DNA of 64,000 bases, taken from Candidatus Moraniibacteriota bacterium. Its GTDB lineage: Bacteria > Patescibacteriota > Minisyncoccia > Moranbacterales > UBA1568. Made by a program: the position numbers and the translations under genes. Positions 1 through 64,000 of this stretch are shown here, one piece after another; positions within the stretch are counted from its first letter, which is position 1; every line of letters starts with the position of its first letter. The notes beneath the pieces are model-generated. The model was not told the origin of the DNA. It worked only from the letters and a program-made list of their open reading frames with translations, and ran no database searches. The stretch is from positions 1,056,942 through 1,120,941 of the forward strand of contig CP064975.1 in the NCBI GenBank assembly GCA_016699425.1, written 5' to 3'.

Positions 1-69
1 CATCAGGATACCAATAACCCCAAAAGCAATTGAGGCACAAATAAATACTTTTGTGGCTATCTTTTGCAT
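1..69 (-). CDS. 5' end of a gene running off the window start; hydrophobic N-terminus (MQKIATKVFICASIAFGVIGIL...)
   Basis: ATG at 69-67 on the minus strand opens a hydrophobic reading frame that continues past position 1. Only 23 codons are visible. Confidence 0.3.
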   Translation of the reverse strand, partial: MQKIATKVFICASIAFGVIGILM

Positions 70-103
70 GGCTCCATTATACACCTAACAAAAAACTCTT
101 CTC

Positions 104-151
104 TTGGGCCTCTTTTTTGAAATTGAGCTGGCTGGTACACACGGTTAGAAC
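104..151. repeat. copy A of a ~35-bp motif (TTTTTGARATTGAGCTGGCTRGTACASACGGTTAGAAC) found at the 3' end of minus-strand genes
   Basis: Near-identical to 996-1037 (3 mismatches). Both copies lie just downstream of the stop of a minus-strand ORF. Confidence 0.6.
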
Positions 152-226
152 TTTTTACCTCAAAAGGGTGTAGTTTAAGGAAAATAAAAAATGGCCCGTA
201 CACATCGCGTGTGCACGGACCAAGGA

Positions 227-541
227 TTAGCGACTCTTCGACGGGTAGAAGTCAATCATGACGCGCTCAAATCGCACGCCGTTGATCAAGATATACCCAG
301 CAAAGAGGCTGAGGGCGGAGTATGGCATTTTGGGCGCCATATCCACCATACATGTGGTCATTTCTCCTTCTTCGGTATGGAGGGTAAGTTCGCCATCGGT
401 GGTGTACCGAAACGAATAGACCTGCAAGCGGCCGGTGTCCATTTGCTTCGGCAGTCCTCGGGTTCTCACAGAAACCCACATCTTTTCGCTGCCGACGAAG
501 TACACCCGACGAATCGCCTTATTGATTGACTCCTGTTTCAT
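227..541 (-). CDS. hypothetical protein (104 aa)
   Basis: Minus-strand ORF with GAGGA 7 nt upstream of the ATG and balanced amino-acid composition. Preferred over the overlapping plus-strand ORF 191..529. Confidence 0.5.
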   Translation of the reverse strand: MKQESINKAIRRVYFVGSEKMWVSVRTRGLPKQMDTGRLQVYSFRYTTDGELTLHTEEGEMTTCMVDMAPKMPYSALSLFAGYILINGVRFERVMIDFYPSKSR

Positions 542-725
542 GATTGAATCCTCATAGGAAAAGTGGGCGTCGATACGCCAACACTTATTTGCCCACGAGA
601 ATCAACCGAGGTTGATGAGAAGTTGAGTGCTGACGGAGAGTGTCAGCGGCATAAATGCCAATGCATACTAGCTACCTCCAGTTAGTTGTGAACGAACTGA
701 GCATAATAGCATATTTTTATAAATT

Positions 726-945
726 TGTCCACCCTTAGTTCGACTCCGTTTAGGGGTAATAAAAAACAAGGCTCTGGTGAGCCTTGTTATTAGCTGAGCG
801 GGTAACGGGAGTTCCGCATCGTTCATTCGCCGTCACTCATTCACTCTTTGCCCGGGGTGGCGCCAAATGCTCATTTGTTCGCATCCGTCGACACTCGTCA
901 TCGTTTCCTTCCTGCTGAAAGGAAACTCGTCTTGTTCCCACCCGT
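726..945. repeat. left copy of a 220-bp direct repeat bounding the AT-rich island; contains a 19-nt copy of the tRNA-Gly 3' end (801-819)
   Basis: Positions 788-945 are 100% identical to 5332-5489 (158 bp). Positions 726-787 are ~75% identical to 5270-5331. The embedded CTGAGCGGGTAACGGGAGT equals the 3' 19 nt of the tRNA-Gly gene at 5493-5564. Confidence 0.85.
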
Positions 946-970
946 TCGACTCCCTATCAACCCAAGAAAT

Positions 971-1006
971 AAAACAAGCGCCCGATCGGACGCTTGTTTT
1001 ATTTTT
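971..1006 (-). terminator. rho-independent terminator-like hairpin downstream of the DUF4238 gene
   Basis: AAAACAAGCG/CGCTTGTTTT 10-bp stem with U-rich flanks on both strands. Confidence 0.5.
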
Positions 1007-1037
1007 GAGCTGGCTAGTACAGACGGTTAGAACCAGC
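996..1037. repeat. copy B of the ~35-bp gene-3'-end motif (see 104-151)
   Basis: GAGCTGGCTAGTACAGACGGTTAGAACC, directly downstream of the DUF4238 gene stop. Confidence 0.6.
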
Positions 1038-1066
1038 ATCTCTGATTAATATCGCTTTTTCTTCTG

Positions 1067-2194
1067 TCACTGGATTTTCCAATATGAGTCAATTGGAGCT
1101 TCAATGGCCTTAGCGCCTCGAATGACATATCTCTCATAGTTTTTATTATCAATTTGAACAAATGGGTATGGTCCTTGAAATGTTGCTACTAAACTGTTCC
1201 ACCAGGCACTATAGTAGTAGTGACACTTTTTATACTTTTCACCGCTTCCACATAAACACAAGTCATTTCTACCACACGTAAAGTATTCTGGTGTTACATG
1301 ATGCTTGAATGATTTCCAGAAACGCTTATCTTGTTCGTACCAAAACACTTCTTTTTTTCGAGTAAAGCTCCAGTCTTTGGAAAAAACTTCTGAAGGAAAA
1401 CTCGTTTGAAACACTAACTTTGATTTCTCGCACACAGATTTTTTCTTTCCTAAGCACTTCCTATACGAAGAATTAACAATCACAGCATTTATTGCCTGAA
1501 GTGCCTCTCCATGTACATCATTTATACTATTTTCAACAAAAATATCATTTGTATCCGTATTCCAAAGAACAAAGTAATACTCCGAACTAATCGGAATCAG
1601 AATAACAGTTTCCCTAAGACCAATATTTCTATTTGACACTTGTACAAGCTGACTCTTAACACCTAAAGCAGCTGTAGAAATATACTGATCACTTAAAAGA
1701 AACTCTCCCTCAAGACTTCTTATTATAGCGGTTTTATAGCATGCATTAACCGTTTCTGCTAATAACTCAATGTAGGATTCGTCTAAAATATTTTTTAAAA
1801 GAAGGGCTATCTTATGTTCAGAATCCCTAAAAGAGAACTCGGTCAATAAAGCGTTACTTCTATAGTAGTTCTTAATAAAAAGAGTCATATTCTCACTGAA
1901 CCAATTCTTTACCTCAGAAAACTCACTGGATCCAACTTCAAGACCTTGAATATACTCCAATGTTTTTTTAATAACTTCTGGCAATTTACTATCAACTTCG
2001 CGTCCTAGAAAGTTTTCAACAGCATTCGGTTCTAACTGAGCGTCCTCATAGACGTACATCTCACTCATTGCGTCATTAGGAGTCGTTGCATAGGAGTTGT
2101 TATTTTTCCCAACTAAAAACTCAAAAAATTTTCCGTCATTATCGATAAAGTGAGCAAGTAATTTACGGCTTATGTAATGCTGTTTTTTTACCAT
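1067..2194 (-). CDS. DUF4238-like protein with C-terminal SEC-C metal-binding motif (375 aa)
   Basis: N-terminal HYISRKLLAHF resembles the DUF4238 signature. C-terminal CLCGSGEKYKKCH matches the SEC-C CxCxSGxKxKxCH pattern. Very AT-rich coding sequence compared with flanking DNA. Ends in TGA. Confidence 0.55.
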   Translation of the reverse strand: MVKKQHYISRKLLAHFIDNDGKFFEFLVGKNNNSYATTPNDAMSEMYVYEDAQLEPNAVENFLGREVDSKLPEVIKKTLEYIQGLEVGSSEFSEVKNWFSENMTLFIKNYYRSNALLTEFSFRDSEHKIALLLKNILDESYIELLAETVNACYKTAIIRSLEGEFLLSDQYISTAALGVKSQLVQVSNRNIGLRETVILIPISSEYYFVLWNTDTNDIFVENSINDVHGEALQAINAVIVNSSYRKCLGKKKSVCEKSKLVFQTSFPSEVFSKDWSFTRKKEVFWYEQDKRFWKSFKHHVTPEYFTCGRNDLCLCGSGEKYKKCHYYYSAWWNSLVATFQGPYPFVQIDNKNYERYVIRGAKAIEAPIDSYWKIQ

Positions 2195-2336
2195 ATGTAA
2201 TACACACTAACTGAAACTCAGATAAATTAAGAGCCAGGAATTAAACCGCGTCATTTACCACGGGACACAGTATTTTTAAGTTTATAAGTAGAGCAATCCT
2301 TTCCTAGGCCCCTTCCTTGCTTTCTCGCTCCTGTGA

Positions 2337-2825
2337 CTAACTTTTAATAGATTCAACTCGTCTCTTAATGTAAGAGGTTTGTTTTCTATACGAAATCAAG
2401 AAAATCACAAGGAGAGAAGCAATTAAGATCCACCATTTGTAGTCTCCAAGAAATGGGACTTTGTAAGATAATAGTTCATACCCCCTCGCTGCCACTAATA
2501 ACACAATAGCCGATACAAACGTACGATACATGTTGTTTGTTTCCAAAAGCACATCAATTTTTGGGTCTTCCTTTGCAGCAATTATGAAGTCGTCATATTC
2601 GGCGAACTTTATGAAGCGTGTCCATCGTAGTAATGGCTCGACGATGAGTGAAGCAAACCTGCTCACGATGAGACCGACAAAGTAGTACACAAATGCAGCA
2701 ATAATCAGATTTTCGTATGTGAGAGAATACGGCGTGAGATGTTCCAGTGCTATAGAGAATAGGACGCCAGGAAATAGATAGTTAAACAGATTATAGGATG
2801 TGATTTTGTCTACGATTTTTTCCAT
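2337..2825 (-). CDS. hypothetical integral membrane protein (162 aa)
   Basis: Several hydrophobic stretches; AT-rich; part of the island. Confidence 0.5.
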   Translation of the reverse strand: MEKIVDKITSYNLFNYLFPGVLFSIALEHLTPYSLTYENLIIAAFVYYFVGLIVSRFASLIVEPLLRWTRFIKFAEYDDFIIAAKEDPKIDVLLETNNMYRTFVSAIVLLVAARGYELLSYKVPFLGDYKWWILIASLLVIFLISYRKQTSYIKRRVESIKS

Positions 2826-2831
2826 ATGGCA

Positions 2832-3884
2832 TTATACTTCCACTTCATTAAAGAACACTTCTGGAGTGAGAGGTCCCCATCCAGGACGCTGAGGTGCGTC
2901 TTCGCTCGGATGACAGATCGCCACTCCTTTTCGAGTAGAGCCCAGACTACAACCTCGTCGTATGAGCGCGTTCACCACCTTACGCGAAGGGTGCTTTGGG
3001 TCACCTTGTAACGGGCATGAAATGAATGCGGGAAGCGGCATAAGCCGATTCAATAAAGTTGGCCCAAGATTACGCTTGCTGCCATGATGCGGTACATCTA
3101 AGAAGTCGATTTTGTTCAACGAGACACCTCTTTCTTCAGCGAAGTCAATGGCTCGTCCAAGTCCTTCTTTACCCGCATCACCAGTGAACAAGAAGCGTTT
3201 CCCATCTACTACGAGCAGAAGTACGAGGCAGGAGTTATTCTCAGGACATGTATCGGGATAATCATCCGACAGGGTTTCGATGTGGAGCGCCTCGGCGACC
3301 CAGCTAACCGCCTCTTTCACGGCTCCGATGAATTGCTCTATTTTGTGCTCTTCTTTTACCTCTGGCGTTACACCAAAGTTGGCGAGTAGGAGTTGATAAT
3401 ACTCTTTGGTAGGACCAAGAACATACAGACCGTCATGTATTTCCTCGCCCGCAAACGGCTGAACAATCGGTATTCCTTTCTCGCTGGCAAGATCGGTAAG
3501 AGTGGAGAGTGTCCCAAGTGATTTCTCGAGATATTTTTTCAGCCCCTCCTGCGTTACTGTTGTGTTCGTCATCTTCTGAATAGTCTTTGTGTAGTCCCAA
3601 GGACAATGGACGATTAACTTGCCAACGGTTAGGCCCTCAAGAACTTCAGACAAGCCAGATATATGGTCATTGTGGAGATGCGAAGCAATAACGGCATCTA
3701 CGAAGAGTGTACCGTAATGCGTTTTGACATGTTCAACAAGCGCCTTGCCTGACTCTCTGGTTCCGCCATCTATGACGATGACGTGTTGTGTTTGTGGAGA
3801 GCTAAAGTCTCCGTACCGAATTGCAATCGCGTCTCCTCCTTTTTTTCCAACCCCTACGGGAATGTAATCTACTTGGTGTGCCAT
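2832..3884 (-). CDS. metallo-beta-lactamase-fold hydrolase (350 aa)
   Basis: HLHNDH (HxHxDH) zinc-binding motif followed downstream by conserved Asp/His residues. Confidence 0.65.
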   Translation of the reverse strand: MAHQVDYIPVGVGKKGGDAIAIRYGDFSSPQTQHVIVIDGGTRESGKALVEHVKTHYGTLFVDAVIASHLHNDHISGLSEVLEGLTVGKLIVHCPWDYTKTIQKMTNTTVTQEGLKKYLEKSLGTLSTLTDLASEKGIPIVQPFAGEEIHDGLYVLGPTKEYYQLLLANFGVTPEVKEEHKIEQFIGAVKEAVSWVAEALHIETLSDDYPDTCPENNSCLVLLLVVDGKRFLFTGDAGKEGLGRAIDFAEERGVSLNKIDFLDVPHHGSKRNLGPTLLNRLMPLPAFISCPLQGDPKHPSRKVVNALIRRGCSLGSTRKGVAICHPSEDAPQRPGWGPLTPEVFFNEVEV

Positions 3885-4041
3885 ACTGCCGCAATAAATT
3901 ATTACTCTGCCACATTAAAGGAAGGGCAGAAATTCCTTTATTGTCCTCTATGGTACGCTTCTTTCTGAAGAAGTCAATAGTAAAAGTGTCAACAAACTGT
4001 CAACTATTGCATTTTGAGGGAATTTATCCTAGTATGGATTC

Positions 4042-4737
4042 ATGGAACACCCTCTTCAAAACAAGCTCCTAGAGCTTTCCCAGCGATACGATCTTAGCCA
4101 GATGGGTCTCCGAGAAATCGGCCGACTCGTAGGAGAAGAACATCCTCAAAAAATCAAATTCCATTTGCGGAAGATCGGGCTTCTGGGAACAGGAAAGCGC
4201 CCCAGACCGAAAAAGAGTCACAGAGTGACAATTCCCCTCTCTCAGAACAAAAAGATTCTTTCAATACCTATTCTTGGGGCAGCAAACTGTGGAGAAGCAA
4301 CAACCCTGGCTGAAGCAAGATTAGATGGGATTTTGCCCGTATCAAGAAAATTAATCCCTGCTCCCCATAGGGACAGAGAATTGTTCGCCGTAAAGGCTTC
4401 TGGGAAATCAATGAATCGTGCAGATTTAGACGGGAAGAGTATTGAGGACGGTGATTTTGTCATAGTCGATAGGGAAGAGATAGATGTAAAAAACGGTGAC
4501 TATGTCCTTTCCATAATTGGTGGTCTCGCTAATATCAAAAAGTACTTTGAAGACAAAGAGCATGATCAAATTGTCTTAGAATCAGAGTCTACGAACTTCT
4601 TTCCTCCTATACATATTCACAGAGAGGACCTGGACAATTACTTTTTAAATGGAAAGGTAGTAAGTGTTATAAAAGCAAGAAAGAAAGTTGAGGAAGAGTA
4701 CTCCGTTGAACCCATACCCAGTTGGGACAACTACTGA
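4042..4737 (+). CDS. LexA/phage CI-like repressor, S24 peptidase family (231 aa)
   Basis: N-terminal LexA-type winged HTH. C-terminal VKASGKSMNRADLDGKSIEDGDFVIVD matches the S24 pattern GDSM..GD..V.D (Ser nucleophile), and a downstream KKY motif supplies the catalytic Lys. Confidence 0.65.
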   Translation: MEHPLQNKLLELSQRYDLSQMGLREIGRLVGEEHPQKIKFHLRKIGLLGTGKRPRPKKSHRVTIPLSQNKKILSIPILGAANCGEATTLAEARLDGILPVSRKLIPAPHRDRELFAVKASGKSMNRADLDGKSIEDGDFVIVDREEIDVKNGDYVLSIIGGLANIKKYFEDKEHDQIVLESESTNFFPPIHIHREDLDNYFLNGKVVSVIKARKKVEEEYSVEPIPSWDNY

Positions 4738-4925
4738 CCTAAAAATTCACCTCTGGACTTGTCCTGGCACGGCCGAGGGATTCAGAATTAGAAAAGTCTA
4801 AAAAGTATACATCCAATCAAAAGTGGCTCCTCTGGGGTCGTTTTTTGATGTCCTGAACTTGTTTTATGTAAATAAAAAAGGCCGTTTCCCGTTCGGGGCG
4901 TACCTCAATCAACCGAATGAAGGAT

Positions 4926-5210
4926 TCAATGTGGATCTGGTTTCAGTCCCTTGATGTACGCAAACCGACGACGTAGCCATCCATCAAGATTCGCCTTCTG
5001 AAGACCGACAGCGTTGCTAACATCCTTCAGCCTCGGATTTGGTCCCGCAACGAGAATCCTCTCGGGAAATGGTACATTAGGAACTCGTCCGAAGTGTCGA
5101 TAATACCCCCAGAAATTCTTATGAAGCGGATACTTCTCGGGGTCGTGAACATTGAGGGCCACAGCCTGATAGATCACAGGCCACCAGTCATGCCAGTCAC
5201 CAGAAATCAT
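4926..5210 (-). CDS. hypothetical protein (94 aa)
   Basis: ORF only; no recognisable motif. Lies at the right edge of the island. Confidence 0.35.
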   Translation of the reverse strand: MISGDWHDWWPVIYQAVALNVHDPEKYPLHKNFWGYYRHFGRVPNVPFPERILVAGPNPRLKDVSNAVGLQKANLDGWLRRRFAYIKGLKPDPH

Positions 5211-5269
5211 GTCATTACTCCTCAGAGGTTTCGTTGAATGACAGTATAAACTACCAAAACTTTAAAGTC

Positions 5270-5489
5270 TTGTCCACCCCTAGTTCGAACGCCCGCCTTG
5301 GGTAAATAATTAAGGCTCGGGTGAGCCTTGATATTAGCTGAGCGGGTAACGGGAGTTCCGCATCGTTCATTCGCCGTCACTCATTCACTCTTTGCCCGGG
5401 GTGGCGCCAAATGCTCATTTGTTCGCATCCGTCGACACTCGTCATCGTTTCCTTCCTGCTGAAAGGAAACTCGTCTTGTTCCCACCCGT
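5270..5489. repeat. right copy of the 220-bp direct repeat; contains a 19-nt tRNA-Gly 3'-end duplicate (5337-5355) and directly abuts the intact tRNA-Gly
   Basis: See 726-945. A hairpin GTTTCCTT/AAGGAAAC lies at 5452-5479. Confidence 0.85.
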
Positions 5490-5492
5490 CTG

Positions 5493-5564
5493 AGCGGGTA
5501 ACGGGAGTCGAACCCGTATCTTGACCTTGGCAAGGTCACATAATAGCCGCTATACGATACCCGC
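5493..5564 (-). tRNA. tRNA-Gly (anticodon GCC)
   Basis: The reverse complement folds as GCGGGTA acceptor, anticodon stem-loop GACC-TTGCCAA-GGTC, GGGTTCGACTCCC T-arm and TACCCGC acceptor 3' strand. Confidence 0.85.
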
Positions 5565-5642
5565 CTACGGCGGGCAGGCCCGCTTTGGCTTTTTTCTGTC
5601 TCACGGACTACTCTAACGCAAAACCTGGCACTCGACAACCTG

Positions 5643-5715
5643 TGGGACTGGATGGATTCGAACCATCGACCAAGCGGTTATGAGCCGCCTGCTCTAACCG
5701 CTGAGCTACAGTCCC
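5643..5715 (-). tRNA. tRNA-Met (anticodon CAT), elongator type; could instead be tRNA-Ile2
   Basis: GGGACTG-TA-GCTCAGCGGTTAGAGC; anticodon loop CTCATAA; T-arm GATGGTTCGAATCCATC; acceptor CAGTCCC-A. The anticodon stem lacks the three G-C pairs of an initiator tRNA. Confidence 0.8.
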
Positions 5716-5741
5716 AGGCGGGAGAATGGGATGAAACCCGG

Positions 5742-5813
5742 TGCCGGGGGGCAGAATTGAACTGCCGACGCAAGGATTTTCAGTCCTTCGCTCTACCACT
5801 GAGCTACCCCGGC
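5742..5813 (-). tRNA. tRNA-Phe (anticodon GAA)
   Basis: GCCGGGG-TA-GCTCAGTGGTAGAGC; anticodon loop CTGAAAA; T-arm GGCAGTTCAATTCTGCC; acceptor CCCCGGC-A. Confidence 0.85.
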
Positions 5814-5882
5814 GAAACATAACTATTATCCCGGAACTACCGAAAAAAGCAATCTTTTTTGCTCTGACTGCCGGCTTTCCGG

Positions 5883-5952
5883 TGGTGGGCAGTAGAGGAC
5901 ACTCGAACCTGTGACCCCCTCGGCTCGCCACGTACCAAAATGACTTGCCTGT
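5883..5952 (-). pseudogene. tRNA-like 3' fragment (degenerate T-arm, acceptor 3' strand ACTGCCC-A-CCA)
   Basis: Reverse complement ends ...ACAGG-TTCGAGTGT-CCTCT-ACTGCCC-A-CCA. There is no anticodon arm. It shares a TTTGGTACG-GGCG-GAGCC block with the 5' fragment at 6044-6114. Confidence 0.5.
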
Positions 5953-6025
5953 GGACGATGCTGGACTCGAACCAGCGGCCCTCTCGGTGTAAACGAGATG
6001 CTCTAACCAACTGAGCTAATCGTCC
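5953..6025 (-). tRNA. tRNA-Val (anticodon TAC)
   Basis: GGACGAT-TA-GCTCAGTTGGTTAGAGC; anticodon stem-loop TCTCG-TTTACAC-CGAGA; T-arm GCTGGTTCGAGTCCAGC; acceptor ATCGTCC-A. Confidence 0.85.
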
Positions 6026-6043
6026 GATTTTAGTACGGGGTGA

Positions 6044-6114
6044 ATAAGCGAGGGCTCCCCGCCCGTACCAAACGGTACGTTCGGGCGGGTAACCAACTGA
6101 GCTAACTGCCCGTC
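6044..6114 (-). pseudogene. tRNA-like 5' fragment (GGGCAGT-TA-GCTC-AGTTGGTTA) with a 32-nt hairpin inserted in the D-loop and no anticodon arm
   Basis: Acceptor 5' strand GGGCAGT is complementary to the ACTGCCC of the 3' fragment at 5883-5952. The inserted hairpin is CCCGCCCGAACGTACC-GTTT-GGTACGGGCGGG. Confidence 0.5.
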
Positions 6115-6180
6115 TCACTATCGTACCGAGGGTCTTCCAAAAAAGAAAGCTGGTCAACCAAGTACCAGCCTTCTTCCATT

Positions 6181-6250
6181 GTGCCCAAGAGAGGACTCGG
6201 TCACGAATAATTTCCAAGGAAATTTTCTCGACCCCACCTCGCGGTCTGCT
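6181..6250 (-). pseudogene. duplicated tRNA-Leu 3' end (19 nt, 6181-6199) followed by a hairpin-bearing insert
   Basis: GTGCCCAAGAGAGGACTCG is identical to 6337-6355 (the 3' end of the intact tRNA-Leu). The adjoining sequence has an AATTTCC/GGAAATT hairpin where the T-loop would be. Confidence 0.6.
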
Positions 6251-6337
6251 TTTGCAGACATCGCTCCGGTTTTCTCCTCCTCACACAAGCCAAGCAGTTG
6301 GCTTGTTCCTTGTTCTCAAACTCACTCCGTTCCTTTG

Positions 6338-6421
6338 TGCCCAAGAGAGGACTCGAACCTCCAATCCCTTGCGGGAACTAGCACCTCAAGCTAGCGCGTA
6401 TACCAATTCCGCCACCTGGGC
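6338..6421 (-). tRNA. tRNA-Leu (anticodon GAG), long variable arm
   Basis: GCCCAGG-TG-GCGG-AATTGGTAT-ACGC; anticodon stem-loop CTAGC-TTGAGGT-GCTAG; variable arm TTCCCGCAAGGGAT; T-arm TGGAGGTTCGAGTCCTCT; acceptor CTTGGGC-A. Confidence 0.85.
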
Positions 6422-6426
6422 ATATT

Positions 6427-6666
6427 CTACAGGGACTTCAAAAACTCTCTTCCGACTCCTGACTTAAGATACTTTTCGAATTCTCTTGCTTCGCCTCGCG
6501 TTTGAAATTCTCTGGTGTAGAAAACTTCAAATGGGATACGACTACGATTTGAGGATGTCTTTCCTGCGTTGTGCTGATCAAGTCTCTTTTGTACATCGAA
6601 TGACATCCCAATGTACAAAAAACCATCTTTTTTACTTCTCAGAGCGTAGACAAAATAATTCTTCAT
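6427..6666 (-). CDS. small stand-alone GIY-YIG nuclease-domain protein (79 aa)
   Basis: N-terminal YFVYALRSKKDGFLYIGMSFDVQKRLDQHN fits the GIY-YIG motif with the conserved Arg and His/Asn. Its stop is 5 nt upstream of the tRNA-Leu 5' end. Confidence 0.75.
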   Translation of the reverse strand: MKNYFVYALRSKKDGFLYIGMSFDVQKRLDQHNAGKTSSNRSRIPFEVFYTREFQTRGEAREFEKYLKSGVGREFLKSL

Positions 6667-6679
6667 AACACAGTGACGC

Positions 6680-6753
6680 GCTAGCGCGTATACCCCTGCC
6701 TGCCGGCAGTGTCAGGCCTGTCTACCGACAGGTAGAAATTCCGCCACCTGGGC
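6680..6753 (-). pseudogene. truncated 5' copy of tRNA-Leu (positions 1 to ~31) with a 42-nt palindromic insertion in the D-loop
   Basis: GCCCAGGTGGCGGAATT-[TCTACCTGTCGGTAGACAGGCCTGACACTGCCGGCAGGCAGG]-GGTATACGCGCTAGC, then it diverges. It lies immediately upstream of the GIY-YIG start codon. Confidence 0.7.
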
Positions 6754-6775
6754 ATCTAGCACGGGAACTGCATCG

Positions 6776-7240
6776 TTATTCTGACTTCGCTTCCGTCGGC
6801 GTTTCTTCTGCGCTTGCTGTAGCGGCTGCCTGTACTTCTTTCACGACGTCCTGCACATCCTGGCCCGCCTTGCCGATTTCGAACGGGACCTCTTTCAATT
6901 TCTTGCCGATGACCTTAGCACTCTTGGTCCGGACAAAATACAGTTTACCACGACGGGCTTTGGTCCGCTTCATAAGTTCAATCGACTCCACCTGCGAGGA
7001 AAGCAGTGGGAAAATGATTTCGACACCAATACCGGAAGAGACCTTGCGGACAGTCACGGTCTGAGATGAGCTCTGGCCACCCTTGATCGCGATGACCATA
7101 CCCTGGAACATCTGAATACGAGTCTTCTCGCCTTCCTTGATCTTGCGACGCACCTTCACCACGTCTCCGGCTTGGAGCTCAGGGAGATCAGTCCGCGCGG
7201 CGCGAAGGTTGTTGTTGAATTCGACGAGTTTCTGGTGCAT
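6776..7240 (-). CDS. rplS: 50S ribosomal protein L19 with an acidic C-terminal extension
   Basis: GDVVKVRRKIKEGEKTRIQMFQGMVIAIKGG matches the L19 core. Confidence 0.85.
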   Translation of the reverse strand: MHQKLVEFNNNLRAARTDLPELQAGDVVKVRRKIKEGEKTRIQMFQGMVIAIKGGQSSSQTVTVRKVSSGIGVEIIFPLLSSQVESIELMKRTKARRGKLYFVRTKSAKVIGKKLKEVPFEIGKAGQDVQDVVKEVQAAATASAEETPTEAKSE

Positions 7241-7326
7241 AGCTGTGGTATTTTCCCAAATCAGAATCTAATCACAGAGTAGAGTAATAAAGAAGAAGCC
7301 TTGTTTCAAACGCACAAAAGGCTTCA

Positions 7327-8307
7327 TCAAGCGTTCCAATCATAGCCCCTTCCTGCTTCGGCGTCAAGCATTTTTAGTGTATCCCGGAAATAGCGGGGGA
7401 GCGGCGCTTCATAACGATACTTGTGTCGGCCCAGCTGGAAACGCAGCTCGGCCGCATGCAGGAGCTGAAACGGCGGTTTCAGAGTGTCCCGGTGATGCTC
7501 TTTGAAGCGATAGAGTCGATCACCCACAATCGGGTGGCCGAGAACTGATAGGTGAACCCGGATTTGATGCGTCCGGCCAGTTTTTGGCTTTACAGAGACA
7601 TAATCATACCCTGTATAACGTGTGCGTAAAGCGTATTCTGTCACCGCTTCTCGGAGCTCCCCGCCGAATTCCCGCTTTCCAGCTGGGACCGACCGCTTTT
7701 TCTCACCCTTCACGCGGCCGATAGGGAGATTGATACTCCCGCTTGGCTCAGACAGATTACCGTGTACCAGAGCAAAATACGTCTTTTCAATCTGGCGTTC
7801 CTGAAAAAGCTTCTTTAGAGCCTTAAACGCTTTCGGTGTCTTGGCGATGAGGACAAGTCCTGAAGTGTCCTTGTCCAATCGATGAACCATGCCGGGCCGC
7901 TTTTCTTCCTCCCCAATCCCCATAATCTGTGGATAAGTCGTGGATATCCAGTCAGTTACCGTTAATTGGCGCAAATTCCCCGCTGGATGCATCGCGATAC
8001 CTGCTGGCTTTGAGAGGACGAGGAAGGCTTCGGTCTCAGCGATAACGGTTGGCTTCAGGGAAGCGGCTAATTCTTCGGTATTATTTTGTTGCTTCGTCAG
8101 CCTCATTCCGTCCAGATGCACTACCATGCCTGGTTTCAGCCGGAGTCCCGGTCGTATAATCAACTTTCCGGCAATCGTCACTGAATCAGACGCAATCAGT
8201 GTTTGCACCACTGGACGGGTGAGGTCAGCCCGGGCCTCCACGAGAAAATGATCGAGGCGCCAACCATTATGTTTCTCCTTTACAAAAAAGGTGATTCGCT
8301 GGTCCAT
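7327..8307 (-). CDS. rluD: RluA-family 23S rRNA pseudouridine synthase (RluD-like) with N-terminal S4 domain
   Basis: HRLDKDTSGLVL catalytic-Asp motif; N-terminal S4-like region. Confidence 0.8.
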   Translation of the reverse strand: MDQRITFFVKEKHNGWRLDHFLVEARADLTRPVVQTLIASDSVTIAGKLIIRPGLRLKPGMVVHLDGMRLTKQQNNTEELAASLKPTVIAETEAFLVLSKPAGIAMHPAGNLRQLTVTDWISTTYPQIMGIGEEEKRPGMVHRLDKDTSGLVLIAKTPKAFKALKKLFQERQIEKTYFALVHGNLSEPSGSINLPIGRVKGEKKRSVPAGKREFGGELREAVTEYALRTRYTGYDYVSVKPKTGRTHQIRVHLSVLGHPIVGDRLYRFKEHHRDTLKPPFQLLHAAELRFQLGRHKYRYEAPLPRYFRDTLKMLDAEAGRGYDWNA

Positions 8308-8530
8308 AATCAGTCTCGTTGTCTCATAAATTCACGCTTCGCATTCACCCGTCCCGAGTCTATGGGCTTGTCCACGGGTTATACCTATAAGTCAGGTCTC
8401 AGCATGCCATCTGGTACCGAACCTGTCAATGCCACTTGTATTTCCAGTGATGATATAAACACTACTGGTAGTATTTATACTCAGTATTGTTGTGAATAAA
8501 ACGCTTTTACCAGGGAAGTTTGACTACGAG

Positions 8531-8559
8531 TTGACACACCTAATTGACCTCTCTATCAT
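8531..8559 (+). promoter_or_regulatory. sigma70-like promoter upstream of the peroxiredoxin gene
   Basis: TTGACA, 17-bp spacer, TATCAT. Confidence 0.35.
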
Positions 8560-8621
8560 GGTGAAGCGCTTCCGATTTTCGGGGTCGCCAAACACAAGCG
8601 TAATTCACTTTTTTCATCATT

Positions 8622-9269
8622 ATGAACCAACAAGAAGGTTGCTGCGGAAGCGGGTGCTGTGACGAGCCGGGGACTGACACACTAGGATATTTCCCCATCA
8701 TCGGCGAGACTGTGCCCAACCTCGAATTCGATTACTATCACCAAGAGGGCTTCCATCACTCGCATTTCTCCGACTATCGAGGCAAGTGGGTGGTCGTCTT
8801 CTTCTACCCCGGCGACTTTACCTTCGTCTGTCCGACCGAACTGCAGGAGCTGGCAGCCAACTACGATAAATTTCAGGCACTCGGAGCGGAAGTGCTTTCG
8901 GTAAGCACCGACTCCAAGCATGTCCACAAAGCGTGGCATGATCAATCCGCTGCCGTGAAGCATGTCCAGTTCCCGATGCTTGCTGATCCGTCCGGCGACA
9001 TCTCGGACGCCTTCGGAGTCCTCATTCAGGACCGCAAGGGCGAGGACTACGGGCTGGCACTGCGCGGTTCCTTCCTCATCGATCCGGACGGTGTCCTCCA
9101 AGCCTATGAGATTCATGCCAACAATGTCGGTCGTAGCGCCGATGAGCTCCTTCGGAAGCTTGAAGCGGCAATCTTCGTCCGCGAGCATCACGGCGAAGTC
9201 TGCCCCGCCAACTGGAAGAAGGGCAGCAAGACACTAAAGCCCGGTATCGATCTCGTGGGGAAAATCTAA
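8622..9269 (+). CDS. 2-Cys peroxiredoxin (AhpC/Prx1 type) with a Cys-rich N-terminal extension
   Basis: FTFVCPTEL peroxidatic-Cys motif. N-terminal MNQQEGCCGSGCCDEPG precedes the thioredoxin fold. Confidence 0.85.
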   Translation: MNQQEGCCGSGCCDEPGTDTLGYFPIIGETVPNLEFDYYHQEGFHHSHFSDYRGKWVVVFFYPGDFTFVCPTELQELAANYDKFQALGAEVLSVSTDSKHVHKAWHDQSAAVKHVQFPMLADPSGDISDAFGVLIQDRKGEDYGLALRGSFLIDPDGVLQAYEIHANNVGRSADELLRKLEAAIFVREHHGEVCPANWKKGSKTLKPGIDLVGKI

Positions 9270-9370
9270 TTACCAAACACGAGCGCCTTTGATGACAGAG
9301 TGAGTGAGTCAGTGACAAGCACGCAAGAGACTCATGAACGAAAGTATGAAAGGACAAGCGCACCAAACAT

Positions 9371-9955
9371 ATGGCCTACAGCGCAATAAATTATTCGCAT
9401 CTCCTCGGGCTTACTGGTTTTTCTGACACGCTTCTCAATAACCACTTCACGCTTTACGAAGGCTACGTGAAAAACACGAACGCGCTCTCGGACAAGTTGA
9501 AAGCGCTCACCGAAAAAGGTGAATTCGCAACACCGGAATTTGCTGAGTTCAAGCGCCGCTTCGGCTGGGAGTGGAACGGCATGCGCCTGCACGAGCTCTA
9601 TTTCGGCAACCTGGCCAAGGAAACCACCACCCTTGCTGATGGCCCACTCAAGGAAAAACTTGTCGCCGCCTATGGCAGCATCGAGAACTGGGAGAAGAAC
9701 TTCGTAGGTACCGGGAGTATGCGTGGCATCGGCTGGGTCGTCCTCGCTCATGATGCCGAGACAGGCAAGCTCTACAATGTCTGGGTGAATGAACACGATA
9801 TGGGGCACCTGGTCGGCACTATGCCGCTCCTCGTCATGGACGTTTTCGAGCACGCGTTCGTGATCGATTACGGCCTCAAGCGCGCCGACTATATCGCAGC
9901 TTTCATGCGTTCGATCGATTGGAAAGTGGTCGGGAAACGTTTCGAGCAGCGCTAG
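9371..9955 (+). CDS. sodA: Fe/Mn superoxide dismutase
   Basis: Two-domain Fe/Mn-SOD signature including D-VFEHAF (the DVWEHAYY-type motif). Confidence 0.85.
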   Translation: MAYSAINYSHLLGLTGFSDTLLNNHFTLYEGYVKNTNALSDKLKALTEKGEFATPEFAEFKRRFGWEWNGMRLHELYFGNLAKETTTLADGPLKEKLVAAYGSIENWEKNFVGTGSMRGIGWVVLAHDAETGKLYNVWVNEHDMGHLVGTMPLLVMDVFEHAFVIDYGLKRADYIAAFMRSIDWKVVGKRFEQR

Positions 9956-10005
9956 CGTTTACTAACACGTTCCTTTGATCGATTACCTTCAGCATCCATA
10001 ATTTT

Positions 10006-10338
10006 ATGCCAAAAGAAAATTTCATTCCGCCCCAACAACCAGTACCAAACCCGTACGAAGTGGCCAAGGAGAATTTTGCAAGAATAGACGCAAATTCCTT
10101 TGAGGACATGCTCGACACACACAACCCGTATTCGGAAACGTTGCTTATCGAACCTGACGGGAAGTTTGCAAGGCTGCGGCAAGACGGGGTGCCGAAGTTT
10201 GTTGACGAAGATACTCCGGCCAGTCTCTACACCATGGCTCAAAGAGTGGAAACAAAATTCCCACACCTCAAGTTTACCTTCGATCGCGACCCCCAAGGAA
10301 AATGGATGAGATATACCGTCACTCGATCTCAGAAATAA
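10006..10338 (+). CDS. hypothetical protein (110 aa)
   Basis: ORF between the SOD and nrdA genes; no motif recognised. Confidence 0.4.
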   Translation: MPKENFIPPQQPVPNPYEVAKENFARIDANSFEDMLDTHNPYSETLLIEPDGKFARLRQDGVPKFVDEDTPASLYTMAQRVETKFPHLKFTFDRDPQGKWMRYTVTRSQK

Positions 10339-10357
10339 GCAACGACAACACAAAAAT

Positions 10358-12973
10358 ATGGCCGTTGAGAAAATCCGCCGCCGCGATGGAGAAATCATCC
10401 CCTTTGATCGGGGTCGCATCGAACACGCGATCGAGCTCGCCTGTGATGCGATCGCTATCACTGACAAAGCCTTCATCCCGGCGGTCACCGATGCCGTCAT
10501 CCAGGATATGGAGCGCGTCTATGGCGAGATATTTGTGAATCGGATTCCGACGGTCGAAGATGTACAAGATATCGTCGAGCGCGAGTTGGTCAAGGCCAAT
10601 CACTTTGAGCTCGCCAAAGCGTATATCCTCTACCGACAGGAGCGCAAACAGGAGCGTGAGGAACGGCATGAGCGATTGGTCAGAGAATTCGAAGAAAAGA
10701 CCCTAAAAGTCACTAAGTCAGACGGATCAAAGGAGTACTTCGATGTGAAGAAGTTGCGCACGGTCTTTGATCGCGCCGCAAAGGGCTATGAAGAAGAGTG
10801 TGGCTTTGAAGACCTAATGGACTCCTTCAAAAAGAATCTCGTCGATGACATCAAGACGTCTGATATCGAGAAGCTTCTCGTGAAAACCTGTATCGACCTC
10901 GTCACTGTCGAAAACATTGCCTGGCAAAATATCGCAGCCCGACTCCTCCTCGGTGGTCTCTACAAGAAAGCGATCAAGAACCGCGGCCTGGCGCAGAAAG
11001 ACATCTACTCAGCGGTCGCCTACAAGGCCCACTTCGACGACTATATAAAGAAGGGTTTGTACTTCAAGAATTTCTACCAGCACTACACCCCAGAGGATAT
11101 CCTCGAAGCGGGCAAGCACTTGTCCAAGGAATCCGACGAGGGCTATGAGTACACGACGATTGTCTCGTTCATCAAGCGCTACCTCCTCAATCCGAACAAG
11201 GTCGTCTACGAACTCCCTCAGGAGATGTATATGTCGGTTGCCCTTTTCCTCGCTATCCCCGAGACGAAAGAAAACCGCCTCGCTCTGGCGCTGAAGATCT
11301 ACGAGCACTGCTCCAGACAGCGCATCTCGCTCGCGACCCCGACCCTCCTGAATGCGCGCACCAACTACAATCAACTCTCGAGCTGCTTCAAAATAAATGT
11401 CGATGATGATTTGCGTGGCATATACCATGCGGTCGAGAACATGGCACAGATTTCTAAGTTCGGTGGTGGTGTCGGCGTCTATCTCGGCAATATCCGATCA
11501 CGTGGCGGATCAATCCGCGGTGTGAAGGGGATGTCGGGCGGCGTCAACCCATGGATCAAGGTCATCAATGATACGGCGGTCGCGGTTAACCAGCTCGGCA
11601 GCCGGCTCGGTGCGATCTCGGTCACACTCGATTTCTGGCACCTTGATATCCATGACTTCCTCGACCTGCAGACGGAAACGGGCGATATCCGTTCCAAGGC
11701 CTTTGACATTTTCCCCGCGGTTTCGGTACCCGATCTCTTCATGCGGCGCCTGCGTGATGGGCAGAGCTGGACCTTGTTCGACCCACATGAGATCAAAAAG
11801 CTCTACGGGAAATCACTTCAGGATCATTTTGACAAGGAATTCGAACACTTTTACGAAGAGCTCGAACGCGATGAACGTCTGACGATGAAAAAGGTAGTGG
11901 ACGCCAAAGAGCTCTTCAAGAAATTCCTGAAAACCACCGTCGAGACCGGTATGCCGTATGTGTTCTTCCGTGATACGGTGAACCGACTCAATCCGAATAA
12001 GCATGCGGGTAATATCTATTCCACCCAGCTCTGCACTGAAATCTGCCAAAACACCTCTGCCTCAAAATTCGTCGAGGAGACTATCGAGGATGGGAAAATC
12101 ATCCTCCGCTATGATCCGGGTGACCTGGTCGTTTGCAACCTTGCTTCCATCAATGTCGCAACAGTCCATGAACCAGCCGTCATCGCCGACACCTTTCCCG
12201 TCCTCATGCGCATCCTCGACAATGTCATCACGCTCAATTACTATCCGATCAAGGAAGCCGAACGGACCGCCAAGCGCTATCGCTCCGTCGGAGTCGGTTA
12301 CCTCGGACTGGCCGAATACCTCGCCACCCGGAAGATCGCCTATGACAGTGAAGAAGCCCGCCTTGAAGTCGATCGGCTTTTCGAGCGGTATGCCTTCCAC
12401 ACCTATCGCGCCTCCGTCGACCTCGCAAAGGAGCGCGGACACTATGAGCTCTACCCCGGCAGTGAATACTCCAAAGGCAAGCTTCTGGGCCGTGACCTCG
12501 CCTGGTATGAGAAGAACACCCCGTTTGCAACCGAATGGCACCAGCTTTTCACCGACATGAAAGCCTCGGGGGTACGCTTCGCCTATCACACTGCCCCCGC
12601 GCCCAATACCTCGACCGCCGGTGTCGTCGGCACCACAGCAGCCCTCCTCCCGATCTACAAACGCTACTTCGTCGAGACCAATCTGTCGGCTCCGACGATC
12701 CGCGTCGCGCCAAAGCTCTCCAAGGACAACTTCTGGTTCTACAAGGAATATATCCACATGGATATGGCCGACGTCATCAGTATGATCGCGGTCGTCTACA
12801 AGTGGGTCGATCAGTCGATCAGTTTCGAATGGATGATCGATCCTGAGCGCGTCAGCCCCGCCCAACTCTATGGCTACTATCAGCAGGCTTGGGAGAAAGA
12901 GATCAAGACCGTCTACTATGTCCGTAGTCTCTCAGGGGAAGTAAAGGACGGTTGTGTCAGCTGCAGCGGCTAA
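10358..12973 (+). CDS. nrdA: ribonucleotide reductase class Ia alpha subunit with N-terminal ATP cone
   Basis: ATP-cone N-terminus. ATPTLLNARTNYNQLSSCF active-site region. C-terminal CVSCSG. Confidence 0.9.
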   Translation: MAVEKIRRRDGEIIPFDRGRIEHAIELACDAIAITDKAFIPAVTDAVIQDMERVYGEIFVNRIPTVEDVQDIVERELVKANHFELAKAYILYRQERKQEREERHERLVREFEEKTLKVTKSDGSKEYFDVKKLRTVFDRAAKGYEEECGFEDLMDSFKKNLVDDIKTSDIEKLLVKTCIDLVTVENIAWQNIAARLLLGGLYKKAIKNRGLAQKDIYSAVAYKAHFDDYIKKGLYFKNFYQHYTPEDILEAGKHLSKESDEGYEYTTIVSFIKRYLLNPNKVVYELPQEMYMSVALFLAIPETKENRLALALKIYEHCSRQRISLATPTLLNARTNYNQLSSCFKINVDDDLRGIYHAVENMAQISKFGGGVGVYLGNIRSRGGSIRGVKGMSGGVNPWIKVINDTAVAVNQLGSRLGAISVTLDFWHLDIHDFLDLQTETGDIRSKAFDIFPAVSVPDLFMRRLRDGQSWTLFDPHEIKKLYGKSLQDHFDKEFEHFYEELERDERLTMKKVVDAKELFKKFLKTTVETGMPYVFFRDTVNRLNPNKHAGNIYSTQLCTEICQNTSASKFVEETIEDGKIILRYDPGDLVVCNLASINVATVHEPAVIADTFPVLMRILDNVITLNYYPIKEAERTAKRYRSVGVGYLGLAEYLATRKIAYDSEEARLEVDRLFERYAFHTYRASVDLAKERGHYELYPGSEYSKGKLLGRDLAWYEKNTPFATEWHQLFTDMKASGVRFAYHTAPAPNTSTAGVVGTTAALLPIYKRYFVETNLSAPTIRVAPKLSKDNFWFYKEYIHMDMADVISMIAVVYKWVDQSISFEWMIDPERVSPAQLYGYYQQAWEKEIKTVYYVRSLSGEVKDGCVSCSG

Positions 12974-13081
12974 AAGCACCCAATCACTAACAACCGACCA
13001 TCCACAACAGCTACTTCTCTCAACTGAAAAACACCTGTTTCTTCGTTGAGAGTTGTCCGTTGTAGGTTGTAGGTAAAACAT

Positions 13082-14125
13082 ATGACTGAGCAACTCCAGC
13101 GTAATCCGCTTTTCAATCCCAAAGGGGACGATACGGTCGAGCATCGTACCATCATCAAGGGCGCGACGACCGGCCTCTTCAACCTGAATGCCGTCAAATA
13201 CCCCTGGGCCAAGTCGCTCTATCAGGTGATGGTCGGCAATTTCTGGGTACCCGAAAAGGTCTCGGGATTGAAGGACGATGCCCGCACCTTCCACAGTGAG
13301 CTCACCGCGGAGGAACAGCGCGCCTACAAAGGCATCATCTCCTTCCTCACCTTTCTCGATTCGATTCAGACGGTCAATTTGCCCCACTTCTCAGACTATG
13401 TCACCTCGCCCGAGGTGAACCTCATCCTCTCCATTCAGACGTATCAGGAAGCGATTCACTCCCAATCCTACGCTACCATCCTCGAAACGGTCGTGGATTC
13501 GAAGGAACGCGACGAGATTTACTACTTCTGGCGCACCGACTCGGTCCTCCTCGAGCGCAATCGCTATATCGGACAGATCTATCAGGATTTCATCGATGAC
13601 CCGTCGGACCAGACTTTCTTCCGCGGCATCGTGGCGAACTTCCTCCTCGAGTCCCTCTACTTCTACAATGGCTTTGCGTTCTTCGATACGCTCGTCGACC
13701 ACATGAAGATGCTCGCGACCGGCCGGATGATCGCCTATATCCGCCGTGACGAATTGACCCATGTCACTATCTTTGCCAACCTCATTCGGGAAATCCGCAA
13801 AGAATTCCCCGCGCTCTATGATGAAGCACTTCTCAAAGAAATGATGACCGAGGCTGTCCGACAAGAGATCGACTGGTCCAAGCATATCCTGGGCAATCGC
13901 ATCCCCGGCATCAATGGTGAGACGACCGAAGGCTACACGAAGTGGCTGGCCAATAACCGCCTGGCGATGCTGAATATCGACCCGCTCTACCCCGAGGCCG
14001 TGGTGAACCCCTACAAGCATCTCGACCGGCTCCAGGACCCCAATGCCGACAAGGGAAACTTCTTCGAGACCACCGTGGTCAACTATACCCAGTCCACGAG
14101 CATGAATGGCAGCTGGGACTTCTAG
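13082..14125 (+). CDS. nrdB: ribonucleotide reductase class Ia beta (R2) subunit
   Basis: Di-iron ligand motifs (EAIHSQSY ...), a tyrosyl-radical region, and a position immediately downstream of nrdA. Confidence 0.85.
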   Translation: MTEQLQRNPLFNPKGDDTVEHRTIIKGATTGLFNLNAVKYPWAKSLYQVMVGNFWVPEKVSGLKDDARTFHSELTAEEQRAYKGIISFLTFLDSIQTVNLPHFSDYVTSPEVNLILSIQTYQEAIHSQSYATILETVVDSKERDEIYYFWRTDSVLLERNRYIGQIYQDFIDDPSDQTFFRGIVANFLLESLYFYNGFAFFDTLVDHMKMLATGRMIAYIRRDELTHVTIFANLIREIRKEFPALYDEALLKEMMTEAVRQEIDWSKHILGNRIPGINGETTEGYTKWLANNRLAMLNIDPLYPEAVVNPYKHLDRLQDPNADKGNFFETTVVNYTQSTSMNGSWDF

Positions 14126-14156
14126 TCATGCTCGGCTGCCACTCCTTTCGCCTTTC

Positions 14157-14190
14157 AGCCCACTTCTTAGGAGTGGGCTTTCTGTTTCTC
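14157..14190 (+). terminator. rho-independent terminator after nrdB
   Basis: AGCCCACT/AGTGGGCT stem followed by a T-rich tail. Confidence 0.5.
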
Positions 14191-14229
14191 CAAGAAAACC
14201 GTGTATAATGGAGAGGAAAAGAAAAACCT

Positions 14230-15525
14230 ATGAAAAAAAGTGTCGTGTTTTTTATCGTTTGGCCTGTAGTTTTCATTTTTGCCATTTCGTCTTTCGCAAC
14301 GACTAAACCCGTTCATGCAGCAAATGTCGGAGAGGCATGTAATGTGAACATTGGGAACGCGGGTGTCGGAGTTTCACAAAGAAGCGGTATCTGCCGTGCT
14401 ATCACGAGCACATCTGGTTGTCAGTCGGGCGAAGAAAACATCGCCATGGGTAACTGCACTCCAACGGCCATGGTCAACGGAGTCAATGTTGCTCTGAGGT
14501 GCTGTGGACCTCCTGTTGCTGCAACAACATGCACCGGGGCAGGTGGTGTCTGTTGGCCGTCTGGTACTTGTTCCAGTCCAGTCCCAGGAAATCCATCATG
14601 TTACCCCAGTAGCACAGAAGTGTGTTGTCAGCGCAGCGCCATCGCTGCCACACCAAGCGCGAATAGTTCCTTTACTGTCACAGGGGGTGACATGGCGAAT
14701 TACCAGCTCCTCGAGCAAATTCCTGGGTCAAATGAGACGGTGGGACGGCTCGATACCTATCTGCGCGACATCTACATCTTTGCCTTTTGGGCGGTCGGCA
14801 TTGCTGTCGTCTTCATGCTCACGATCGGTGGCTTCATGTACCTGACCTCGGCCGGCAACACCTCGCGTATGGAGAGTGCCAAGACGGTCATCTTTGACGC
14901 GATCCTTGGTCTCGTCCTCGCTCTCGTCGCCTGGCTCTTCCTCTATGTGATCAATCCGGACCTGGTGAATCTCAACTTGCGGGCGGTTTCCATCACTCCG
15001 ATTTCTTCGACCGCCGCTCCAGCAGCCACGACACCGACAACTCCTGCTCCAGGTGGGTCAGTCCAGGCTCTCGCTCAACAAATCCGAGCAGGTGGAAACG
15101 GTATAACCCTCGCCGGATCAGGCAGCTGCAGCAGTGCAGCAGGTACAGTCAGTCCGAGCCTTTCGATGCAGCAGGCGGCCAACGGAACGCCAGTAACACG
15201 TTGTCAAAATGGCTGCCCAGGCACTGGACAATGTACACAAACAACCAGTCTGAATAGCGCACTCCTCAGTGCCATGCTCCAAGTTGCTCAGCGATACCCC
15301 TTCGTTGTTGTCAGTATCACGGGAGGAAGCCATTCTCCCAACAGTGACCATTATGCCGGACGAGCAATCGATATCTCCACCGGAAATAAAGCCGATTGGC
15401 CAGCCATTGTTACCGCCTTTGAAAATGCCGGCGCCAATCGAGGCCAGACTGCCTGTGATAACAGTGGGACACTGCTCCCATCCAGTCGTTGCAACGAAGC
15501 CAATCATATTCATGTTGCCTTCTAG
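14230..15525 (+). CDS. secreted mosaic protein: signal peptide, Cys-rich domain, two-TM hairpin, Pro/Thr linker, C-terminal peptidase-M15-like (zinc D,D- or L,D-peptidase) domain
   Basis: N-terminal signal peptide. Sixteen or more Cys in the first 140 aa. Two hydrophobic helices separated by a short loop at aa ~175-240. C-terminal SHSPNSDHYAGRAIDIS (SxHxxGxAxD) and HIHV zinc-ligand motifs of the VanY/M15 family. Confidence 0.6.
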   Translation: MKKSVVFFIVWPVVFIFAISSFATTKPVHAANVGEACNVNIGNAGVGVSQRSGICRAITSTSGCQSGEENIAMGNCTPTAMVNGVNVALRCCGPPVAATTCTGAGGVCWPSGTCSSPVPGNPSCYPSSTEVCCQRSAIAATPSANSSFTVTGGDMANYQLLEQIPGSNETVGRLDTYLRDIYIFAFWAVGIAVVFMLTIGGFMYLTSAGNTSRMESAKTVIFDAILGLVLALVAWLFLYVINPDLVNLNLRAVSITPISSTAAPAATTPTTPAPGGSVQALAQQIRAGGNGITLAGSGSCSSAAGTVSPSLSMQQAANGTPVTRCQNGCPGTGQCTQTTSLNSALLSAMLQVAQRYPFVVVSITGGSHSPNSDHYAGRAIDISTGNKADWPAIVTAFENAGANRGQTACDNSGTLLPSSRCNEANHIHVAF

Positions 15526-15562
15526 GGCAACAGACAAGCCTCTGTTTTCTGTTTTTCCAACC

Positions 15563-15826
15563 ATGAAAAAGCTGTTCATCATCTCCGGTTCGTTTTTTCT
15601 CCTCGTCCTCGTTTTCCTCGCGGTCTACAATTTTGCGTTCCGGCACAACAACACCAATCCGATCGCTGATCCGGCGAAAAAAGAAGAGGTGGAGAAAAAC
15701 GCGAGGCAGAAAGCGAAGCCGTCACGCGGTCTGTTACGTTCCAGCAGATCGTCCCCGAGAGCGTCATCCAGCCAGTTGCTGGTGAGAACAGCCTCTTCTA
15801 CTATTCCCCCCGTGACAATGCCTTGA
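15563..15826 (+). pseudogene. signal-anchor N-terminal portion (MKKLFIISGSFFLLVLVFLAVYNF...) that appears separated from the TolB-like ORF by a frameshift
   Basis: ORF in frame 2 with a TM anchor. The downstream TolB-like frame is open from 15670 but has only a TTG start and no signal peptide. An A6 run lies at 15677-15682. Confidence 0.4.
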
Positions 15827-16704
15827 AAGAAGTGAGTCTCGATGGCAAGCAAACAACAGTCCGCCTGGCTAGATTACCAGGAACGCCGGCACGTATCGTC
15901 TGGTCGCCGAACCGGGCCAAAGCGATGTTGCTCGTGAAAGGGGCGGCTGGCGACTTGTGGTACTATGCCGACCTCCGCAACCAAATCATCACACCACTTA
16001 AAAAAGAGATGTCGCGTCTCTCCTGGACCAGCCTGGGTGATCGCATTTTTTACCAGTTCACCGATCCCGTGAGTGGTCTGCGCTCGCTCAATATCTCACT
16101 TCCTGACGGCTCAAACTGGGACAAGCTCGCCGATCTCGGCACCGAGGATCACTTCATCGCAGCCATCCCACAATCGAGTGTCATCGCCCTCTGGCCCAAG
16201 ACGGACGGGAATCGCGAGAGTGCGCTAGAGATCATCAATATCAATGGTGAGAACCGCCGCACCATCCTCACCGGACGCTTTGGTACGGACTTCCTCTGGT
16301 CGCCCGATAGCCAACATATCCTGGTCCAGAGTGTGATCGAACGAGGGGGGCATACACTCGAGCTTGGGCTGACCGACGAAAATGGTGGCTCGTACCGAAA
16401 CCTGTCTGCTCCGACGCTCGTCTCGAAAATCGCCTGGTCGAAAGATCATGAGACTTTTTACTATGCGCTCCCGGGTACCTTCCCAGCGGATGTTGTCCTA
16501 CCGAATGACTACTTCGCCAAGCCCCTCCACACGACTGACACGTTCTGGAAGATGAATATCCGAACTGGAAAAAAGGAACGACTCGTTCCGCTCGAGGAAA
16601 TGACGGAGGCTTTCGACGCGACCGATGTCTTTCTCGCCCCGACCGAGACCGACCTGTACTTCACCGACCATCTCTCCGGCAAGCTCTACCGCATCACGCT
16701 CTGA
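15823..16704 (+). CDS. TolB-like beta-propeller repeat protein (periplasmic)
   Basis: Repeated blade-like motifs (NSLFYYSPRDN upstream in frame, DLWYYADL, IFYQFTD, DFLWSPDSQHILVQ, TFYYALPG). Confidence 0.55.
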   Translation: MKEVSLDGKQTTVRLARLPGTPARIVWSPNRAKAMLLVKGAAGDLWYYADLRNQIITPLKKEMSRLSWTSLGDRIFYQFTDPVSGLRSLNISLPDGSNWDKLADLGTEDHFIAAIPQSSVIALWPKTDGNRESALEIININGENRRTILTGRFGTDFLWSPDSQHILVQSVIERGGHTLELGLTDENGGSYRNLSAPTLVSKIAWSKDHETFYYALPGTFPADVVLPNDYFAKPLHTTDTFWKMNIRTGKKERLVPLEEMTEAFDATDVFLAPTETDLYFTDHLSGKLYRITL

Positions 16705-17953
16705 TTCGAAATGCTGCCACAGTTAGCCCGAGCGTCCCCCAAACGGCCAAAGCAAGGTCGTTTTTCATATACGGCGTATCGACGAGTCCGTAGACGAGGT
16801 AGAAAGAAAGTAGCGCTACCCCCAGCGCTCCAACGGCAGGAATAGACCCTGACCCCTGCGACCAGGACTGCGGTTTCAAAGCCGCGAGTGCGATGACTGA
16901 CACACACCCGAGCAAGCCAATGAGAGCGAGTACTCCACCCTCGATGAGGAAGTGAAGGTAGAGATTGTGTGGTGTCGGTACGGCCCACTCGAGATAGGGC
17001 GGGAAATATGACTGGTAGGCGAGGTACGTCTCTTGGAAGCGCCCCGTGCCGATACCCCAGGGAAAGGAATCAGCCGCAATCTGCCCCGCTGATCGCCAAA
17101 TCATAATCCGGGAAGCAAGCGAAGAACGTTCACTGCCCGAAAGTATCGCCTGAAACTTCTCCGATCCACTTTCCTGTACAAAGAACCCTCCGACCACTAA
17201 GACAGCGAGAAGGAGCGTGAGTAATGCCGGCCGCACAGATAGTCTCCCGATACCCACAAATACAACCACGGCGACGCAGAGGGCCAACCAAGCGGCATAC
17301 GAATGTGTTGCCCAGAGGACCGGCAGTATGAAGATGAGACCAAGGATACTCAACCACTGAGCTGTTCTCTCGGTACGAGACTGGAAAAAATAGAGCGAGA
17401 GCAACACTCCTGGAGCTACGAGCATCGCGAGATAGTTCGGGGACAGATAAGGCCCGGCGAGCCGTCCATCATAGAGCTGCCAGCCCGCACTGAACGCACT
17501 GAGTGCGGCGACTGAGGCTGCGAGGAGGCCGAGTAACCAGGCGAGTGTAAATCGTTCAAGCCACTCTTTCGTCTCACCAAAAACAAGAATGAGGGCGGAA
17601 AAAACTACAGGGAGGATATAGAAGCTCTTGATGGCTCCCCAGCCAGAAAGCGTATGCGGGTTGAGGAAAAAAGCAGACAAAATACCCACTAGAAAAAGTG
17701 CGGCCCAGAGAACAAGTGCCTGCCTTTCCAGAGCAATCACGACAAACCGCGTTCTCAACCAGCCCCACCCCATGAGTGGAGCAGCCGCCACCGCAAAGAG
17801 AAGCGCCGCCTCGGACCAATACAGCCCGGTTCCGAAGACTCGCAGATGGGCCACTGGAAACAGGATAAAGACCAGAAACAGGCACCAACGGGGGATATCG
17901 GCGTATCGTCCCGGGGGCACAGTACCCGAGAGAGTAGATAAGAGAGAAGGCAT
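16694..17953 (-). CDS. O-antigen ligase / Wzy_C-domain polytopic membrane protein
   Basis: Ten or more TM segments. PTPHNLYLHFLIEGGVLAL matches the O-antigen-ligase periplasmic-loop motif (H..N..L...GG). Confidence 0.6.
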   Translation of the reverse strand: MPSLLSTLSGTVPPGRYADIPRWCLFLVFILFPVAHLRVFGTGLYWSEAALLFAVAAAPLMGWGWLRTRFVVIALERQALVLWAALFLVGILSAFFLNPHTLSGWGAIKSFYILPVVFSALILVFGETKEWLERFTLAWLLGLLAASVAALSAFSAGWQLYDGRLAGPYLSPNYLAMLVAPGVLLSLYFFQSRTERTAQWLSILGLIFILPVLWATHSYAAWLALCVAVVVFVGIGRLSVRPALLTLLLAVLVVGGFFVQESGSEKFQAILSGSERSSLASRIMIWRSAGQIAADSFPWGIGTGRFQETYLAYQSYFPPYLEWAVPTPHNLYLHFLIEGGVLALIGLLGCVSVIALAALKPQSWSQGSGSIPAVGALGVALLSFYLVYGLVDTPYMKNDLALAVWGTLGLTVAAFRIRA

Positions 17954-17981
17954 GGCTCTATTCTATCAGCTATCAGGTATA

Positions 17982-19286
17982 TCACGCCTGTCGATCGCCC
18001 GGCTGTTTCAGTGAGGCAGCGAGGACGAATGCGAGCATGAGAACGAGGGTGACATGTACGGAATACAGCGCGGTCTCGAAGAGTGAATGGGTCAGATAGA
18101 GGACAAAGAGGGCCACCAATGCTGGAGCCAGTGGATCGCTGTGCCTGGCACAGAACGCTTGGCGGAGAGCGTACAAGTATATGGCGAGAAATAGCATCAG
18201 TCCTAGGATGCCGATTTCGAGGGCAATATCAAGATAGAGATTGTGTGCGTAGAATGGGGCGTGGGTGTCGAGCATCGGCCGAGCAACGACGATATAATTC
18301 CCCAGTCCAGTACCGAGAAGAGGCCGATCAAGGATATATCCCAGGGCTTCCTGCCAGAGGACAATCCGCTCTGTACTGGACGCATCCGCCAGAGTGAAGC
18401 TCGAGCCGAAGCGCGAGAGTACTGGCTGCCCCAGAAGGGAAACAGCCAGAAAACTGAGAAATAACGCCCCGCCCACTCCCTTTTTCATACTTACTGAAAA
18501 GTCCTTCCAACTCAGAAAGAGAAAGATGAGCCATCCACTCAGAAGCCCTATATAACCGCCTCGAGAAAACGTAAGGATATCGGCCAGGAACAACACTGTG
18601 GCCATCCCAAAATACCTCCGCAGACCACTCTGCCGAGCCATTCCCAATGCCAATAATCCGCTCATACCAAAGAAATAGGCGGCAACATGCGGATCGGGAA
18701 AAAAGGCTGTTACTCGCAGAACCGTCTCACCGCTGACATTCACCAAGAGGCTCGGGTAGCTCGCGACCAATGCGCCGAGTTCTCTTCCCAGGAAAAACGG
18801 CAGTATCTGCTCGACCAGAAAGTGGAATACCTCACCCGCTCCCAGAAAGAATTGGGTTGCAAAAATAATTAGTCCTATCGAGGCCACACCCGTCGCACCG
18901 AAAAGCAGGGCCTGGATGAGGCGAATGCTGTACCGTGGTTCTTTCCAACTGAGGTCATACCAGACAAAAACAAGCGGCAGGAAATTGAAAAGAAAGGCTA
19001 TTTTCGGAACGGCCAGATCTGCTCGCATTGCCCAAAGACTTGAAAACAACGCGATACCGAGAAATGAGAAGAGAGCACCCGTGAAAAGTAGTGTGGGCAA
19101 TCGCCAGACTCGCCGGAAAAAAACCTGAGCGAGGAATATGACCACTATCAGCGCCGCCATGACACGGGCGAGGGGGATATCGCCGAGAGCGCCCAAGGGT
19201 AGGACAAACTGAAAGGAAAGCGTCGCAAGGAGAATGAAGGAGAGCCAAGCAATCATACGGGTGCCGGTCAGAAAATACGGAAACAC
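17982..19286 (-). CDS. second O-antigen ligase / Wzy_C-domain membrane protein (paralogue)
   Basis: YAHNLYLDIALEIGILGL motif and polytopic topology. Confidence 0.6.
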   Translation of the reverse strand: MFPYFLTGTRMIAWLSFILLATLSFQFVLPLGALGDIPLARVMAALIVVIFLAQVFFRRVWRLPTLLFTGALFSFLGIALFSSLWAMRADLAVPKIAFLFNFLPLVFVWYDLSWKEPRYSIRLIQALLFGATGVASIGLIIFATQFFLGAGEVFHFLVEQILPFFLGRELGALVASYPSLLVNVSGETVLRVTAFFPDPHVAAYFFGMSGLLALGMARQSGLRRYFGMATVLFLADILTFSRGGYIGLLSGWLIFLFLSWKDFSVSMKKGVGGALFLSFLAVSLLGQPVLSRFGSSFTLADASSTERIVLWQEALGYILDRPLLGTGLGNYIVVARPMLDTHAPFYAHNLYLDIALEIGILGLMLFLAIYLYALRQAFCARHSDPLAPALVALFVLYLTHSLFETALYSVHVTLVLMLAFVLAASLKQPGDRQA

Positions 19287-20062
19287 TTGTGGGTGACCGC
19301 CAGCAGAAATTGTTCATGCCTCGGACGCCATTTCTTGAAGTAATGCCTTTGGCCAGCATAGTACGCCTGTTTTTTCGCCCCGATACTCTTGTGACTGCGG
19401 CCACCTGCATGCTGGAAGATGATGAAGGGGTACATCCCGACCCAGGCACCACCATCGGTGGCCCGCCGGGCGAGATCGACGTCTTCGAAGTAGAGAAAAT
19501 ATGATGAATCGAAACCGCCGAGCGAAAGAAAAAAATCCCGACGAATCGCAAATGCCGCACCCGATACCCAGTCTACTTTTGAAATGGCCGTCGCCTGCCA
19601 TGGCTGACTGAGCAGGGCAGGAAGCATGTTAGCAAAGAGAATGCGCCACAGATTCGGGAACTGGCCCGCGCTCCAGCGCTCCCGGATGCCGCTTGCTTGG
19701 ACCAATGCCATACCATAGAACGCTCTCGGCCGAAACTCAAAGGCCCGCATCAGTCCTTGGAAATTTGCCCGCCGAAGCTGCGTATCGGGGTTAATAAAAA
19801 AAAGGACTTCTCCCGTAGCCAACCGACTGCCGACATTATTTGCCCCACCGAAGCCAAGATTCCGCTCCTGATGCACGATGCAAAGATCTGGGAAAGACTG
19901 TGCCATCCCGTCGAGGAGCGTCCTTTCTGTCGGATCATTGTTGATGATGATGTATTCGGCCAATATCTGCGAGTCTGCAACCGAACGCAGTGATACCAGT
20001 GACTGCCCGAGGAGGTCAGCACTCTGGAAATTCACAAAGATGAATGAGATGGCGGGTTTCAT
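19268..20062 (-). CDS. family 2 glycosyltransferase
   Basis: GT2 N-terminal beta strand plus DxD-like region (IIINNDPTERT... LFFINPD). Confidence 0.65.
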   Translation of the reverse strand: MKPAISFIFVNFQSADLLGQSLVSLRSVADSQILAEYIIINNDPTERTLLDGMAQSFPDLCIVHQERNLGFGGANNVGSRLATGEVLFFINPDTQLRRANFQGLMRAFEFRPRAFYGMALVQASGIRERWSAGQFPNLWRILFANMLPALLSQPWQATAISKVDWVSGAAFAIRRDFFLSLGGFDSSYFLYFEDVDLARRATDGGAWVGMYPFIIFQHAGGRSHKSIGAKKQAYYAGQRHYFKKWRPRHEQFLLAVTHKCFRIF

Positions 20063-20913
20063 AACGAAACATCAGTATACGCCCGTTTCACCTCGTCAGC
20101 CACTGGTCGTGGGCGATATCGGACTTCGACCCAGTTCTTCAGCTGGCGGAGGACGAGAACACAGCGCACCCACAGCCACCACAACCCTCGGCTCTCGCGC
20201 AGGAAGAATTCGACACCTGAACGCACCAGCCAATAGGTCTTGGTAGGGTTCTCACGGCTTTCCTCGGAATGAGAGACCCGAGCCTCGGGTATGACCCAGA
20301 GCTTGAGGCCCGCGCGCGCAGCCTGGAGCGAATAAGCCGCATCCTCGTAATAGAGAAAGTAGCGTTCATCCAAGAGCCCGATTGAAGCCATCGCCTCTCG
20401 CGGAATAAACAGGGCACAACCCGTAAGAAAGCCCGTTTCATAAGGGGTGTGTTCTGAGATAAATGACTGTTCATGTTTCGTCCGCATCCGGAAGAAATCA
20501 ATCCGCCCACCCGCAAACCATGGTGTTTGCTGCTCAGTGGTGATTATCGCTGGTGAGAACAAGGCTCGGCCGCCACACTCTGTCAGGGCCTGCTTCAGCT
20601 GACCAAGGGCATCGGGCGCAACAGAAGCATCGTTGTTCAAGAGCCAAAACGCATCAAACTCTCCATGCTCAAGCATTTGCCGGATACCGAAATTCATACC
20701 CGCCGCAAACCCGCCGTTCGCCTCAGTGCGTATCACTTCGACCCATGGGTAGCGGCTGCGCATCGCCGCCATGAGCGTTTCTTCGTGACCATTGTCAACA
20801 ATCAGCACTCGATCCTGTGGACCAATCGCCAGCTCAAGCGAGGCGAGGCAGCGAGGAAGCACCTGCTCGCCTCGGTAATTTAAGACGATGACAGCAACTG
20901 ACAGGGGCGACAT
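20059..20913 (-). CDS. family 2 glycosyltransferase
   Basis: VIVLNYRGEQ...LIVDNGH...LLNNDA is a typical GT2 pattern. Its end overlaps the neighbouring GT2 by 4 nt. Confidence 0.7.
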   Translation of the reverse strand: MSPLSVAVIVLNYRGEQVLPRCLASLELAIGPQDRVLIVDNGHEETLMAAMRSRYPWVEVIRTEANGGFAAGMNFGIRQMLEHGEFDAFWLLNNDASVAPDALGQLKQALTECGGRALFSPAIITTEQQTPWFAGGRIDFFRMRTKHEQSFISEHTPYETGFLTGCALFIPREAMASIGLLDERYFLYYEDAAYSLQAARAGLKLWVIPEARVSHSEESRENPTKTYWLVRSGVEFFLRESRGLWWLWVRCVLVLRQLKNWVEVRYRPRPVADEVKRAYTDVSL

Positions 20914-20916
20914 AGC

Positions 20917-22374
20917 CTAGACAGATACAGATTCGAAGCGTTCATCTTTAGTTCCTTCCTTATCGCTGAAAATACTCATCACCTCGAGCGACGTCACCGC
21001 GCGAGTCAGCCACAAGAGCACTCCATAAGAAACACCCGCCAAGAGCAGTCTCACAATGAAGGGGAGTGCGGCAGAAAGGACCAGCACCACTGCCATGACT
21101 GCAGCCGAAAGGAAAATTCTGGGCAACCGATCTGGTTTCGGGAAAAAACCGAGCGTGCGGTACGTAATCACTCCCGAGAGGATGACGACCAAAGCTTCTG
21201 TGGTCGCAGATGAGACGGCTGCCCCGAAGTAAGAGAACTCTCGAATCAAAATGAGATTCAACGAGACATTTACCACAGCGACCAAGGTAAGTGCCTTCAA
21301 GAGCCGCTTCTGTGCATTACCGACGAGGATCAGCATGTTGAAGTAGTGTCCGAAAAAGATACCCGCGAGAGAAAAGATGAGGATGCGGAGCACATCAGCC
21401 GAGACCTCAAACCCGCCGCCGCTCACCACCGCGACGATCTCGGGCGCAAGGATGAGCGTCGCGATAATAATCGGCAGGACAATGGCGATGAAGACCTTGG
21501 CGGTCTTGTCAGCGATCTCTCGAAAGAGGATAGGATCAGCCTGGTGGGCGCGTGACAGGAGTGGGAGGATGAGACCGACGAGCATGGCCGGGAAGAAAAT
21601 CAGGTTCTCCATAATTTTGTAGGCAACATTGTAGATACCGACATGCGCCGCGGGTTGGAGAAGTGAGAGGATGATCGTATCGAGCTTGAAATACGCGAAG
21701 GTAATAATCGCGGTCAAGCCGAGTGGCCAAGCATCGTGCATGAAACGCTTCCAAAAGGGGGCGTCCCAAGAAAAATGAAACTGTAAAAATTTTCGTGAAA
21801 GAAAAAGCTCGACGGCTGCATTGAAAAACATCGTAAACAAGACCGCACTCACAATCGCAAGAAAGCCGAGATCAAAACGGACAGCGAGATAGACGAGTAC
21901 GAACTGGAGGATCTTCCCCACGAATTCCACCATCGCCACCCGATCCATCGCGAGCCGTTTCTGGAAAATACCATTGAGAAGCGTGCTGAATTGGGCGAAG
22001 AGGAGCGCGACGGTGATAACCACCACTCCACCCTTGACCGATGCGCTGTAGTGGAACCAGAAGAGAATCAGTGGAGCGATAATGATAATCAAGGCGCTCA
22101 TGAGAACGCGAAGGGATGCGACTTTTCCGAAAAACTCCGCCTCATCCACCGTCGGCTTGGCAATTTCCCGAGCCGTGATATTGGCAAGCCCCAGGTCACC
22201 AATGGCCCCAAAAAAAGCGAAAAAGGCGAGTACGGTGGCATATTCTCCGAAGCCTTCCTGTCCGAGATAGCCAGTGATGAGCCGGATGGAGAGCAGCGCA
22301 ATAAAAACCGTCGACGTCACTTTGAGCGCCGAATTGAAGACGACATTGTAGGCGATTTTTCTGGCCAGAGCCAT
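20917..22374 (-). CDS. polysaccharide/oligosaccharide flippase (Wzx-like, MOP superfamily)
   Basis: About 12-14 TM segments typical of the polysaccharide biosynthesis protein family. The start is probably the MALARKIAYN methionine rather than the ORF-track start at 22461. Confidence 0.65.
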   Translation of the reverse strand: MALARKIAYNVVFNSALKVTSTVFIALLSIRLITGYLGQEGFGEYATVLAFFAFFGAIGDLGLANITAREIAKPTVDEAEFFGKVASLRVLMSALIIIIAPLILFWFHYSASVKGGVVVITVALLFAQFSTLLNGIFQKRLAMDRVAMVEFVGKILQFVLVYLAVRFDLGFLAIVSAVLFTMFFNAAVELFLSRKFLQFHFSWDAPFWKRFMHDAWPLGLTAIITFAYFKLDTIILSLLQPAAHVGIYNVAYKIMENLIFFPAMLVGLILPLLSRAHQADPILFREIADKTAKVFIAIVLPIIIATLILAPEIVAVVSGGGFEVSADVLRILIFSLAGIFFGHYFNMLILVGNAQKRLLKALTLVAVVNVSLNLILIREFSYFGAAVSSATTEALVVILSGVITYRTLGFFPKPDRLPRIFLSAAVMAVVLVLSAALPFIVRLLLAGVSYGVLLWLTRAVTSLEVMSIFSDKEGTKDERFESVSV

Positions 22375-22384
22375 GGGAGAACGC

Positions 22385-22885
22385 TTAAAGCACTGGTTCC
22401 TCACCTGCCATCTCAGGCTTTTGCCGAATAAGAATTTTCCGTTCCTCACCTGAACCGACACTTTCCGTCATGACGGTCGGATGGGACGCGAGGAGATGAT
22501 GGATCAGCTTGCGCTCGAATGAAAGCATGGGCCGCAGAGTCACCGGGAGACCCGTCTCCTCGACTTCCTTCACTGCAGCCATTGCCTCTCGCTCGAGAAA
22601 TCCCTTCTTCTCTTCGAAATACCGATTGACGTCGAGACTGAGAATGCCATTTTTCGGCATCTCTCTGCGGACCGCAAGCTTCACGAGGTGTAAAAGTGCC
22701 GCCACATTCGCGCCATGCTGACCGATAAGGAGGTTTTGACCTTCCTGGAGGGTAATTTCACAATGATACCGGATGAGATCATTAGCAACCATTTCCTCAC
22801 CTGTCTTTACCTCCGCCGCGAAACCGATCCGCTGCAACAGATCTTTGACGGTATCGTTGAGATAATTACGGAAAGGCTGCTCCAT
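22385..22885 (-). CDS. jag: Jag/KhpB-like RNA-binding protein (KH + R3H domains)
   Basis: C-terminal R3H-like region (LSFERKLIHHLLASH). Position downstream of yidC. Confidence 0.7.
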   Translation of the reverse strand: MEQPFRNYLNDTVKDLLQRIGFAAEVKTGEEMVANDLIRYHCEITLQEGQNLLIGQHGANVAALLHLVKLAVRREMPKNGILSLDVNRYFEEKKGFLEREAMAAVKEVEETGLPVTLRPMLSFERKLIHHLLASHPTVMTESVGSGEERKILIRQKPEMAGEEPVL

Positions 22886-22900
22886 AGAGACGTTGGGGGA

Positions 22901-23656
22901 TTAACGAGGGGTAATAATCGGCGCTTTCTGATGGGTAAAAATCCATTTTTGCTGAAGCCAGGCCAGGAGCGTTGAAACGAACCAATAGAGCGAGAGAGCA
23001 GCTGGAAACTGGAAACTGAAGAAAAATACCAGTGCCGGACCGAGATACAACATCTGTTTCCCCATTATAGCAGCCATGTCGGGCATGTCGTTACCTTCCT
23101 TGGCCTCTTTTTTCACCGTCAAGGCAGTGGTCTGAGGCAAAATCATCTTGGTTTGGAAGTACTGAGCCAAGGCGGCCAGCGCGCCGAGCACCGGACTGGC
23201 CTTCACCATATCCAAAAACCCGAAGGCAATATGCTTGATCTCCCCTGGATTGGGCACAAAAGAGTACACATCGGCCCCATTGACCACGAGTCCATTGGAA
23301 TTAATACCGATGATAATCCGATAGAAAGTGATGAAAAACACGAGTTGGATAATGAGGGGAAGACAGCCAGCAAAGGGATTAACCTTATTTTCCTTATAAC
23401 AAGCCATAATCGCCTTCGTCTGTTCTGCCTTGTCTGATTTGTACTTCTCTTGAATCGCCTTCAGTTTCGGCTGAATCTCTTGCATCCGCTTCTGTTGCTC
23501 GATCTGCATCCGAGAAAGTGAGAAAAAAGCCGCCTTGATAAGGATAGTACTCAATACAATCGCAATTCCGAAGTCTTGAATAGGCAAGCCGGCATAGAAA
23601 AAAATCACCGCATTATATAGGGGTTGATAGATAACGATGTGGAAGATGTCTGCCAT
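22901..23656 (-). CDS. yidC: membrane protein insertase YidC, short form (251 aa)
   Basis: YidC/Oxa1 core helices (…CLPLIIQLVFF…). Conserved order rpmH-rnpA-yidC-jag. Confidence 0.85.
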   Translation of the reverse strand: MADIFHIVIYQPLYNAVIFFYAGLPIQDFGIAIVLSTILIKAAFFSLSRMQIEQQKRMQEIQPKLKAIQEKYKSDKAEQTKAIMACYKENKVNPFAGCLPLIIQLVFFITFYRIIIGINSNGLVVNGADVYSFVPNPGEIKHIAFGFLDMVKASPVLGALAALAQYFQTKMILPQTTALTVKKEAKEGNDMPDMAAIMGKQMLYLGPALVFFFSFQFPAALSLYWFVSTLLAWLQQKWIFTHQKAPIITPR

Positions 23657-23658
23657 AG

Positions 23659-24006
23659 CTATTTTTTCTCTTTATTAAGCCTTTCTACTAAGCTCTGAAG
23701 CTCTTTTTTCAACTGTGCATACTTCACCGACCCTAAAAATGGCTTATTGAAGAGGATGACGATATCGGTCGCTTTCGGCAAAAGCGGTGTCAACTCCCTC
23801 ATTATGGCACTTCCTTTCCGCTTCAGGAAATTCCGTGTTGCTGACCGAGGAAAGACCTTTTGCTTAAAGGCAAAGCCGACTCGGGCTTCAGTCAGAACTG
23901 TCGGACGAAAAAAAAGGCCGATTTCTGAACCAAAAATAGCCTTTCTTGAGCGAAAAACGGCCTCAAAACCGCCCTTCCCTCGCAAACGAAGGCGTTTTGG
24001 AAGCAT
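23659..24006 (-). CDS. rnpA: ribonuclease P protein component
   Basis: Basic ~115-aa protein with RnpA-like GFAFKQKV...RN..KR signature. Lies between rpmH and yidC. Confidence 0.8.
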   Translation of the reverse strand: MLPKRLRLRGKGGFEAVFRSRKAIFGSEIGLFFRPTVLTEARVGFAFKQKVFPRSATRNFLKRKGSAIMRELTPLLPKATDIVILFNKPFLGSVKYAQLKKELQSLVERLNKEKK

Positions 24007-24009
24007 AGC

Positions 24010-24150
24010 CTAAACAGACAACTTCTTCCGTCCTTGGCGCCGACGGCGCGTTATAACCGCTTGGCCGCCCTTTTCACTCATGCGTTTCAGAAAACCGTGA
24101 CGACGAGCGCGGCGGCGTTTTTTCGGCTGATAGGTGCGTTTTGTAGCCAT
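24010..24150 (-). CDS. rpmH: 50S ribosomal protein L34
   Basis: [46 protein letters not shown]. The ORF-track start at 24192 is a spurious upstream extension. Confidence 0.85.
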
Positions 24151-24234
24151 AGGATAGAAAAAATATGTGTAGTCCAATTTTATTTTAAACAAGGGAAAAA
24201 GTCAACCTGGCTTATCCATACACGTTAGTAACCT

Positions 24235-24345
24235 AGGCCCTTGGAAATTCATTGGAAAAGTCGTGGACTTCTTTTATCCGGATTGATTATTCACAGCTTC
24301 TCCACAATTTATGCACGTTCGACCATCGATCGTGAACCTCCGGCA
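24235..24345. promoter_or_regulatory. DnaA-box cluster upstream of dnaA (oriC / dnaA promoter region)
   Basis: CTTATCCATAC, TTATCCGGA, TTATTCACA and TTCTCCACA are 0-1 mismatch matches to TTATCCACA. Confidence 0.6.
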
Positions 24346-24363
24346 TGATATAATCCGGTTTAC

Positions 24364-25809
24364 TTGCAACCCACCACCATGACAAATGAGGATCTTTGGA
24401 AAGCTGCTCTAGGACAGATTGAACTTTCCCTTTCAAAAGCCAATTTTATTACCTGGTTTAAAAATACGTCTATTCTTTCGATGGAAAATGGGCGCGTTGT
24501 GATTGGCGTTCCGAATGGATTTGCAAAAGAGTGGCTTGAAAATAAGTATAATCTATACATCATAAAGGCTCTGAAAAGCCTCGCTCCGGAAATCCAGGAT
24601 ATAAAGTGCTCCATTGCACCCAATAGCCATCGAAAAAATGGACCAGAAACCTTTGTTAAGTCGATGGATGGAGCACGCCCCTCTTCCATTGTTCAGCCGG
24701 AGAGCCCGCTCCCAAGCGGCTTTTCGAGAAAAAGAATCGCAGAAAAACCCGTATTGACCGCACCAAGCGGAGAAATCTTCCGCAGCAACCTTAACACTCG
24801 TTACACATTCGAGAATTTCATTGTCGCAGAGAATAATGAGTTGGCTCGAGCGGCCTGCTTTGCTATTTCTCAAAACTTGGGACACTTGTATAACCCACTC
24901 TTCATCTACGGAGGGGTCGGCCTAGGGAAAACCCATCTTCTCCAAGCCCTAGGGAATGAAATCGCCGCTAAACAACCGGAAAAAAGAGTGAAATACATCA
25001 CTTCGGAACGCTTTACGAGCGAGCTGGTCGAATCCATCAAGAATCAGACGGTCGATCAGTTCAAAGCCGCCTATGAACACATCGACCTTCTCATCATCGA
25101 CGATGTCCAATTCCTGTCTGGCCGAGAGAAAACCCAGAGTGAATTCTTCCACATTTTCAATGCCCTGTATCAGCTCAATAAGCAAATAGTCATTTCCAGC
25201 GACCGGACACCGAAGGCAATACCCACCCTTGAGGAGCGTCTCCGTTCCCGGTTCGAAGGCGGAATGATTGCCGATATCAGCCGACCGAGCCTCGAGACAC
25301 GTGCGGCCATCTTGGAAACAAAGGCTCAAGAGAAGGGTGTTATCATCGATTCCGCCTCAATCCACTTCATCGCAGAGCACGTGAAGGAAAATGTCCGAGA
25401 ACTCGAGGGTGCCCTCGCTCGCGTGAGTGCCTACAGTGAATTCCAAAAAGTCCCGATTGGTCTTTCTTTGGTTCAAAAAGCACTTTCAGATATGCTCGTC
25501 CAAACGAAAAAATCAGTTAAATTGGATGATATTGTTAAAATAGTGAGTGATTTTTATGGTGTACCTGTCGAAGAAATGGTGAAAAAGGGACGGAAGAAGG
25601 AAGTGGCTCACCCACGGCAAGTCGCTATGTATCTCCTTCGCACTGAACTCGATACGCCTTTTTCCACAATCGGGGACTTCTTCGGCGGGCGGGATCATAC
25701 TACTGTTCTCCATGCTGTAGACAAAATCACAAAAAATCGTGAATCGACGCTCCGGATACGAGAAGAGATTGCTTCTTTAAAAGAAAAACTTCAGGTCGCG
25801 CCTGTATAA
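24364..25809 (+). CDS. dnaA: chromosomal replication initiator DnaA
   Basis: Walker A GVGLGKTHLL, the AAA+ core, and a C-terminal DNA-binding domain (VAMYLLRTELDTPFSTIGDFFGGRDHTTVLHA). Confidence 0.95.
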   Translation: MQPTTMTNEDLWKAALGQIELSLSKANFITWFKNTSILSMENGRVVIGVPNGFAKEWLENKYNLYIIKALKSLAPEIQDIKCSIAPNSHRKNGPETFVKSMDGARPSSIVQPESPLPSGFSRKRIAEKPVLTAPSGEIFRSNLNTRYTFENFIVAENNELARAACFAISQNLGHLYNPLFIYGGVGLGKTHLLQALGNEIAAKQPEKRVKYITSERFTSELVESIKNQTVDQFKAAYEHIDLLIIDDVQFLSGREKTQSEFFHIFNALYQLNKQIVISSDRTPKAIPTLEERLRSRFEGGMIADISRPSLETRAAILETKAQEKGVIIDSASIHFIAEHVKENVRELEGALARVSAYSEFQKVPIGLSLVQKALSDMLVQTKKSVKLDDIVKIVSDFYGVPVEEMVKKGRKKEVAHPRQVAMYLLRTELDTPFSTIGDFFGGRDHTTVLHAVDKITKNRESTLRIREEIASLKEKLQVAPV

Positions 25810-26022
25810 ACCCTGGATAACGCTGTATTTCTCTCACCGACTCTGTTGATAAATAAATATTCTAGTGGATTACGTAGTGAAAACGAAACAAACCCTACAT
25901 TTTCATCCACATACTTTCTCACAATATTTCGCTTATCCAACACTTTCTATTCACTTTCCCACATATACAGAGCCGTAATAACAACAATACTCTATATAAA
26001 TCTAATTTAAAGATTACCTGCT
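25810..26022. promoter_or_regulatory. dnaA-dnaN intergenic region with DnaA boxes and an AT-rich unwinding element (probable oriC)
   Basis: CTGGATAAC, GTTGATAAA, TTCATCCACA and CTTATCCAAC boxes, followed by an AT-rich tract CTATATAAATCTAATTTAAAG. Confidence 0.6.
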
Positions 26023-27153
26023 ATGAAACTCAGCTGCACTCAAGAAAATCTCCGTGTCGCTCTCTCTTCCCTCGAACGTGTTGTTGGGAAACAAAGTACC
26101 TTGCCGATACTCAGTAATATCCTTTTGGAAACAGAGAGGGGGCAACTACGGCTTTCAGCGACCAATCTAGAAATTGGAGTTATTACTTCGATTGGAGCAA
26201 AGATTGAAGCAGAAGGGAAGATTACACTCCCAGCAAAATTACTAATAAATTTCATCCAGAATCTCGCTTTAGACCAAGTGGTGAGTATTGAGCAGATTGG
26301 GACGCAGGTTGTGCTGGAAAGTGGAAATTATACCGTTAAAATCAATGGTTTAGACGGGAAGGACTTTCCGATTATCCCAGAGCGGACAGAAGGAAGAATT
26401 TTTTCAATCGAGGCAGATGCTTTACGTCAGGGTCTTCAAAAGACGCTGTTCTGTGTTTCTTTAAATGAAAGTCGGGCAGAACTTACTGGGGTTCTTTTAG
26501 GATTTAGGGATGGGGTGTTGATTCTTACCGCAACCGATAGTTTTCGATTGGCTGAATGGCGGATGAAGGAAAAAATCGAGGGTGATATCAACTCCCTCGA
26601 ATCGAGCCAAGCATCAGTCATTATCCCGGCCTATACGCTTCAAGAAGTGCTTCGGGTCATGTCTCAGAATGCCGGTCGTGTGAGTGTGGCACTCGAGGAG
26701 AATCAGATATTTTTTGAAATCGGGAGTACTCGGATTGTTTCCCGTCTCATTAATGGGAAGTTTCCCGAATATCAAGCCATTATTCCAAAACAATTTTCAA
26801 CTGAGATTGTTCTTCAGCAGGATGAATTCCAGCGGGCATTGAAGATCGCCACATCCTTTTCAGCATACAGTTCTGGGGAGGTTGTATTTCGGTTGAATCC
26901 TGAGGAAAGTAGGCTCGAAATCCAATCCCAATCCCAGGGTATTGGTGAACAAGTTGCTAAGATCCCGTATGAAGGCGAGCTTTTGGAGCCACTACAAATC
27001 GTCTTCAATCCGCGCTATATTCTCGAAGGAGCGTCCATCCTTACGGGAAGCCAGATACGGATCGCTTTGAATTCTTCCTCGACGCCCGTCCGAATCTCTT
27101 CGGATATCGAACAGGAGGGGTATATTTACATCGTCATGCCGATCAGGAAATGA
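26023..27153 (+). CDS. dnaN: DNA polymerase III beta sliding clamp
   Basis: Three-domain clamp pattern. Position after dnaA. Confidence 0.9.
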   Translation: MKLSCTQENLRVALSSLERVVGKQSTLPILSNILLETERGQLRLSATNLEIGVITSIGAKIEAEGKITLPAKLLINFIQNLALDQVVSIEQIGTQVVLESGNYTVKINGLDGKDFPIIPERTEGRIFSIEADALRQGLQKTLFCVSLNESRAELTGVLLGFRDGVLILTATDSFRLAEWRMKEKIEGDINSLESSQASVIIPAYTLQEVLRVMSQNAGRVSVALEENQIFFEIGSTRIVSRLINGKFPEYQAIIPKQFSTEIVLQQDEFQRALKIATSFSAYSSGEVVFRLNPEESRLEIQSQSQGIGEQVAKIPYEGELLEPLQIVFNPRYILEGASILTGSQIRIALNSSSTPVRISSDIEQEGYIYIVMPIRK

Positions 27154-27175
27154 TGAATTATCCCCAGATAATTGG

Positions 27176-27511
27176 GTGCCCGAAGCTGAGATCACGTGTC
27201 GAGACAGTTACCCTATGCGTCCACTGAAGGAATATATCGGTAAACGGAGCGGGGCATCGTCTCAGGCGCCGCTCGATGACAAAACGGTTTATTTTCTCTT
27301 TCGGAAAATCATCCAGGAAGAGTACGGTACGCGTGGTGTGGCTGAGCTTGAGCCGGTGGCATTTTCGGATGGGGTGCTGTCGATAAAATCAAACAACCCG
27401 CTGTATTCGAGCGAGCTGTGGATCCGGCGTGAGACGATTATTGGTAGGATGAATACCGCGCTCGAGCAAGATGCCATTCAAGAGCTCCGCCTCGTCCGTT
27501 ACGCGCCTTAG
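27176..27511 (+). CDS. DUF721/DciA-like protein (putative)
   Basis: Small basic protein directly after dnaN with a KTVYF...VLSIKSNNPLYSSELW pattern that resembles DUF721. The start is probably the internal MRPLKEY. Confidence 0.4.
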   Translation: MPEAEITCRDSYPMRPLKEYIGKRSGASSQAPLDDKTVYFLFRKIIQEEYGTRGVAELEPVAFSDGVLSIKSNNPLYSSELWIRRETIIGRMNTALEQDAIQELRLVRYAP

Positions 27512-27727
27512 TATCTCGCTCGCTTCCCATGTCGAGAAAATACTCGAATTTTCGAGAGAAAAAGCTTGAAATATGAGAAGGCTATCTGGATAGCCTGGCG
27601 GGTGCTGAGAGGTTTGCTCGTCCGAAACGTCCCGCGGAGGTAGTGTGGGCGGGTAGTCGAAAGCGGAATAGTTTATAAGACAGGTGCTTGTTCCCGTTCT
27701 CTATCAACACTGAAATAAGAGAGATAT

Positions 27728-30319
27728 TTAGTAGGCGACCGAAACAGACCCGTCCGCGCTTGTCGTATTGCCATTCTTGTCCTCGAGCGTGACTTTAACG
27801 TCGATGGTCGAGTTATTCTGGCTGGCGGGGATGGAATAGGTTATTGAATAAGGCTTTTCGCTCCGTTCGCCAATGGTGTCCCCTTCGACGGAGAAGGTGA
27901 GTTTGGAAACCCCATAGGGAGCATTTACCCCCGCGCTGATCGTGAGTGCGCTCGAGTTGGTCGAGCTCGGAAGGCTGAGACTGACGGAGGGTTGGTATTT
28001 TTTGAAGTCATCCGCGCTACAATCTTTCTCTGGCGGCTCTTCGGCGATGACGCCCTTCTGCTTCTTGTACCATTCCTTCACTGCCTTTTCCCAATTCTTG
28101 TACTGACTATCTTTCTCTGGCTTATCCGGCTGGTCACCACGGGGGTCATCACGCTTCACATAATGGAGGATGTCGTGTGGTTCAACAAAATCCTTTTTCT
28201 CTGATTTGCCGTCCGGACAGTATTTATTAGCAATGCAATACTTATTATCTTCACCCGGTATCTCACAGACCTTCAAATCCTTCTTGTCTTCAAGTTCGCC
28301 CCCGAGCATCGGTTTATCGATAGATTCTTTTTCGTATTTCGGGAAGCGTTCAGTCGCGTAGTTGGTCAGCGTTTGGTCCAAAAAGGCTCGCCAAATCGGC
28401 GCGGCGACATTCACCCCATCCGCTCCAGCAACCATCGGGCTGTTGTTATTATTCCCGGCCCAGACGCCAACTGCGAGCGAGGGGGTGAAACCAATCGTCC
28501 AGCCATCGCGGAATTCATTCGTCGTGCCGGTCTTGGCTGCGACGTCGCGCTGGTCAAAGCGAAGCGGGCTGTTTTCGCCGAAAACGGGTGCGCGGTAGTC
28601 ATTGGTGGACATGATATGTTCGAGCATGGTCACGTATTTCTCATCCACGACTCGCTCACCGGGGCCACCTTGAAATTCTTCCAAGACCGTCCCCTTGGCA
28701 TCTTCAATCCTCAAGATGACTGCCAACGGATGCTTCACTCCACCCGTAGCGAGCGTTGAGAACGCGTGGACATGATCGAGAAGCCGGACTTCACCACCAC
28801 CCAAGACAAGTGAGAGGCCGAGTCGATCAGGATTGTCGAGTCCCTGGATGCCGAGACGCTTCGCGGTGTCGATGGCAGTATTCACCCCCGCGAGGTAGAG
28901 TGTCTTCACGGCGGGGATATTCAGCGACTGAGCGAGGGACTGGGCCATAGACAACGGCCCGTGAAATTTTCCGTCGTAGTTCTGAGGCTTGTAGCTTTTG
29001 CCATCATCCGTGTCGAAATCCGTCTCGACATCGTATAGGAGTGTCTCGGGGATGTATCCTTTAGTGAAGGCGGTCAGATAGACATATGGCTTGAATGAAG
29101 ATCCTGGCTGACGGGGAGCGGTTGTCACATTGAAGTTCGCCTCAAAGAGACAGGTTTTCCCAGCGATACAGTTGGCAGGCTCGGATGCCCCAAAGTAATC
29201 CTTGGAACCAACCATAGAGAGGAGCTGGCCGGTCTTGGGGTCGATAGCGACGAGGGCGGCATTGGCGGCTTTCCAACGCTTATTTTTTTCCGCTCCCGAG
29301 CGGACAGCCTCTTCAGCAATCATTTGCTTGTCCCAGTCGAGGGTAGTCGTGACTCGATATCCACCTTCTTCGACCGCCCGGTCGCCATACTTCTCTTGGA
29401 GGTAGTCCTTGATATACATGACAAAGTGCGGCGCTGCGATGATATCTTTTTGGGGAGCTATCTTCCCGAGTGTGTCAGCATTGATCGCCTCTTCAGCCTG
29501 CTCAGCCGTGATATAGCCGAGATTAGCCATTTGCTGGAGTGCATACGTCTGTCGGCCCGAGAGGGCTTCGGTGTGAGACCCATAGGGTGAATAATACGTG
29601 GTCGCCTGGGGGAGCGCCGCGAGAAGCGCTGCTTCGTCGAGGCCGAGCTCGCTAGCGGGCTTGCCGAAGAATGTTTCCGCAGCCGCTTCGATCCCGTAAG
29701 CATTTGATCCGTAGGGGATTTCATTGAGGTACATTTCGAGAATTTCATCCTTTGAGTACTTGGTCTCGAGTTCGAGTGCGAGGATGACCTCCTTCACCTT
29801 TCGCGACAAAGCCTTCTCATTCGAGAGAAGTGTGTTCTTCACGAGCTGCTGAGTGATCGTGGATCCGCCCTGGGACTTGTCGAGGGTGATAATGTCTTTC
29901 AAGATCGCTCGGGCGATAGATGAGAGCTTGATACCGTAGTGATGGTAGAAGTCTTGGTCTTCGAGCGAAATGGTCGCGTACTTCACGACGTCGGGCATAT
30001 CCGAAAAGGGGATAACCGTGCGTTTCTCTTCCCCGTGGACTTCATAGAGGAGGTGGGTGCCGGATCGGTCGTAAATCTTGGTCGATTCAGCGACGAAGCG
30101 ATCACGGACATTGCCGGGGCTCGGCAGGTCTTTGGCGATGTAGAGAAAGAGTCCGACGATAGCTACAAACCCGACCCCGCTGGCGATGGCCACAGCGAGC
30201 CAGATTTTCTTCCAGGGCCAGGGTGTTTTGGGACTCGGATTCATACCGACAATTTCAATCGCCGGTCGGCGACGGAAACTGGGCCGTGGAAAATTGAATT
30301 TATGGCTGAAATAAAGCAT
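27728..30319 (-). CDS. class A penicillin-binding protein (transglycosylase + transpeptidase) with C-terminal Ig-like extension
   Basis: N-terminal TM anchor. GT51 motifs (ISLEDQDFYHHYG, GGSTITQQLVKN). Transpeptidase SxxK/SxN/KTG-like motifs. Confidence 0.9.
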   Translation of the reverse strand: MLYFSHKFNFPRPSFRRRPAIEIVGMNPSPKTPWPWKKIWLAVAIASGVGFVAIVGLFLYIAKDLPSPGNVRDRFVAESTKIYDRSGTHLLYEVHGEEKRTVIPFSDMPDVVKYATISLEDQDFYHHYGIKLSSIARAILKDIITLDKSQGGSTITQQLVKNTLLSNEKALSRKVKEVILALELETKYSKDEILEMYLNEIPYGSNAYGIEAAAETFFGKPASELGLDEAALLAALPQATTYYSPYGSHTEALSGRQTYALQQMANLGYITAEQAEEAINADTLGKIAPQKDIIAAPHFVMYIKDYLQEKYGDRAVEEGGYRVTTTLDWDKQMIAEEAVRSGAEKNKRWKAANAALVAIDPKTGQLLSMVGSKDYFGASEPANCIAGKTCLFEANFNVTTAPRQPGSSFKPYVYLTAFTKGYIPETLLYDVETDFDTDDGKSYKPQNYDGKFHGPLSMAQSLAQSLNIPAVKTLYLAGVNTAIDTAKRLGIQGLDNPDRLGLSLVLGGGEVRLLDHVHAFSTLATGGVKHPLAVILRIEDAKGTVLEEFQGGPGERVVDEKYVTMLEHIMSTNDYRAPVFGENSPLRFDQRDVAAKTGTTNEFRDGWTIGFTPSLAVGVWAGNNNNSPMVAGADGVNVAAPIWRAFLDQTLTNYATERFPKYEKESIDKPMLGGELEDKKDLKVCEIPGEDNKYCIANKYCPDGKSEKKDFVEPHDILHYVKRDDPRGDQPDKPEKDSQYKNWEKAVKEWYKKQKGVIAEEPPEKDCSADDFKKYQPSVSLSLPSSTNSSALTISAGVNAPYGVSKLTFSVEGDTIGERSEKPYSITYSIPASQNNSTIDVKVTLEDKNGNTTSADGSVSVAY

Positions 30320-30383
30320 AATTCAACAATGAGTGTGCCTCATTTATAGCACAGGATGGCGGTCTTTCCAAGGAAGGGAATCA

Positions 30384-31355
30384 CTATCGGATACCAAAGT
30401 AACGTCGGAGGATCTCTTCCGCGGCATCGAAATCTGGGCGCCCAGCTGCTCCCTGGTGCAGCGAGAGGTCAGGCCCACCGTTTATCTCGATGATGACGCC
30501 ACCGGTATCCGTGAGGGGCTGGCTGATGTCTTCAGTGATGACATCAATACCGGCGATATTTAGGTGGATAGCTTTGGCGGCCGCCAGAAAAAGTTTCTTA
30601 TTGGCTGGGTGTAATCGGTCGGTTGCGTCGATCGCTGTTCCACCATGTGAGATAGGCGCAGCGAGGTAGAGTGTGACTACGCGTCCAGCTTCCGGGATAA
30701 ACTCGAGTACCAGTTCCTGCTCAGCCAGGATGTGCGTGAGCTCTGGCTTGATCGGTATGGGGTAACACCCTGAGCTGGGCTGGATGGAAGCATTATGGTG
30801 CTCGATGAGGGTCAGAATAGTATCGCGCCCATTCCCATTGAGAGTCGGGGGGATGAATTCGGCGACTGCGAGCACCTGGTCTTCAAAAACAAGCACCCGG
30901 TACTCCTTGCCTCGGATCTTCTTTTCCGCTACGACGTAGCTGAATTCCTTCTTGATGGCCTGAAAAGCTGCTTGCGCTTCGGTAAGTGACTGGAGTGAAC
31001 CATAGACACCTTTGCCGACGGTGGACCCTAGGGGCTTGAGCAGGATGTCTCCATGGTGCTTGGTATAAAATTGCTCCAAGGATGCTGGGTCTTCGATCAG
31101 GAGTTGGTTAGTCGTCGGTATATTGTTTTGGCGGAGGATTTCGTTGGTGGTTGCTTTGTCAGCCGCGATTTTCATCCCGATATAAGAGGTGGAGAGGACC
31201 GTTGCTCCAAGCGTGAAGAGCTCTTTCCTGCCATCTGTAATTCGGTAGACAAATCGGCGAGTAGAAGTGTCCCCCTTGATAGAGGCATGTCGAACCGTCG
31301 AGAGCCCGAGTCGTTTTGCGGCCTGAGCGAAGCCAAATTTTTTTGTGGTTGACAT
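30384..31355 (-). CDS. ATP-grasp ligase (RimK/cyanophycin-synthetase-like)
   Basis: ATP-grasp pattern: HGDILLKPLGSTVGKGV ... KEYRVLVFEDQVLAVAE ... GGVIIEINGGPDL. Confidence 0.65.
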   Translation of the reverse strand: MSTTKKFGFAQAAKRLGLSTVRHASIKGDTSTRRFVYRITDGRKELFTLGATVLSTSYIGMKIAADKATTNEILRQNNIPTTNQLLIEDPASLEQFYTKHHGDILLKPLGSTVGKGVYGSLQSLTEAQAAFQAIKKEFSYVVAEKKIRGKEYRVLVFEDQVLAVAEFIPPTLNGNGRDTILTLIEHHNASIQPSSGCYPIPIKPELTHILAEQELVLEFIPEAGRVVTLYLAAPISHGGTAIDATDRLHPANKKLFLAAAKAIHLNIAGIDVITEDISQPLTDTGGVIIEINGGPDLSLHQGAAGRPDFDAAEEILRRYFGIR

Positions 31356-31475
31356 AAGGATTCCCTACCAGGGGTAAAAAAACGCCATCGAGAGGCGTGG
31401 AAGAATGGACATGAGCGGGACACTGAAGGTACGATGACCCGTCATTTATACCACAGAATAGCGGTGGTGTAAAGG

Positions 31476-32864
31476 CTACTCTTTCACATTGAGCTTTTCG
31501 AGGTCAGCATCGGTAATGCCGAGCTGGTCGAGCACCCAGATGTGGCGAGGGTTAGACGGGTCATATTTTCCGACATTCCAACGTTGCATCTCGGGAATTT
31601 TTTTGTAAAGTGTTTCCCAGATGGCGATATTCCCTTCGCGATAGATAATGTCTTTAGTGAAGCAAGCCCCGGGAGTTTTGCTATCAGTACCTCGAAAAGT
31701 CCGGACCGTACGTCCCCAGGCGGTATTCGCTGCCCTCTTCTCTGATTCAGCAGAATCAATCCCTCTGGAGAGGTTTTTGATGAAGTAGTAACGGAAAAGC
31801 ATATCATAGGTTCCATGGAAATCTCGGGGATGCCCGTCAAGTCCTGATGCGAGACTGATAGCAAAGTGGCCGTCAAAGCCCGAGTAGTTGTCGGCCTCAC
31901 CTGAGAGGGCCTGTTCTCAGAGGGTTGCGATCCCTTCTTCACCACCTTCGTAGCGATCAAGTCCCAGTCCGAGGAGTTTGAGCTTGGTACGTTCGCCATT
32001 GAGTCGCCTCGCGGTGTGGGTTCCGATCTCATGTGCGATCAGTTCCCTGAGCTCCTTAGTCGTCATGTTTCGTCCGGGTGGTACCTGGACCACTTTTTTC
32101 TCCTGGTTTACACTAATTCCAGTTCGTTTCGGATCAATGACGGCAATCCATCCTTCGGCTGATAGGGACTCAAGGGCCGACCCAAAAGCTGCGCGTATCT
32201 CTTCGTCGGATAATTTCTCAGGAACATCAGGGATGTTTAGGATATTTCCAAGGTCATGCTCGGTCTGACTCTTTACAACCGGTAGAATCGATTTATCCGG
32301 CCCATCAATCGTTGAGACATCGTTTGCTTCCGGGAGATCATCGAGCAGGCTGGAGACCGCCTGTTGGACTAGAGAGTCTCTGTTCTGAGTGGCGATATCC
32401 CCGAGCTCCCTGCGGACTTGTTGCAGGGTATAATTGAAAACTTCCATCGAAGGCTTGCCGTAGATAAATTCTGAGTAACGTCGGAACCTCCGCATATCGC
32501 CGACCACTGCTGCAAGAAGCAATCAATTCTCAGCGATCTTCTCATTCAGTCGCCAGCGATAAACGTTTTTTACTACCTCGTTCTTTTCACTCGAGAGGAT
32601 TTTTTCTTTCAGGTCGAGCAACTCACTGTCTTTGGCGAGTAATGTTCCTGCTTCGAGCCGGGGATAGTCTAGGTCAGGATTCTCTTTTTCTCCAGAGAGG
32701 AATGATTCTTTTTCCTTGGCGCGCGCAGCACTATCGCCATCAGGGTATTCGTATGCTTGGAAAGCTCCAATTTCTTCGAAACGGGAATACCACATCTTAT
32801 CAAGCGTTGATGGCTTGGCTGCGGACTCTTTTTTTAAGTTCAACTGAGGTGGTTGTTCGAGCAT
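31476..32864 (-). pseudogene. DUF1704/QEGLA-motif-like putative metallopeptidase gene, one continuous frame interrupted by two in-frame TGA codons
   Basis: Three ORFs (32864-32523, 32522-31917, 31802-31476) are in the same frame. The first TGA is at 32523-32525 and the second at 31917-31919; no other stops occur. HEIGTH (HExxH) motif and EGIATL-TGA-EQALSGE. The start is probably MWYSRF (around 32795). Confidence 0.55.
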
Positions 32865-33516
32865 GGGAGTCTGGACTAGTGATATCAGTATAGCTCACCA
32901 GCTGAAACCCACGGACAAGTTTTCTGAAGTGAGTACTGTGGAGGATGTGCAGTTCCTGTTCGCGCTCCTCATTGTATCGGTAGCGGCAACGTATATCGTG
33001 GTAGCCAGGGTGCACGACGAGTTCGGAAACGGGTAATTTTTTCGTCTGAGCAACTCTTTCGGCAAGCACAGGAAGCCGAGACGGATGCCAAGAGATGAAA
33101 TTGTCTGGAGTTATGACACCAGATTTTTTTAAGACTACTCGGTCCTCAGTCAGGCGCGATCGGACGGGAAGGCCAAAATGTTTGGCGGCACGGATGACAT
33201 GGCCGAGATTCTTCGGTGTGAGGTGCTGATGCTGGTGACCATCGATGTAGGCGGGCAGACGATCGAAACGTTTCATGAAACGTTTAATCTGCGAAACAAT
33301 TTCTTTGTAGGTCGACTCTGATCCAAGTTCGAGATGCAGGCCGAGGGGAATCCTGAGTCTGAGGAGTTCCGACTTCCGGATATATTTCCGCTTGATCATG
33401 ACTGAGATGCCGGTAATGAGTCCGGCGTTCGCAGTTTCGAGCAGACCCTGATTGAAGCGCGGAGACATCCCGTAATCATCGGCGGTGATGATGAGTTTCG
33501 GGCGTCCCATATGCAC
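32800..33516 (-). CDS. YdjC/ChbG-family carbohydrate deacetylase-like protein
   Basis: N-terminal KLIITADDYGMS matches the YdjC signature (INADDFG). Confidence 0.65.
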   Translation of the reverse strand: MHMGRPKLIITADDYGMSPRFNQGLLETANAGLITGISVMIKRKYIRKSELLRLRIPLGLHLELGSESTYKEIVSQIKRFMKRFDRLPAYIDGHQHQHLTPKNLGHVIRAAKHFGLPVRSRLTEDRVVLKKSGVITPDNFISWHPSRLPVLAERVAQTKKLPVSELVVHPGYHDIRCRYRYNEEREQELHILHSTHFRKLVRGFQLVSYTDITSPDSHARTTTSVELKKRVRSQAINA

Positions 33517-33532
33517 TATCTCATGGAGTGGT

Positions 33533-34489
33533 TTACTCGAGCGTGAGCTTTTCTTTGAAGACCCGGAGAAGTTCTTGGTACATTTTCTCCATACTCGGCT
33601 TTTCTTCCGGAGTAAAGTAGAGGCCGGGCATCGAATTCAGTTCGACTACCCAAGGACTCCCGGTAGTGTCAAACATGATATCGATGGTGAAAATTTTCGG
33701 GTGGAAGGACTCAAAGATATCCTTCGCGTGCTCGACAATCGGCGCAACGGAGCGAGGGATTTGTCTGTGGGGGACGATGGAGAGCTGGCCGCCCTGCGCC
33801 AGATTGGCGAGGAAACTACCCTCCTTGGGCTCGCGAATATACGCATAGATAATTTTTTCGTTCACCATGACGAGACGCAGATCATGCATGCGGCTGGATA
33901 CACCTGGGACACCCCGTGATGAATCGATAAATTCTTGAAGGATATGCGTGCCGTGGAAAGAGATTCCGGAGGCATTTTTCTTCGGGAAGACTTGTACACC
34001 GATGCCGCCGCTTTCCGTCACGGGCTTGAGGACGGCTGTTGCTGTCCGGATATGCTTCAGAGCCGCTTTGAGTTCTATCGGGTTCCGCACGATGAAGTTC
34101 TTCTTGCTCCACTTCGAAAAGAGCAGGCCGACAACGAACTTATCATCGATGATACGTGTGAAATCGAGGTCATTGATGAATGTATAGTGCTGAGCAATGA
34201 GGTCCTTCTTGTGATACACCTCGAGCCGAGCTTTCGTCTTGTCGTAAATCAGATCGGGCTTGATGTTTGAGACTCGCGACCACTGGCCGCCCGCCCCTTC
34301 GTAAATCCAGGCGTACTTGAAGACCTGGTTCTTGTAGTCATACCACTCATAGGAGGCTCGATACATTTGGACCCCGCTCGCTTTGCAAAGATCGTAGAAA
34401 AATTCGTAGGAGTACTGATAGTCTTTATTATCAAAAGGCCGACTTTTCCGCCAACTACTTTTCCCAAAGAGGATGAGCACTTTTTTCAT
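33533..34489 (-). CDS. ATP-grasp domain protein (YheC/D-like)
   Basis: C-terminal ATP-grasp core (LKPVTESGGIGVQVF ... WVVELNSMPGL). Confidence 0.55.
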   Translation of the reverse strand: MKKVLILFGKSSWRKSRPFDNKDYQYSYEFFYDLCKASGVQMYRASYEWYDYKNQVFKYAWIYEGAGGQWSRVSNIKPDLIYDKTKARLEVYHKKDLIAQHYTFINDLDFTRIIDDKFVVGLLFSKWSKKNFIVRNPIELKAALKHIRTATAVLKPVTESGGIGVQVFPKKNASGISFHGTHILQEFIDSSRGVPGVSSRMHDLRLVMVNEKIIYAYIREPKEGSFLANLAQGGQLSIVPHRQIPRSVAPIVEHAKDIFESFHPKIFTIDIMFDTTGSPWVVELNSMPGLYFTPEEKPSMEKMYQELLRVFKEKLTLE

Positions 34490-34540
34490 ACAGGTACCCT
34501 AAGGATTATGTTTGAATATTGCAGTTGAAAGTTCGCATCG

Positions 34541-35947
34541 CTATTTGGTGACATCCACCAAGAACTTCCCCAGATTCCTCCGGCCGATGATTGCCCGGTA
34601 CTGGAGAGCGGTCCGATCGACCACACTCGGACGCGCCTCGATCTCCTCTTTATCGATGATGAGCTTGAGCGGTATCTTGGGGCGCACACTCATGCCGTTT
34701 GAAGCATAGATGCAGAGGATGTCGACGAGATCAGGGTGTTTGCCGATATGTTCGCCTCGAAGTTTTTCCTCGAACGCCCGTGCCTCGTCGCGATCGTCAA
34801 ACTGAGGGATTGGAATGGTGTCGAAATATGCGAGCACATCACTATATCCGAGTTCCTCAGCAAGCGTGCGGTCGATGGCCGAGGAGTCGGCGCCGGTGTC
34901 GATCTTCGCTTCGACCTCGATTTCTTTCCCATCCTTGCCAATAAGTTTCACTTTTTCAACCGAGCCGATGACACGTTTGCCGGAGAGGCCCTCGATGTTC
35001 TCTTCGATCTCACCGCCAAAGAGATTCATGCCGACGCGGACGCCGTGGTCGACACTCTTGATCTTTACACCCTTCACTCGCTCGAGCCGTTCCTTCAGCC
35101 CTGCCATGTTGGCGAGCTGGATGGAGAGTCCGGGCCGGGCATTCAGCTCGAGGATCACTGGCCCTGCGTCGCGATCGATGGCGACATCCGCCCCGAGGAA
35201 ACCGAGACCAGAAATCTCTTGGGCTTTGACTGCCATGGTGAGGATGTCTTTCCAGCGCGGGATCTTGAGTCCAGAGAGCAGGAGCCGTGTCTCGGGGACA
35301 TACTCGATAAGCCGCCCCTTGCCGACGATTGCACTCGTGGTCGTACCATTGGCCATGTCGACACCGACGCCAATCGCACCCAGTTGTAGGTTCGCTTTGC
35401 CGCCGGAGTCTTTGGTTGGCAGGCGGAGCATGGCCATAACGGGAACACGGTTGAAGACAATGATGCGGATGTCGGGGATGCCCTTCCAGGTGTACGGTTT
35501 GAAGAGTTTCAGGAGTTTCAATCGCTCCTCGAAGAAGGCAATATCGGGCTTATTGGAAAGTGAGAAGGTCCCGTCGAGGATGTTCTCGATATGGCTTTTC
35601 AAGTCGGCGATCGTGATGACGCTCCCATCGGCCTTCACCCAGGCGTCAATGCGGCCTTTTTTCCGTGCGTAGACGACGATGATGCCTTCGCCACCGAACC
35701 CACGATTGGGCTTTAGTGCAAAGCTGTCAGGGAGCATCTGCCAATCGAAGCGCTCGAGCTCGCTCGGCGAGCTAATCTTCGCGATGAGTTTCGAGACGGG
35801 GAGACCGTTTTTCTTCAGGGCCACTTTGCACTTCAATTTCTGATCAGCCAAACGGCGTCCGCGGGCGTGATTGTAGGGTCGGACATAATCCAAATTGCGG
35901 GCGTTCATCCCGAGGAGTGTGCGGCTGTGCGCGTACCAAGAAAGCAT
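34541..35947 (-). CDS. alpha-L-glutamate-ligase-related (RimK-like) ATP-grasp protein fused to a C-terminal retropepsin-like aspartic protease
   Basis: N-terminal LLGMNARNLDYVRPYN and the ATP-grasp core (PNRGFGGEGIIVV ... ILELNARPGLS). C-terminal KIDTGADSSAID has the DTG aspartyl-protease motif (DUF785-like). Confidence 0.7.
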   Translation of the reverse strand: MLSWYAHSRTLLGMNARNLDYVRPYNHARGRRLADQKLKCKVALKKNGLPVSKLIAKISSPSELERFDWQMLPDSFALKPNRGFGGEGIIVVYARKKGRIDAWVKADGSVITIADLKSHIENILDGTFSLSNKPDIAFFEERLKLLKLFKPYTWKGIPDIRIIVFNRVPVMAMLRLPTKDSGGKANLQLGAIGVGVDMANGTTTSAIVGKGRLIEYVPETRLLLSGLKIPRWKDILTMAVKAQEISGLGFLGADVAIDRDAGPVILELNARPGLSIQLANMAGLKERLERVKGVKIKSVDHGVRVGMNLFGGEIEENIEGLSGKRVIGSVEKVKLIGKDGKEIEVEAKIDTGADSSAIDRTLAEELGYSDVLAYFDTIPIPQFDDRDEARAFEEKLRGEHIGKHPDLVDILCIYASNGMSVRPKIPLKLIIDKEEIEARPSVVDRTALQYRAIIGRRNLGKFLVDVTK

Positions 35948-35959
35948 AGGAGGGAAGGA

Positions 35960-36700
35960 CTACGACTCTTGCTTCAGGATATGCCGGAAGCGGAAGAGCT
36001 CCACCAGTCGCAGCCCTGACCATTTCCCCAAGCCGATGTTGATGAGGAAGGTCAGAGCAATCGCCCACGGATACTGGAGGAAGAAATCCCGGAGTGCCGG
36101 CCAGCCGATGACGAAGTAACCAACAATGGAGATGACGAGTGTTTCCCCAGCGAGAAAGAGCGCTATCTTCGTTCCTTGTTCGATCTGGGTTGCGATGAAT
36201 TTTTCAGCCAGTGTGATGAGGATGAGGAGTGGAAAGATGTCTACAGCCGCAATCCCAGTGCGCTGGAGGGTCGCCCCGAAAGCGAGGATACCAAGGACGG
36301 TGAGCGAGATGATAGAGAGGGTGATGGCGACCCGCGGCAGGTAGAGGAGACGGAAGGAACGCAAGATGTAGCGTGCGAGCATCCCCATGCCGATGACCGC
36401 AAAGAAAATAGCGACGCCGTACTTCAGGCCCTTTTCCCCGAAGGCGAGAAAGGCGAAGGTGATGATGGATGGCGTATAGATGCCGAAGGCCTTGATGCCG
36501 ACGATTTGCCGGAAAAAGGCCACCAGGGTCGCGATGACCGGGAGCATGAGGAGGAGGTACACCGTTTCGATGGGCACTCCGGCTTCGACGAAATAGTTGA
36601 TGATCGGATGATAGTTCATAGCTGTATTATACTCTTCGTTTCGCGAATGACGCATGATGGATGTGGCACAGCGCAATGGCGAGCGCGTCCGCGACATCAT
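35960..36700 (-). CDS. 7-TM membrane protein of the 7TM-inactive-transglutaminase-associated type
   Basis: Seven hydrophobic helices. Position next to the RimK-related ligase matches the known three-gene cassette. The start is probably internal (MNYHPIINYF). Confidence 0.5.
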   Translation of the reverse strand: MMSRTRSPLRCATSIMRHSRNEEYNTAMNYHPIINYFVEAGVPIETVYLLLMLPVIATLVAFFRQIVGIKAFGIYTPSIITFAFLAFGEKGLKYGVAIFFAVIGMGMLARYILRSFRLLYLPRVAITLSIISLTVLGILAFGATLQRTGIAAVDIFPLLILITLAEKFIATQIEQGTKIALFLAGETLVISIVGYFVIGWPALRDFFLQYPWAIALTFLINIGLGKWSGLRLVELFRFRHILKQES

Positions 36701-37115
36701 CGGGCTTCGGGATGGCTTTCAGGTGAAGAATCTCCTTGGCCATACGTTGCACCTGCTGTTTATCCGCCTTGCCATACCCCGTGAGTGCCTGCTTCACCTG
36801 GAGCGGCGTGTAACCAGCGATAGTAAGCCCAAAATCGGCTAAAGTCAAGAGGAGTGCACCGCGTGACTGAGCGACCGAGATCGCTGTTTTCTGGTTATTG
36901 AAGAAGAAAAGTTCCTCCATCGCGGCCGTATCGGGTTGGTACTGCTTCACAATTACGGCGACATCATCGCGGATTTCCTGTAACCGCTTCTGGAGAGGTA
37001 GGTCTTTGCTCGTCGAAATATGCCCATAGGCCAGCGGCTCGGTCTTCCCCTCGATGTGCTCGAGTACAGCCCACCCTACCGTCGCCGTGCCAGGATCGAT
37101 GCCGAGGATTTTCAT
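36627..37115 (-). CDS. ruvC: Holliday junction resolvase RuvC
   Basis: MKILGIDPGTATVGWAVLE N-terminus with catalytic Asp. The ORF-track start at 37199 is an upstream extension. Confidence 0.85.
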   Translation of the reverse strand: MKILGIDPGTATVGWAVLEHIEGKTEPLAYGHISTSKDLPLQKRLQEIRDDVAVIVKQYQPDTAAMEELFFFNNQKTAISVAQSRGALLLTLADFGLTIAGYTPLQVKQALTGYGKADKQQVQRMAKEILHLKAIPKPDDVADALAIALCHIHHASFAKRRV

Positions 37116-37122
37116 ACAGTTT

Positions 37123-37908
37123 CTAGTTAGTTTCTTGAGTTTCGAGCGGCTTCGAGATCTGCCAGAGTATTTGGAATACAGTCCGAAGTGAGGCAGCATA
37201 GCTCGGGCTGGAGAACTGGAAAAAGAAGTCTTCTTTTTGGGCGGACCAAAAAAGGACGTTGTCGTCGACGATGGTATACATCACCCCCCAGTCTATGGAA
37301 GCGGGTAATACGCGAACAGTACGATTGTATCGGATGTTCCCAGTCTCGCTGTAGTCCTTATTTCTTTGTAATGTCGGCCTATCAGAGGAGGGGAACAGGG
37401 CTTCGACATGGATATTCTTGGCAACGCGGGCTTCCCAGAGTCGGCGGAGGTCGCGTTCGGTGAAGAGCGCGTAAAGCAGTTCGTGGTTACCCAGGGTGAG
37501 CACCGTCTTTCCCTTCGATTCCAAAATGAGATCGGCGAGTTTCTTGGCACCCTCCCTCCCAGCATAGAGCCGGACCGGATTGCGCAGCACGTCACCCTTT
37601 TTAATCGAGGCAAGATCCTCGACAAGCTCACAGGCCACCAGTTCTTTCTGTTTGATCAGGGCTTGTAAGCGCTCGGGAGCCGTGGCAGCAAGTCGCTTCT
37701 TTGCTCCCTTCACTACGGTTTCAATAAGCCCGAGGCTTTCCAGAGTCACGGCGTTTTCATAGATGGTCGGGCGCTGAATGTGAGTATCACGGAAGATATC
37801 CAGGACGCTGCAGATCCCATGTTTTTGGATCGATATATAAATCTGACCCTGCTTTTCGGTGAGCCCGAGAGCCATCAATTTCTCGAGCATTTGTGCGTCC
37901 TTTGTCAT
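37123..37908 (-). CDS. TrmB-like wHTH transcriptional regulator (paralogue 1 of 4)
   Basis: N-terminal LxxLGLTEKQGQIYISIQKHG winged-helix region like the other three paralogues. C-terminal TrmB-like effector domain. Confidence 0.65.
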   Translation of the reverse strand: MTKDAQMLEKLMALGLTEKQGQIYISIQKHGICSVLDIFRDTHIQRPTIYENAVTLESLGLIETVVKGAKKRLAATAPERLQALIKQKELVACELVEDLASIKKGDVLRNPVRLYAGREGAKKLADLILESKGKTVLTLGNHELLYALFTERDLRRLWEARVAKNIHVEALFPSSDRPTLQRNKDYSETGNIRYNRTVRVLPASIDWGVMYTIVDDNVLFWSAQKEDFFFQFSSPSYAASLRTVFQILWQISKPLETQETN

Positions 37909-38070
37909 CTCCTAATTATGTATAATAAAAACGACAAATATATTTTATACATAACACTTATTCTAATATAAAGCAATAATATATAGATTAAATACTATAC
38001 AGAAATGATACTCATCATTGACTAAGAGACCATTTTCGACTATGCTTGACTGTTCTTTAATAACCTATTG
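37909..38070. promoter_or_regulatory. AT-rich divergent leader/promoter region of TrmB paralogue 1
   Basis: Strongly AT-rich. Contains TTGACT/TTGACA-like hexamers and the AAATGATAC motif shared with the leader at 40399-40560. Confidence 0.45.
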
Positions 38071-38700
38071 TTGAGCATTTGCTCACCGCCCCCGGACGTT
38101 TTCCGAGGTAATCATGAGGAGTGTATTGTGGACACGTTGATTGGGGGCCGAGGCCGAGAAGTATTCTCGGCAATAAAGGAAATTGAACGTGGCGAAGAAA
38201 GCCGAAGGTGCGTAGCTTTTTCGGAAGGCTGTAGCCAGGGGTACAATCTCTGGTGGCTCATACCGGAAGGCCCAGCGGAACTCGGGTGGGTTCGTATGAC
38301 ATTTCCTGTGTTCAGATCCTTGATGGAGGATATCCTGGACAATGGAGAAATGATCGCTGTGGCTGTTTCTGAATCAGGGGACCAAGAGTACTCTGGCGCG
38401 CGGGGCTGGCACCATGCCAAGGGCGTCCCGAAGCTTCCGTATCTCACCCAGTGGGTGATTATACGTGGGCAGGTTTTCGGAAATGCTGGCTATAAGTTTG
38501 ACAGCTTTACCGGAGAGCACGGATCGCTTCAGAGGACCCTCAATCATCCGATTGACGCCAGTCAGTCGCTCCGCTACTCGGTTCTTCCGAAGAAAATGAT
38601 ACAACGGATGATATTCGGTTCTCGTTGTAAACGGCTGTGGCGCTGGCTCCTCACCAGGACCGAGAGCGGAAGCGGGCGGCAATGCGGCAGTGTTGAGTAA
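38068..38700 (+). CDS. hypothetical protein (210 aa; start uncertain)
   Basis: ORF only. Confidence 0.4.
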   Translation: MLSICSPPPDVFRGNHEECIVDTLIGGRGREVFSAIKEIERGEESRRCVAFSEGCSQGYNLWWLIPEGPAELGWVRMTFPVFRSLMEDILDNGEMIAVAVSESGDQEYSGARGWHHAKGVPKLPYLTQWVIIRGQVFGNAGYKFDSFTGEHGSLQRTLNHPIDASQSLRYSVLPKKMIQRMIFGSRCKRLWRWLLTRTESGSGRQCGSVE

Positions 38701-38761
38701 CCAGCCCTTGGGTATTTCACTCACACCGTGACCGGTGTTTCAACTCGAAGAGGAGAATGTA

Positions 38762-39289
38762 ATGGCTACGAAATCATTTCGCAAGTACATGGATACAAGC
38801 AAGTATCCCAAAGACAATCGTCCGTCCTACGTAGCACTCGAGGGGTTGTGCAGGGTCGCAAAGTACTTTCGTGAAACAGCGCGGGCGGAAAGGGTTTTTA
38901 TGAGGGAGGGAATCATGGGCATCGTGGAGAATCCGCGGTATGTTCGTGGTTTCGTAAGTACGGATCAATTTTCCGCTGCCGTAAGGCAACAAGTGGAAAC
39001 CCATTTCTGCCTTCTCCGTATTGCCCGAATTAGCGACCTGGCTCGATGTTTCCCTTATCTGTCCTTCGGATGCGTTTACTTGGAGTCCATTATATCGGAC
39101 TACCGTCGACGCAACGTGTTGCAAGATCTACTGACCGTAGATTTGATGGTGAAGGATGTACGAGGTGATGGCTTGCTCGAGGGGGAGGTGAGTAGGGTGG
39201 CAGAGGCCTTATGGGAAGCCCTCCAGTCAAGCTCAGCAAAGGGGTGTCCCGGATGTGGCCCGAACGGGTATTATTGCAGCTGTATGTAG
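38762..39289 (+). CDS. hypothetical protein with C-terminal Cys cluster (KGCPGCGPNGYYCSCM)
   Basis: ATG at 38762 preceded by GAGGAGAA. Confidence 0.45.
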   Translation: MATKSFRKYMDTSKYPKDNRPSYVALEGLCRVAKYFRETARAERVFMREGIMGIVENPRYVRGFVSTDQFSAAVRQQVETHFCLLRIARISDLARCFPYLSFGCVYLESIISDYRRRNVLQDLLTVDLMVKDVRGDGLLEGEVSRVAEALWEALQSSSAKGCPGCGPNGYYCSCM

Positions 39290-39313
39290 TCCCCAATCAG
39301 AAAGGAGAACGTC

Positions 39314-39481
39314 ATGGAACTATGGCAATGGGCGATCACTGCATGGGCTGCGTTAAAGATTTTTCCTATGCTAGTCGTCGCGGTACTGATCCTGTGTATT
39401 GTTTTGATTCTCGCCGCGGGTTGGCTTGGTGAAGTGTACGGTGATTGGAAATGGAAAAGGAATAATCGTTTGAAAAAATGA
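39314..39481 (+). CDS. unlisted small hydrophobic membrane peptide (55 aa: MELWQWAITAWAALKIFPMLVVAVLILCIVLILAAGWLGEVYGDWKWKRNNRLKK)
   Basis: AGGAGA 6 nt upstream of the ATG. Single TM helix. Followed by an intrinsic terminator. Below the 60-aa cutoff of the ORF track. Confidence 0.55.
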   Translation: MELWQWAITAWAALKIFPMLVVAVLILCIVLILAAGWLGEVYGDWKWKRNNRLKK

Positions 39482-39493
39482 AAAAACACTAAG

Positions 39494-39526
39494 CGGGTTC
39501 CGAGGCAGACCCGAACAAAATGCCTC
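39494..39526. repeat. copy 1 of the 33-bp motif GGGTTCCGAGGCAGACCCGAACA-AA-GCCTCA
   Basis: Near-identical to 41240-41272. Both copies lie between a plus-strand gene stop and a terminator hairpin. Confidence 0.6.
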
Positions 39527-39531
39527 ATTCA

Positions 39532-39570
39532 CCCCAAGCAGACATTACGTCGCTTGGGGATTATTTTTTT
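39532..39570 (+). terminator. rho-independent terminator
   Basis: CCCCAAGC/GCTTGGGG stem followed by ATTATTTTTTT. Confidence 0.6.
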
Positions 39571-39582
39571 ATACGCAATGTC

Positions 39583-40398
39583 TCATTTTCCTTGGGAGAG
39601 CAATTCATGCTGCGCAAGCACTTCTTTAAGTGATAGCGTAAGACTTGATTCCCAGACTAAATCGAATATTTGCCGTAGTGTTGAAGCAAATTCTTTACTC
39701 TCTACGATGACGGATTGCGTCGCACCGATCAGGTTGATGCAGACAAAATCGTCCGTCCCACACACGGTGACATTGCCGCTGAACTTATCCAGTGGAAAGA
39801 AACGAACATTTTTGAAATGCCCGTCACCGAATTCGTCAAAGAGCTGGTGCATGGAGTCATCCCAGGTTGTGATGCCGCGAAGCGCGATCCCCCGCTTCGA
39901 GAAGTCCGCATTCCATTCCATGAAGAGGTTGTATAGCTCACTGCTGGCCTGTTTTGCGCTACCAAAGAAGCCAAACACCTCTTTCCCGCTCAATTCATCG
40001 GCGCGGTACCAGAGTGCCTGTCGCATGCCGGCGACACCATCATAGTGCATCGTGCGTACCTTGCTGATGTCGAGGCGTTTGTAGAGCGCTTTCAGATCAG
40101 GCAATATGAGTTCTGCGGCGAGGAGCTTCCGGCGAGCTTCTGAGAAGAATTCTTCCGGTGGGCGCGCCGCAAACAACTGCCCACGCTCACGAGGAATCTC
40201 TACTACCAGGCCTTTTTCGATCAGTTGTCCGAGTATGACGTAAGTAGTCGGCTTCTTTAGGCCTGATTTTCCAGCGATGGCATAGGCCGAAGCGCGCCCG
40301 GCTTCCAGAAGGGCGACATAGACCCGAGCCTCCTTTTCATTGAGTCCGAGCAGCATCAATTTCTTCACAATTTCATCCATGACCCGAGCATAACGCAA
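39583..40398 (-). CDS. TrmB-like wHTH transcriptional regulator (paralogue 2)
   Basis: LMLLGLNEKEARVYVALLEAGRASAYAIAGKSGLKKPTTYVILGQLIEKGLV winged helix. Confidence 0.65.
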   Translation of the reverse strand: MRYARVMDEIVKKLMLLGLNEKEARVYVALLEAGRASAYAIAGKSGLKKPTTYVILGQLIEKGLVVEIPRERGQLFAARPPEEFFSEARRKLLAAELILPDLKALYKRLDISKVRTMHYDGVAGMRQALWYRADELSGKEVFGFFGSAKQASSELYNLFMEWNADFSKRGIALRGITTWDDSMHQLFDEFGDGHFKNVRFFPLDKFSGNVTVCGTDDFVCINLIGATQSVIVESKEFASTLRQIFDLVWESSLTLSLKEVLAQHELLSQGK

Positions 40399-40560
40399 TC
40401 CTTCTTAATAGTCAATAAAATTGATGAACAATATATAAATGTTATAAATATGCATAAATAAAGCAAATAAATGATACATGTTTGAAATATAAACATCCAA
40501 ACTATTGACTAGTATTCAATAATCTGCTATACTCCGGTGTCAGGTTGAGAAACGGATTAA
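40399..40560. promoter_or_regulatory. AT-rich leader of TrmB paralogue 2, carrying a consensus sigma70 promoter on the plus strand
   Basis: TTGACT-17 bp-TATACT at about 40506-40534. Also carries AATATGCATAAATAA, which is shared with the leader at 55560-55690. Confidence 0.5.
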
Positions 40561-40626
40561 AGATCCAGCGACTCATCGGACAAGAGTTCCTTAAGAAATC
40601 CGCCAAATCTGGCAACCGCTGAGGTA

Positions 40627-41187
40627 TTGGAGAACGAAATGGAAAAGAGCGACTTCCTGATTGCAGTGTCCAAGGTAGGCCGTAATAGCAATTGCTACGG
40701 AAAAGGTGGCTATATTGTCACTGTTGCACACAGGAATCTCCCCTCTGTCTTTCTCGCCATAGTCGGCTCAGTCGCCTGGATCGAGTACCCATACGATCGT
40801 CGGAACGTATGGAGCGGAAAGGCAACCCCTCCGATACTTGTCGTGCATGACGGCAAGGGCGAGGGGAGGGGAGGCGAGCACGAAGTTCGTGATAGCGGCA
40901 AAAAGGGCGGCGAGTGGAGAGTGAAGAAAACCACTCGTCTTACCGAAGATGATCCGGACAAGTTCCCATACGGGGAGTTCGCAGAATTTTCGGAAGAGAA
41001 GACCTGGGAAATCTTTGAGCCAGATTTCTACCCTTCTGGCGCTGATGCATTCGCTGACTCTTCTGTGGTGGTTGGTTACGATGCCATCAAGAAGAGAAAG
41101 GAAGAAATTCTTGCGCAAACAATTAATTTCGCAATTGCCAAGGCGCAAGAGGTTATTTCGACCTTTAGCAAAATGCAGATGAGCTAG
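40627..41187 (+). CDS. hypothetical protein (186 aa)
   Basis: ORF only. Followed by the R2 motif and a terminator hairpin. Confidence 0.45.
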   Translation: MENEMEKSDFLIAVSKVGRNSNCYGKGGYIVTVAHRNLPSVFLAIVGSVAWIEYPYDRRNVWSGKATPPILVVHDGKGEGRGGEHEVRDSGKKGGEWRVKKTTRLTEDDPDKFPYGEFAEFSEEKTWEIFEPDFYPSGADAFADSSVVVGYDAIKKRKEEILAQTINFAIAKAQEVISTFSKMQMS

Positions 41188-41239
41188 TGGCAAGGTCCAC
41201 GATAAACTCCTTCGCGATTCTCCTCCGCGTGTAGATGAG

Positions 41240-41272
41240 ATGGGTTCCGAGGCAGACCCGAACATAAAGCCT
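41240..41272. repeat. copy 2 of the 33-bp GGGTTCCGAGGCAGACCCGAAC motif
   Basis: See 39494-39526. Followed by an AGCGTCG/CGACGCT hairpin and a T-rich tract. Confidence 0.6.
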
Positions 41273-41375
41273 CACAAAAAAGCGTCGTGGGAAATCCTGC
41301 GACGCTTCTTCTTATTCTCCCCACCACTGACTTCTAATCCCTACTCACTACCCACTACAAGCTGTCAGCTACCAG

Positions 41376-42092
41376 CTAGTTCAAATTATTCCAGACCGCT
41401 TGGACGTCTTGGTGGTCCTCGAGCTCTTCGAGGAAGGCACCAAAAGTCTTTTGGGTTTCGGTGTCGAGCGTGACGGTTTGTGTCGGTTTCCAGCCGAGCT
41501 GAGCGGCCGTTGGAGTGAGCTTTTGGTTTTCGAAAAAGGCCTGGACCGCCTGGAGCTTGTCGACTTCGGTGTAGACGGTGAAGATATTATCGCTCACAGC
41601 GTAGTCCTGTGCACCAGATTCGATCGCGAGCTCCTCGAGCTTTTCGAGCGGAGTTTCGCCGATCTCGAACGCGAGGAGGCCGACGCGCTGGAACAGGAAG
41701 GCGACGGAGCCGGAATTGCCGAGCTTGCCGCCCTTTTTCAGGCAGAGCGAGCGGAGTTCACTCACGGTACGGTTGCGGTTGTCGGTCGTAGTTTCGATGA
41801 GAAGTGCGACTTGGCCGGGGCCGAAGCCCTCGTACATGATCGACTCGATTTTTTCTCCGACGAGCTCGCCGGTACCGCGCAAGATAGCGCGTTCGATTCG
41901 GTCTTTCGGCATGTTCAGCGCGCGGGCTTCAGTGATGGCGATCTTCAGGAGATAGTTCGAGTCCGGATTGCCGCCGCCGCGTTCGGCCGCGAGGATGATG
42001 TTGCGTCCCGCCTTAGTGAAGATGGCGGCACGTTTGGCATCATTCACGCCTTTGGCACGGTGAGTAGTGGCCCAGTGGGAATGTCCGGACAT
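41376..42092 (-). CDS. yebC: YebC/PmpR-family DNA-binding regulatory protein
   Basis: MSGHSHWATTHRAKGVNDAKRAAIFTKAGRNIILAAERGGGNPDSN N-terminus. The upstream extension in the ORF track was discarded. Confidence 0.85.
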   Translation of the reverse strand: MSGHSHWATTHRAKGVNDAKRAAIFTKAGRNIILAAERGGGNPDSNYLLKIAITEARALNMPKDRIERAILRGTGELVGEKIESIMYEGFGPGQVALLIETTTDNRNRTVSELRSLCLKKGGKLGNSGSVAFLFQRVGLLAFEIGETPLEKLEELAIESGAQDYAVSDNIFTVYTEVDKLQAVQAFFENQKLTPTAAQLGWKPTQTVTLDTETQKTFGAFLEELEDHQDVQAVWNNLN

Positions 42093-42209
42093 AGCGAACG
42101 AGCGGATAGGGTTTAGGGAGTAGCTTCTTAGCTTAAGTACGAAATGGAAAATTGGCAAGCACTGAAGGTGTAGATGAGCAGTTTGCCACAATCTGCCACC
42201 AAAAACCTT

Positions 42210-42791
42210 TTAAGTCCTCTTGGCTTGGGAGGCGCGGACGACGCGGTCGATTTCTTCGTCGCGCTCGGTGCGCAGACGCTCCATGATGATGTCTTTCACA
42301 TGGTACGGGTCCGGCACCCGGCGGAAGAGAAAAAATTCTTCCTCTGAAGCGGTCTGGACTTTCACATCACCGAAGTTCAGGATAGTCGGGAGCATGCCGC
42401 TCACTTCTGACGTTACATCCTGGATGCGCGAGAACTTCAATTCACTCACGGAGCGGACGAAGAGCCCCTTTTGTTCGATATTGATGACGCGTTCATTGGT
42501 GATGATCCAGACATCGAAGAAGTAGTCGATCCAGATGAGGAAAGCATAGAGCCAGATGAGGAGGATAAGTGAATTCTGGATGAAGAGGGTGAAGCGAGAT
42601 ATCCCGCTCCCGAGCCAGTTCGGGTACAGGAGTGGCAGGAGCGAGAGTGAACCGAACAAGACAGCGATGAAAACAATGACAACTATGAAATGAGTCGCGA
42701 TATCGAACCAGTGGCGATGGACGACACGGATGATCGTCTCACTCTCGCGCTGGCCCTGGAAGTGATAGCGGCTGAAGTCTTGATGTGGCAT
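42210..42791 (-). CDS. membrane protein with bacterial PH (YdbT/DUF304-like) domain
   Basis: Two TM helices followed by a PH-like beta region. Confidence 0.5.
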   Translation of the reverse strand: MPHQDFSRYHFQGQRESETIIRVVHRHWFDIATHFIVVIVFIAVLFGSLSLLPLLYPNWLGSGISRFTLFIQNSLILLIWLYAFLIWIDYFFDVWIITNERVINIEQKGLFVRSVSELKFSRIQDVTSEVSGMLPTILNFGDVKVQTASEEEFFLFRRVPDPYHVKDIIMERLRTERDEEIDRVVRASQAKRT

Positions 42792-42793
42792 AT

Positions 42794-43015
42794 CTAGAAA
42801 TTCATAGGGATGAGCAGGGTATCGAGCGGCAGGCTGAAGAAGAGTAGGACATTCGCGAGGAGGAGCACCGCGGTGACGATGACAAAGAGGAGAGTCATCC
42901 CAGTTGCCAGTCGGCGATTGAGCGCGTACCGCGAGAGGTGGAACACGATGAAGAGACTCGCGATGATGATACCGAAGAAGAAGATGAGATAGGTGACACC
43001 GAAAAAAAGTTGCAT
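42794..43015 (-). CDS. small 2-TM membrane protein (73 aa), likely partner of the PH-domain protein
   Basis: Hydrophobic ORF that abuts the downstream gene. Confidence 0.4.
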   Translation of the reverse strand: MQLFFGVTYLIFFFGIIIASLFIVFHLSRYALNRRLATGMTLLFVIVTAVLLLANVLLFFSLPLDTLLIPMNF

Positions 43016-43216
43016 AGATAATTGTGTTTCTTTCAGTATATCATCTGATGAAATATTTTTTCGAACAGGAGGACATTACGCGTCTCAGCAGGGTGTCGAT
43101 CAGCGGTCGATGTTGGTAGTTGGCAGAGCCCGTTCTTTCCGGGAGAGAGAAGACAATTGCGGCGGAGGACACGGTTACCAGGCGTCTTCGGCGGTGAAGA
43201 CGGAAAATGTTTGACA

Positions 43217-43245
43217 TTGACATTCGTTGAGAAATGCTGTACACT
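43217..43245 (+). promoter_or_regulatory. sigma70-like promoter with a ~170-nt leader before the next gene
   Basis: TTGACA-17 bp-TACACT. Confidence 0.45.
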
Positions 43246-43420
43246 GGTTATTCGTGAGTAATTTCAAAAAAGGCTTATATACAGGGTTGAATGGTGCTCA
43301 GACCGACCTCTTTCCGAAATTTTTCACTCGAGAGATTTCTGAAAGGGAATGGGTCCCTTGGCGTTCTTTGGTTGTCGTTTGACGGCACCCGCACCTCGGG
43401 GTTCTGGGGGGGAGAAGAAA

Positions 43421-44143
43421 ATGAAGAAGGTAATTGTTGGCATCTGCACTCTGCTGTTTGCTGCGCCGGTATTTGCTGGCCCTTCCGTGTTCGTATACGG
43501 TGGGGTGAAGAATCTGTACGCCCTAGGTAACGGGGTTGTCTCGGCCAAAGACCCGGTTGCACAGGGTGGAGTCACGCTCTCATTCGAAAACGGGGCCTAC
43601 TTTGATCTCTGGCTGTCACGGCGTCTCTCTGGAGCTGCGGGGAATGTCTATGGCAATGAGAGTGACTTCACGCTCGGATGGAAGGGTGCGGTCGGGAGTG
43701 TCTCTGCTGACGTCGGCATCGCATTCTTCGATCTCTACCGGACGGCACGGTTCGACCGGAACGATGTCTCCCAGTTCTTCGGAGAGATCTCGCCGCAGAC
43801 ACCGTGGGCAATCGGGAAGACAACGCTATCTCCGTACGCCCGGGTAGAGGTCATCAGCTCAACCGGCATGGGGTTCAGGAATGAACCGGTCTATTTCGCG
43901 GGAATCCGGCACACATGGCCGATTAACGAACGGTTCTCTGTTCTACAGCGGCTGCAAGTGTCGGAACAACCAGATTTGCCAGGTGTCGCGGGTGGCACAG
44001 TCGTCTCGTACAAGATTCAGCTTCCGTATAAGACCAACATGTACAGCATCACCGTGACACCGTCCTATGAGCGGATTCATCCGTTCATCGACGGGCGACC
44101 GAAGAGCAACGTTTTTGGTCTGCAGCTGTCGCGGGCATTCTAG
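43421..44143 (+). CDS. secreted beta-rich protein with C-terminal aromatic residue (outer-membrane beta-barrel-like)
   Basis: Signal peptide MKKVIVGICTLLFAAPVFA. Alternating hydrophobic pattern. Ends in ...QLSRAF. The ORF-track start at 43349 is an upstream extension. Confidence 0.45.
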   Translation: MKKVIVGICTLLFAAPVFAGPSVFVYGGVKNLYALGNGVVSAKDPVAQGGVTLSFENGAYFDLWLSRRLSGAAGNVYGNESDFTLGWKGAVGSVSADVGIAFFDLYRTARFDRNDVSQFFGEISPQTPWAIGKTTLSPYARVEVISSTGMGFRNEPVYFAGIRHTWPINERFSVLQRLQVSEQPDLPGVAGGTVVSYKIQLPYKTNMYSITVTPSYERIHPFIDGRPKSNVFGLQLSRAF

Positions 44144-44208
44144 CGGTTCAGAGAAACCGACAAGAGAATCACTTAGGTCCGTACGACATCGTATGGACCT
44201 CAATTTTT

Positions 44209-45219
44209 TTACAGCAGTTTCTCCTCGATACCGAAGGGTGGTTCGAGGCCGAGGTGGCGATAGCCTTCGGGGGTGACGATGCGGCCACGTGGGGTGCGAG
44301 CGAGAAAACCGATCTGGATGAGATAGGGTTCGATGACGTCCTCGATCGTGTGCATTTCTTCGCTCGTGATAGCCGAGATGGCCTGCAGCCCAGCTGGTCC
44401 GCCCTTGAATTTGTCGATGATGGCCTGGAGCACGGTCCGGTCGGCGGGTTCGAGTCCGAGTCGGTCGATCTCGAAGAGCGCCAAGGCTTCGTTCGCGACC
44501 GTCTGGGTGATGGTGCCGTCATGATGCACCTCGGCGTAGTCACGGACGCGCTTCAGGATGCGATTGGCGACGCGTGGGGTGCGACGACTCGCTCCGGCGA
44601 TCCCCCTCGCCCCGAGCTCATCGAGGGGGACACTGAGGATGCCGGCCGAGCGATGCACGATCTGTTCGATCTCGTCAGCGGTGTAGAATTCGAGCCGATG
44701 GATGGAGCCGAAGCGGTTGCGGAGCGGATTGGTGAGTGCCCCGAGCCGGGTGGTCGCGCCGATGAGCGTGAAACGCGGGAGGTCGAGCTGGATCGTGCGG
44801 GCCGCTGGACCTTTGCCGATGATGATGTCGAGTTTGTAGTCCTCCATCGCGGGATAGAGCACCTCCTCGATCGATTTGTTCAGCCGGTGGATCTCGTCGA
44901 TGAAGAGCACATCGCCGGGTTCGAGATTGGTGAGGATACTGCCGAGATCGCCGACACGTTCGATCGCTGGGCCCGAGGTGACTTTGATACCGGCACCCAT
45001 CTCCCGGGCGATGATATGGGCGAGCGTGGTCTTGCCCAAACCAGCCGGGCCATAGAGGAGCACGTGGTCAATCGCCTCGTCGCGCTTTTTGGCTGCCTGG
45101 ATAAAGATTTCGAGGTTCTTTTTCGTTTTTTCCTGGCCGATGTACTCGCTGAAGCCACGGGGACGGAGTGTGTTCTCGATGACGACATCTTCCTCGGTGT
45201 GTTCGGTCGTATTGAGCAT
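44209..45219 (-). CDS. ruvB: Holliday junction branch-migration helicase RuvB
   Basis: Walker [15 protein letters not shown]+ core. C-terminal winged helix. Confidence 0.95.
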
Positions 45220-45737
45220 AGAGTGTCAGCTATTTTTGAGAGGGGCTCTGGGAAAAACTATGAAGCATCATGCTGGATACTGACAATGGTATCACCATTC
45301 GATGGGGATACAAAAAGAACATCCGGCGTGAGCGTCCATCTCTGGCGGAGTTTGGAAATGGCTGGATAATGCCTGTTTCAAGCCACGAAAACCATACGTT
45401 GTCAGGGGGTTGACAGCTTTCCTTCGACATGCTATCCTGCTCCTTCAAACAAAAAGCAGAAATCTAGATCGGCCTGCGCCGTTTTTTGTTGCTCTCGGGT
45501 ACCTTGGAAAAATTCCTCACATGTAGACAACTGGAGAGTACTATCTTTTCTCTTCAGCTTAGGAGGGGTCTCGCTTCGGCGATAGTCAAGATCGGGTAGG
45601 GTGGTTTCGGCTGCGCTACACCTCGACACTCGTCCATTCCCCGGGCTCCCATGCCTAGGGCCTTGTCTACAGGTGAGGGATTTTTTGTAGCTTGAAAACT
45701 TTTTCAACCGCGCAACCGCGCAGAAAGTGAGGACGAG

Positions 45738-46040
45738 ATGAACGGACCGGTTTATGCGAGTTACCTGGATTCAAGTGGACGCATCATGTTCAAGGTGCAA
45801 CCGAGCAACACACCCGATGGAATCAAGGATTCGGTGAGAAAGTCAGAGCTTCTGCCCGGTGCCTCGGACGCACATATCATCACCGGGTTCCTGCATGACC
45901 ACTTGACGCGCTACTATGAACAACCAGCTTTGACGCATCTGTTCGAGCGTGATGAGGCTCTCCACACCGAAATAGGACGAGCACTTGTCGAGGCATTGCT
46001 CACACTTGGTGCGGCCATCGGTTGTGATATGAAGAAGTGA
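45738..46040 (+). CDS. hypothetical protein (100 aa)
   Basis: ORF after a long structured leader. Confidence 0.4.
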   Translation: MNGPVYASYLDSSGRIMFKVQPSNTPDGIKDSVRKSELLPGASDAHIITGFLHDHLTRYYEQPALTHLFERDEALHTEIGRALVEALLTLGAAIGCDMKK

Positions 46041-46120
46041 TGCTCTCTACTTCAAGAAAAAGTCCGAGTGATCGTGTATTGCTCGGGCTTTGAAACTCTT
46101 AGCTGAAAGGAGACTGAGTC

Positions 46121-46606
46121 ATGACCGGCGAGGCAAGTAGCATCGCATATGTCGTTTGTGTTAAGCGAGGGGCAGAGCATGCCCCATTCGTTCGGCTGAA
46201 CGAAACGACGTCGACAGCAGCGGAGCTGAAAGCGCTGTTGGAAAGTTCGCCTCCGGGGATGATGGGGGATTTGGTAGCGGTCACTTTCGGGGACATGGGA
46301 AAGTGGCTCAGTGTCCAAGCGCTCGCGACTCTCCGGCTTCTCTACAATCTCGAGCGGGAGCTCAAGTTAGATGACCGGGTATCAAGGCTCATTGATGCCC
46401 GGGTGACACTGGGCCTGCAAGGTGCCTCGCCGACCACGGTTGCTCAGTCTCTCACCGTCGAAGAGATCAGGACCGAGCGTTTCCTGCTCTGGTACGAACT
46501 CTATAGGTGGCCAAGCGAGGGACCGAGGCAGCTCATGGAGTTGTTTGAAGCCCTCGTGACGGCTGGCACTCGAATCGCTACGGCCAAGTCGAGCGCTGGA
46601 CAATAA
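46121..46606 (+). CDS. hypothetical protein (161 aa)
   Basis: ORF followed by the R3 terminator repeat. Confidence 0.45.
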   Translation: MTGEASSIAYVVCVKRGAEHAPFVRLNETTSTAAELKALLESSPPGMMGDLVAVTFGDMGKWLSVQALATLRLLYNLERELKLDDRVSRLIDARVTLGLQGASPTTVAQSLTVEEIRTERFLLWYELYRWPSEGPRQLMELFEALVTAGTRIATAKSSAGQ

Positions 46607-46611
46607 ATAGC

Positions 46612-46668
46612 AGGTGAGGCAAAAGAGCCCGAGTAGTCGAACGACTGCCCGGGTTCTGAAATTTTTGA
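46612..46668 (+). terminator. copy 1 of a 50-bp repeated terminator (GGCAAAAGAGCCCGAGTAGTCGAACGACTGCCCGGGYTCTGAAATTTTT)
   Basis: GAGCCCG...CGGGCTC stem with an inner AGTCG/CGACT stem and a T-run. Near-identical copy at 47115-47172. Confidence 0.6.
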
Positions 46669-46777
46669 GCCGCTTTGAACTTTTTGGCTGGTGTGCTATA
46701 AATCTCTTTCAGTTCCTTTTTTCAACCCCATCAAATGATGGCCGATCGTTCCCCGGTAGTGGAATAAGGAGACGGAT

Positions 46778-47110
46778 ATGAGATTTTCTATGCTGCCTGG
46801 AGTAGGCACGCTGTTATTCACGGTGGTGATCGGAGGCCTCTCATTCACCGGAGCGTCACCATCAGTCGCTCAGCCGGTGGAGAAGGGTACCGCTCCTCCA
46901 CCACCATCTCCGAAATTGCTCAAACAGGAGCGGCTGATAGCCAATAAGGAGATTGCACAAGTCAGGATTCCACTCCCGGAGACAGCCGTTCCTGACGAGG
47001 TGAAGCCTATCTGCGTGGCCGGCTGGAGGGCGCTCGCCGTGCGCTATGGCACCTACGGTTCCATCCTGTGGGACATCGATTGCTTCGGCGTGAGTTGCAG
47101 ATGCAGATAG
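46778..47110 (+). CDS. hypothetical secreted protein (110 aa)
   Basis: Signal peptide. Followed by copy 2 of the R3 terminator. Confidence 0.45.
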   Translation: MRFSMLPGVGTLLFTVVIGGLSFTGASPSVAQPVEKGTAPPPPSPKLLKQERLIANKEIAQVRIPLPETAVPDEVKPICVAGWRALAVRYGTYGSILWDIDCFGVSCRCR

Positions 47111-47114
47111 TCTG

Positions 47115-47172
47115 GCAGAGGCAAAAGAGCCCGAGTAGTCGAACGACTGCCCGGGCTCTGAAATTTTTTCTA
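47115..47172 (+). terminator. copy 2 of the repeated terminator
   Basis: See 46612-46668. Confidence 0.6.
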
Positions 47173-47184
47173 CTGAAGTAGCGG

Positions 47185-49158
47185 CTAGGTTTTCGGTGCT
47201 ACCGGTGTTTCGGCTCCGCCGATGTCGTCGGCTGTTTCATCAGTGGCATCAGCATCGAGGGCGGTGTCCTCAAAGGCTGCGTACAGATCGCGGAGGGAGT
47301 CTTCTCGGCCCGATGCGGCCCAGACTTCATCCATTGTCGTGTGGCCTTCGAGGACTTTGATCAGTCCATCTTGGGCCATGGTCACCATCCCATCTTTCAC
47401 GGCCGCGTCGAAAATTTCCTTGTCGGTCGCGATCGCATCGATGAGGTCGCGGATGTCTTGCGTGATTGGGAGTACTTCGAAGATGCCCTGGCGGCCAAAG
47501 TAACCGGTGAAGTTGCAGTGGACACAGCCCTTGGGTCGGTAGAGGACATCGACTGTCGGAAACTGCTTCGTCTTGGCCTGAGCCGGTATCATGGCGAGGA
47601 GTTTTTGGATCGCGGCGAGGGTGCTTGCGGCCGGGAGATAGGGCTCTTTGCACTCTTCGCAGAGGATGCGGACGAGTCGTTGGGCCATGATGATATTCAT
47701 CGACGAAGCGATGAGCGATGGCTTCACCCCGAGATCGAGAAGTCTAGGGATAGTCGCGACGGCGTTGTTGGTGTGGAGGGTCGAGAGTACGAGGTGACCG
47801 GTAAGCGAGGCAGAGACCGCGACATCAGCTGTTTCGTCATCGCGGATTTCGCCGACGAGGATGACATCGGGGTCCTGGCGGACGATGGCGCGGAGAGCCG
47901 AGGCGAAGGTGTAGTCTCGATCCTTCGACACTTCTGTCTGGACGATGCCTGGGATATTGTACTCGATCGGATCTTCAACCGTGATGATTTTGATCGCGGG
48001 ATTATTGATGCGGTTGATGAGGGAGTAAAGGGTTGTCGTCTTGCCAGAGCCGGTCGGACCGGTATTGAGGATGATGCCATTCGGTTTTTCGATGGCCCGT
48101 TGGATCTCTTCGAACGCTCGGCCGTAGATCCCGAGGTGTGTGATGTCGACGTCGACATCAGCGTTGTTGAGGAGACGCAGGTCGATATTTTCGCCGTGGT
48201 TGCCGGGGATGAGCGAGACGCGGATGTCGACGCGATCCTCACCGCTCACCATCGAGAAATGTCCGTCTTGGGCGCGATCACGGACATTGATGCGCATGCC
48301 GCCGAGCATCTTGATCCGGGCGAGCGCGAGCTGGTACATGTGGCGCGGCAGGTCGCCGATATCCTGGAGCAGTCCGTCGATCCGATACCGCAGGCGGGCC
48401 GTTGTCTCACCGGGTTCGATGTGGACATCACTTCCCCGCATCTTGGTCGCCCCGGCGAGGATGATCTCGATGATCTGGGACGTCGAGATGGAAGCGTCTC
48501 CTTTGCCGAGATTGAGCAGGTCGCCGAAATTTTTCTCAAAGTGCTCGAGGTCGTCGCCTTTGAGCGAGACACGGAGGATATCGAGGCTGACGAGGAGCGG
48601 CTTATTATTGTAGCTCGCCCAGATCTTCTCGAGCGATTGGCGGGAGACGACCGAGAGCGTCATGTTCCAGTGTTTCTGATTGGCGAGGCCTTGGAGGAAT
48701 TCCATAGCTTCCGGTTGTTCGGGGTCTTCGAGACCGAGATAGACATGATTGCCGTTCTTTCGGAAGAGCGCCACACCGTATTTCTTGGCATCGGCTTCCG
48801 GGAGGAGGGCGACATCTTTGGGATCAGCGGGAAAAAGGTGAAGGTCGAGGTAGGGGAGTCCGACCCGGTCCCCGAGCGCATGGGCCCGATCTTCCATCGA
48901 CTGTTCGCGCAGTTTCTTGAGGAGGTCGGTCGTGCGCAAGGTTTTCTCGCTGGCAGTGGCAGGGACGATGCGATGGCTAACTTTTGGCATAGGGGGTTGT
49001 GTTTTTCGCTCCCATTCTAGCATTTTTCCACCCGAACGAGCTATTCCAATCGATCCGATAGTTGGATCTGGATCGCGGAAGCGGGAGAAGGAGCGTGCTT
49101 CCGAGTGAGAGCGGGGTGCCTTGGTCTTTAGTTTTTTTCCTCCAAACCCTGGAACCAT
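47185..49158 (-). CDS. type II/IV secretion system ATPase (PilB/GspE family)
   Basis: Walker A GPTGSGKTT, Asp box, Walker B, His box, and a C-terminal CxxC tetracysteine (CEEC...CVHC). The N-terminal start is uncertain. Confidence 0.85.
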   Translation of the reverse strand: MVPGFGGKKLKTKAPRSHSEARSFSRFRDPDPTIGSIGIARSGGKMLEWERKTQPPMPKVSHRIVPATASEKTLRTTDLLKKLREQSMEDRAHALGDRVGLPYLDLHLFPADPKDVALLPEADAKKYGVALFRKNGNHVYLGLEDPEQPEAMEFLQGLANQKHWNMTLSVVSRQSLEKIWASYNNKPLLVSLDILRVSLKGDDLEHFEKNFGDLLNLGKGDASISTSQIIEIILAGATKMRGSDVHIEPGETTARLRYRIDGLLQDIGDLPRHMYQLALARIKMLGGMRINVRDRAQDGHFSMVSGEDRVDIRVSLIPGNHGENIDLRLLNNADVDVDITHLGIYGRAFEEIQRAIEKPNGIILNTGPTGSGKTTTLYSLINRINNPAIKIITVEDPIEYNIPGIVQTEVSKDRDYTFASALRAIVRQDPDVILVGEIRDDETADVAVSASLTGHLVLSTLHTNNAVATIPRLLDLGVKPSLIASSMNIIMAQRLVRILCEECKEPYLPAASTLAAIQKLLAMIPAQAKTKQFPTVDVLYRPKGCVHCNFTGYFGRQGIFEVLPITQDIRDLIDAIATDKEIFDAAVKDGMVTMAQDGLIKVLEGHTTMDEVWAASGREDSLRDLYAAFEDTALDADATDETADDIGGAETPVAPKT

Positions 49159-50273
49159 TCCGCGAGGAGTCGCTCAGCGGTTGCAAAGTCGGTGGCGGGG
49201 AGAGTGCCTTCGAGCATATCTCCGACGAGGTGGCTCTCGGAGAAGACAGAGAGGATGTGTTCGAGACGGTCTTCTTGCTGCGTCTTGATGAGGATGCGCA
49301 TTGAGGTCGCACTTTCTTTGAAGAACAGCGCGAAGACGGTCGCGCCGGCATAGTTGTTGCGGATCTTGTCGAGGACGACGGGGAGGTCTTCACTCTTGGA
49401 CCGGGACTCGACCAAGTCTTCGAGGGTGACGGGTGCCCACATGAGGTGGAGGGCATCATTGGTGCGGATATTGCCCATGATGCGCCCCCAGAGTTTCAGG
49501 ATGTGGAGCGGTTGCGTTTTGTAGAGATTCTTCACGATTTTCTGTTGGTCAGCGCCGTGGCCCATCAGGGCGGAGGCGAGCTGGAGGGTCTTCGGCGTCG
49601 TGTTCTTCTTCTGAAACGAGTCGGTGGCAGACATGATCCCCGCCAAGAGTGCTTCGGCGACCGCAGTGTCGATGAATTCTGTCCCGATTGCTTCGATGAA
49701 GTGAGCGACGATCTCTGAAGCGGATGAAGCCGTGACGTCGACCAAGTTCAGCTGGCCGTACTGTTCGTTGTTGGAGTGGCGGTCGATATTGATGATTGGG
49801 ATTTCATAAAAAATGTCCGGATTCTCCTCGTAGAGTTTGCCGAGACTTTCTTTGTCTGGAGCATCGACGGTGAGGACGATATCGAATTTGTACTTGGCGA
49901 GGATGAAGGAGAAGTCCCGCGGATCGATCGTGCCGTGCGTCGGTGTGAGGTGGATGCGGAGTTCTTTGTCGAGTCGCTCAGTCCGGACATCGAGGATGTT
50001 GTTGTGCTCCGTATTGAAAGAGAGGACGAAATCACGGGCGCCGGAAATCGCGGTGAGCACGGTCTCGGGCCAGACGAGGAAACCCAGGTCTTCGCGGCGT
50101 TCATCGATCCGTTCGGCGGCGAGCGTCGGCTTTTTGCCCAAGGCCAGGGCGAACAAAGAAAGCGCGATACCGCTCGCGATCGCGTCGTGGCTCGGATAGG
50201 GCGGGAGGAGGATGAGCGGGTGCTCGGCCGGCTTGAGGAGTTCGAGGAATTGCGCTTCTTTCGTGAGGGACAT
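49128..50273 (-). CDS. DHH/DHHA1-family phosphoesterase (NrnA-like)
   Basis: DHH-type motifs (NIDRHSNN) and a C-terminal DHHA1-like GGH region. Confidence 0.6.
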   Translation of the reverse strand: MSLTKEAQFLELLKPAEHPLILLPPYPSHDAIASGIALSLFALALGKKPTLAAERIDERREDLGFLVWPETVLTAISGARDFVLSFNTEHNNILDVRTERLDKELRIHLTPTHGTIDPRDFSFILAKYKFDIVLTVDAPDKESLGKLYEENPDIFYEIPIINIDRHSNNEQYGQLNLVDVTASSASEIVAHFIEAIGTEFIDTAVAEALLAGIMSATDSFQKKNTTPKTLQLASALMGHGADQQKIVKNLYKTQPLHILKLWGRIMGNIRTNDALHLMWAPVTLEDLVESRSKSEDLPVVLDKIRNNYAGATVFALFFKESATSMRILIKTQQEDRLEHILSVFSESHLVGDMLEGTLPATDFATAERLLAEWFQGLEEKN

Positions 50274-50466
50274 GTCAGAAAACTGAAAAATCAGGGGGAA
50301 ATCCGAACGGATAAGAGGCCAGACTATCAGAGAAATAACTACCGGTCAAATAGCGCGCCGGGGCCAGGCGTACGATCGAAAATAGCGGTCGAGGAGGCTA
50401 TAAATGCTTCAAATAAGTGGTCTATAGCCTTGATACAATGCGTCCCATCCCCTATGCTCCAAGCAT

Positions 50467-50931
50467 ATGGAAACGATCCGGACCCAGTCGAAAGAGGCCA
50501 CCCAGACGTGGGGAAAGCGCTTTGCTGGTACGCTCCAGCCAGAGACCCTCGTCACGCTCGCCGGGGATTTGGGTGCGGGCAAGACGACCTTGGTCCAGGG
50601 CATCCTGGAAGGCTTGGGAGCCACGGCGCCGTATCCGTCACCGACCTTTGTCCTCATGAATCAGTACGAATTGCCGGCTCCGACGCCGACGGGTATCTGC
50701 CGCGTCTATCATGCCGATGCCTACCGGGTGGGTGCGGCCGACTTCGAGCGACTCGGCTTCCTCGAGTGGTGCACTGATCCGCAGGGCCTCGTCCTCCTCG
50801 AATGGCCCGAGCGGCTCGCGAAGATTTTACCAGCCGAACGGACGGATATTTCACTTCGTGCGCTCTCCGAGACCGAGCGGGAGATCACTATCCAGAAAAC
50901 TTCTGACACCAATGAAAAAAGGCTTTCGTGA
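50467..50931 (+). CDS. tsaE: tRNA threonylcarbamoyladenosine biosynthesis protein TsaE
   Basis: P-loop GDLGAGKTTLVQGI. YjeE-family size and motifs. Confidence 0.8.
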   Translation: METIRTQSKEATQTWGKRFAGTLQPETLVTLAGDLGAGKTTLVQGILEGLGATAPYPSPTFVLMNQYELPAPTPTGICRVYHADAYRVGAADFERLGFLEWCTDPQGLVLLEWPERLAKILPAERTDISLRALSETEREITIQKTSDTNEKRLS

Positions 50932-51034
50932 GAAAGCCTTTAATGATCTCGAGCATTGTGGACTGGATGGAAAAACACCGAACGAGTATCTAAAAGAATT
51001 TACCTTAATCAACCCGCCAAAAGTGTGTGCCTAA
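50918..51034 (+). pseudogene. C-terminal remnant of a DDE transposase / integrase-core domain
   Basis: In frame 2 after the tsaE stop: KAFNDLEHCGLDGKTPNEYLKEF matches the (Y/F)NxxRxHxxLxxxTPxE(Y/F) terminus of the rve/DDE transposase fold. No catalytic domain is upstream. Confidence 0.45.
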
Positions 51035-51232
51035 AACAACAGTTATGGTTCGGTACATTGGAAATACTGGTTTCACTTCTTCCCACTTGTTCCGCACGCG
51101 AGTGAGCCTCGGGGTGTTTCCGGTGGGAGAGAGACGGACCACGGGAAGGCCGAGATTCAAAAGTATTTCTCGCGTACAGAGGAAGTGAGACGATTCAAAA
51201 ACGGTGACAGAGTGACTATCGAAGTTGGGGTG

Positions 51233-51264
51233 GAGCAAGCGCATGACGTGGCATGCGCTTGCTC
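51233..51264. repeat. perfect 13-bp-stem palindromic hairpin (GAGCAAGCGCATG-ACGTGG-CATGCGCTTGCTC)
   Basis: Related to the hairpin at 54388-54410 (GAACAAGCGAG-TCT-CGCTTGCTC). The two bracket the GC-rich ORF block. Confidence 0.7.
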
Positions 51265-51272
51265 CAGAAAAC

Positions 51273-51524
51273 CTATTGCATCTGCCGATACCCCCAATAC
51301 TCCTTCGGCACGGTCTTCGACACCTCGCCATTTGGCAGGGTGACGAAGATCTTGAGCGACCCGTCCGAATTGATACGCCCCTGCTCATCGGGGATTTGAC
51401 TCGGGTCAGTGACGCCGAGGGCTCCGAGAGCCTGGGTCACTCGTTCGGCAAACCCCAGCCACGCCGCGTGTGTGGCCGGACTGATCAGGACATCGCCCAG
51501 ATCGATGACGCTATTGTCATTCAT
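51273..51524 (-). CDS. hypothetical protein (83 aa)
   Basis: ORF in the GC-rich segment. Confidence 0.4.
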   Translation of the reverse strand: MNDNSVIDLGDVLISPATHAAWLGFAERVTQALGALGVTDPSQIPDEQGRINSDGSLKIFVTLPNGEVSKTVPKEYWGYRQMQ

Positions 51525-51705
51525 ATCCCTCTCCTTGTGAAAAAGTTCTCAATAAAAAGTGAATTAAAAAATTATTCCATCGTTGAGCATTCATTTTGTC
51601 TCTCGCAAAATAAATTCTCAAAGATGGAGAGGAACACGACCAAGTGTTCCCGTCCAAACCAAACAAGTTTTTTAAAAGCAGGAAAACTTGAAAACCTTGC
51701 GGATA

Positions 51706-52677
51706 TTAATCCGCCACAACTTCGACGAATTCGTCATCGCCGACAGAGGCCGGGGGTGGTGCCACCTTGCGTACCCGCTTCACCCCTTGGGGGGCGGGTT
51801 GTTGTGCGGTGATGGTGCGCTGGAATGCAGCGCGTACCACTACCATCTCAGGATGCACGACACGGATGCGCCGTTCCCGGATTTCCCGAAGCGGGAATTC
51901 CCGCTTCAGTGGGCCCTCGTTGAGGAGGAGTCGCCGCCGGCCTTCGTCGACGGTCTTCTCCCACCAGCCGTATTGACGGCCGGTGAAGGTGCGGCTGGTC
52001 TGGTAGGACCAGCCGGCCAGGGCCGGGTCGAGTCCGACATCGCCCGGGCCCACATAGTGGGCGTTGGACGACCCGGCGAGCTGCCAGATTCCTCCCGCGT
52101 CCTTGCGGACGATGCCTTCGGGGAGGGAAAACTTCCCCTCCCCGATATCGCGCGCGAAGAGGGCGCGCGACGTCCAGGTGACCCAGTGGTCCCCTTCGGT
52201 CCAACCGAGCCCGAGGGACTCGGCTGGGAGGAGCGTGCCTGCCGAATCAGGCAGGTCGTCGATGACGGCCTCGACCCACCGGGCCGAGACTTCCTCGCGG
52301 ACTGGCAGGGCCAGTCCGGCGAAGTAGCGGGGCGTCTGCCCCGCCAGCTCGACCTTGACCACCCAGAGGTGGTCTCCGGATAGGTGCCCATCCTCCAGAT
52401 GGAGAACAGACACCACCTCACCGCTCTCAACCGCAAATGCGGCCGATGCGGCGAAGCAGAAGTAGGCATGACGCTGGGGCACGGGTGCTCCGTCACCACG
52501 CCCATATCGACCGGACCCCGTGACGCCCCCATAGGGGAGGTGCTCGGGGGGCGCGAACGCCCGGACGGTTTCTTCACGTACTATTTGCTGGAGTTTCATC
52601 TCCAAGCTCCTCCTCACACGCAAAGCCCGGCGTGCAGAGATAATTGATATGGTGCGGGTACACCGGAACTCTATCAA
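51706..52677 (-). CDS. hypothetical Gly/Trp-rich protein (up to 323 aa; start probably the internal MKLQQIV)
   Basis: Long ORF with high GC third positions. No recognised motif. Confidence 0.45.
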   Translation of the reverse strand: MIEFRCTRTISIISARRALRVRRSLEMKLQQIVREETVRAFAPPEHLPYGGVTGSGRYGRGDGAPVPQRHAYFCFAASAAFAVESGEVVSVLHLEDGHLSGDHLWVVKVELAGQTPRYFAGLALPVREEVSARWVEAVIDDLPDSAGTLLPAESLGLGWTEGDHWVTWTSRALFARDIGEGKFSLPEGIVRKDAGGIWQLAGSSNAHYVGPGDVGLDPALAGWSYQTSRTFTGRQYGWWEKTVDEGRRRLLLNEGPLKREFPLREIRERRIRVVHPEMVVVRAAFQRTITAQQPAPQGVKRVRKVAPPPASVGDDEFVEVVAD

Positions 52678-52854
52678 CCCACACCTACTCGTGAGATCTT
52701 CTCACTTTCGCTACAGGCTGAATGAAGTCCAGCACCAAAACCAATTGGTGCTGGATGAATGAGGAAGCAAGCGACCAAGCAAGCTCCTCATCCAAAACCA
52801 TGTGTTTATTCGCGCTGATATACGCTGGTCAAACACACAAAACCGTTTAAGAAC

Positions 52855-54288
52855 TCAGAACCCGAGAGTAGCGACCTTTTGGGCCACTAACTTCAGGGTG
52901 TTTGCCACCCGGACCTCGCCCAAGTACGGGAGAAGCCGTGATGCCGGAACGAAACGGCGCGAGGTTGAAACCCCGATGCGCCGCATGAACTCCCACGTCC
53001 CCTCAGCGCAGTTACCTGCGTCTCGGGAATCCTGGAAGTACACGATGGGGCAGAACCCCACCGGCTGGAGTCGGGAGACAAACTGCTTGTTCTCCCTCTC
53101 CAACTTCTTCTGCTTCTGCCACGCATCGAGCGCGGCACCGACTGCGGCCTCACGATCTGCGAGTGACTTGTGAGTCACTGTGTCGTACCAACCTCCGGTA
53201 TGGTGATACGACCGGCCGAAGCCAGTCACCAACCACACCACCTCAACGAACTCGCGTCCGCTGGTTTCGGTGAGCCGATACCCGGCTGAAGCCGAGATAC
53301 CGTGTCGCACCGCGTTGTCGCTTGTGGGGTCGAGGTACATCTCGACCCCGTCCGTCTTGTCACGGACGAGCCGTCCCGATGCCAACAGGGCATCGCGCAG
53401 GCAAGTAAACTCGCCCGCGTTCACCCGCTCCACTGCCCAGCGGAGTACTTCTCGCGGGGCGGGTTTGAACAAGGTGAGCCCGCGCGCCGCGATGAGGACA
53501 TCGCGGCTTTTGCAGTTGTGGAAGTCCTCTCCAGAGATACCGAAGAGGACCTGCTGGACTATATTGGCCGCGGTGGCCATACCCGCCTTGCGCGGGCACA
53601 GCCGGTTGTACGGGACGCAAGACCAGCGTCCCTTGAAGTGAATACCAAACCCCCGCAGGAAGCGGTTGGTCTGGTAGGCTACCTTTCTCAGGTAGCGATC
53701 CGCTCCGCCGGGCGACGGGTGTCGCTCGACGAAGTCCCAGAGATTCACCACGTTGTGCGGGGAGTGAAACATCCCGCACTGGGTGGCTCTGATGAATTCC
53801 ACGAGCGTCGGGAATGCCGACGCCGCGCGGAGCCACCCTGCCATCCGGAGGAACTGCTCGGTCGAAGCCTCCAGACGTCGAGCCCGGTAAGCTTTCTCGC
53901 TTTCCCCCTCTTTCCACTCGACGTGGGAGGAGGAATTGTTCTGGAGATTATACGGGATGACCCGCGTGGGGCCATACTTCGGCCAGTTACGCCGGTCCCA
54001 TTCCGATTGGAACCAGTTTTCTTTCCACTCCTCGGTCAGGATGCCAACCGAGATTTCAAAGTCAATCGCCGCGCGGGCGACGCGCTTTTGAAGCCCACCG
54101 AAACTCCAGGGGCGCTTGCCCCTGAGGGCGACAGCGCCCTCGTATTTGACCTCTTCCCGCCACGAGGTGGCGGTTTGGACTTCTTCTTCGCCCCGGAGAG
54201 CGTTGAGGGAGTCTTGCTTCCTTACAAATTCCTTGGCCATGATGGCCTCCTTTTTGTGAGCGACGGTTGATGAAAGGCGGATCCGCAT
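52855..54288 (-). CDS. hypothetical protein (477 aa), Trp/Arg-rich
   Basis: Longest ORF of the GC-rich segment. Start near MAKEFVRKQ. No motif recognised with confidence. Confidence 0.5.
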   Translation of the reverse strand: MRIRLSSTVAHKKEAIMAKEFVRKQDSLNALRGEEEVQTATSWREEVKYEGAVALRGKRPWSFGGLQKRVARAAIDFEISVGILTEEWKENWFQSEWDRRNWPKYGPTRVIPYNLQNNSSSHVEWKEGESEKAYRARRLEASTEQFLRMAGWLRAASAFPTLVEFIRATQCGMFHSPHNVVNLWDFVERHPSPGGADRYLRKVAYQTNRFLRGFGIHFKGRWSCVPYNRLCPRKAGMATAANIVQQVLFGISGEDFHNCKSRDVLIAARGLTLFKPAPREVLRWAVERVNAGEFTCLRDALLASGRLVRDKTDGVEMYLDPTSDNAVRHGISASAGYRLTETSGREFVEVVWLVTGFGRSYHHTGGWYDTVTHKSLADREAAVGAALDAWQKQKKLERENKQFVSRLQPVGFCPIVYFQDSRDAGNCAEGTWEFMRRIGVSTSRRFVPASRLLPYLGEVRVANTLKLVAQKVATLGF

Positions 54289-54387
54289 CCACCGTTTTGA
54301 TTTCTAAAATAAAAACCAAAACGGCAGAAACGGAAACCCATTTCAATAACAAAACGCCGACAGTAACAGTTGATTGAAACTCTCTCA

Positions 54388-54410
54388 GAACAAGCGAGTC
54401 TCGCTTGCTC
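54388..54410. repeat. imperfect palindromic hairpin related to 51233-51264
   Basis: Shares GAGCAAGCG/CGCTTGCTC arms. Confidence 0.6.
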
Positions 54411-54571
54411 AGTAGAGAGGAGAAACATACCACTGTTTCTCGCCTCACCAACCTCCCGATGTGACTCGGGATATTTGCCTTTGGAGTTATCCACCACTCC
54501 GGGTATCAGGCGACCCTTAGGGTGCGGTTTCTAAAACTGGAGAAACCGCCAAAACCTGCGAGAGTCGAAAC

Positions 54572-54808
54572 CTAGTGGATCCGCACTCTCAGTTTGGCCG
54601 GGGCGCGCCGTACGGGCGCGACACGGTCGAGTTGAGCGCGGGTCACGCGCCCCAGCCGTTCCACCGGAACGGCACGGGTCTCCACGAGGCCTTGCGGCCC
54701 AGTGAAGACAACTGTCACGCTGTCGCCCTTACGGGCGACCACACTCGGTCTCCAACCGGCGTGAGCGAGATCCGCCCACGCACAATTCGTGAAATTCACG
54801 GCCATGAT
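54572..54808 (-). CDS. hypothetical small protein (~78 aa from MAVNFTNCAW)
   Basis: ORF only; GC-rich. Confidence 0.3.
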   Translation of the reverse strand: MMAVNFTNCAWADLAHAGWRPSVVARKGDSVTVVFTGPQGLVETRAVPVERLGRVTRAQLDRVAPVRRAPAKLRVRIH

Positions 54809-55559
54809 GGCCTCCTTCCCACACGCAATGCCCGGCGTATTGGATAGATGAATGATGGTGCGGGTACACCAGTTCTCAGAAAGCTTGATGACAAAAACCA
54901 TCCAGCTTCCAATTGAACAAGTTGTTAAGGTTCTCCTTGAACGGGGCGTGGCTCGCTTCTGCACACTTTCGGCGTGTCCGTTTCCTCCGTTGCTTTCCAA
55001 GGACCGTTATGCCTACGAGGCTATCAATTGATCGCCTCATAGGCATTCACTCCTTGCGAGTCAGGGTAGTATTCGGATCGACGCGTCGGGGCTACCGTCT
55101 CTCGTCCGCTTTGCAGCGCACTGGTAGTGGACCGACACTTTGATCACAGACCGCTCAGAATATGGTTAGTATTCCGCCTTGGCAGCCGAGTGAAGGGCTG
55201 CTAGATGTGACTCGTTTGTCTCTCTCCGCGTTGGGAGTATGAAATGTACTGTATCTCTCTCGAAGCTATCTTTTGTGGCTTCCGAGAAAGAGGATGGGGG
55301 AGAATCTCGCGAAACTCGAGGGTCTCGAGGTCCCCGCCTGCGACGCTGTTGCGTAGCACTTCGGGCAGGTCTCTCTACTCTCCCGAGTGTTGTCGGTCGA
55401 GCAGGATTCGCGTCACCGTTCTCCCGCATGTCTCTCTCTAAGAACGCTGATCGGTAAGGTACTAAGGTGGCTGTCTCACGGCCGGTCCCCGTCTACATCG
55501 CCTCGCGAAGTATGCCGGGCAGGTCTCTCGTCTCTCTTTTTCTATTGAAGTCACAGTAT

Positions 55560-55690
55560 AGCACCGTTTTACAACAGTGTCAATGATACGTATCAGAAAT
55601 ATGAAAAAAAGCTTATATAATATAAAAAATATGCATAAATAAGCATATAATATGTCACAATATATTGACAATATATAAAATGAGGAGTAG
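55560..55690. promoter_or_regulatory. AT-rich leader/promoter of TrmB paralogue 3
   Basis: AATATGCATAAATAA and ATATTGACA motifs are shared with the other TrmB leaders. Confidence 0.45.
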
Positions 55691-56489
55691 AATGAAAGGA
55701 AATAAGATGAAATATATGGAGCTTCTCTACACAGAAAATCTGAAGCAGGTTGGACTGTCCGAGGCGCAAGCCCTCGTATTTGAGGCTCTATTAAAGGAAA
55801 AAGAGATAAAGGCAGGGAAGCTCGCCAAGTACCTGCCTTTGAAGCGGGGTTTGATTTACAAATCACTCGACGATCTGGTCGCTCTGGGGCTGACCGAAAA
55901 GCAAGAAGCCCCCGGGAAAGTCGCACTCTACCGGGCGAAGCACCCGACCGCACTCCGGTCCGTCGTGGAGACAAAAGAGCGGGCGATCCGGGATGCCGAA
56001 CGAGCGATCGAGGGGCTCTTGCCGGTGTTGTCATCGGATTTCAATCTCCACTCGAGCCAGCCGGGAGTGCTCGTCTATGAGGGGGAGGTGGGAGTGGAGA
56101 AGGTGCTCGACGATTCACTTCAAGCCAAGGAAGTGATCTATTCCTATGTCGATGTGGAAGCGGTGGAGAAGAATATCGGCGAAATCAATGCTCGCTATAT
56201 GCGGAAGCGGGAGAAGCTCGATATTTATAAGAAGCTGCTCGTCCCAGATACGCCGTTTATTCGCAGTCTCTACACCGAAGAAAGAAGCCTCGTGACCGAA
56301 GTCCGGGCCATTCCCATGAGTGCGACGCCCTTCGAGGTATCGATGCAGATTTACGATGGCAAGGTCTCGTACCTGACACTCGCGCATGACCGCAAGCTCG
56401 GTGTCATCATCGAAAACCCCGCGATCTATCAGATGCACAAGTATCTCTTCGAGACGCTCTACGATCGAGCAGAAGTCCTGGCCCGCTAG
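55665..56489 (+). CDS. TrmB-like wHTH transcriptional regulator (paralogue 3)
   Basis: LSEAQALVFEALLKEKEIKAGKLAKYLPLKRGLIYKSLDDLVALGL winged helix. Confidence 0.65.
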   Translation: MTIYKMRSRMKGNKMKYMELLYTENLKQVGLSEAQALVFEALLKEKEIKAGKLAKYLPLKRGLIYKSLDDLVALGLTEKQEAPGKVALYRAKHPTALRSVVETKERAIRDAERAIEGLLPVLSSDFNLHSSQPGVLVYEGEVGVEKVLDDSLQAKEVIYSYVDVEAVEKNIGEINARYMRKREKLDIYKKLLVPDTPFIRSLYTEERSLVTEVRAIPMSATPFEVSMQIYDGKVSYLTLAHDRKLGVIIENPAIYQMHKYLFETLYDRAEVLAR

Positions 56490-59038
56490 GCAGTGGCTGC
56501 TTCTGTGGAGCGCTGAGCCTTCTTAGCTTGCGGACTCACGGGCATGGGTTCGTACACCAGGTACCACTTTTTCGTCTGAGTATCCCTGAAGTAGCGCGTC
56601 AGGACGAATCCTTCATTGCAGCGAGCAAAGGAGTGTTCCTGGGGATTGGAGACGACTTCGACTTTCGCAGAGCCGATTTTCCCCAGTGGAGCCAGCTTCA
56701 CGATCTCTTCTTGAGTCATCGCTTTGGTCTTGAAATACTGCTCATTCCGTCGATCATCCCGGACGATGTCGAGGATGAGGTCACCTTTATCGTCCCACGA
56801 ACGCACCCCGACAAAGCCGTTTTCGATGTAGCGGGCACTCACCGACTTCTCTGCGACGCAGTCAGCACCGAGGATATTCTCTCGCGCCTCTCGCTTGAAC
56901 GCCTCATCGATCATCGCCTCACCGATGTACGCTTTCTGAAAGCGAGGATCGAGGGTGACGGCGGAGATATATTTTTGACCGGGCTGGTCCTCAGTAAAGC
57001 ACAGGGAGCCAACGATCTCGCCTTTGTGTCGGAGGAGGGAAAAGGTGCTTTGCTCATCTTGAATGTGATTGTCAAATTCCGTAAGTAGTCTCTCCCGGGT
57101 CTCGGTTGGGTAGCCTGTCATGCTGTCGGCGTAGAGGGAGCGCATGTGGGCTGCTTCGAGAGGAGAGAGCTTGCGGCCGGAAACGGTAGGACACTCGGAA
57201 CTCTGAAAATCTTCTAGTGAAACTTTTGTTCCTTCTTCTTTCAAAGATTTAAAAGTATTGAGGAGTAGTGTCTGAGACAAGTCAGCAGCAGAACACTCCT
57301 GTTCCACATTACGAGCAACTTTGACTCGCTCTCGTTCATAACTTGGTATCGGTAATCTGTGGTTTATGCCCATACTAGCCATACCAGTATCAGCAAAACC
57401 ATCTTCTTCTGTGTCTATATCTGCCAACATCTGAGAACCGTGTTCAATTTCTTGGATTGTTTCAAGATCTGCGATTTCGGCGTCGTACTTTAGGAGGAGA
57501 TTGTAGGCTTTCCTGATAAGCGAACCGTGAATTTTGGCAATAATCTTCTTATCGTAGTTGCCGGTGAACTCCGTGTTGAGATACATCCGGATTTGTTCAG
57601 CGTTACCGATCAATTCATAAACGTGGCGGATTAGCGGCAGGCCAATTTCACGGTGCTGGCAAACGCGTTCAATAATGTAGCTAAAATCCGGTTCGTTTTG
57701 GAAGGCCAGGTAAGAGGAGCAGATGGCCACCCGGTCATCTGGGTCATGGCGTAAAATAAACTCTTGAAATGATTCGAATCCCTGCGCATCAGTAGTGGAG
57801 AGAAAATTAAGAAAGGTAACCTGGTTCGCTGAACTGAGTTTCGCCATGGAAAAGCCAAGTTTTTCCTCGAGCGTAGATCGAATCTTTAAATCCATCAAGG
57901 AACGGTATCTGGTGATGAATGTGTCCGTGAGAATGTCTTCTGTAAGACCACTTTCCGAGAGCATTGCTCGGATTGAAGATTCTGTATAAGTTCCGTCAGC
58001 CTCTTGTTTGAATAATTCAAACATATCGTCGTTCAGATAGTCTGCTACGAACCTGTCTTGCATCAGCACTTTGACGGAATAATCATTTCCATCGGCGTCG
58101 GTACGAGAAGAAAAAGGAGGTGTATCAGCACCTCCTTTTTGTCGGTAGAGCGAATCCTCACTTAGACGTCCCTCGAAAGAAGAGAAGGGACCATGGTAGT
58201 AGTGGAAATCACCACTGTCTATTGATTCGGAAATCCGTTCGAGAACGAGTTGCTCGAAAAAAGATTTACAATCCGCTCCGATGACACCGTCAATGTACGA
58301 TGATATATGCCTCGGAAAATTATTATCACTGTACTCGAGTATGCGCCTATCAATTTCCCATCGCGGATCATCATCCCAATCGTTAATTTCTTTCGAAGAC
58401 TCGGAAATGTGAAACAAAAGATTTGTCAAAAAAATTCGATCATCGGCAGAAGCAGTCTTTGGATCAAATTGAAAATACGCATTTAACTCACGGTGGATAT
58501 CCATTTGTGATTCCGATGTAAATGTAGCGATTACTGGTTCCTCATCATACGAATCTTCATCGTCCAGTGCTGACTCGGTTTCTGATTTGTTGTTGACAAT
58601 CCACTTAATTCGCCAATAAATTTCCTGTATTAATTCGTTGAAGACCCATATTCTTCCAGAATTTTGTATTCGTGAAATGAAAGCAGCCCAGTTTTTGTCG
58701 AGGAAGGGAATTCCAAATTCAGGCAATTCGCCCGAATACCAGAACTCAGAGCTTTCTAACTCCTCGACCCTTTTCTCTATGCTGTCTATGACTTGTTCGG
58801 AGGAAAAGAGTCTCTGTTCAGTTTCTTTTTCTAATTTCAAGTCAGTATCATCCTTCCTCGTACCCTGAATAGTTTGAGGTGTTGTCTCTTCGGGAACAGG
58901 AACATTCTGATGGATTGTTTCTTTTTTCGAGAGATTGGATTCGGAGTGCATATCGATCTGACTATGAAGGCCTTTACTGCCACCTCGCTTGATCTTGTGT
59001 TCGAGCAATGTTGTTGTCAATCGCAGCAACGCGTACAA
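56486..59038 (-). CDS. giant paralogue A (up to 850 aa): divergent N-terminal region + conserved ~330-aa C-terminal module with GNAT-like signature
   Basis: The C-terminal 330 aa are ~75% identical to the C-terminus of the 1166-aa neighbour. RHKGEIVGSLCFTE...RFQKAYIGEAMIDEAF...SVSARYIENGFVGV resembles GNAT motifs A and B. Confidence 0.6.
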   Translation of the reverse strand: MYALLRLTTTLLEHKIKRGGSKGLHSQIDMHSESNLSKKETIHQNVPVPEETTPQTIQGTRKDDTDLKLEKETEQRLFSSEQVIDSIEKRVEELESSEFWYSGELPEFGIPFLDKNWAAFISRIQNSGRIWVFNELIQEIYWRIKWIVNNKSETESALDDEDSYDEEPVIATFTSESQMDIHRELNAYFQFDPKTASADDRIFLTNLLFHISESSKEINDWDDDPRWEIDRRILEYSDNNFPRHISSYIDGVIGADCKSFFEQLVLERISESIDSGDFHYYHGPFSSFEGRLSEDSLYRQKGGADTPPFSSRTDADGNDYSVKVLMQDRFVADYLNDDMFELFKQEADGTYTESSIRAMLSESGLTEDILTDTFITRYRSLMDLKIRSTLEEKLGFSMAKLSSANQVTFLNFLSTTDAQGFESFQEFILRHDPDDRVAICSSYLAFQNEPDFSYIIERVCQHREIGLPLIRHVYELIGNAEQIRMYLNTEFTGNYDKKIIAKIHGSLIRKAYNLLLKYDAEIADLETIQEIEHGSQMLADIDTEEDGFADTGMASMGINHRLPIPSYERERVKVARNVEQECSAADLSQTLLLNTFKSLKEEGTKVSLEDFQSSECPTVSGRKLSPLEAAHMRSLYADSMTGYPTETRERLLTEFDNHIQDEQSTFSLLRHKGEIVGSLCFTEDQPGQKYISAVTLDPRFQKAYIGEAMIDEAFKREARENILGADCVAEKSVSARYIENGFVGVRSWDDKGDLILDIVRDDRRNEQYFKTKAMTQEEIVKLAPLGKIGSAKVEVVSNPQEHSFARCNEGFVLTRYFRDTQTKKWYLVYEPMPVSPQAKKAQRSTEAATA

Positions 59039-59053
59039 GTTCGTATTACTTGT

Positions 59054-62000
59054 TTATGCTGCCGCATTATTGTTCGTCGGCCGCATCTCATACACCATAT
59101 ACCACTTCTTGCTCGTCGGGTCTTTGAAATACCGCGTCAGGACAAAGCCGCTGTTGCAGGGTGCGAATGAATGTTCCTTCGGGTCCTTGGCTGTCTCTAC
59201 TATCGCTGTACCGATTTTCCCCAGCGGAGCCAGCTTCACGATCTCCTCTTGAGTCATCGCTTTGGTCTTGAAGTACTCCTCATTCCGTACGTCATCGCGG
59301 ATGATATCCAGAATCAGATCGCCCTGATCATCCCAGGTACGGACGCCGATGAAACCCTGCTCGATGTAGCGGGCGCTGACGGACTTTTGTGCCACGCAGT
59401 CTGCTCCGAGGATGCTGTCGGAAGCCTCTCGTTTGAACGCCTCATCAATCATCGCCTCACCGATGTAGGCTTTCTGGAAGCGCGGATCGAGTGTCACCGC
59501 CGAGACATATTTCTGCCCTGGAGCAGTTTCGGTGAAGCAGAGGAAGCCGACAATCTCACCTTTGTGACGGAGCGTAGTGAAGCGACTCCCTTCATCGGCG
59601 AGATGAGTATCGAAGTCTTTGGCGAGCTTCTTTTGAGTCTCGGTCGGGTAGCCTGTCATGCTCTCAAGATAGAGGGAGCGCATGCGTTTCGCTTCAGCTG
59701 GTATGAGGCCGCGGCCGGCTTCGCTGGTGATCGCATTATCTCGGAAGTCCTCGAGGGTTATTTCTTCGTCATTATCTTTCAGGGTTTTGAAAGTAGCTTT
59801 GAAGAGCTCGATGTCGGCACGGATCGCGTCGAGTCCAGCTTTCAATTTTTCGATTTCTTCCTGCTCTACTTTTCGGTACTCGTTCAACCAATACCCGTCG
59901 CTGTTTTCATCGAATGATCGATCACCAACCCCGAGCCCATCGAAAGATTCCCTTTGAGAAACCAAGTTTCTGAGTACTTGATGAGATTCGGCGAGAAGAT
60001 TGTTCGCTTTACTGATCAGGGATTGTCGGACTTGTAAGGCTGTTGTTGTATCACGTGTGTCTCCGGAGAGATCGTCGAGGATTGCTTCAACGGCGTCGGA
60101 ACTTTCCACGAGCTCCGCGTATTTCTGAAAAATAGTATCAGCTACTTCGGGAAGCTGACTCCCGATGGCGAGTATTTTTTCACCCATCTCACTCCCAAAC
60201 TCCTCCAGAGCAAGGAACGCCTTGATGCGATTGGCCCGGTGTTCTCTGCCCTCAGTCTGCTTGATGAAGTGCCCAAGCTGATCAAAACCCTCCCCGAGTT
60301 TTTTTGTCTTGAGATAGGTAATGAGGGAGAAAAACTCCCGCCGTGATATTTTGTCAAAAGTGAATCCGAGGTGTTTCTGTAGGTGGATGACTGCGTCGAA
60401 ACTTAAATTGTGCACCATGTCACGGACATCCTCCTCGGTTCGCGCAGTCTCACCGTATTCCGAGTTCATGAGGACGAGGAACTGGTTCATGTCGACAGAT
60501 TCGGCATACTGTAGTGTCTGAGTCATGTCCTTGAGGCCGTTATCGACATACCCGGACAAGGCAGAAACGAATTTGGGATCATGCGAGAGCAGGGGCGCAA
60601 TGTACTCTGAGAAGGCGACTGCTTGCTCGAAGCTGTTGGGGCAATCCTTTACGAAGCTCATAATGTCGATATCGAAGGTCTCGTACATTGTTTGCAAGTA
60701 GTATTGTTGGTTTTCAGGTAACCGGTGCCAAAAAAGAAGCATAACAGCGGCAGCGTTCTGGCTAGGGGAAAAGTTCGTGTGGTCAGAGAGGGCGTGTTTC
60801 ATACTTAAGAAATCAGCAACGAGCATCTTGTCGAAGGTCTCTTCCGTAGAATCGTCGGTCCTCAGAATATCTAGGAGACGACCAGTTGGGCTGTAGAGCC
60901 CGAGGGTATTGTGCGCCAAGTGTACGGCGGAGCTATTCAGGACGTACCTCCATTCATCGGCACCGCCTTTTCCTTCTGAGTGGGCGCGGCTGAGGAGGGG
61001 AGTGATAAGGTTGTCCTTCGTGCACTGGAGTGCGGCACTAAAGCGTCCTTTTGCGCGGAACTCTACTTCAAATAAGGCTCTGAAATAGGCTTCGTCGGTA
61101 TGGGATATGAGTTCTATCGCGCGTGACCGCGTTTCCGGATCATCGAGCATAAGCGATCGTATAAGCTCGCCTTTTTCGCTTTCTGCGAGGGTTGTGGGGG
61201 ATACGTCCAAAACATCGTCGGGCGTATATGCCATGACGAGGTTGAAGGAAAAGCCGGGGTGAACAGTATGAAGAAGCTTATCAATGGACATTGATTTCCA
61301 CTTCTCCATTTTTTCAAGAATCATGGGACTGTCTGGCTCCCCTTCGTAGTTCGTCCACATCTCTCGTAAACGCCCATGAAGTTCTTCGATGAGCCCCCAA
61401 TAGGCTTCAGAGTTTTCATGCATGAGCTGAGCTGCTGCTGCTCGGGCTTTATCAGTGTCGTAGAAAGGAGCATCGTGATCTCGTAGGAGGTTTCTACAGA
61501 AACCTATATCAACAGTCTCCAGGTTTTCAACTTCGCGCCGCCGCTCGATATATGCGGCGAGGTCAATGTACTCGGTGTCGTCTCCTGTTTCGTCCAGGAG
61601 CTTCTCGATACGTTCGAGGGGCAGGTTCACGGGAGTGGAGAGTTTGTGAACGATCTCTTTGAGAGTATTGAATGGCAAGTGCTGACTTCTCAGAGTCGCC
61701 AGTCCTTCACGGAGGACATACTCCCACCCCCTTTGCTGGATGAGTTCCTTCGCGATACGTATCCCAAGTTCGTTGTAACTGCGTGTCACTATTGCATCGA
61801 GCGCGAAATGCAGCGCTTCTTCCGGATGCGTTTCGATGACACTTTGGTAATGTTTCACTACAGCCTCCTTATCGTCGATGTGTCGATGCAGATCAAATTT
61901 ATGTGGCGAATCCTCGAACGATGTTTCCAGGCAAAACAGGTGTCGAAATCGCTGGACTGCCAAAGGGAACTCACTATGGAGCGTATCCAAAAGTGGCTCA

Positions 62001-62554
62001 ACCACATGAACCGTTTGGTGATCGAGAGACCCGGTATTTTCCGGTGGCTCATGAGGCATGCAGACACGATTCAGGCTGTATGCCGCGGCATAGAACAATG
62101 TGTCGGAATAGCGGTCTTCTGGATCGTACGCTTCAAAGATAGGGCGAAGTATCGCTTCCGACTCTGTTTCGAGCCGTTTCAGATCGTCAATACTATATGC
62201 CTTGAACGAATCTTGATAGACTTCCTCTTCTGGGTCGACAAAGTCAGCACCAAAGCCCTCGGATGAGTGCGTGAGCGCTGTTTCGCTAGCTTTGTGCGGA
62301 TAGTAAAATGCAGCGTCGTTGATTTTCATATACCCGAATTTTAACATGTGTCCAACTCGAAAACCGTCACTCTGGCTAGTGGGGAGGTGGTATCGGACCT
62401 TTGCTGGACACCGCGTCGAATGGAAAGAAAAAAGCGAGAGCGGAATACCATTCCGTCTCGCCAAGAACCTGCTCCTTTCTTTGCTGCTGCCAGGCGTAGG
62501 TTTACGCCCGGCTAATAACTTCCAATGACGCCTGGAGCCTGACAAAGTCGTCAA
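59054..62554 (-). CDS. giant paralogue B (up to 1166 aa): same conserved C-terminal module, unrelated larger N-terminal region
   Basis: See above. The true start is probably internal (MLKFGYMKIND, around 62350). Confidence 0.6.
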   Translation of the reverse strand: MTTLSGSRRHWKLLAGRKPTPGSSKERSRFLARRNGIPLSLFSFHSTRCPAKVRYHLPTSQSDGFRVGHMLKFGYMKINDAAFYYPHKASETALTHSSEGFGADFVDPEEEVYQDSFKAYSIDDLKRLETESEAILRPIFEAYDPEDRYSDTLFYAAAYSLNRVCMPHEPPENTGSLDHQTVHVVEPLLDTLHSEFPLAVQRFRHLFCLETSFEDSPHKFDLHRHIDDKEAVVKHYQSVIETHPEEALHFALDAIVTRSYNELGIRIAKELIQQRGWEYVLREGLATLRSQHLPFNTLKEIVHKLSTPVNLPLERIEKLLDETGDDTEYIDLAAYIERRREVENLETVDIGFCRNLLRDHDAPFYDTDKARAAAAQLMHENSEAYWGLIEELHGRLREMWTNYEGEPDSPMILEKMEKWKSMSIDKLLHTVHPGFSFNLVMAYTPDDVLDVSPTTLAESEKGELIRSLMLDDPETRSRAIELISHTDEAYFRALFEVEFRAKGRFSAALQCTKDNLITPLLSRAHSEGKGGADEWRYVLNSSAVHLAHNTLGLYSPTGRLLDILRTDDSTEETFDKMLVADFLSMKHALSDHTNFSPSQNAAAVMLLFWHRLPENQQYYLQTMYETFDIDIMSFVKDCPNSFEQAVAFSEYIAPLLSHDPKFVSALSGYVDNGLKDMTQTLQYAESVDMNQFLVLMNSEYGETARTEEDVRDMVHNLSFDAVIHLQKHLGFTFDKISRREFFSLITYLKTKKLGEGFDQLGHFIKQTEGREHRANRIKAFLALEEFGSEMGEKILAIGSQLPEVADTIFQKYAELVESSDAVEAILDDLSGDTRDTTTALQVRQSLISKANNLLAESHQVLRNLVSQRESFDGLGVGDRSFDENSDGYWLNEYRKVEQEEIEKLKAGLDAIRADIELFKATFKTLKDNDEEITLEDFRDNAITSEAGRGLIPAEAKRMRSLYLESMTGYPTETQKKLAKDFDTHLADEGSRFTTLRHKGEIVGFLCFTETAPGQKYVSAVTLDPRFQKAYIGEAMIDEAFKREASDSILGADCVAQKSVSARYIEQGFIGVRTWDDQGDLILDIIRDDVRNEEYFKTKAMTQEEIVKLAPLGKIGTAIVETAKDPKEHSFAPCNSGFVLTRYFKDPTSKKWYMVYEMRPTNNNAAA

Positions 62555-62867
62555 GGACCCCGCTGAGTTTTTCGAACCATTTTTCCATTACCTCAGCCGA
62601 TGGGCCATTCTCCTTGTCTCGGAAATCAAAGAATTTTTTGAACCCACCATGATACTCTCCGACGAAGACAGACAGTCGGTTATTATTGAGATTGTGCTCC
62701 AGACAGCACTCTATGCTAAACCTACTGACCACATGGACAAAACTGAACCAGAACCTACTCCGTTCTTCGGTGCCGTTCAGGTTGCCCTCCTTCACTTCTT
62801 CCACAATGAGAGAGAACCCGTTTGTTTCCATAATCTTCCTCATCTCATTCGCCGTAACTGTTGCCAT
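62502..62867 (-). CDS. hypothetical protein (121 aa) upstream of giant paralogue B
   Basis: ORF only. Confidence 0.4.
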   Translation of the reverse strand: MATVTANEMRKIMETNGFSLIVEEVKEGNLNGTEERSRFWFSFVHVVSRFSIECCLEHNLNNNRLSVFVGEYHGGFKKFFDFRDKENGPSAEVMEKWFEKLSGVLDDFVRLQASLEVISRA

Positions 62868-62959
62868 GATCTTCTCCGCCCCAAGATACCGCTCGGGAAT
62901 TCGGTTGGGCAGTCTGCCCAGATTGTTAAAGAATGTTGCTACGATTTACCGGTTTCGGT

Positions 62960-63100
62960 TCTGTATCGTAACGGTGTAGTATACTCAAAAATGCTGTAAC
63001 AGTCAACAATACAAAGACAGTAAAAGTAGTAAATATACTTTACAAAAGCCATAAAGAGAGTATACTGTATGTAGTGTTGTAAAATATTGACACAGGAAAT
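62960..63100. promoter_or_regulatory. AT-rich leader/promoter of TrmB paralogue 4
   Basis: AATATTGACA and TATACT elements. AT-rich. Confidence 0.4.
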
Positions 63101-63823
63101 ATGAGGGAAAAGCAGGCTTTGCTGGATTTTGGGCTCTCGGATTCGGAGGCGGATATCTATCTCGCCTTGTTCCGTCTGGGTGGGGCGACGGCGAGCGTGG
63201 TGGCCAAGGAAGCCGGCCTGAAGCGGACCACCGTGTACCCGATTTTGAAGTCGCTCGCGGGCAAGGGCTGCGTGCAGGTGTATTTCCGCAAGCAAAAGCG
63301 GCACTACTACGCGCAAAAGCCCGACCGGCTGGCTAGTCTGTTCGAGCAGAAACTGGAACTCTTCAAGAGTATCGTCCCGCTCTTCGAATCAGTCGAGAAA
63401 AAACGCTCGCAGGCGGAAGGGCTGCGTTTCATCGAGACCAAAGAGGAGCTCCGGCAGTTCTACATGGACATCTTGGAGGATCACAAAAGCTACCGCGTCA
63501 TCGGCAATGCGTTCACTTGGCAGAATATCGACCCCGAATTTTTCGAGCAGTATCGGGAGATGCGGGCGCGGCTAAAGATCAAGACCCGACTCCTCCTGTC
63601 GGCGGATTCCAAGGCGACGAACCCGACGAGCCCGGACCTGCTCCGCGAATGCCGGTACTTGCCCGAGAGCCATGTGTTCAAGAGCACGCTGAATATCTTC
63701 AATGACAAGATCCTCGTCATTAGTCCCGAGTCGTCATCGCTCGCGGTCGTGATCGCGGTGCCGGCGATGGTGGATATTTTCCGGTCGATGTTTGAGATTC
63801 TCTGGGAGAGTGCAGTGGAATAG
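63101..63823 (+). CDS. TrmB-like wHTH transcriptional regulator (paralogue 4)
   Basis: LSDSEADIYLALFRLGGATASVVAKEAGLKRTTVYPILKSLAGKG winged helix. Confidence 0.65.
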   Translation: MREKQALLDFGLSDSEADIYLALFRLGGATASVVAKEAGLKRTTVYPILKSLAGKGCVQVYFRKQKRHYYAQKPDRLASLFEQKLELFKSIVPLFESVEKKRSQAEGLRFIETKEELRQFYMDILEDHKSYRVIGNAFTWQNIDPEFFEQYREMRARLKIKTRLLLSADSKATNPTSPDLLRECRYLPESHVFKSTLNIFNDKILVISPESSSLAVVIAVPAMVDIFRSMFEILWESAVE

Positions 63824-63935
63824 GATCGGGAGATATCGCAGTGAGGTTGCACCGAGTTTGTACGGATGGTAGACAAAGTTTGTGTGGTATGTACTCTCAC
63901 CCGCTTAATAGCAGAAACTGAGACGGCAGACTATA

Positions 63936-63987
63936 CTCTGGATATGGAAAAGAAGCCCAAACTCTGGATATGGAAAAGAAGCCCAAA
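63936..63987. repeat. perfect 26-bp tandem duplication (CTCTGGATATGGAAAAGAAGCCCAAA x2) overlapping a putative gene start
   Basis: Two identical adjacent 26-mers, each containing an ATG GAA AAG AAG CCC AAA start. The reading frame is open to the window end. Confidence 0.7.
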
Positions 63988-64000
63988 ACCCTCGTCCTCC

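Follow-up and report, generated by a model that had tools for sequence, protein, structure and literature searches.

Background

Metallopeptidases of the MATCAP family (Pfam PF08014, formerly DUF1704) include human MATCAP1 (KIAA0895L; PDB 7Z5G, 7Z5H and 7Z6S), of the tyrosine/phenylalanine carboxypeptidase family, and many bacterial members, the genes of which are linked to genes for ATP-grasp ligases. The central metallopeptidase motifs are also found in TIGR02421, the 'QEGLA motif protein' that is described as flavohemoglobin expression-modulating. With respect to the genomic neighborhood, the described counterparts are the rlo and rim loci of Pseudomonas, which encode the retropepsin RloA, the 7TM inactive transglutaminase RloB and the ATP-grasp protein RloC, as well as RimK and RimB (PMC12239564). 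Literature searches on DUF1704 together with ATP-grasp ligases, on MATCAP together with DUF1704, and on pseudogenes in Moranbacteria retrieved nothing specific, the paper on the rlo operon being the only context.

Conserved enzyme genes that contain an in-frame UGA codon are known from selenoproteins and from genomes in which UGA is reassigned, to tryptophan under translation table 4 or to glycine under table 25. Among the Patescibacteria, the Gracilibacteria and the Absconditabacteria use table 25. Pseudogenes that result from nonsense mutations are known as well and are ordinary in bacteria, in particular where genes decay in reduced or host-dependent genomes.

Here we analyze a gene located in a 64-kb stretch of DNA (the window) from a member of the phylum Moraniibacteriota, which belongs to the Parcubacteria group of Patescibacteria. 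The gene resembles those of selenoproteins and of table 4 or table 25 genomes in that a conserved enzyme gene carries in-frame UGA. With the ordinary bacterial pseudogenes created by CGA to TGA changes it has in common a sense codon in relatives, independent lesions, a moderately raised dN/dS and intact neighbors, and it does not differ from them in kind; its only notable point is the coexistence of at least four null lesions and an intact allele within one species population, sampled in many metagenomes.

Results

The locus and its reading frame

On the minus strand, 463 codons in a single frame extend from an ATG at 32864 to the TAG stop of the gene at 31476-31478, and translation of this frame meets only two internal stops, both TGA, at codon 114 (TGA#1) and at codon 316 (TGA#2). 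In the list of open reading frames, the gene is represented by pieces of 113, 201 and 108 aa in the same minus-strand frame, and no stop interrupts the 38 codons that separate TGA#2 from the next ATG. Immediately 3' of TGA#1 lies an in-frame TTG, and an ATG comes 10 codons later. The start codon lies inside the 3' end of the upstream YdjC gene, with an overlap of 65 nt. The NCBI annotation places the start of the first piece not at ATG 32864 but at an internal ATG (MWYSRF..., 90 aa), and GenBank lists three separate CDSs at this locus, QQR78542 (90 aa), QQR78541 (192 aa) and QQR78540 (108 aa). By a greedy procedure, we selected 67 putative genes that do not overlap and that cover 88.5% of the window; among these, in-frame neighbors joined by a TGA occur as only two pairs, both within the peptidase gene. 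The features of the locus are as follows.

31476..32864, minus strand: probable pseudogene of a MATCAP/DUF1704-family metallopeptidase; 462 sense-codon positions including the two premature TGAs; PF08014 match and collinear 461-aa homologs
32523..32525, minus strand: TGA#1, codon 114; ancestral CGA (Arg) in the conserved motif KIAEN-R-LLLAA
32016..32033, minus strand: HEIGTH (HExxxH) zinc-binding/catalytic motif, residues 278-283, in the middle fragment; invariant columns H278, E279, G281, T282 and H283
31926..31940, minus strand: EEGIA motif, residues 309-313, equivalent to the 'QEGLA' motif and including the third metal ligand; ends 2 codons before TGA#2; invariant G308, E309, E310 and G311
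31917..31919, minus strand: TGA#2, codon 316; ancestral CGA (Arg), immediately 3' of the EEGIATL zinc-ligand motif
31530..32195 (about +/-10 nt), minus strand: stretch present in the window and absent from sister strains with a 666-bp in-frame deletion; the whole catalytic core

Family identity of the joined product

The first-pass annotation of the window, made from the sequence alone, had read the three open reading frames as one gene interrupted only by these two stops and had likened the product to the QEGLA/DUF1704 family. The coordinates and the homologs both confirm that a single gene is involved. A database search with the joined product recovered 329 homologs, the best of which, from Candidatus Moraniibacteriota and other Patescibacteria, are 460-461 aa long and 73-80% identical over 99-100% of the query; one further relative, with 77% identity, came from a search of metagenome contigs. 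The three pieces are collinear with the 461-aa homologs over 99-100% of their length (E = 4e-249, 80% identity) and therefore constitute one gene. The family assignment stands in part. The joined product matches PF08014 with 73.7 bits, against a gathering score of 27 (E = 1.8e-20), and every close homolog carries a precomputed PF08014 match; the match to TIGR02421, at model positions 177-236, reaches only 62 bits compared to the curated cut-off of 338.65, so that the protein belongs to the broad PF08014 family and not to the TIGR02421 equivalog.

The HEIGTH metallopeptidase motif that had been pointed out in the first reading is indeed present, together with EEGIA, and both motifs are invariant in our alignment. 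The restored protein thus has the HExxxH and EEG[IL]A motifs of MATCAP; in a profile search, HEIGTH and EEGIA align with HEIGTH and EEGLA of human MATCAP (PDB 7Z5G), a weak match that consists of two short stretches (E = 2e-4), and a single-sequence phmmer search of the PDB sequences with the restored protein gave no match. Members of the family are single uninterrupted polypeptides of about 450-460 aa, whereas the window copy is split by the two TGAs. It appears to be a pseudogene of the PF08014 family, not a working member, and, given the disruption, no activity is expected of it.

Arginine aligns with both TGA codons

An alignment of 16 protein sequences, namely 15 homologs and the joined product, showed which residue corresponds to each stop. 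At TGA#1, within KIAEN-R-LLLAA, Arg is present in all 14 homologs that cover the column (P0009 starts just downstream), and at TGA#2, within EEGIATL-R-EQAL, in 15 of 15. At the DNA level, the distant intact homologs (77-80% identity) have CGC or CGT at the first site and CGA or CGG at the second, and near-identical strains have CGA at both. The conservation of Arg, encoded by CGN codons, indicates that the residue under selection is Arg, as opposed to Gly, Trp or Cys/Sec, and the existence of CGA alleles in the same species implies that each TGA is a single C>T transition of CGA that arose within the species. The fact that both stops are TGA is unremarkable and requires no special explanation: single transitions can turn the intact allele into a stop-containing one by 38 routes, 17 of which give TGA, 10 of these from CGA.

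Alleles in sister strains

Other assemblies contributed 13 additional near-identical loci (91-100% nucleotide identity); the window and twelve of these (L001, L006 and L008-L017) make up the allele alignment, and L018 was compared separately. At the first site, AAT TGA is present in the window and in L008-L016, that is, in nine other assemblies representing at least seven SRA runs and two MAGs, for a frequency of 10 of the 13 aligned alleles; L001 has AAT CGA, and L006 and L017 have AAC CGA. At the second site, TGA is found only in the window and in L018, and all seven other full-length alleles have CGA. The L018 sequence comes from an independent Logan assembly of run SRR11674038 and matches the window across 3,963 nt with 100% identity. 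From this distribution, we infer that TGA#1 is the older, widespread mutation and that TGA#2 is a later one, private to the window strain. Of the explanations listed at first pass, the least exotic one, two independent nonsense mutations, is the one that survives.

The same gene is disrupted by other lesions. In L001, an A-run located some 30 nt upstream of the first site has gained one base (+1), which breaks the gene into pieces of 84/107 aa and 348 aa, and the corresponding products (P0123/P0124) are found on 11 contigs. A 666-bp in-frame deletion, with an identical junction in all four cases, takes out approximately codons 224-445, the entire catalytic core; it occurs both on a CGA#1 background (L006) and on a TGA#1 background (L008, L011 and L012). 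In the alleles with TGA#1 only (L009, L010, L014, L015 and L016), the downstream frame of 348 codons is undamaged. Only two intact copies were found, in L017 (P0133) and P0136. The intact gene of L017 (439/461 aa) resides in a sequence that is 99.9% identical to that of the TGA#1 strain L009 over 8,273 nt; two of the seven differences between these sequences are the adjacent bases that distinguish AAC CGA from AAT TGA.

Genetic code and recoding signals

Among the 67 putative genes, 25 end with TAG, 23 with TAA and 19 with TGA, two of the latter being peptidase fragments. TGA thus terminates 17 of the 65 other putative genes, dnaN included, and no in-frame TGA is present in the long genes of the window (1166, 871, 863, 850 and 657 aa). 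The first-pass view that TGA is a genuine stop elsewhere, making a genome-wide reassignment unlikely, is borne out by these counts. Code 4 or 25, whether genome-wide or brought in from a donor, is rejected by the stop usage and the scan for in-frame pairs in the window and by the CGA alleles in sister strains.

The search for a SECIS-like hairpin that had been suggested as a check detected none: in the 79 nt from each TGA, folding is no better than in shuffled sequences (z = +1.13 and -0.75). Rfam gave no match with E <= 1 across 31300-33000. No tRNA-Sec or tRNA with a UCA anticodon is present among the five tRNAs of the 64-kb window (the genome is 1.2 Mb), which are Gly-GCC, Met-CAU, Phe-GAA, Val-UAC and Leu-GAG. 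Selenocysteine is rejected given the aligned Arg and the lack of a SECIS-like fold or an Rfam match. Programmed readthrough is recognized by a stop that is conserved in orthologs and by constraint downstream of it; here, TGA#2 is unique to one strain, L001, L006, L017 and every more distant ortholog lack TGA#1, and in some of the strains that have it, the sequence 3' of TGA#1 is deleted or further truncated (L008, L011, L012 and the window). Programmed readthrough is thus not supported.

Neighboring genes

As the first-pass annotation had stated, ATP-grasp ligase genes flank the peptidase gene on both sides. The neighbors are as follows.

30384..31355, minus strand: cyanophycin-synthetase-like ATP-grasp ligase, 323 aa, intact, downstream; dN/dS <=0.07
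32800..33516, minus strand: YdjC-family protein, intact, upstream; its stop TGA is followed by an in-frame TAA
33533..34489, minus strand: RimK-like ATP-grasp ligase, 318 aa, intact
34541..35947, minus strand: ATPgrasp_ST/alpha-L-glutamate-ligase-like protein with a C-terminal retropepsin-like domain, 468 aa, intact
35960..36700, minus strand: 7TM_transglut membrane protein that resembles the C-terminal half of RloB, intact

All neighboring genes, those for the ATP-grasp, YdjC and PBP proteins among them, are full length in every strain compared. The cyanophycin-synthetase-like protein has 323 aa in L008-L011, L017 and L018 and 328 aa as annotated in L006, and is called as 353 aa in L001 (a start-site difference).

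The linkage of the peptidase gene to ATP-grasp ligase genes is the same as that of many bacterial members of the MATCAP/DUF1704 family. The cassette also resembles the Pseudomonas rlo/rim loci (PMC12239564) in its predicted products: a RimK-like ligase, a 7TM protein akin to RloB, and an RloC-like ATP-grasp protein to which a retropepsin-like domain is fused, all with scores far below the NCBIfam cut-offs. In contrast to the Pseudomonas loci, the transglutaminase domain is absent, and the YdjC, MATCAP-like and cyanophycin-synthetase-like genes are additions.

Selection on the broken gene

Between the window and L017, dN/dS of the peptidase gene is 0.17, compared to 0.00-0.09 for the neighbors (7TM, the three ATP-grasp genes, YdjC and PBP); against L001, the values are 0.15 and 0.02-0.09, with YdjC as an outlier at 0.45. 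Overall, the peptidase gene has a dN/dS of 0.15-0.19, compared to 0-0.09 for the 7TM, the three ATP-grasp genes and PBP; its ratio is 2-5 times that of the neighbors. The ratio of non-synonymous to synonymous differences from L017 is 6:10 in the peptidase gene and 8:69 in the pooled neighbors (Fisher p = 0.013), and the same test against L001 gives p = 0.007. The adjacent ATP-grasp ligase genes thus seem to be under strong purifying selection.

When the variable sites were polarized by eye with L001 and L006 as outgroups, the window sub-lineage was found to have accumulated approximately four non-synonymous and approximately four synonymous derived changes, which are small numbers, in addition to the second nonsense codon. 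One of the derived non-synonymous changes is L41P, which alters the conserved YEYLDGD motif. These changes appear compatible with relaxed constraint after TGA#1. A dN/dS far below 1 would be expected if the inactivation is recent relative to the strain divergence of 1-5%, and residual constraint would fit as well; with a ratio that is raised but far below 1, sequence evolution alone leaves the loss of function unproven.

Discussion

The observations are, in all likelihood, accounted for by the recent inactivation of a gene for a MATCAP/DUF1704-type zinc carboxypeptidase in a Moraniibacteriota genome that uses the standard code, resulting in a young pseudogene that is polymorphic in the population of the species. 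As is typical of pseudogenes, orthologs have a conserved sense codon at the position of each stop, namely one for Arg, CGA in the near and CGN in the distant ones, and there are additional lesions and signs of relaxed constraint, namely the frameshift, the 666-bp deletion, the second nonsense codon and the raised dN/dS. Two conserved CGA codons were each hit by a C>T transition to TGA. Under the proposed course of events, TGA#1, which is widespread in the population of the species, would have come first, and TGA#2 would have followed in a single strain, in which the gene no longer worked. Ribosomes would terminate at TGA#1, yielding at most a 113-aa N-terminal fragment, with non-functional downstream pieces possibly made in addition. 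Given that the gene has also been inactivated independently in sister strains, through a frameshift in some and through loss of the catalytic core in others, the peptidase would be dispensable in this species, or else its loss would be favored; the repeated loss may be neutral or adaptive.

The strains with TGA#1 as the only lesion raise the question of whether an active enzyme could still be made from a split gene, either through termination and reinitiation at the adjoining TTG, producing two polypeptides that associate, or through leaky decoding of UGA at a low level. The in-frame TTG immediately 3' of TGA#1, the undamaged 348-codon frame in five alleles, the commonness of TGA#1 and a dN/dS well below 1 are all in line with such a scheme, under which true nulls would be limited to the strains that carry TGA#2, the deletion or the frameshift, and a reinitiated catalytic fragment of 339-348 aa may form in the TGA#1-only strains, perhaps with retained activity. 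Nevertheless, we consider this unlikely. Alleles with TGA#1 have gone on to acquire further lesions, namely TGA#2 in the case of the window and the 666-bp deletion in the cases of L008, L011 and L012. Such second hits are what one would expect once a gene is dead and argue against a functional split gene, and the sister lineage L001 is frameshifted about 30 nt upstream of the first site. Neither the folding analysis nor Rfam revealed a recoding structure. In E. coli, U and G at the +4 position are not known to be the leakiest contexts of UGA, and these are the bases that follow the first and the second stop, respectively. In the window strain, furthermore, TGA#2 removes 146 residues including many invariant positions (RTFRGT, CFTKDIIYR-GN). 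There is, then, only a slim chance that TGA#1 is a tolerated or maintained polymorphism and that the TGA#1-only strains still make the peptidase by reinitiation or readthrough; if this were the case, activity of the peptidase, as the 'eraser' of an ATP-grasp peptide-ligase cassette, would be graded in the population of this CPR bacterium, from intact through split to null. A milder variant of this reading is that the repeated loss is adaptive rather than neutral.

Still less probable are the explanations under which the stops are not real or not read as stops. An error of sequencing or assembly, such as a consensus error introduced during long-read polishing, with CGA in the real genome at one or both sites, could be suspected given that TGA#2 is confined to the window strain and that the sequence comes from one closed MAG contig of 1.2 Mb. 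Against this, L018 reproduces TGA#2 as an independent assembly, TGA#1 is seen in the nine other assemblies, and no neighboring gene of the window is broken relative to its relatives; with both stops reproduced by independent assemblies, we reject such an error as very unlikely. The least credible possibility is that UGA is recoded, as selenocysteine, as Trp under table 4 or as Gly under table 25, or that the gene was recently transferred from a donor with such a code, as the first-pass annotation had also considered along with gene-specific readthrough. This idea draws on the identity of the two interruptions, both TGA, and on the occurrence of table 25 in some other lineages of Patescibacteria, but the genome at hand is from Moraniibacteriota, a phylum of the Parcubacteria group. 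Unlike the UGA positions of selenoprotein genes and of table 4 or table 25 genomes, both sites align with Arg, never with Gly, Trp or Cys, there is no SECIS-like fold, and TGA terminates 17 other genes of the window and interrupts none. The CGA codons in strains of the same species place the origin of the TGAs in the gene where they are now found and leave no role for a recoding donor.

Conclusions

With respect to the genetic code, the locus is a negative result and should not be counted as a case of UGA recoding, of selenocysteine or of code-25-like decoding in Parcubacteria or Moraniibacteriota, and QQR78540-QQR78542 would be better annotated as one pseudogene. Nonsense-mutation pseudogenes being already known and ordinary, the allelic series amounts to a tidy, unsurprising instance of gene loss in a reduced genome. 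For the biology of the organism, it means that a MATCAP-like peptidase has been knocked out in at least four ways within one uncultured species of Patescibacteria while the ligases were conserved. The repeated knock-out may be a sign that the organism can do without the peptidase under some conditions, or that its loss is advantageous, and the strains offer a natural allelic series for the study of ATP-grasp cassettes.

Genomic context of the peptidase pseudogene

Analysis of the neighborhood of the pseudogene revealed the following features in the window:

5492-6421, minus strand: cluster of five tRNA genes (Gly-GCC, Met-CAU, Phe-GAA, Val-UAC and Leu-GAG)
22385-24006, minus strand: genes for an R3H-domain protein, YidC (yidC) and rnpA
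24364-25809, plus strand: dnaA
26023-27153, plus strand: dnaN
34541-36700, minus strand: gene pair for an ATPgrasp_ST/alpha-L-glutamate-ligase-like protein and a 7TM_transglut protein

The genes between 22385 and 27153 constitute a classical chromosomal replication-origin neighborhood, which puts the peptidase cassette no more than about 5 kb away from the origin. In the gene pair, a retropepsin-like domain (with weak matches to RloA3/RimB-like models) is fused to the C-terminus of the ATPgrasp_ST protein; the match of the adjoining 7TM_transglut protein to RloB is confined to the C-terminal 7TM half, and the transglutaminase domain is missing compared with RloB. The pair looks like a compact, fused version, in a CPR bacterium, of the Pseudomonas rloABC system.

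The first 65 nt of the peptidase gene (32800-32864) overlap the 3' end of the YdjC gene, which is closed by the tandem in-frame stops TGA TAA. The N-terminus of the peptidase is conserved, with MLEQPP in the window and MFE-P in distant homologs. At the corresponding position in more distant relatives, such as locus L002, the YdjC gene is absent, suggesting that it may have been inserted into the cassette later.

Intact orthologs with 77-80% identity are encoded, together with a syntenic ATP-grasp cassette of the kind characteristic of Moraniibacteriota, in two MAGs titled 'uncultured Bdellovibrionales bacterium' (CAYLPD010000003.1 and CAZGXN010000003.1); both records probably carry an incorrect taxonomic label.

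Allelic variation and possible recombination

Among the near-identical loci, two sites of variation were compared:

Window 32525-32526; 5986-5987 in L017: CC/TT dinucleotide at the first premature TGA
6657-6680 in L006; from 4588 in L008, L011 and L012: junction of the 666-bp deletion

The intact allele (L017) reads AAC CGA and the allele with the premature stop (L009) reads AAT TGA, so that a CC to TT change of two adjacent bases on the gene strand separates alleles that are otherwise identical. The intermediate state, AAT CGA, is found in the frameshift allele L001. The change may be a tandem mutation, two mutations may have occurred in succession, or the allele may have been restored or spread through recombination over a short patch.

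The junction of the 666-bp in-frame deletion, GACGAAGATATTCGACAGCTCGG, is identical in L006, which is about 91% identical to the window and retains CGA at the first site, and in L008, L011 and L012, which are about 99% identical to it and carry TGA. The presence of the same junction in such strains implies that either this null allele moved between diverged strains by homologous recombination or the deletion arose more than once at one imperfect repeat (CGCGCAGCT / CGACCAGCT).

Follow-up and report, generated by a model that had tools for sequence, protein, structure and literature searches.

The four winged-helix regulators T1–T4 encoded in the window (the whole 64,000-nucleotide stretch of Candidatus Moraniibacteriota DNA analysed here) genuinely belong to a family, very large and hitherto undescribed, of the ultra-small Patescibacteria/CPR bacteria, and the proteins are TrmBL2-like rather than sugar-sensing TrmB. 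The reading that we favour, with reasonable though far from complete confidence, is that they are autoregulated local repressors carried on portable bidirectional promoter–operator cassettes, in which repression through built-in predicted sites probably silences the regulator as well as the variable gene opposite.

In a profile search of the four window ORFs, T1–T4 all exceeded the gathering score of PF01978, the TrmB winged-helix domain (25.6 bits), and the paralogues align over their full length with approximately 21% identity, in agreement with the four paralogous winged-helix–turn–helix (wHTH) regulators of the initial annotation. No fifth paralogue was found in the window by HMM search. 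The positions collected in Table 1 retain the earlier starts of T1 and T4 but not those of T2 and T3. T2, a member of a widespread 'T2-type' group, begins at 40380 (MDEIVKK), as annotated for protein P0001, and not at 40398. A T3 start at 55665 was rejected, as the TTG at this position is part of the gene's own −35 box, TTGACA; relatives carry a 1-nt indel that disrupts the frame from 55692, and the NCBI product has 257 residues, which places the start at 55707 or 55716. At its 3′ end T3 overlaps the end of a convergent 850-aa gene by 4 nt. The T1 product is an exact match to QQR78548.1, and its substitutions relative to the closely related contig L079 are distributed 10:8:38 over the codon positions. 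We note that an alternative T1 start at 37890 is possible.

Table 1. Positions of the regulators, leaders, promoters, predicted operators and partners in the window.
Feature	Positions	Strand	Remarks
T1, TrmBL2-like regulator (IPJ68_05780, 261 aa)	37123..37908	-	PF01978 26.4 bits, marginal
T1 leader	37909..38017	-	109 bp, 19% GC; 100% identical in L079
T1 divergent promoter	38004..38046	+	TTGACT 38018-38023, 17-nt spacer, TATGCT 38041-38046; sigma-70 scan
T1 partner c38068	38068..38700	+	likely start GTG 38128, GAGGAG before it
Strain-specific 2.7-kb segment	38673..41370	.	absent from L079, 129 bp instead
T2, TrmBL2-like regulator (IPJ68_05790, 265 aa)	39583..40380	-	PF01978 54.4 bits; 100% match to P0001
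T2 own promoter and predicted operator	40387..40428	-	TCATCA-N7-TGACTA; PWM hit 40408-40428, 23.3 bits
16-mer TTATTTATGCATATTT	40446..40461	-	also in T3 leader, 55627-55642, inverted; palindrome TATGCATA inside
T2 divergent promoter	40492..40533	+	TTGACT 40505-40510, 17-nt spacer, TATACT 40528-40533; extended TG
T2 partner c40627 (IPJ68_05795, 182 aa, hypothetical)	40636..41187	+	exact match QQR78551.1
T3 divergent transcript, expected ~550 nt	54995..55548	-	conserved, apparently non-coding; six GAGAGAC copies
T3 divergent promoter	55555..55595	-	TTGACA 55583-55578, 17-nt spacer, TATACT 55560-55555; 11/12, extended TG
T3 own promoter	55653..55693	+	TTGACA (55665-55670)-17-TAGAAT; 11/12 matches; identical in L075 and L076
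T3, TrmBL2-like regulator (IPJ68_05875; NCBI product 257 aa)	55707..56489	+	PF01978 41.2 bits
T4 partner operon	56486..62867	-	121-aa hypothetical gene and two paralogous giant proteins
T4 divergent promoter	62978..63006	-	TTGACT-17-TATACT; sigma-70 scan
T4 own promoter	63039..63093	+	TTTACA-16-TATACT (63039-63066), then GTGTTGTAAAATATTGACAC (63074-63093)
T4, TrmBL2-like regulator (IPJ68_05895, 240 aa)	63101..63823	+	PF01978 55.8 bits; exact match QQR78571.1

The label 'TrmB-like' holds for the winged-helix domain but not for the proteins as a whole. Like TrmBL2, the regulators combine a wHTH with a long helix and a PLD-like C-terminal domain and, unlike TrmB, they have no sugar-binding subdomain. 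A profile of T2 homologues matches TrmBL2 throughout (residues 12–245 against 14–261, E 4.5e-6), whereas its match to TrmB is confined to the N-terminal 120 residues. The AF2 model of T2 (pLDDT 92.5) finds TrmBL2 for all of its best Foldseek matches in the PDB (E 1.7e-12), with PLD-fold proteins next, matched to the C-terminal domain, and a DNA-contacting tyrosine is invariant in the family alignments. That these are ordinary sugar-responsive TrmB regulators of sugar transporters, a case for which the initial annotation had allowed, is hardly credible. The N-terminal domain bears a Pfam name that points this way, and relatives have a periplasmic binding protein as the divergent partner in 14 of 83 cases, but these are of the Peripla_BP_6/ANF_receptor type and not the sugar type, domain searches found no transporter among the four window partners, and the domain architecture contradicts it, the PF11495 sugar-binding domain not being found in these proteins of 240–265 residues.

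The AT-rich leaders described earlier stand out clearly. In the 64 kb, no 100-bp windows are poorer in GC than the three in the leaders of T1, T2 and T3 (16–18% GC against a mean of 51.6%), and the next lowest lie at 27–29%, with the T4 leader at 27%. The AT tracts of the window cassettes are 94–124 bp long with 19–28% GC (72–81% A+T); the other intergenic gaps (n = 26) have a mean of 46% GC, and none is below 33.8%. Among 74 related loci, 74.5% of 98 family genes have a leader that ranks within the bottom 1% of local 100-bp windows by GC, compared with 13.4% of 931 other genes and 26.8% of other divergent genes; 82% of the family genes are divergent from their upstream neighbour, compared with 36% of other genes. 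What had been called an 'AT-rich leader' is in fact a region with two divergent promoters placed back to back. The near-consensus sigma-70 elements reported previously are likewise present, with seven sites of at least 9/12 matches across the four leaders, each of which has one promoter facing away from the regulator (TTGAC[TA]-17-TAT[AG]CT). Two facing UP elements could largely account for the AT richness.

Three k-mers had been proposed as motifs shared between leaders, and all three are present. When judged by 1000 dinucleotide shuffles, only the match between T2 and T3, which extends to the 16-mer TTATTTATGCATATTT in opposite orientation, exceeds the AT-rich background (0/1000 shuffles equal), whereas the sharing of GTATCATTT does not (P = 0.57) and ATATTGACA is not significant as a bare k-mer. 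TTATTTATGCATATTT is not conserved, being missing from the leaders of T2 orthologues and altered at three positions in that of the T3 orthologue. ATATTGACA, which alone of these motifs reflects a conserved cis element, is a piece of a family-wide 19-bp imperfect palindrome, TCRTCA-N7-TGACTA.

In T2-type genes the −35 hexamer of the regulator's promoter, TTGACT, forms the right arm of this palindrome. Conservation from −12 to +6 around TTGAC is 72–100% across 57 species-level sequences, although the proteins are only 33–80% identical, and the cytosines at −46 and −43, counted from the start, are 84–96% conserved. TAnnnT follows at a spacing of 16–18 nt in 50 of 52 leaders, with the start codon 6–8 nt beyond it in 41 of the 50 and an SD-like motif in just four of the 52; given an ATG 6–8 nt after the −10 box, leaderless mRNAs are predicted for T2-type regulators. 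A PWM of the element reached 10 bits or more at 111 places in 1.16 Mb, 88 of them inside family leaders, and the two best hits outside assigned family leaders also sit before family genes; as the PWM was built from the leaders that it scores, only the scarcity of hits elsewhere is informative, and as the scan covered ±10 kb around family genes, more distant regulon members are possible. The strict palindrome GTCR-N6-8-YGAC occurs in 31–35% of family leaders but in 3.4% of 524 control upstream regions. The site variant follows the protein subgroup: TTGACT is found in 46 of 54 T2-type leaders and TTGACA in 18 of 20 other paralogues, often as the perfect palindrome TTGTCAA-N5-TTGACAA.

Within the window only T2 has a canonical predicted operator of its own (−35 TTGACT at 40415–40410, −10 TATGCT at 40392–40387, ATG 6 nt after the −10 box), with the asymmetric left arm TCATCA of its type instead of TAGTCA. 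The T1 version is degenerate (TTGTCG, 37932–37937). The palindrome TGTCA-N8-TGACA (55653–55670) spans the T3 −35 box with one spacer base more than the canonical form. At T4, GTGTTGTAAAATATTGACAC lies just before the start codon, downstream of the predicted promoter; it is conserved in L075 and L076 and reads GTGTC-N10-GACAC in relatives, whereas in both contigs the centre of the leader has diverged, predicted promoter included.

The 6-7-6 geometry recurs in a second palindrome, TAGTCA-N7-TGACTA, whose left arm is the −35 box of the divergent promoter; at a fixed offset from the divergent GTCAA the bases G, A, C, T and A are conserved at 80, 63, 69, 71 and 80%. At T2 it is represented by a degenerate second operator candidate on the opposite strand (TAGTCA-N7-GGATGT, PWM 14.7 bits). 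The divergent promoters of T1 and T3 bear a different palindrome, ATGAT..ATCAT or TGATACGTATCA: AATGAT-N4-ATCATT (38004–38019) abuts and overlaps the T1 −35 box, and the perfect palindrome TGATACGTATCA (55584–55595) adjoins that of T3, its centre estimated at about −41.5. Downstream of GTCAA, in the same register, T3 matches T1 at 10 of 13 bases (estimated P ~0.03 after six pairs). Distances between the facing −35 boxes cluster at 83–87 bp (eight cases), 93–98 bp (25) and 108–110 bp (two), the main spacings of ~85 and 95 bp differing by roughly one helical turn; in the window they are 94 bp for T2, 86 bp for T3 and 85 bp for T4, the last measured from the divergent −35 box to the conserved TTGACA at 63087–63092. 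The peaks at 94 and 97 do not fall on exact multiples of a helical turn.

It is unlikely that these elements are simply strong promoters to which no regulator binds, that is, an extended −35 box with UP elements serving leaderless mRNAs, two facing UP elements supplying the AT richness. The A-tract immediately 5′ of the −35 box (CAAAAATA) does resemble the proximal UP subsite of E. coli promoters, leaderless transcripts are the family norm and consensus sigma-70 promoters occur elsewhere in the window (e.g. 8531, 24205, 43217 and 45410). However, UP elements do not account for the conserved C at −46 and −43 or for a palindromic element which is repeated in its geometry at the divergent promoter and nearly restricted to family leaders, and the other strong promoters of the window have neither the element nor an extreme AT tract.

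We regard as possible but doubtful a second alternative, in which the proteins are nucleoid-associated xenogeneic silencers that attach to AT-rich DNA with little sequence preference, nucleate on their own leaders, spread as filaments and silence AT-rich recent acquisitions genome-wide instead of a single local target. TrmBL2, which they resemble over its full length, makes stiff filaments and is a global repressor (PMC4877046, PMC3031468), its ChIP-seq peaks in vivo are AT-rich (>75% A+T in a genome of 48% A+T; PMC11840125) and no neighbouring DNA is richer in A+T than the family leaders. The cargo is lineage-specific and turning over. We also count in favour of silencing that, to our knowledge, no H-NS-type protein has been described for these bacteria. 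Against it, conserved G/C positions, palindromic symmetry and subgroup-specific site variants point to sequence-specific recognition, the score against the NCBIfam TrmBL2 equivalog model (17.5 bits) is far under the 530-bit cut-off and several ~21%-identical paralogues per genome, each with its own leader, suit specific local factors better than a single abundant architectural protein. This alternative overlaps the local-repressor model, and both could coexist.

The recurrent pairing of a regulator with a variable partner is borne out beyond the window: a divergent partner is present for 86 of 99 family genes (75 sequences), 58 of these partners are singletons with no relative among the others and approximately two thirds have no Pfam domain. 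The neighbours, previously described as having no recognisable function, are indeed mostly hypothetical, but T1 is the first gene of the ruvC operon (ruvC ATG at 37115, 7 nt downstream), and the order T1–ruvC–7TM–ATP-grasp is kept in L079. The T1 partner, c38068, has no match in Pfam, NCBIfam or PADLOC; its product is a fast-evolving protein, with substitutions relative to L079 biased to the third position (8:7:19) and 89.5% amino-acid identity over the C-terminal 123 residues. The T2 partner has GGAGA 5 nt ahead of its ATG, a codon score of 0.17 and no homologue among 74 fetched loci (a one-member cluster). Opposite T3, a stretch of ~270 nt is shared with L075 at 100% identity and the sole ORF is disrupted by a 1-nt indel; the expected transcript has a codon score of −0.32, an MFE z-score of −4.2 and no Rfam hit, and carries on one strand six of the window's 15 GAGAGAC copies. 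The T4 divergent promoter would drive c62867 (62502–62867), a 1166-aa gene (59054–62554) and an 850-aa gene (56486–59038). The two giant proteins have only the C-terminal ~450 residues, including a GNAT domain, in common; at this position L075 to L078 encode one 908-aa protein, homologous only over the C-terminal 260–390 residues, and a first gene of 110 aa unrelated to the 121-aa gene.

The T2 unit is absent as a whole, partner included, from L079: blastn aligns L079 1–1978 with window 43348–41371 (98.3%) and 2108–5291 with 38672–35486 (96.3%), with no match to the window between these flanks, and both 33-nt repeats lie in the intervening window segment, together with c38735, c39314, c40627, and T2 with its leader. 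Where T3 and T4 are matched at more than 90% identity, the contigs retain regulators and leaders beside unrelated partner genes. Such presence and absence between flanks of 96–98% identity, T2 orthologues (80% identity) in unrelated contexts, and a 33-nt repeat followed by a terminator at the 3′ end of two cargo units would suit integron-like or other site-specific mobile gene cassettes, or a defence or toxin-type island, with the regulator a mere passenger. We consider this highly unlikely, since no integrase, transposase or recombinase was found in or beside the 2.7-kb segment and no target-site duplications at its junctions, PADLOC gave weak wHTH-level hits only, neither the family nor the repeat was found in 2.9 million viral contigs and the repeat was not found in the 74 loci fetched to that point.

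Returning to local repression, we favour repression over activation on the sole basis that the predicted operators overlap consensus −35 boxes; TrmBL2 is itself a repressor at promoters, its direct targets being mostly hypothetical proteins (PMC3031468). TrmBL2 forms tetramers in which paired wHTH domains occupy adjacent major grooves (PMC4877046). One dimer per palindrome, paired through the long helix, or a TrmBL2-style tetramer bridging both, would cover the −35 boxes and silence the regulator and the opposite gene. The AT-rich spacer may provide UP-element-like DNA as well as easy bending or cooperative binding, and a signal on the C-terminal domain might lift repression. T1 would additionally drive ruvC and the genes downstream.

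The initial observation is thus confirmed and its interpretation as a modular accessory system partly supported. Variable partners and segment turnover agree with it, but T1 is not purely accessory as it heads a conserved ruvC operon, and domain and PADLOC searches found no mobility or defence genes at the window loci. Judging from the sequence comparisons, the conserved unit is the regulator with its leader, the opposite gene is exchangeable and whole cassettes come and go among close strains. As mobility and defence genes were not found, the loci would be better described as repressor/promoter cassettes, self-contained, autoregulated and local in action, that form a large family.

The initial annotation described four paralogous TrmB-like regulators, and profile searches bear this out: the PF01978 scores are 26.4 bits for T1, 54.4 for T2, 41.2 for T3 and 55.8 for T4, compared with a gathering cut-off of 25.6. 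The score of T1 is marginal, yet this protein aligns over its full length with T2–T4 and reaches 191.9 bits with the family HMM, which finds exactly four members in the window. End-to-end alignment of the four proteins indicates ~21% identity. Both alignments contain an invariant tyrosine, Y50 of T1 and Y47 of T2, and the profile alignment to TrmB (3QPH) carries an offset of +3, so that Y47 matches Y50, the conserved DNA-recognition tyrosine of P. furiosus TrmB (PMC4158304). When 45 homologues are combined in a profile, TrmBL2 (5BOX, 5BPD and 5BQT) is matched over the full length with an E value of about 5e-6; with TrmB the match of the same profile is limited to the N-terminal ~120 residues (7–129). 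The AlphaFold model of T2 (pLDDT 92.5) consists of a wHTH, a 27-residue helix and an alpha/beta domain, and ends after the PLD-like domain. In Foldseek searches ranks 1–8 are all TrmBL2 (E 1.7e-12 to 1.4e-11), with low global TM-scores of 0.32–0.35, and these chains are followed by PLD-fold proteins that match the C-terminal domain. We noted no HKD-type residues in the invariant or nearly invariant columns, and catalytic PLD activity of this domain was rejected.

None of T1–T4 matches the PF11495 sugar-binding domain, and their lengths are 240–265 aa, compared with about 340 aa for the sugar-sensing TrmB and TrmBL1. Together with the N-terminal restriction of the TrmB profile match, this argues against reading them as generic or sugar-sensing TrmB proteins. 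The NCBIfam equivalog cut-offs of TrmB, TrmBL1 and TrmBL2 are all far from reached; T2 alone matches the TrmBL2 equivalog NF041141, at 17.5 bits against a cut-off of 530 bits, which does not indicate orthology, and identity to TrmBL2 is about 17–19%. The full-length profile and fold match to TrmBL2, the lack of the sugar-binding domain and the missed equivalog cut-offs therefore indicate that the window regulators are TrmBL2-like in architecture and are not TrmBL2 orthologues.

The family is very large, with 20,500 clusters at 50% identity for E ≤ 1e-3 and 11,022 for E ≤ 1e-10, and the lineages of its named matches are all Patescibacteria. A metagenome scan with T2 as the query returned one locus only, and searching for an exact copy of P0001, the database protein identical to T2, yielded no contig. 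Some members (P0138, P0155, P0231 and about 20 others) are 510–1080 aa long with 3–7 stretches matching the family profile and a single N-terminal PF01978 domain; in these a single wHTH appears to precede several C-terminal-domain repeats.

The features of the window are collected in the table. The start of T2 has been corrected to 40380. For T3, the TTG at 55665 that had been taken as the start belongs to its own -35 box; the true start is 55707 or 55716, since a 1-nt indel seen in relatives excludes the ATG at 55692. In database searches T2 is matched best by the hypothetical protein IPJ68_05790, encoded on a 1.217-Mb contig of a Candidatus Moraniibacteriota MAG. By exact look-up, T1, T3 and T4 as well as three partner genes belong to the same record, as IPJ68_05780 to IPJ68_05895; the proteins QQR78548–QQR78571 are encoded in this region.

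Coordinates of the regulators, neighbouring genes and other features of the window
Feature	Coordinates	Strand	Remarks
bPH-domain gene and yebC	41376-42191	-	First in the gene order around T1/T2; yebC lies just past the variable segment
c40627 (small cargo ORF)		+	Next after yebC; partner of T2
T2	39583-40380	-	Next after c40627
c39314, c38735, c38068 (small cargo ORFs)		+	In this order after T2; c38068 is the partner of T1
T1	37123-37908	-	First gene of the T1 operon
ruvC	ATG 37115	-	7 nt after T1
7TM_transglut-family membrane gene, then ATP-grasp gene		-	Follow ruvC in the T1 operon
T1 operon segment	36627-37908	-	
T3	55707-56489	+	T3/T4 pair 15 kb from T1/T2; converges on the 850-aa gene
850-aa giant	56486-59038	-	In the divergent operon of T4
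1166-aa giant	59054-62554	-	In the divergent operon of T4
121-aa gene		-	In the divergent operon of T4
T4	63101-63823	+	
T2/T3 shared 16-mer	55627-55642, 40446-40461		Copies in inverted orientation
AAGCCATAA	63055-63063		Variant of the (T)AAGCCAT/TAAAGC element
33-nt direct repeat	39495-39527, 41242-41274	+	Two copies
Candidate RNA region	54995-55548	-	Downstream of the T3 divergent promoter
Five clustered tRNA genes	5492-6421	-	Gly-GCC, Met-CAT, Phe-GAA, Val-TAC, Leu-GAG
Low-GC stretches	1001-3000, 23001-27000, 57001-59000		35-46% GC against a mean of 52%; one lies inside the 850-aa giant gene

The regulators had also been said to follow AT-rich leaders. The AT tracts of the leaders span 94–124 bp at 19–28% GC, whereas 26 other intergenic gaps average 46%. 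With a mean GC content of 51.6% for the window, the three lowest 100-bp windows in the 64 kb, at 16–18%, fall in three of the four leaders; the lowest 100-bp window of the T4 leader has 27%, and the next lowest values anywhere are 27–29%. Family-wide comparison covered 1.16 Mb, made up of 72 loci that one genome scan returned from Patescibacteria species representatives, the window itself and two additional contigs; the gene maps of the fetched loci are crude longest-ORF maps. Two to five family genes lie within 20 kb in 20 of the 74 sequences with matches. Among the 98 family genes with an upstream neighbour, the lowest 100-bp window of the leader belongs to the bottom 1% of locus windows in 74.5%, compared with 13.4% of 931 other genes. 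The corresponding value is 26.8% for other divergently arranged genes, a group that still includes partners sharing family leaders. Divergent orientation from the upstream gene is found for 82% of the 98 family genes and 36% of the 931 others; the median gap is 174 bp. As indicated by these GC and orientation statistics, the AT-rich divergent leader is therefore a property of the family and not peculiar to this genome.

Near-consensus sigma-70 elements, the next feature of the initial annotation, are present as well: seven sites with at least 9/12 matches occur in the four leaders, and an outward-facing promoter with at least 9/12 matches is found at each regulator. Consensus promoters also occur elsewhere in the window, outside these leaders. 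The motifs described as shared between leaders fared unevenly when exact shared k-mers were compared with dinucleotide-shuffled sequence. A 16-mer common to T2 and T3, containing TATGCATA, was reached in 0/1000 shuffles and is the only statistically significant exact motif common to the window leaders; the others are at background, among them GTATCATTT, which as a k-mer was rejected as a shared site. The T3 leader of the window differs at few positions from its counterpart in a close relative, and three of these positions lie within the 16-mer, which is either not constrained or recently converted. Being non-random in the window and not conserved in orthologous leaders, it was set aside as an operator and is left unexplained.

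A different element emerges from alignment of the leaders of T2-type genes (family genes with at least 240 bits against the T2 profile). The 57 aligned leaders share the consensus TC[A/G]TCAAAAnTATTGACTA, with most positions 72–100% conserved, while the proteins are 33–80% identical. This block is an imperfect palindrome, TCRTCA-N7-TGACTA, the right arm of which contains the -35 hexamer of the regulator's own promoter. TAnnnT follows 16–18 nt downstream in 50 of 52 cases, the start codon lies 6–8 nt further on in 41 of 50, and an SD-like motif was found in only 4 of 52. From this spacing, the close start codon and the scarcity of SD motifs, the T2-type regulator mRNAs are therefore predicted to be leaderless. 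On the other side of the leader, the -35 box of the outward promoter forms the left arm of TAGTCA-N7-TGACTA, and the right arm of this divergent palindrome stands at a fixed offset, with G, A, C, T and A at 80, 63, 69, 71 and 80%. The distances between the two -35 boxes cluster at 83–87, 93–98 or 108–110 bp; the window values are 94, 86 and 85 bp. A palindromic predicted operator over core promoter elements is thus found in silico.

A PWM of the own site gives 111 matches of at least 10 bits in the 1.16 Mb, 88 of them within family leaders, a count that is partly circular since the PWM was built from leaders that it scores; the informative part is the rarity elsewhere. The two best matches outside family leaders also precede family genes. 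The strict palindrome GTCR-N6-8-YGAC occurs in 31–35% of family leaders, compared with 3.4% of 524 control upstream regions. The site variant follows the protein subgroup: T2-type genes have TTGACT with a TCATCA left arm, whereas in more distant paralogues it reads TTGACA and is frequently part of the perfect palindrome TTGTCAA-N5-TTGACAA. An explanation by promoters alone fits poorly with the conserved C positions, the symmetry of the palindromes and their family specificity. Roughly a third of leaders contain a third, weaker element, (T)AAGCCAT/TAAAGC, at about 36–45 nt upstream of the regulator's -35 box. It is enriched in the AT-rich spacer in either orientation (leaders of L001–L074, the fetched loci; z up to 7.5 against shuffles), and variants are present in all four window leaders.

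The individual window leaders differ in how completely they show these sites. That of T2 has a canonical own site (23.3 bits by PWM) and a degenerate divergent site (14.7 bits). In the T3 leader TGTCA-N8-TGACA covers an own promoter with 11/12 matches, and the perfect palindrome TGATACGTATCA abuts the -35 box of the divergent promoter. The T1 leader carries AATGAT-N4-ATCATT in the register of the T3 palindrome, with 10/13 bases identical after GTCAA, and its own-promoter element is degenerate; this register-matched resemblance between T1 and T3, next to the -35 box of the divergent promoter, is no more than suggestive. In the T4 leader the element GTGTTGTAAAATATTGACAC is located between the predicted own promoter and the ATG. 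In relatives with about 90% identity the element and the divergent promoter are conserved, and the middle, including the predicted own promoter, has diverged.

The neighbours of the regulators had been described as lacking recognisable function, and this largely agrees with our searches: window cargo gave no match in Pfam, NCBIfam or PADLOC except for GNAT domains in the giant proteins, and tblastn against the 74 fetched loci found no relatives of it. Across the family, 58 of 86 divergent partners have no relative among the other partners; Peripla_BP_6 binding proteins account for 14 of the 86 and radical-SAM proteins for eight or nine, and roughly two thirds lack a Pfam match. In a rough tree partner classes are scattered over the regulator clades, and sister regulators have differing partners. 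Membrane or secreted cargo was rejected as a common theme, TM-like segments being found in 27/86 partners (31%) and 29% of controls. The notion that the small cargo ORFs are all spurious was likewise dropped: c38068 shows third-position substitution bias, and c40627, c62867 (the first gene of the T4 partner operon) and c54288 are annotated NCBI proteins with SD motifs. The ORF c55429 was discarded as a gene, a 1-nt indel breaking the frame.

Orthologous regulators do not keep orthologous targets, and regulators that are >90% identical stand opposite unrelated genes. Superposition of the close relative of the T1/T2 region (L079) on the window gives flanks that are 98.3% (43348–41371) and 96.3% (38672–35486) identical, between which the 2,698 bp of the window correspond to only 129 bp in L079, among them a terminator of its own. 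This strain-specific segment holds c38735, c39314, T2 with its leader and c40627. In the relatives of the T3/T4 region (L075–L078) T3 and T4 are >90% identical and their leaders 90–99%. An unrelated gene stands opposite T4; in place of the two giants there is a single 908-aa protein, homologous to them only in its C-terminal 260–390 aa, and no homologue of the genes opposite T3 occurs in the window. The nearest orthologues of T2 (80% identity) lie in unrelated neighbourhoods, with the predicted operator retained. We also noted that the adjacent giants are paralogous only over their C-terminal about 450 aa, which include the GNAT domain (47% identity), and that the N-terminal 530–650 aa of the single 908-aa version (L075, 6471–9197) are unrelated. 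This pattern suggests a conserved acetyltransferase module to which a rapidly diversifying N-terminus is attached.

In L079 the T1–ruvC linkage is kept, as is the neighbourhood from yebC to T1–ruvC. Because of this conservation, one of the four regulators, T1, probably controls a housekeeping recombination gene.

Such turnover might be attributed to a mobile cassette or a defence locus, a reading that lacks recombinases, defence matches and viral association. No recombinase or transposase was found near the cassettes at 35–43 kb, and there are no target duplications at the junctions of the 2.7-kb indel. PADLOC returned only weak wHTH-level matches (CasR, Csa3, CARF-HTH; E of 3e-5 or weaker) and none for cargo, and phage association was rejected, a search of viral contigs giving no support. 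The 33-nt direct repeat GGGTTCCGAGGCAGACCCGAACA(A/T)AA(T/A)GCCTCA, whose two copies are 31/33 identical (none expected by chance), lies wholly within the strain-specific 2.7-kb segment. Each copy stands at the 3' end of a plus-strand cargo unit and forms a small hairpin with a conserved loop; a different GC hairpin, ending in a T-rich tail, follows 5–6 nt later. Neither the 74 fetched loci nor the viral contigs contain the repeat.

Two further observations concern the wider window. From the strong divergent promoter of T3 would run about 550 nt with no conserved ORF, of which about 270 nt are 100% identical to relatives, the flanking genes being about 92% identical. The predicted fold has z = -4.2, the transcript strand carries six GAGAGAC repeats, and there are an extra 36 bp near the 5' end compared with relatives. 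The sequence was found only in L075–L078, and Rfam gave no match over 37900–41400 and 54900–55600. This region is a candidate for a structured RNA or a long regulatory leader before variable genes. Elsewhere, five tRNA genes are clustered, and several kilobase-scale low-GC stretches could be recently acquired DNA.

The closest sequence-profile and fold match among known systems is TrmBL2 (PF0496/TK0471), an archaeal chromatin protein and global repressor of Thermococcales. Both share the order wHTH, long helix and PLD-like C-terminal domain in about 260 aa, without a sugar-binding subdomain, and the DNA-contacting Tyr. In contrast to TrmBL2, which is a single, highly conserved and abundant protein, the window family is bacterial and has many divergent paralogues per genome, and its conserved palindromic sites would imply specific recognition. 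TrmBL2 represses when bound at promoters, and many or most of its targets are hypothetical genes; no consensus site was found in 2011 (PMC3031468). Its in vivo sites are AT-rich, and later work has reported AT-rich motifs only (PMC11840125). The protein is tetrameric, its paired wHTH domains occupying adjacent major grooves (PMC4877046); it is highly abundant and coats DNA non-specifically, forming stiff filaments. In this respect the AT-rich putative target DNA of the window family is the only, indirect, parallel. With TrmB and TrmBL1 (Tgr) of Thermococcales and Halobacteria the family shares the N-terminal PF01978 wHTH, a dimerisation helix and palindromic sites, that of TrmB/TrmBL1 being the TGM, TATCAC-N5-GTGATA, and autoregulation has been proposed for Tgr (PMC4158304). 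It differs in having no sugar effector domain, another predicted operator sequence, bacterial sigma-70 promoters and non-sugar partners. Full-text searches found no literature linking TrmB-family proteins with CPR, Patescibacteria, Parcubacteria or Saccharibacteria; publications from 2011 and 2014 mention no more than that the TrmB domain also occurs in bacteria (PMC3031468, PMC4158304).

The arrangement of regulator and target back to back over one short region, with palindromes overlapping promoter elements, resembles that of TetR/TetA and MarR/MarA-type repressors. In such layouts the regulator controls both itself and the divergent target. The window family differs in protein fold, in a predicted operator half-site that is the -35 hexamer itself and in an extremely AT-rich spacer, and, unlike classical TetR/MarR systems, in which orthologous regulators keep orthologous targets, its near-identical regulators and leaders face unrelated genes. 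The main rival to local repression is a silencer-like spreading mode. Association with AT-rich DNA and lineage-specific, recently exchanged neighbours recall the xenogeneic silencers H-NS, Lsr2, MvaT and Rok, whose own promoters are AT-rich and autoregulated and which adjoin lineage-specific, recently exchanged genes. The window family has no homology to these proteins, and it differs from them in its conserved specific sites and many paralogues. The spreading mode could coexist with the local-repressor model.

The protein architecture, the promoters, the palindromes and their specificity for family leaders, the predicted leaderless layout, the spacing classes, the variable cargo and the cassette turnover are features of the sequences compared. 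The local-repressor mechanism is inferred and leans on TrmBL2 biology, namely promoter repression, the tetramer and AT-rich in vivo sites. The regulator would bind the leader palindromes and occlude the -35 boxes, so that both promoters would be repressed. A single tetramer may span both sites, the AT-rich DNA between them may aid bending, cooperativity or UP-element function, and a signal through the C-terminal domain would relieve control. A more far-reaching version, which we consider rather unlikely, treats this archaeal-type, TrmBL2-like family as portable silencing cassettes of the Patescibacteria. The -35 palindromes would nucleate a tetramer or filament spreading over the AT-rich spacer and hold a very strong bidirectional promoter off, so that any gene or structured RNA placed opposite (for example the 550-nt T3 transcript) would at once be tightly controlled by a signal, and these tiny genomes would domesticate and exchange accessory genes mainly in this way.

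CPR/Patescibacteria have few recognisable transcription factors and many strain-variable genes of obscure role, and to our knowledge almost nothing is known of their gene regulation. The family described here is very large, often multi-copy and locally clustered, and has a stereotyped control region that can be recognised by sequence alone. TCRTCA-N7-TGACTA is a concrete predicted operator for a dominant CPR regulator family, and in combination with the extreme AT dip it may serve as a marker of regulated accessory genes in metagenomes. The leaders also point to routine leaderless, consensus sigma-70-driven transcripts in this family. Finally, the family provides a bacterial counterpart for asking how specific TrmB-type repressors relate to the non-specific chromatin protein TrmBL2.

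What the first reader, a model, noticed from the sequence alone, without database searches (positions are those of the whole stretch)
55665..63823. Tandem giant paralogues with variable N-terminal bodies and a conserved C-terminal GNAT-like module, bracketed by two TrmB-like regulators
The 850-aa and 1166-aa minus-strand proteins share ~75% identity over their last ~330 residues, and their DNA is visibly similar over 56486-57250 versus 59054-59820. Their N-terminal 500-800 residues are unrelated, helical and acidic, with no signal peptide. The shared module contains RHKGEIVG(F/S)LCFTE ... RFQKAYIGEAMIDEAF ... SVSARYIE(Q/N)GF(I/V)GV, which resembles acetyltransferase (GNAT) motifs A and B, followed by a ~90-aa conserved tail. 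A variable N-terminal region with a conserved C-terminal enzymatic module, duplicated in tandem and flanked by dedicated regulators, has no obvious counterpart among characterised systems.
Basis: partly seen in the sequence, partly recalled or inferred. Interest (0 to 1): 0.6.

Follow-up and report, generated by a model that had tools for sequence, protein, structure and literature searches.

The report
CPR multidomain GNAT paired with TrmBL2-like protein
Two neighbouring giant genes in a candidate-phyla-radiation bacterium belong to a large, unstudied family of acetyltransferase-type enzymes that almost always sit tail-to-tail with a chromatin-protein-like DNA binder and swap their front halves between lineages; what they do is unknown.

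Summary

These are not an isolated oddity. An exhaustive profile search finds 1,172 cluster representatives with the same C-terminal module. Named hosts are Moraniibacteriota, Saccharibacteria and Nomurabacteria. The architecture is a variable acidic N-body, an undescribed all-helical domain, GNAT, and a ~70-aa subdomain.

The downstream regulator (TrmB1) is a true conserved partner. It lies convergent and abutting at 10 of 10 GNAT-anchored loci. In the reciprocal test, a GNAT-family ORF accompanies it in 49 of 51 loci of at least 5 kb, and no other gene recurs. TrmB1 is TrmBL2-like (hhalign 93.5%). The upstream regulator (TrmB2) is not conserved.

Partner identity tracks the GNAT module, not the body. 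So [module + TrmB] is a stable 3' cassette that carries exchangeable 5' bodies. Paralogue B has an old body joined to this lineage's module.

The substrate and the role of the partner are inferred, not shown. I rate this a new variant of a known kind.

The parts
55707..56489 (+). TrmB1: TrmBL2-like winged-helix DNA-binding protein, the conserved convergent partner. The maximal ORF starts at the TTG at 55665. The probable start is M15 at 55707 or M18 at 55716.
   Evidence: Pfam TrmB E 1.5e-10. Orthologues lie convergent to the GNAT gene at 10 of 10 loci. In the reciprocal scan 58 of 80 loci are paired, and 49 of 51 loci of at least 5 kb carry the GNAT family. Profile vs PDB TrmBL2 5box: E 1.6e-3 over the full length. 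hhalign probability 93.5%, E 2.4e-7, 218 columns. A promoter-like site at 55665-55693 overlaps the TTG, and the orthologue alignment starts near M18.
56486..57184 (-). Paralogue A, C-terminal module (ORF residues 619-850 plus stop). It comprises the GNAT domain (~618-760), a conserved alpha/beta subdomain (~761-832) and a variable end. Its stop overlaps the TrmB1 stop by 4 nt.
57185..57994 (-). Paralogue A, family-specific all-helical domain plus linker (ORF residues ~349-618).
57995..58951 (-). Paralogue A, variable acidic N-terminal body (ORF residues 30-348), from the annotated start.
   Evidence: pI 4.43, D+E 20.6%. AF2 pLDDT is mostly below 50. The only BLAST relative among 111 N-bodies is P0024, at 25%.
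59054..59722 (-). Paralogue B, C-terminal GNAT module (ORF residues 945-1166 plus stop). It is the same lineage type as A's module.
   Evidence: 73.9% aa identity to A's module; pS 0.70, dS ~2.1, dN 0.19. It is 72% identical to A but only 25-27% identical to the modules of B's own body-orthologues P0004-P0006. Pfam PF00583 21.1 bits.
59723..60484 (-). Paralogue B, helical domain plus linker (ORF residues ~691-944).
   Evidence: The family profile matches from residue 691. Identity is 46-51% to P0004-P0006 and ~20% to A.
60485..62329 (-). Paralogue B, acidic N-terminal body (ORF residues 76-690), from the annotated start M76.
   Evidence: P0003 is 1091 aa. The N-body is 47-51% identical to P0004-P0006 over 527-600 aa. 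pI 4.81.
62502..62867 (-). Small ORF (121 aa) upstream of B and co-directional with it. Membership of the unit is doubtful.
   Evidence: No Pfam, NCBIfam or PADLOC hit. No homologue in any related locus. A promoter-like site at 63006->62978 lies upstream.
63101..63823 (+). TrmB2: a TrmB-family wHTH protein, divergent from orf121-B-A. Possibly a local regulator, but not a conserved partner.
   Evidence: Pfam TrmB E 4.2e-15. Only E 1e-8 to TrmB1, and closer to window ORF 39583-40398. No TrmB2-like upstream gene recurs at other loci. A divergent promoter-like pair lies at 63006->62978(-) and 63039-63066(+).

Best explanation
A and B are tandem paralogues of a large, uncharacterised family of cytoplasmic multidomain GNAT acyltransferases. 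So far the family has been seen only in CPR/Patescibacteria.

Each protein has four parts:
- a lineage-variable acidic N-terminal body;
- a family-specific all-helical domain of ~250 aa, followed by a flexible linker;
- a canonical GNAT domain that keeps the CoA-pyrophosphate-loop glycine and the motif-B tyrosine;
- a conserved alpha/beta subdomain of ~70 aa.

The gene is almost always abutted tail-to-tail by a ~260-aa TrmBL2-like winged-helix protein. The [GNAT module + TrmB-like gene] behaves as a co-inherited 3' cassette. Different 5' bodies have been recombined onto it at the linker.

In this genome, an old B-type body carries the lineage's own module. This arose by an ancient gene conversion or recombination with A. 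Both copies have since been under purifying selection.

Inferred, not shown: the enzyme uses acetyl- or acyl-CoA to N-acylate a macromolecular substrate, probably a protein. The helical domain and N-body choose that substrate. The activity is functionally coupled to the TrmBL2-like DNA-binding protein, as its target, its regulator, or both.
For: GNAT identity:
- Pfam above the curated cutoff, and in 40 of 54 members, best E 4.8e-9.
- AF2 pLDDT 90.
- Y737 99% and G706 98% conserved across 148 modules.

Family size and architecture:
- 1,172 representatives at E<=1e-3, 140 at E<=1e-30.
- The module is always C-terminal. N-terminal length before it runs from 16 to 909 aa. 124 of 150 also carry the helical domain. 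Only 2 of 150 have a hydrophobic stretch, and neither is A or B.

Taxa: Moraniibacteriota; Saccharibacteria and Nomurabacteria.

Pairing:
- 10 of 10 loci convergent, from a 129-nt gap to a 110-nt overlap.
- Reciprocal scan from TrmB: 58 of 80 loci paired, 9 with too little downstream sequence.
- Among 51 loci of at least 5 kb, GNAT is present in 49. The next most frequent gene family appears in only 8.

Partner is TrmBL2-like.

Cassette behaviour:
- L010/L014: TrmB 87%, module 62%, helical 18%.
- L001/L013: 80 / 57 / 18.
- window/L013: 71 / 58 / 21.
- Across the family, helical and module identities correlate at only r = 0.29, with 41 + 13 strongly discordant pairs.

B mosaic: body 46-51% identical to P0004-6, module 72% identical to A but 25-27% to P0004-6. 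dN 0.19 against dS ~2.1.
Against: - No biochemical or expression data exist. Substrate class, acyl donor and any contact with the TrmB-like protein are inference.
- Convergent genes are not co-transcribed. The module-TrmB covariation can be explained by physical linkage alone.
- The covariation statistics rest on 60 pairs and a few close comparisons.
- Motif A is non-canonical in the window proteins (Q-K-A-Y-I-G).
- Two Asn residues conserved in 90% of the family are S and T here.
- No fusion of a TrmB-like domain to a family member was found.
- The helical domain gave no fold hit, so nothing supports a substrate-selection role directly.
- The taxonomic claim rests on six pattern-limited genome hits.
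Confidence: 0.6

Rival explanations
1. This is a small-molecule acetyltransferase acting on an antibiotic, polyamine or metabolite. The adjacent wHTH protein is simply its local transcriptional regulator, as in many MarR/GNAT pairs.
Confidence: 0.15
2. This is a conflict system. The GNAT proteins would be toxins or delivered effectors with rapidly diversifying targeting bodies. The TrmB-like protein would act as antitoxin, immunity protein or controller.
For: Bodies and modules evolve as a mosaic. Modules diverge faster than the partner (window vs L010: module 27%, TrmB 52%). CPR bacteria are episymbionts (own knowledge).
Against: There is no PADLOC hit for the GNAT proteins. There is no match in phage, plasmid or viral-contig collections. 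I detected no signal peptide, TM segment or secretion domain in A or B. The genes are convergent rather than an operon. Flanks are housekeeping genes such as PolA, RuvB, YebC and RNase Y-like. Both window copies show purifying selection. Known GNAT toxins are small stand-alone proteins with RHH antitoxins (own knowledge).
Confidence: 0.1
3. The GNAT domain is catalytically inert and the proteins are structural scaffolds. The pairing with TrmB would be genomic hitch-hiking in compact genomes.
For: Motif A is degenerate in the window proteins, and two family-conserved Asn residues are replaced. The Pfam scores are only just above the cutoff.
Against: The motif-B Tyr (99%), the pyrophosphate-loop Gly (98%) and several tail residues are almost invariant across 148 diverse modules. 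dN/dS on the module is about 0.09. Adjacency is retained in 49 of 51 loci while all other neighbours vary, which is hard to reconcile with hitch-hiking.
Confidence: 0.05

Closest known systems
Multidomain bacterial protein lysine acetyltransferases (Pat/YfiQ/PatZ; cNMP- or ACT-domain-fused GNATs of actinobacteria)
   Same: A large N-terminal non-catalytic region is fused to a single C-terminal GNAT domain. The proteins are cytoplasmic and reach ~800-1100 aa. The N-terminal region differs between lineages while the GNAT stays constant. (The description of the known families is from my own knowledge.)
   Different: There is no NDP-forming acyl-CoA-synthetase-like, cNMP-binding or ACT domain. Pfam finds nothing recurrent upstream of the GNAT. 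The helical domain and the ~70-aa post-GNAT subdomain are family-specific. A conserved convergent TrmBL2-like partner is not a feature of Pat systems.
PA0115 / ElaA-type and other stand-alone GNATs (PDB 1xeb, 5z6n, 2r7h)
   Different: They are ~150-aa single-domain proteins. Sequence identity is only 10-15%. They say nothing about the substrate of this family.
TrmBL2 (Thermococcales chromatin protein and global repressor; PDB 5box; PMC3031468)
   Same: The partner protein matches it over its full length, covering wHTH, coiled coil and C-terminal domain. It has about the same size (255-280 vs 263 aa) and lacks the sugar-binding extension of TrmB proper.
   Different: Identity is only ~22%. The partner is bacterial (CPR). 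Nothing is known about its DNA-binding mode or abundance. The archaeal protein has no described GNAT partner (none found).
GNAT-type toxin-antitoxin pairs (TacT/AtaT/KacT with RHH antitoxins)
   Same: A GNAT enzyme is genetically paired with a small DNA-binding protein.
   Different: Those toxins are ~170-aa proteins co-transcribed with an upstream RHH/DUF1778 antitoxin (own knowledge). Here the GNAT is the C-terminal end of a 700-1150-aa protein, and the partner is a convergent 260-aa wHTH protein.

Membership tests
GNAT superfamily (Pfam PF00583 Acetyltransf_1) | Sequence match to the family model above the curated threshold | tested here: met
   A scores 25.3 bits and B 21.1 bits against a cutoff of 20.7. 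40 of 54 family members match, best E 4.8e-9.
GNAT superfamily (Pfam PF00583 Acetyltransf_1) | GNAT fold (mixed beta-sheet with alpha1-alpha2, beta4-alpha3-beta5-alpha4 core) | tested here: met
GNAT superfamily (Pfam PF00583 Acetyltransf_1) | Motif A pyrophosphate-binding loop Q/R-x-x-G-x-G/A after beta4 | tested here: inconclusive
   The window proteins have Q-K-A-Y-I-G. The last Gly is 98% conserved in the family, but the first Gly is usually replaced.
GNAT superfamily (Pfam PF00583 Acetyltransf_1) | Acyl-CoA-dependent acyl transfer | not testable with these tools
   Needs biochemistry. Indirect support only: the motif-B Tyr is conserved in 99% of modules.
Pat/YfiQ-type class I protein lysine acetyltransferases | N-terminal NDP-forming acyl-CoA synthetase-like region (CoA_binding_2 / Succ_CoA_lig / ATP-grasp_5) | tested here: not met
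   No such Pfam or NCBIfam hits in A, B or 54 family members.
TrmB family (PF01978), partner protein | TrmB-type winged helix-turn-helix | tested here: met
   TrmB1 E 1.5e-10 and TrmB2 E 4.2e-15, both above the cutoff.
TrmBL2-like subgroup, partner protein | Full-length similarity to TrmBL2 (wHTH + coiled coil + C-terminal domain, ~260 aa, no sugar-binding extension) | tested here: met
   Profile vs PDB: TrmBL2 is the top hit at E 1.6e-3, covering 18-253 of 266 against 19-261 of 263. hhalign probability 93.5%, E 2.4e-7, 218 columns. Non-specific DNA coating was not tested.
GNAT toxin-antitoxin systems (TacT/AtaT/KacT) | Small stand-alone GNAT toxin co-transcribed with an upstream RHH/DUF1778 antitoxin | tested here: not met
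   The GNAT is the C-terminal module of 350-1177-aa proteins. The partner is a convergent wHTH protein. No DUF1778 hit.
Known anti-phage defence systems (PADLOC) | Match of a component to a defence-system model | tested here: not met
   No hit for A, B, orf121 or orf477. The TrmB hits cover only the generic wHTH of Csa3/CasR.
Polymorphic toxin / secreted effector loci | Conserved N-terminal trafficking region, variable C-terminal toxin, secretion signal, downstream immunity gene | tested here: not met
   The polarity is the opposite: variable N-terminus, constant C-terminus. No signal peptide or TM segment in A or B. No association with phages, plasmids or viral contigs.

The most novel reading that the evidence does not exclude
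The GNAT module and its TrmBL2-like neighbour form a CPR-wide nucleoid-modification system. The enzyme would acetylate the chromatin-like DNA-binding protein, or proteins bound with it. The exchangeable helical and acidic bodies would act as sensors or targeting adaptors. This would be a bacterial analogue of histone or Alba acetylation, with cassette-style swapping of the targeting half.
Probability: 0.12. Interest if true: 0.85.

Novelty: new variant of a known kind. Interest (0 to 1): 0.55.

Why it matters
CPR/Patescibacteria make up a large share of bacterial diversity. They have tiny genomes, and most of their lineage-specific genes have no known function. This two-gene unit keeps its adjacency across at least three CPR lineages while every other neighbour changes. 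It contains an undescribed helical domain and a chromatin-protein-like partner. That makes it a concrete, testable candidate for a CPR-specific regulatory or protein-modification pathway. The cassette behaviour (stable enzyme plus partner, exchangeable front half) is also a clean example of domain-level recombination in reduced genomes. If the pair proves to be a routine regulator-enzyme couple, the result is still useful. It gives a family definition, domain boundaries and a partner for more than a thousand 'hypothetical' or 'GNAT family' annotations.

Tried and rejected
- The word-indexed homologue searches found only 2, 4 and 4 hits. The exhaustive profile search was needed to see the family.
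- The 29-sequence module alignment was too diverse for the genome scan, so a 10-sequence one was used. The six genome hits are therefore a lower bound limited by the search patterns.
- Cluster look-ups gave no organism names. P0003 and P0017 are not on record for contig look-up. I therefore could not tell whether P0005 and P0017 come from one genome.
- The N-terminal body of A could not be modelled (pLDDT below 50).
- PADLOC, phage, plasmid and IMG/VR searches were negative.
- No GNAT-family member contains a TrmB-like domain.
- Charge complementarity between the acidic bodies and the partner was rejected, because the partners have pI ~5-6.
- My earlier idea that the partner tracks the body and only the module is exchanged was reversed.
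- Pat/YfiQ, GNAT toxin-antitoxin and polymorphic-toxin memberships were each rejected on a tested defining feature.
- Literature searches found nothing on this family or pairing.


Full report
**1. What is in the window.**
The ORFs are as described:
- TrmB-like ORF 55665-56489(+).
- Giant ORF A, 56486-59038(-), 850 aa.
- Giant ORF B, 59054-62554(-), 1166 aa.
- A 121-aa ORF, 62502-62867(-).
- A second TrmB-like ORF, 63101-63823(+).

The database copies of A and B start at M30 (P0001, 821 aa, 'GNAT family N-acetyltransferase') and M76 (P0003, 1091 aa, 'hypothetical protein'). Both come from a 1.22-Mb contig of a Candidatus Moraniibacteriota MAG. The neighbouring genes are housekeeping genes: YebC, RuvB, a PilB-type ATPase and a DHH protein. 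The window also carries five tRNAs.

**2. Checking the similarity.**
BLASTP of A against B gives E 9e-122. A codon-aware sliding window shows a sharp step at A619/B945.
- Downstream of the step, amino-acid identity is 57-90% and nucleotide identity 59-81%.
- Upstream of the step, amino-acid identity is 13-37%.

Identity is 73.9% over the last 232 residues and 59.7% over the last 330. The DNA repeat is real: 300 nt at 82% and 91 nt at 71%.

The ~230-250 residues before the step are still homologous. The BLAST alignment runs from A390/B725, and both proteins match the same profile there. Only the far N-bodies are unrelated.

Synonymous sites between the two modules are close to saturation (pS 0.70, dS ~2.1), while dN is 0.19. 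The shared module is therefore old, both copies are under purifying selection, and the duplication is not an assembly artefact.

**3. The module is a GNAT.**
- Pfam Acetyltransf_1 is just above its cutoff for both proteins. It hits 40 of 54 family members, best E 4.8e-9.
- An AlphaFold2 model of A's last 280 residues, built with a 29-sequence alignment, has pLDDT 90.1 and pTM 0.81.
- The neighbours span small-molecule, lysine and N-terminal acetyltransferases at 8-18% identity. The fold therefore does not indicate a substrate.
- After the GNAT strands comes a conserved subdomain of ~70 residues (three short helices and three strands). It carries the nearly invariant 'LTR' and 'VFE' motifs.
- Across 148 modules, the motif-B tyrosine (Y737 in ORF-A numbering) is 99% conserved and the pyrophosphate-loop glycine G706 is 98% conserved.
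- Motif A is non-canonical in the window proteins (Q-K-A-Y-I-G). Two Asn residues conserved in 90% of the family are S and T in the window's module type.

**4. A large family.**
The word-indexed searches found almost nothing. An exhaustive HMMER search of 1.84 billion cluster representatives found:
- 1,172 proteins at E<=1e-3;
- 742 at E<=1e-10;
- 140 at E<=1e-30.

In the best 150:
- the module is always C-terminal (median 10 residues after it);
- the sequence before it is 16-909 residues long;
- 124 also match the upstream helical region;
- only two have a hydrophobic stretch, and neither is A or B;
- the pre-module part is acidic in 90% of them.

A full-length model of A is confident (pLDDT >90) from about residue 320 to 810 of P0001. 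That span covers the helical domain, a low-confidence linker, the GNAT and the subdomain. The N-body is not modelled.

The helical domain has no recurrent Pfam family, no PDB sequence-profile hit, and no fold hit among the listed top matches.

Named genome hits are Saccharibacteria (three), Nomurabacteria (one), an unclassified bacterium, and a 2.7-kb contig binned as Bacteroidales. That scan used only two peptide patterns, so it gives a lower bound.

**5. The conserved partner.**
At every locus carrying a family member, the gene is followed by a convergent orthologue of TrmB1. These loci are the window, L001-L010. Spacing runs from a 129-nt gap to a 110-nt overlap, with phmmer E values of 1e-51 to 1e-123. 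In L003 only a fragment remains.

For the reciprocal test I scanned metagenome contigs with an alignment of the partners and obtained 80 loci.
- 58 have a convergent family ORF within -85 to +86 nt of the partner's 3' end.
- 9 end too soon to tell.
- Of the 13 without a pair, five have less than 710 nt downstream, one has a co-directional GNAT, and one has the GNAT 5 kb away.

By BLAST clustering of ORFs in the 51 loci of at least 5 kb, the partner is present in 51 and the GNAT family in 49. The next most frequent gene family appears in only 8. The conserved unit is therefore exactly two genes.

The partner's closest solved relative is TrmBL2, over its full length:
- profile against PDB: E 1.6e-3;
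- hhalign: probability 93.5%, E 2.4e-7, 218 columns.

TrmBL2 is a chromatin protein and global repressor of Thermococcales (PMC3031468).

TrmB2, the upstream 'bracket', is only distantly related to TrmB1 (E 1e-8). It resembles two other TrmB-like genes in the window. No TrmB2-like upstream gene recurs at other loci. Its divergent promoter-like arrangement with orf121-B-A would suit a local regulator, but this is unsupported by conservation.

**6. Mosaic evolution.**
Segment identities disagree.
- A's helical domain groups with P0002, P0012, P0013 and P0017 (46-53%).
- B's helical domain groups with P0004-P0006 (46-51%).
- A's module groups with B (72%), P0002 (66%), P0007 (68%) and P0008 (64%), but is only 28-35% identical to those of P0012, P0013 and P0017.
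- B's module is 25-27% identical to those of P0004-P0006.

Family-wide, helical and module identities correlate at only r = 0.29 over 3,135 pairs. 41 pairs are 'same body, different module' and 13 are the reverse. N-bodies fall into several unrelated clusters. A's N-body is nearly an orphan, even relative to its closest relative P0002.

The partner follows the module, not the body:
- L010 (P0005, B-type body) and L014 (P0017, A-type body): partners 87% identical, modules 62%, helical domains 18%.
- L001 and L013 (P0011): 80 / 57 / 18.
- window and L013: 71 / 58 / 21.

Spearman correlations over 60 pairs are 0.35 for partner vs module (0.39 for the partner's C-terminal half), 0.12 for partner vs helical, and -0.08 for helical vs module.

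I read this as a stable 3' cassette [GNAT module + convergent TrmB-like gene]. Different 5' halves have been joined to it at the flexible linker. In the window, B is an old body carrying this lineage's module, acquired by conversion or recombination with A. The tandem arrangement itself was not seen in any of the 80 partner-anchored loci.

Physical linkage alone could produce the module-partner covariation, so it does not prove a protein-protein interaction.

**7. Mechanism.**
Shown:
- the domain architecture;
- the GNAT fold, with the cofactor-loop glycine and motif-B tyrosine retained;
- the absence of a detectable signal peptide or TM segment in A and B;
- a near-obligate gene pairing with a TrmBL2-like protein;
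- modular exchange and purifying selection.

Inferred:
- acyl-CoA-dependent N-acylation of a macromolecular, probably protein, acceptor;
- selection of that acceptor by the helical domain and N-body;
- functional coupling with the DNA-binding partner.

Alternatives considered were a regulated small-molecule acetyltransferase, a conflict or effector system, and an inert scaffold. The evidence against each is:
- Small-molecule enzyme: the conserved extra domains are unexplained, and the conserved partner is convergent rather than divergent.
- Conflict system: PADLOC, phage, plasmid and viral-contig searches are all negative, and the genomic context is housekeeping.
- Inert scaffold: the catalytic residues are nearly invariant.

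No fusion between the two families was found, and no relevant literature.

**8. Comparison and verdict.**
The design resembles multidomain protein acetyltransferases such as Pat/YfiQ. The family fails their defining N-terminal domain test. It also fails the defining features of GNAT toxin-antitoxin pairs and of polymorphic toxins.

It is a member of the GNAT superfamily, and its partner is a member of the TrmB family (TrmBL2-like). The combination appears undescribed: a new helical domain, a post-GNAT subdomain, an obligate convergent TrmBL2-like partner, and cassette-style body exchange. I rate it a new variant of a known kind, of moderate interest. The main open question is what is acetylated and whether the partner is involved.

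Noticed in passing
window 52001-54288 (ORF 52855-54288, minus strand): This 2-kb block has GC 0.618 against ~0.50-0.55 around it. It holds a 477-aa ORF with no Pfam, NCBIfam or PADLOC hit. A homologue (E 1.8e-46) lies at the same relative position beyond the TrmB-like gene in L001.
   Followed up: partly
window 37123-37908(-), 39583-40398(-), 55665-56489(+), 63101-63823(+): Four TrmB-family wHTH genes of 240-274 aa lie within 27 kb. This suggests an expansion of the regulator or NAP family in this genome.
   Followed up: partly
L012 (1-1554), compared with window 55400-56900: This is the closest TrmB1 relative (83% aa). It is collinear with the window up to about 25 codons before the stop, then diverges completely and has no GNAT downstream. 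The contig has low coverage (1.15x), so this could be a rearrangement or a chimeric assembly.
   Followed up: partly
window 55351-55382 and 55505-55536; palindrome 55009-55046: A 32-nt direct repeat (78% identity) and a 24-nt near-perfect palindrome lie in the 1.4-kb gene-poor stretch upstream of TrmB1. They could be operator-like sites or chance matches.
   Followed up: no
window 63928-63979: Two tandem 26-nt copies (88% identity) lie just downstream of TrmB2, at the edge of the window.
   Followed up: no
L033 1730-4117(+); L031 414-2201(-): These are exceptions to the convergent rule. In L033 the GNAT-family gene follows the TrmB-like gene on the same strand. In L031 it lies about 5 kb away.
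   Followed up: no
alignment A3 (one unidentified member of 54): One family member has a Crp-like wHTH hit (HTH_Crp_2, E 4.8e-5) and another a HEAT_2 hit in its N-terminal region. I did not identify which proteins these are. No member matches the TrmB-partner profile.
   Followed up: partly
window 5492-6421: A cluster of five tRNA genes (Gly-GCC, Met-CAT, Phe-GAA, Val-TAC, Leu-GAG) lies on the minus strand.
   Followed up: no
L001 648-3260 and L003 5331-8168: DNA polymerase I lies next to, or two genes from, the GNAT gene in two related loci that carry different body types. The window ends before the equivalent position could be seen.
   Followed up: no
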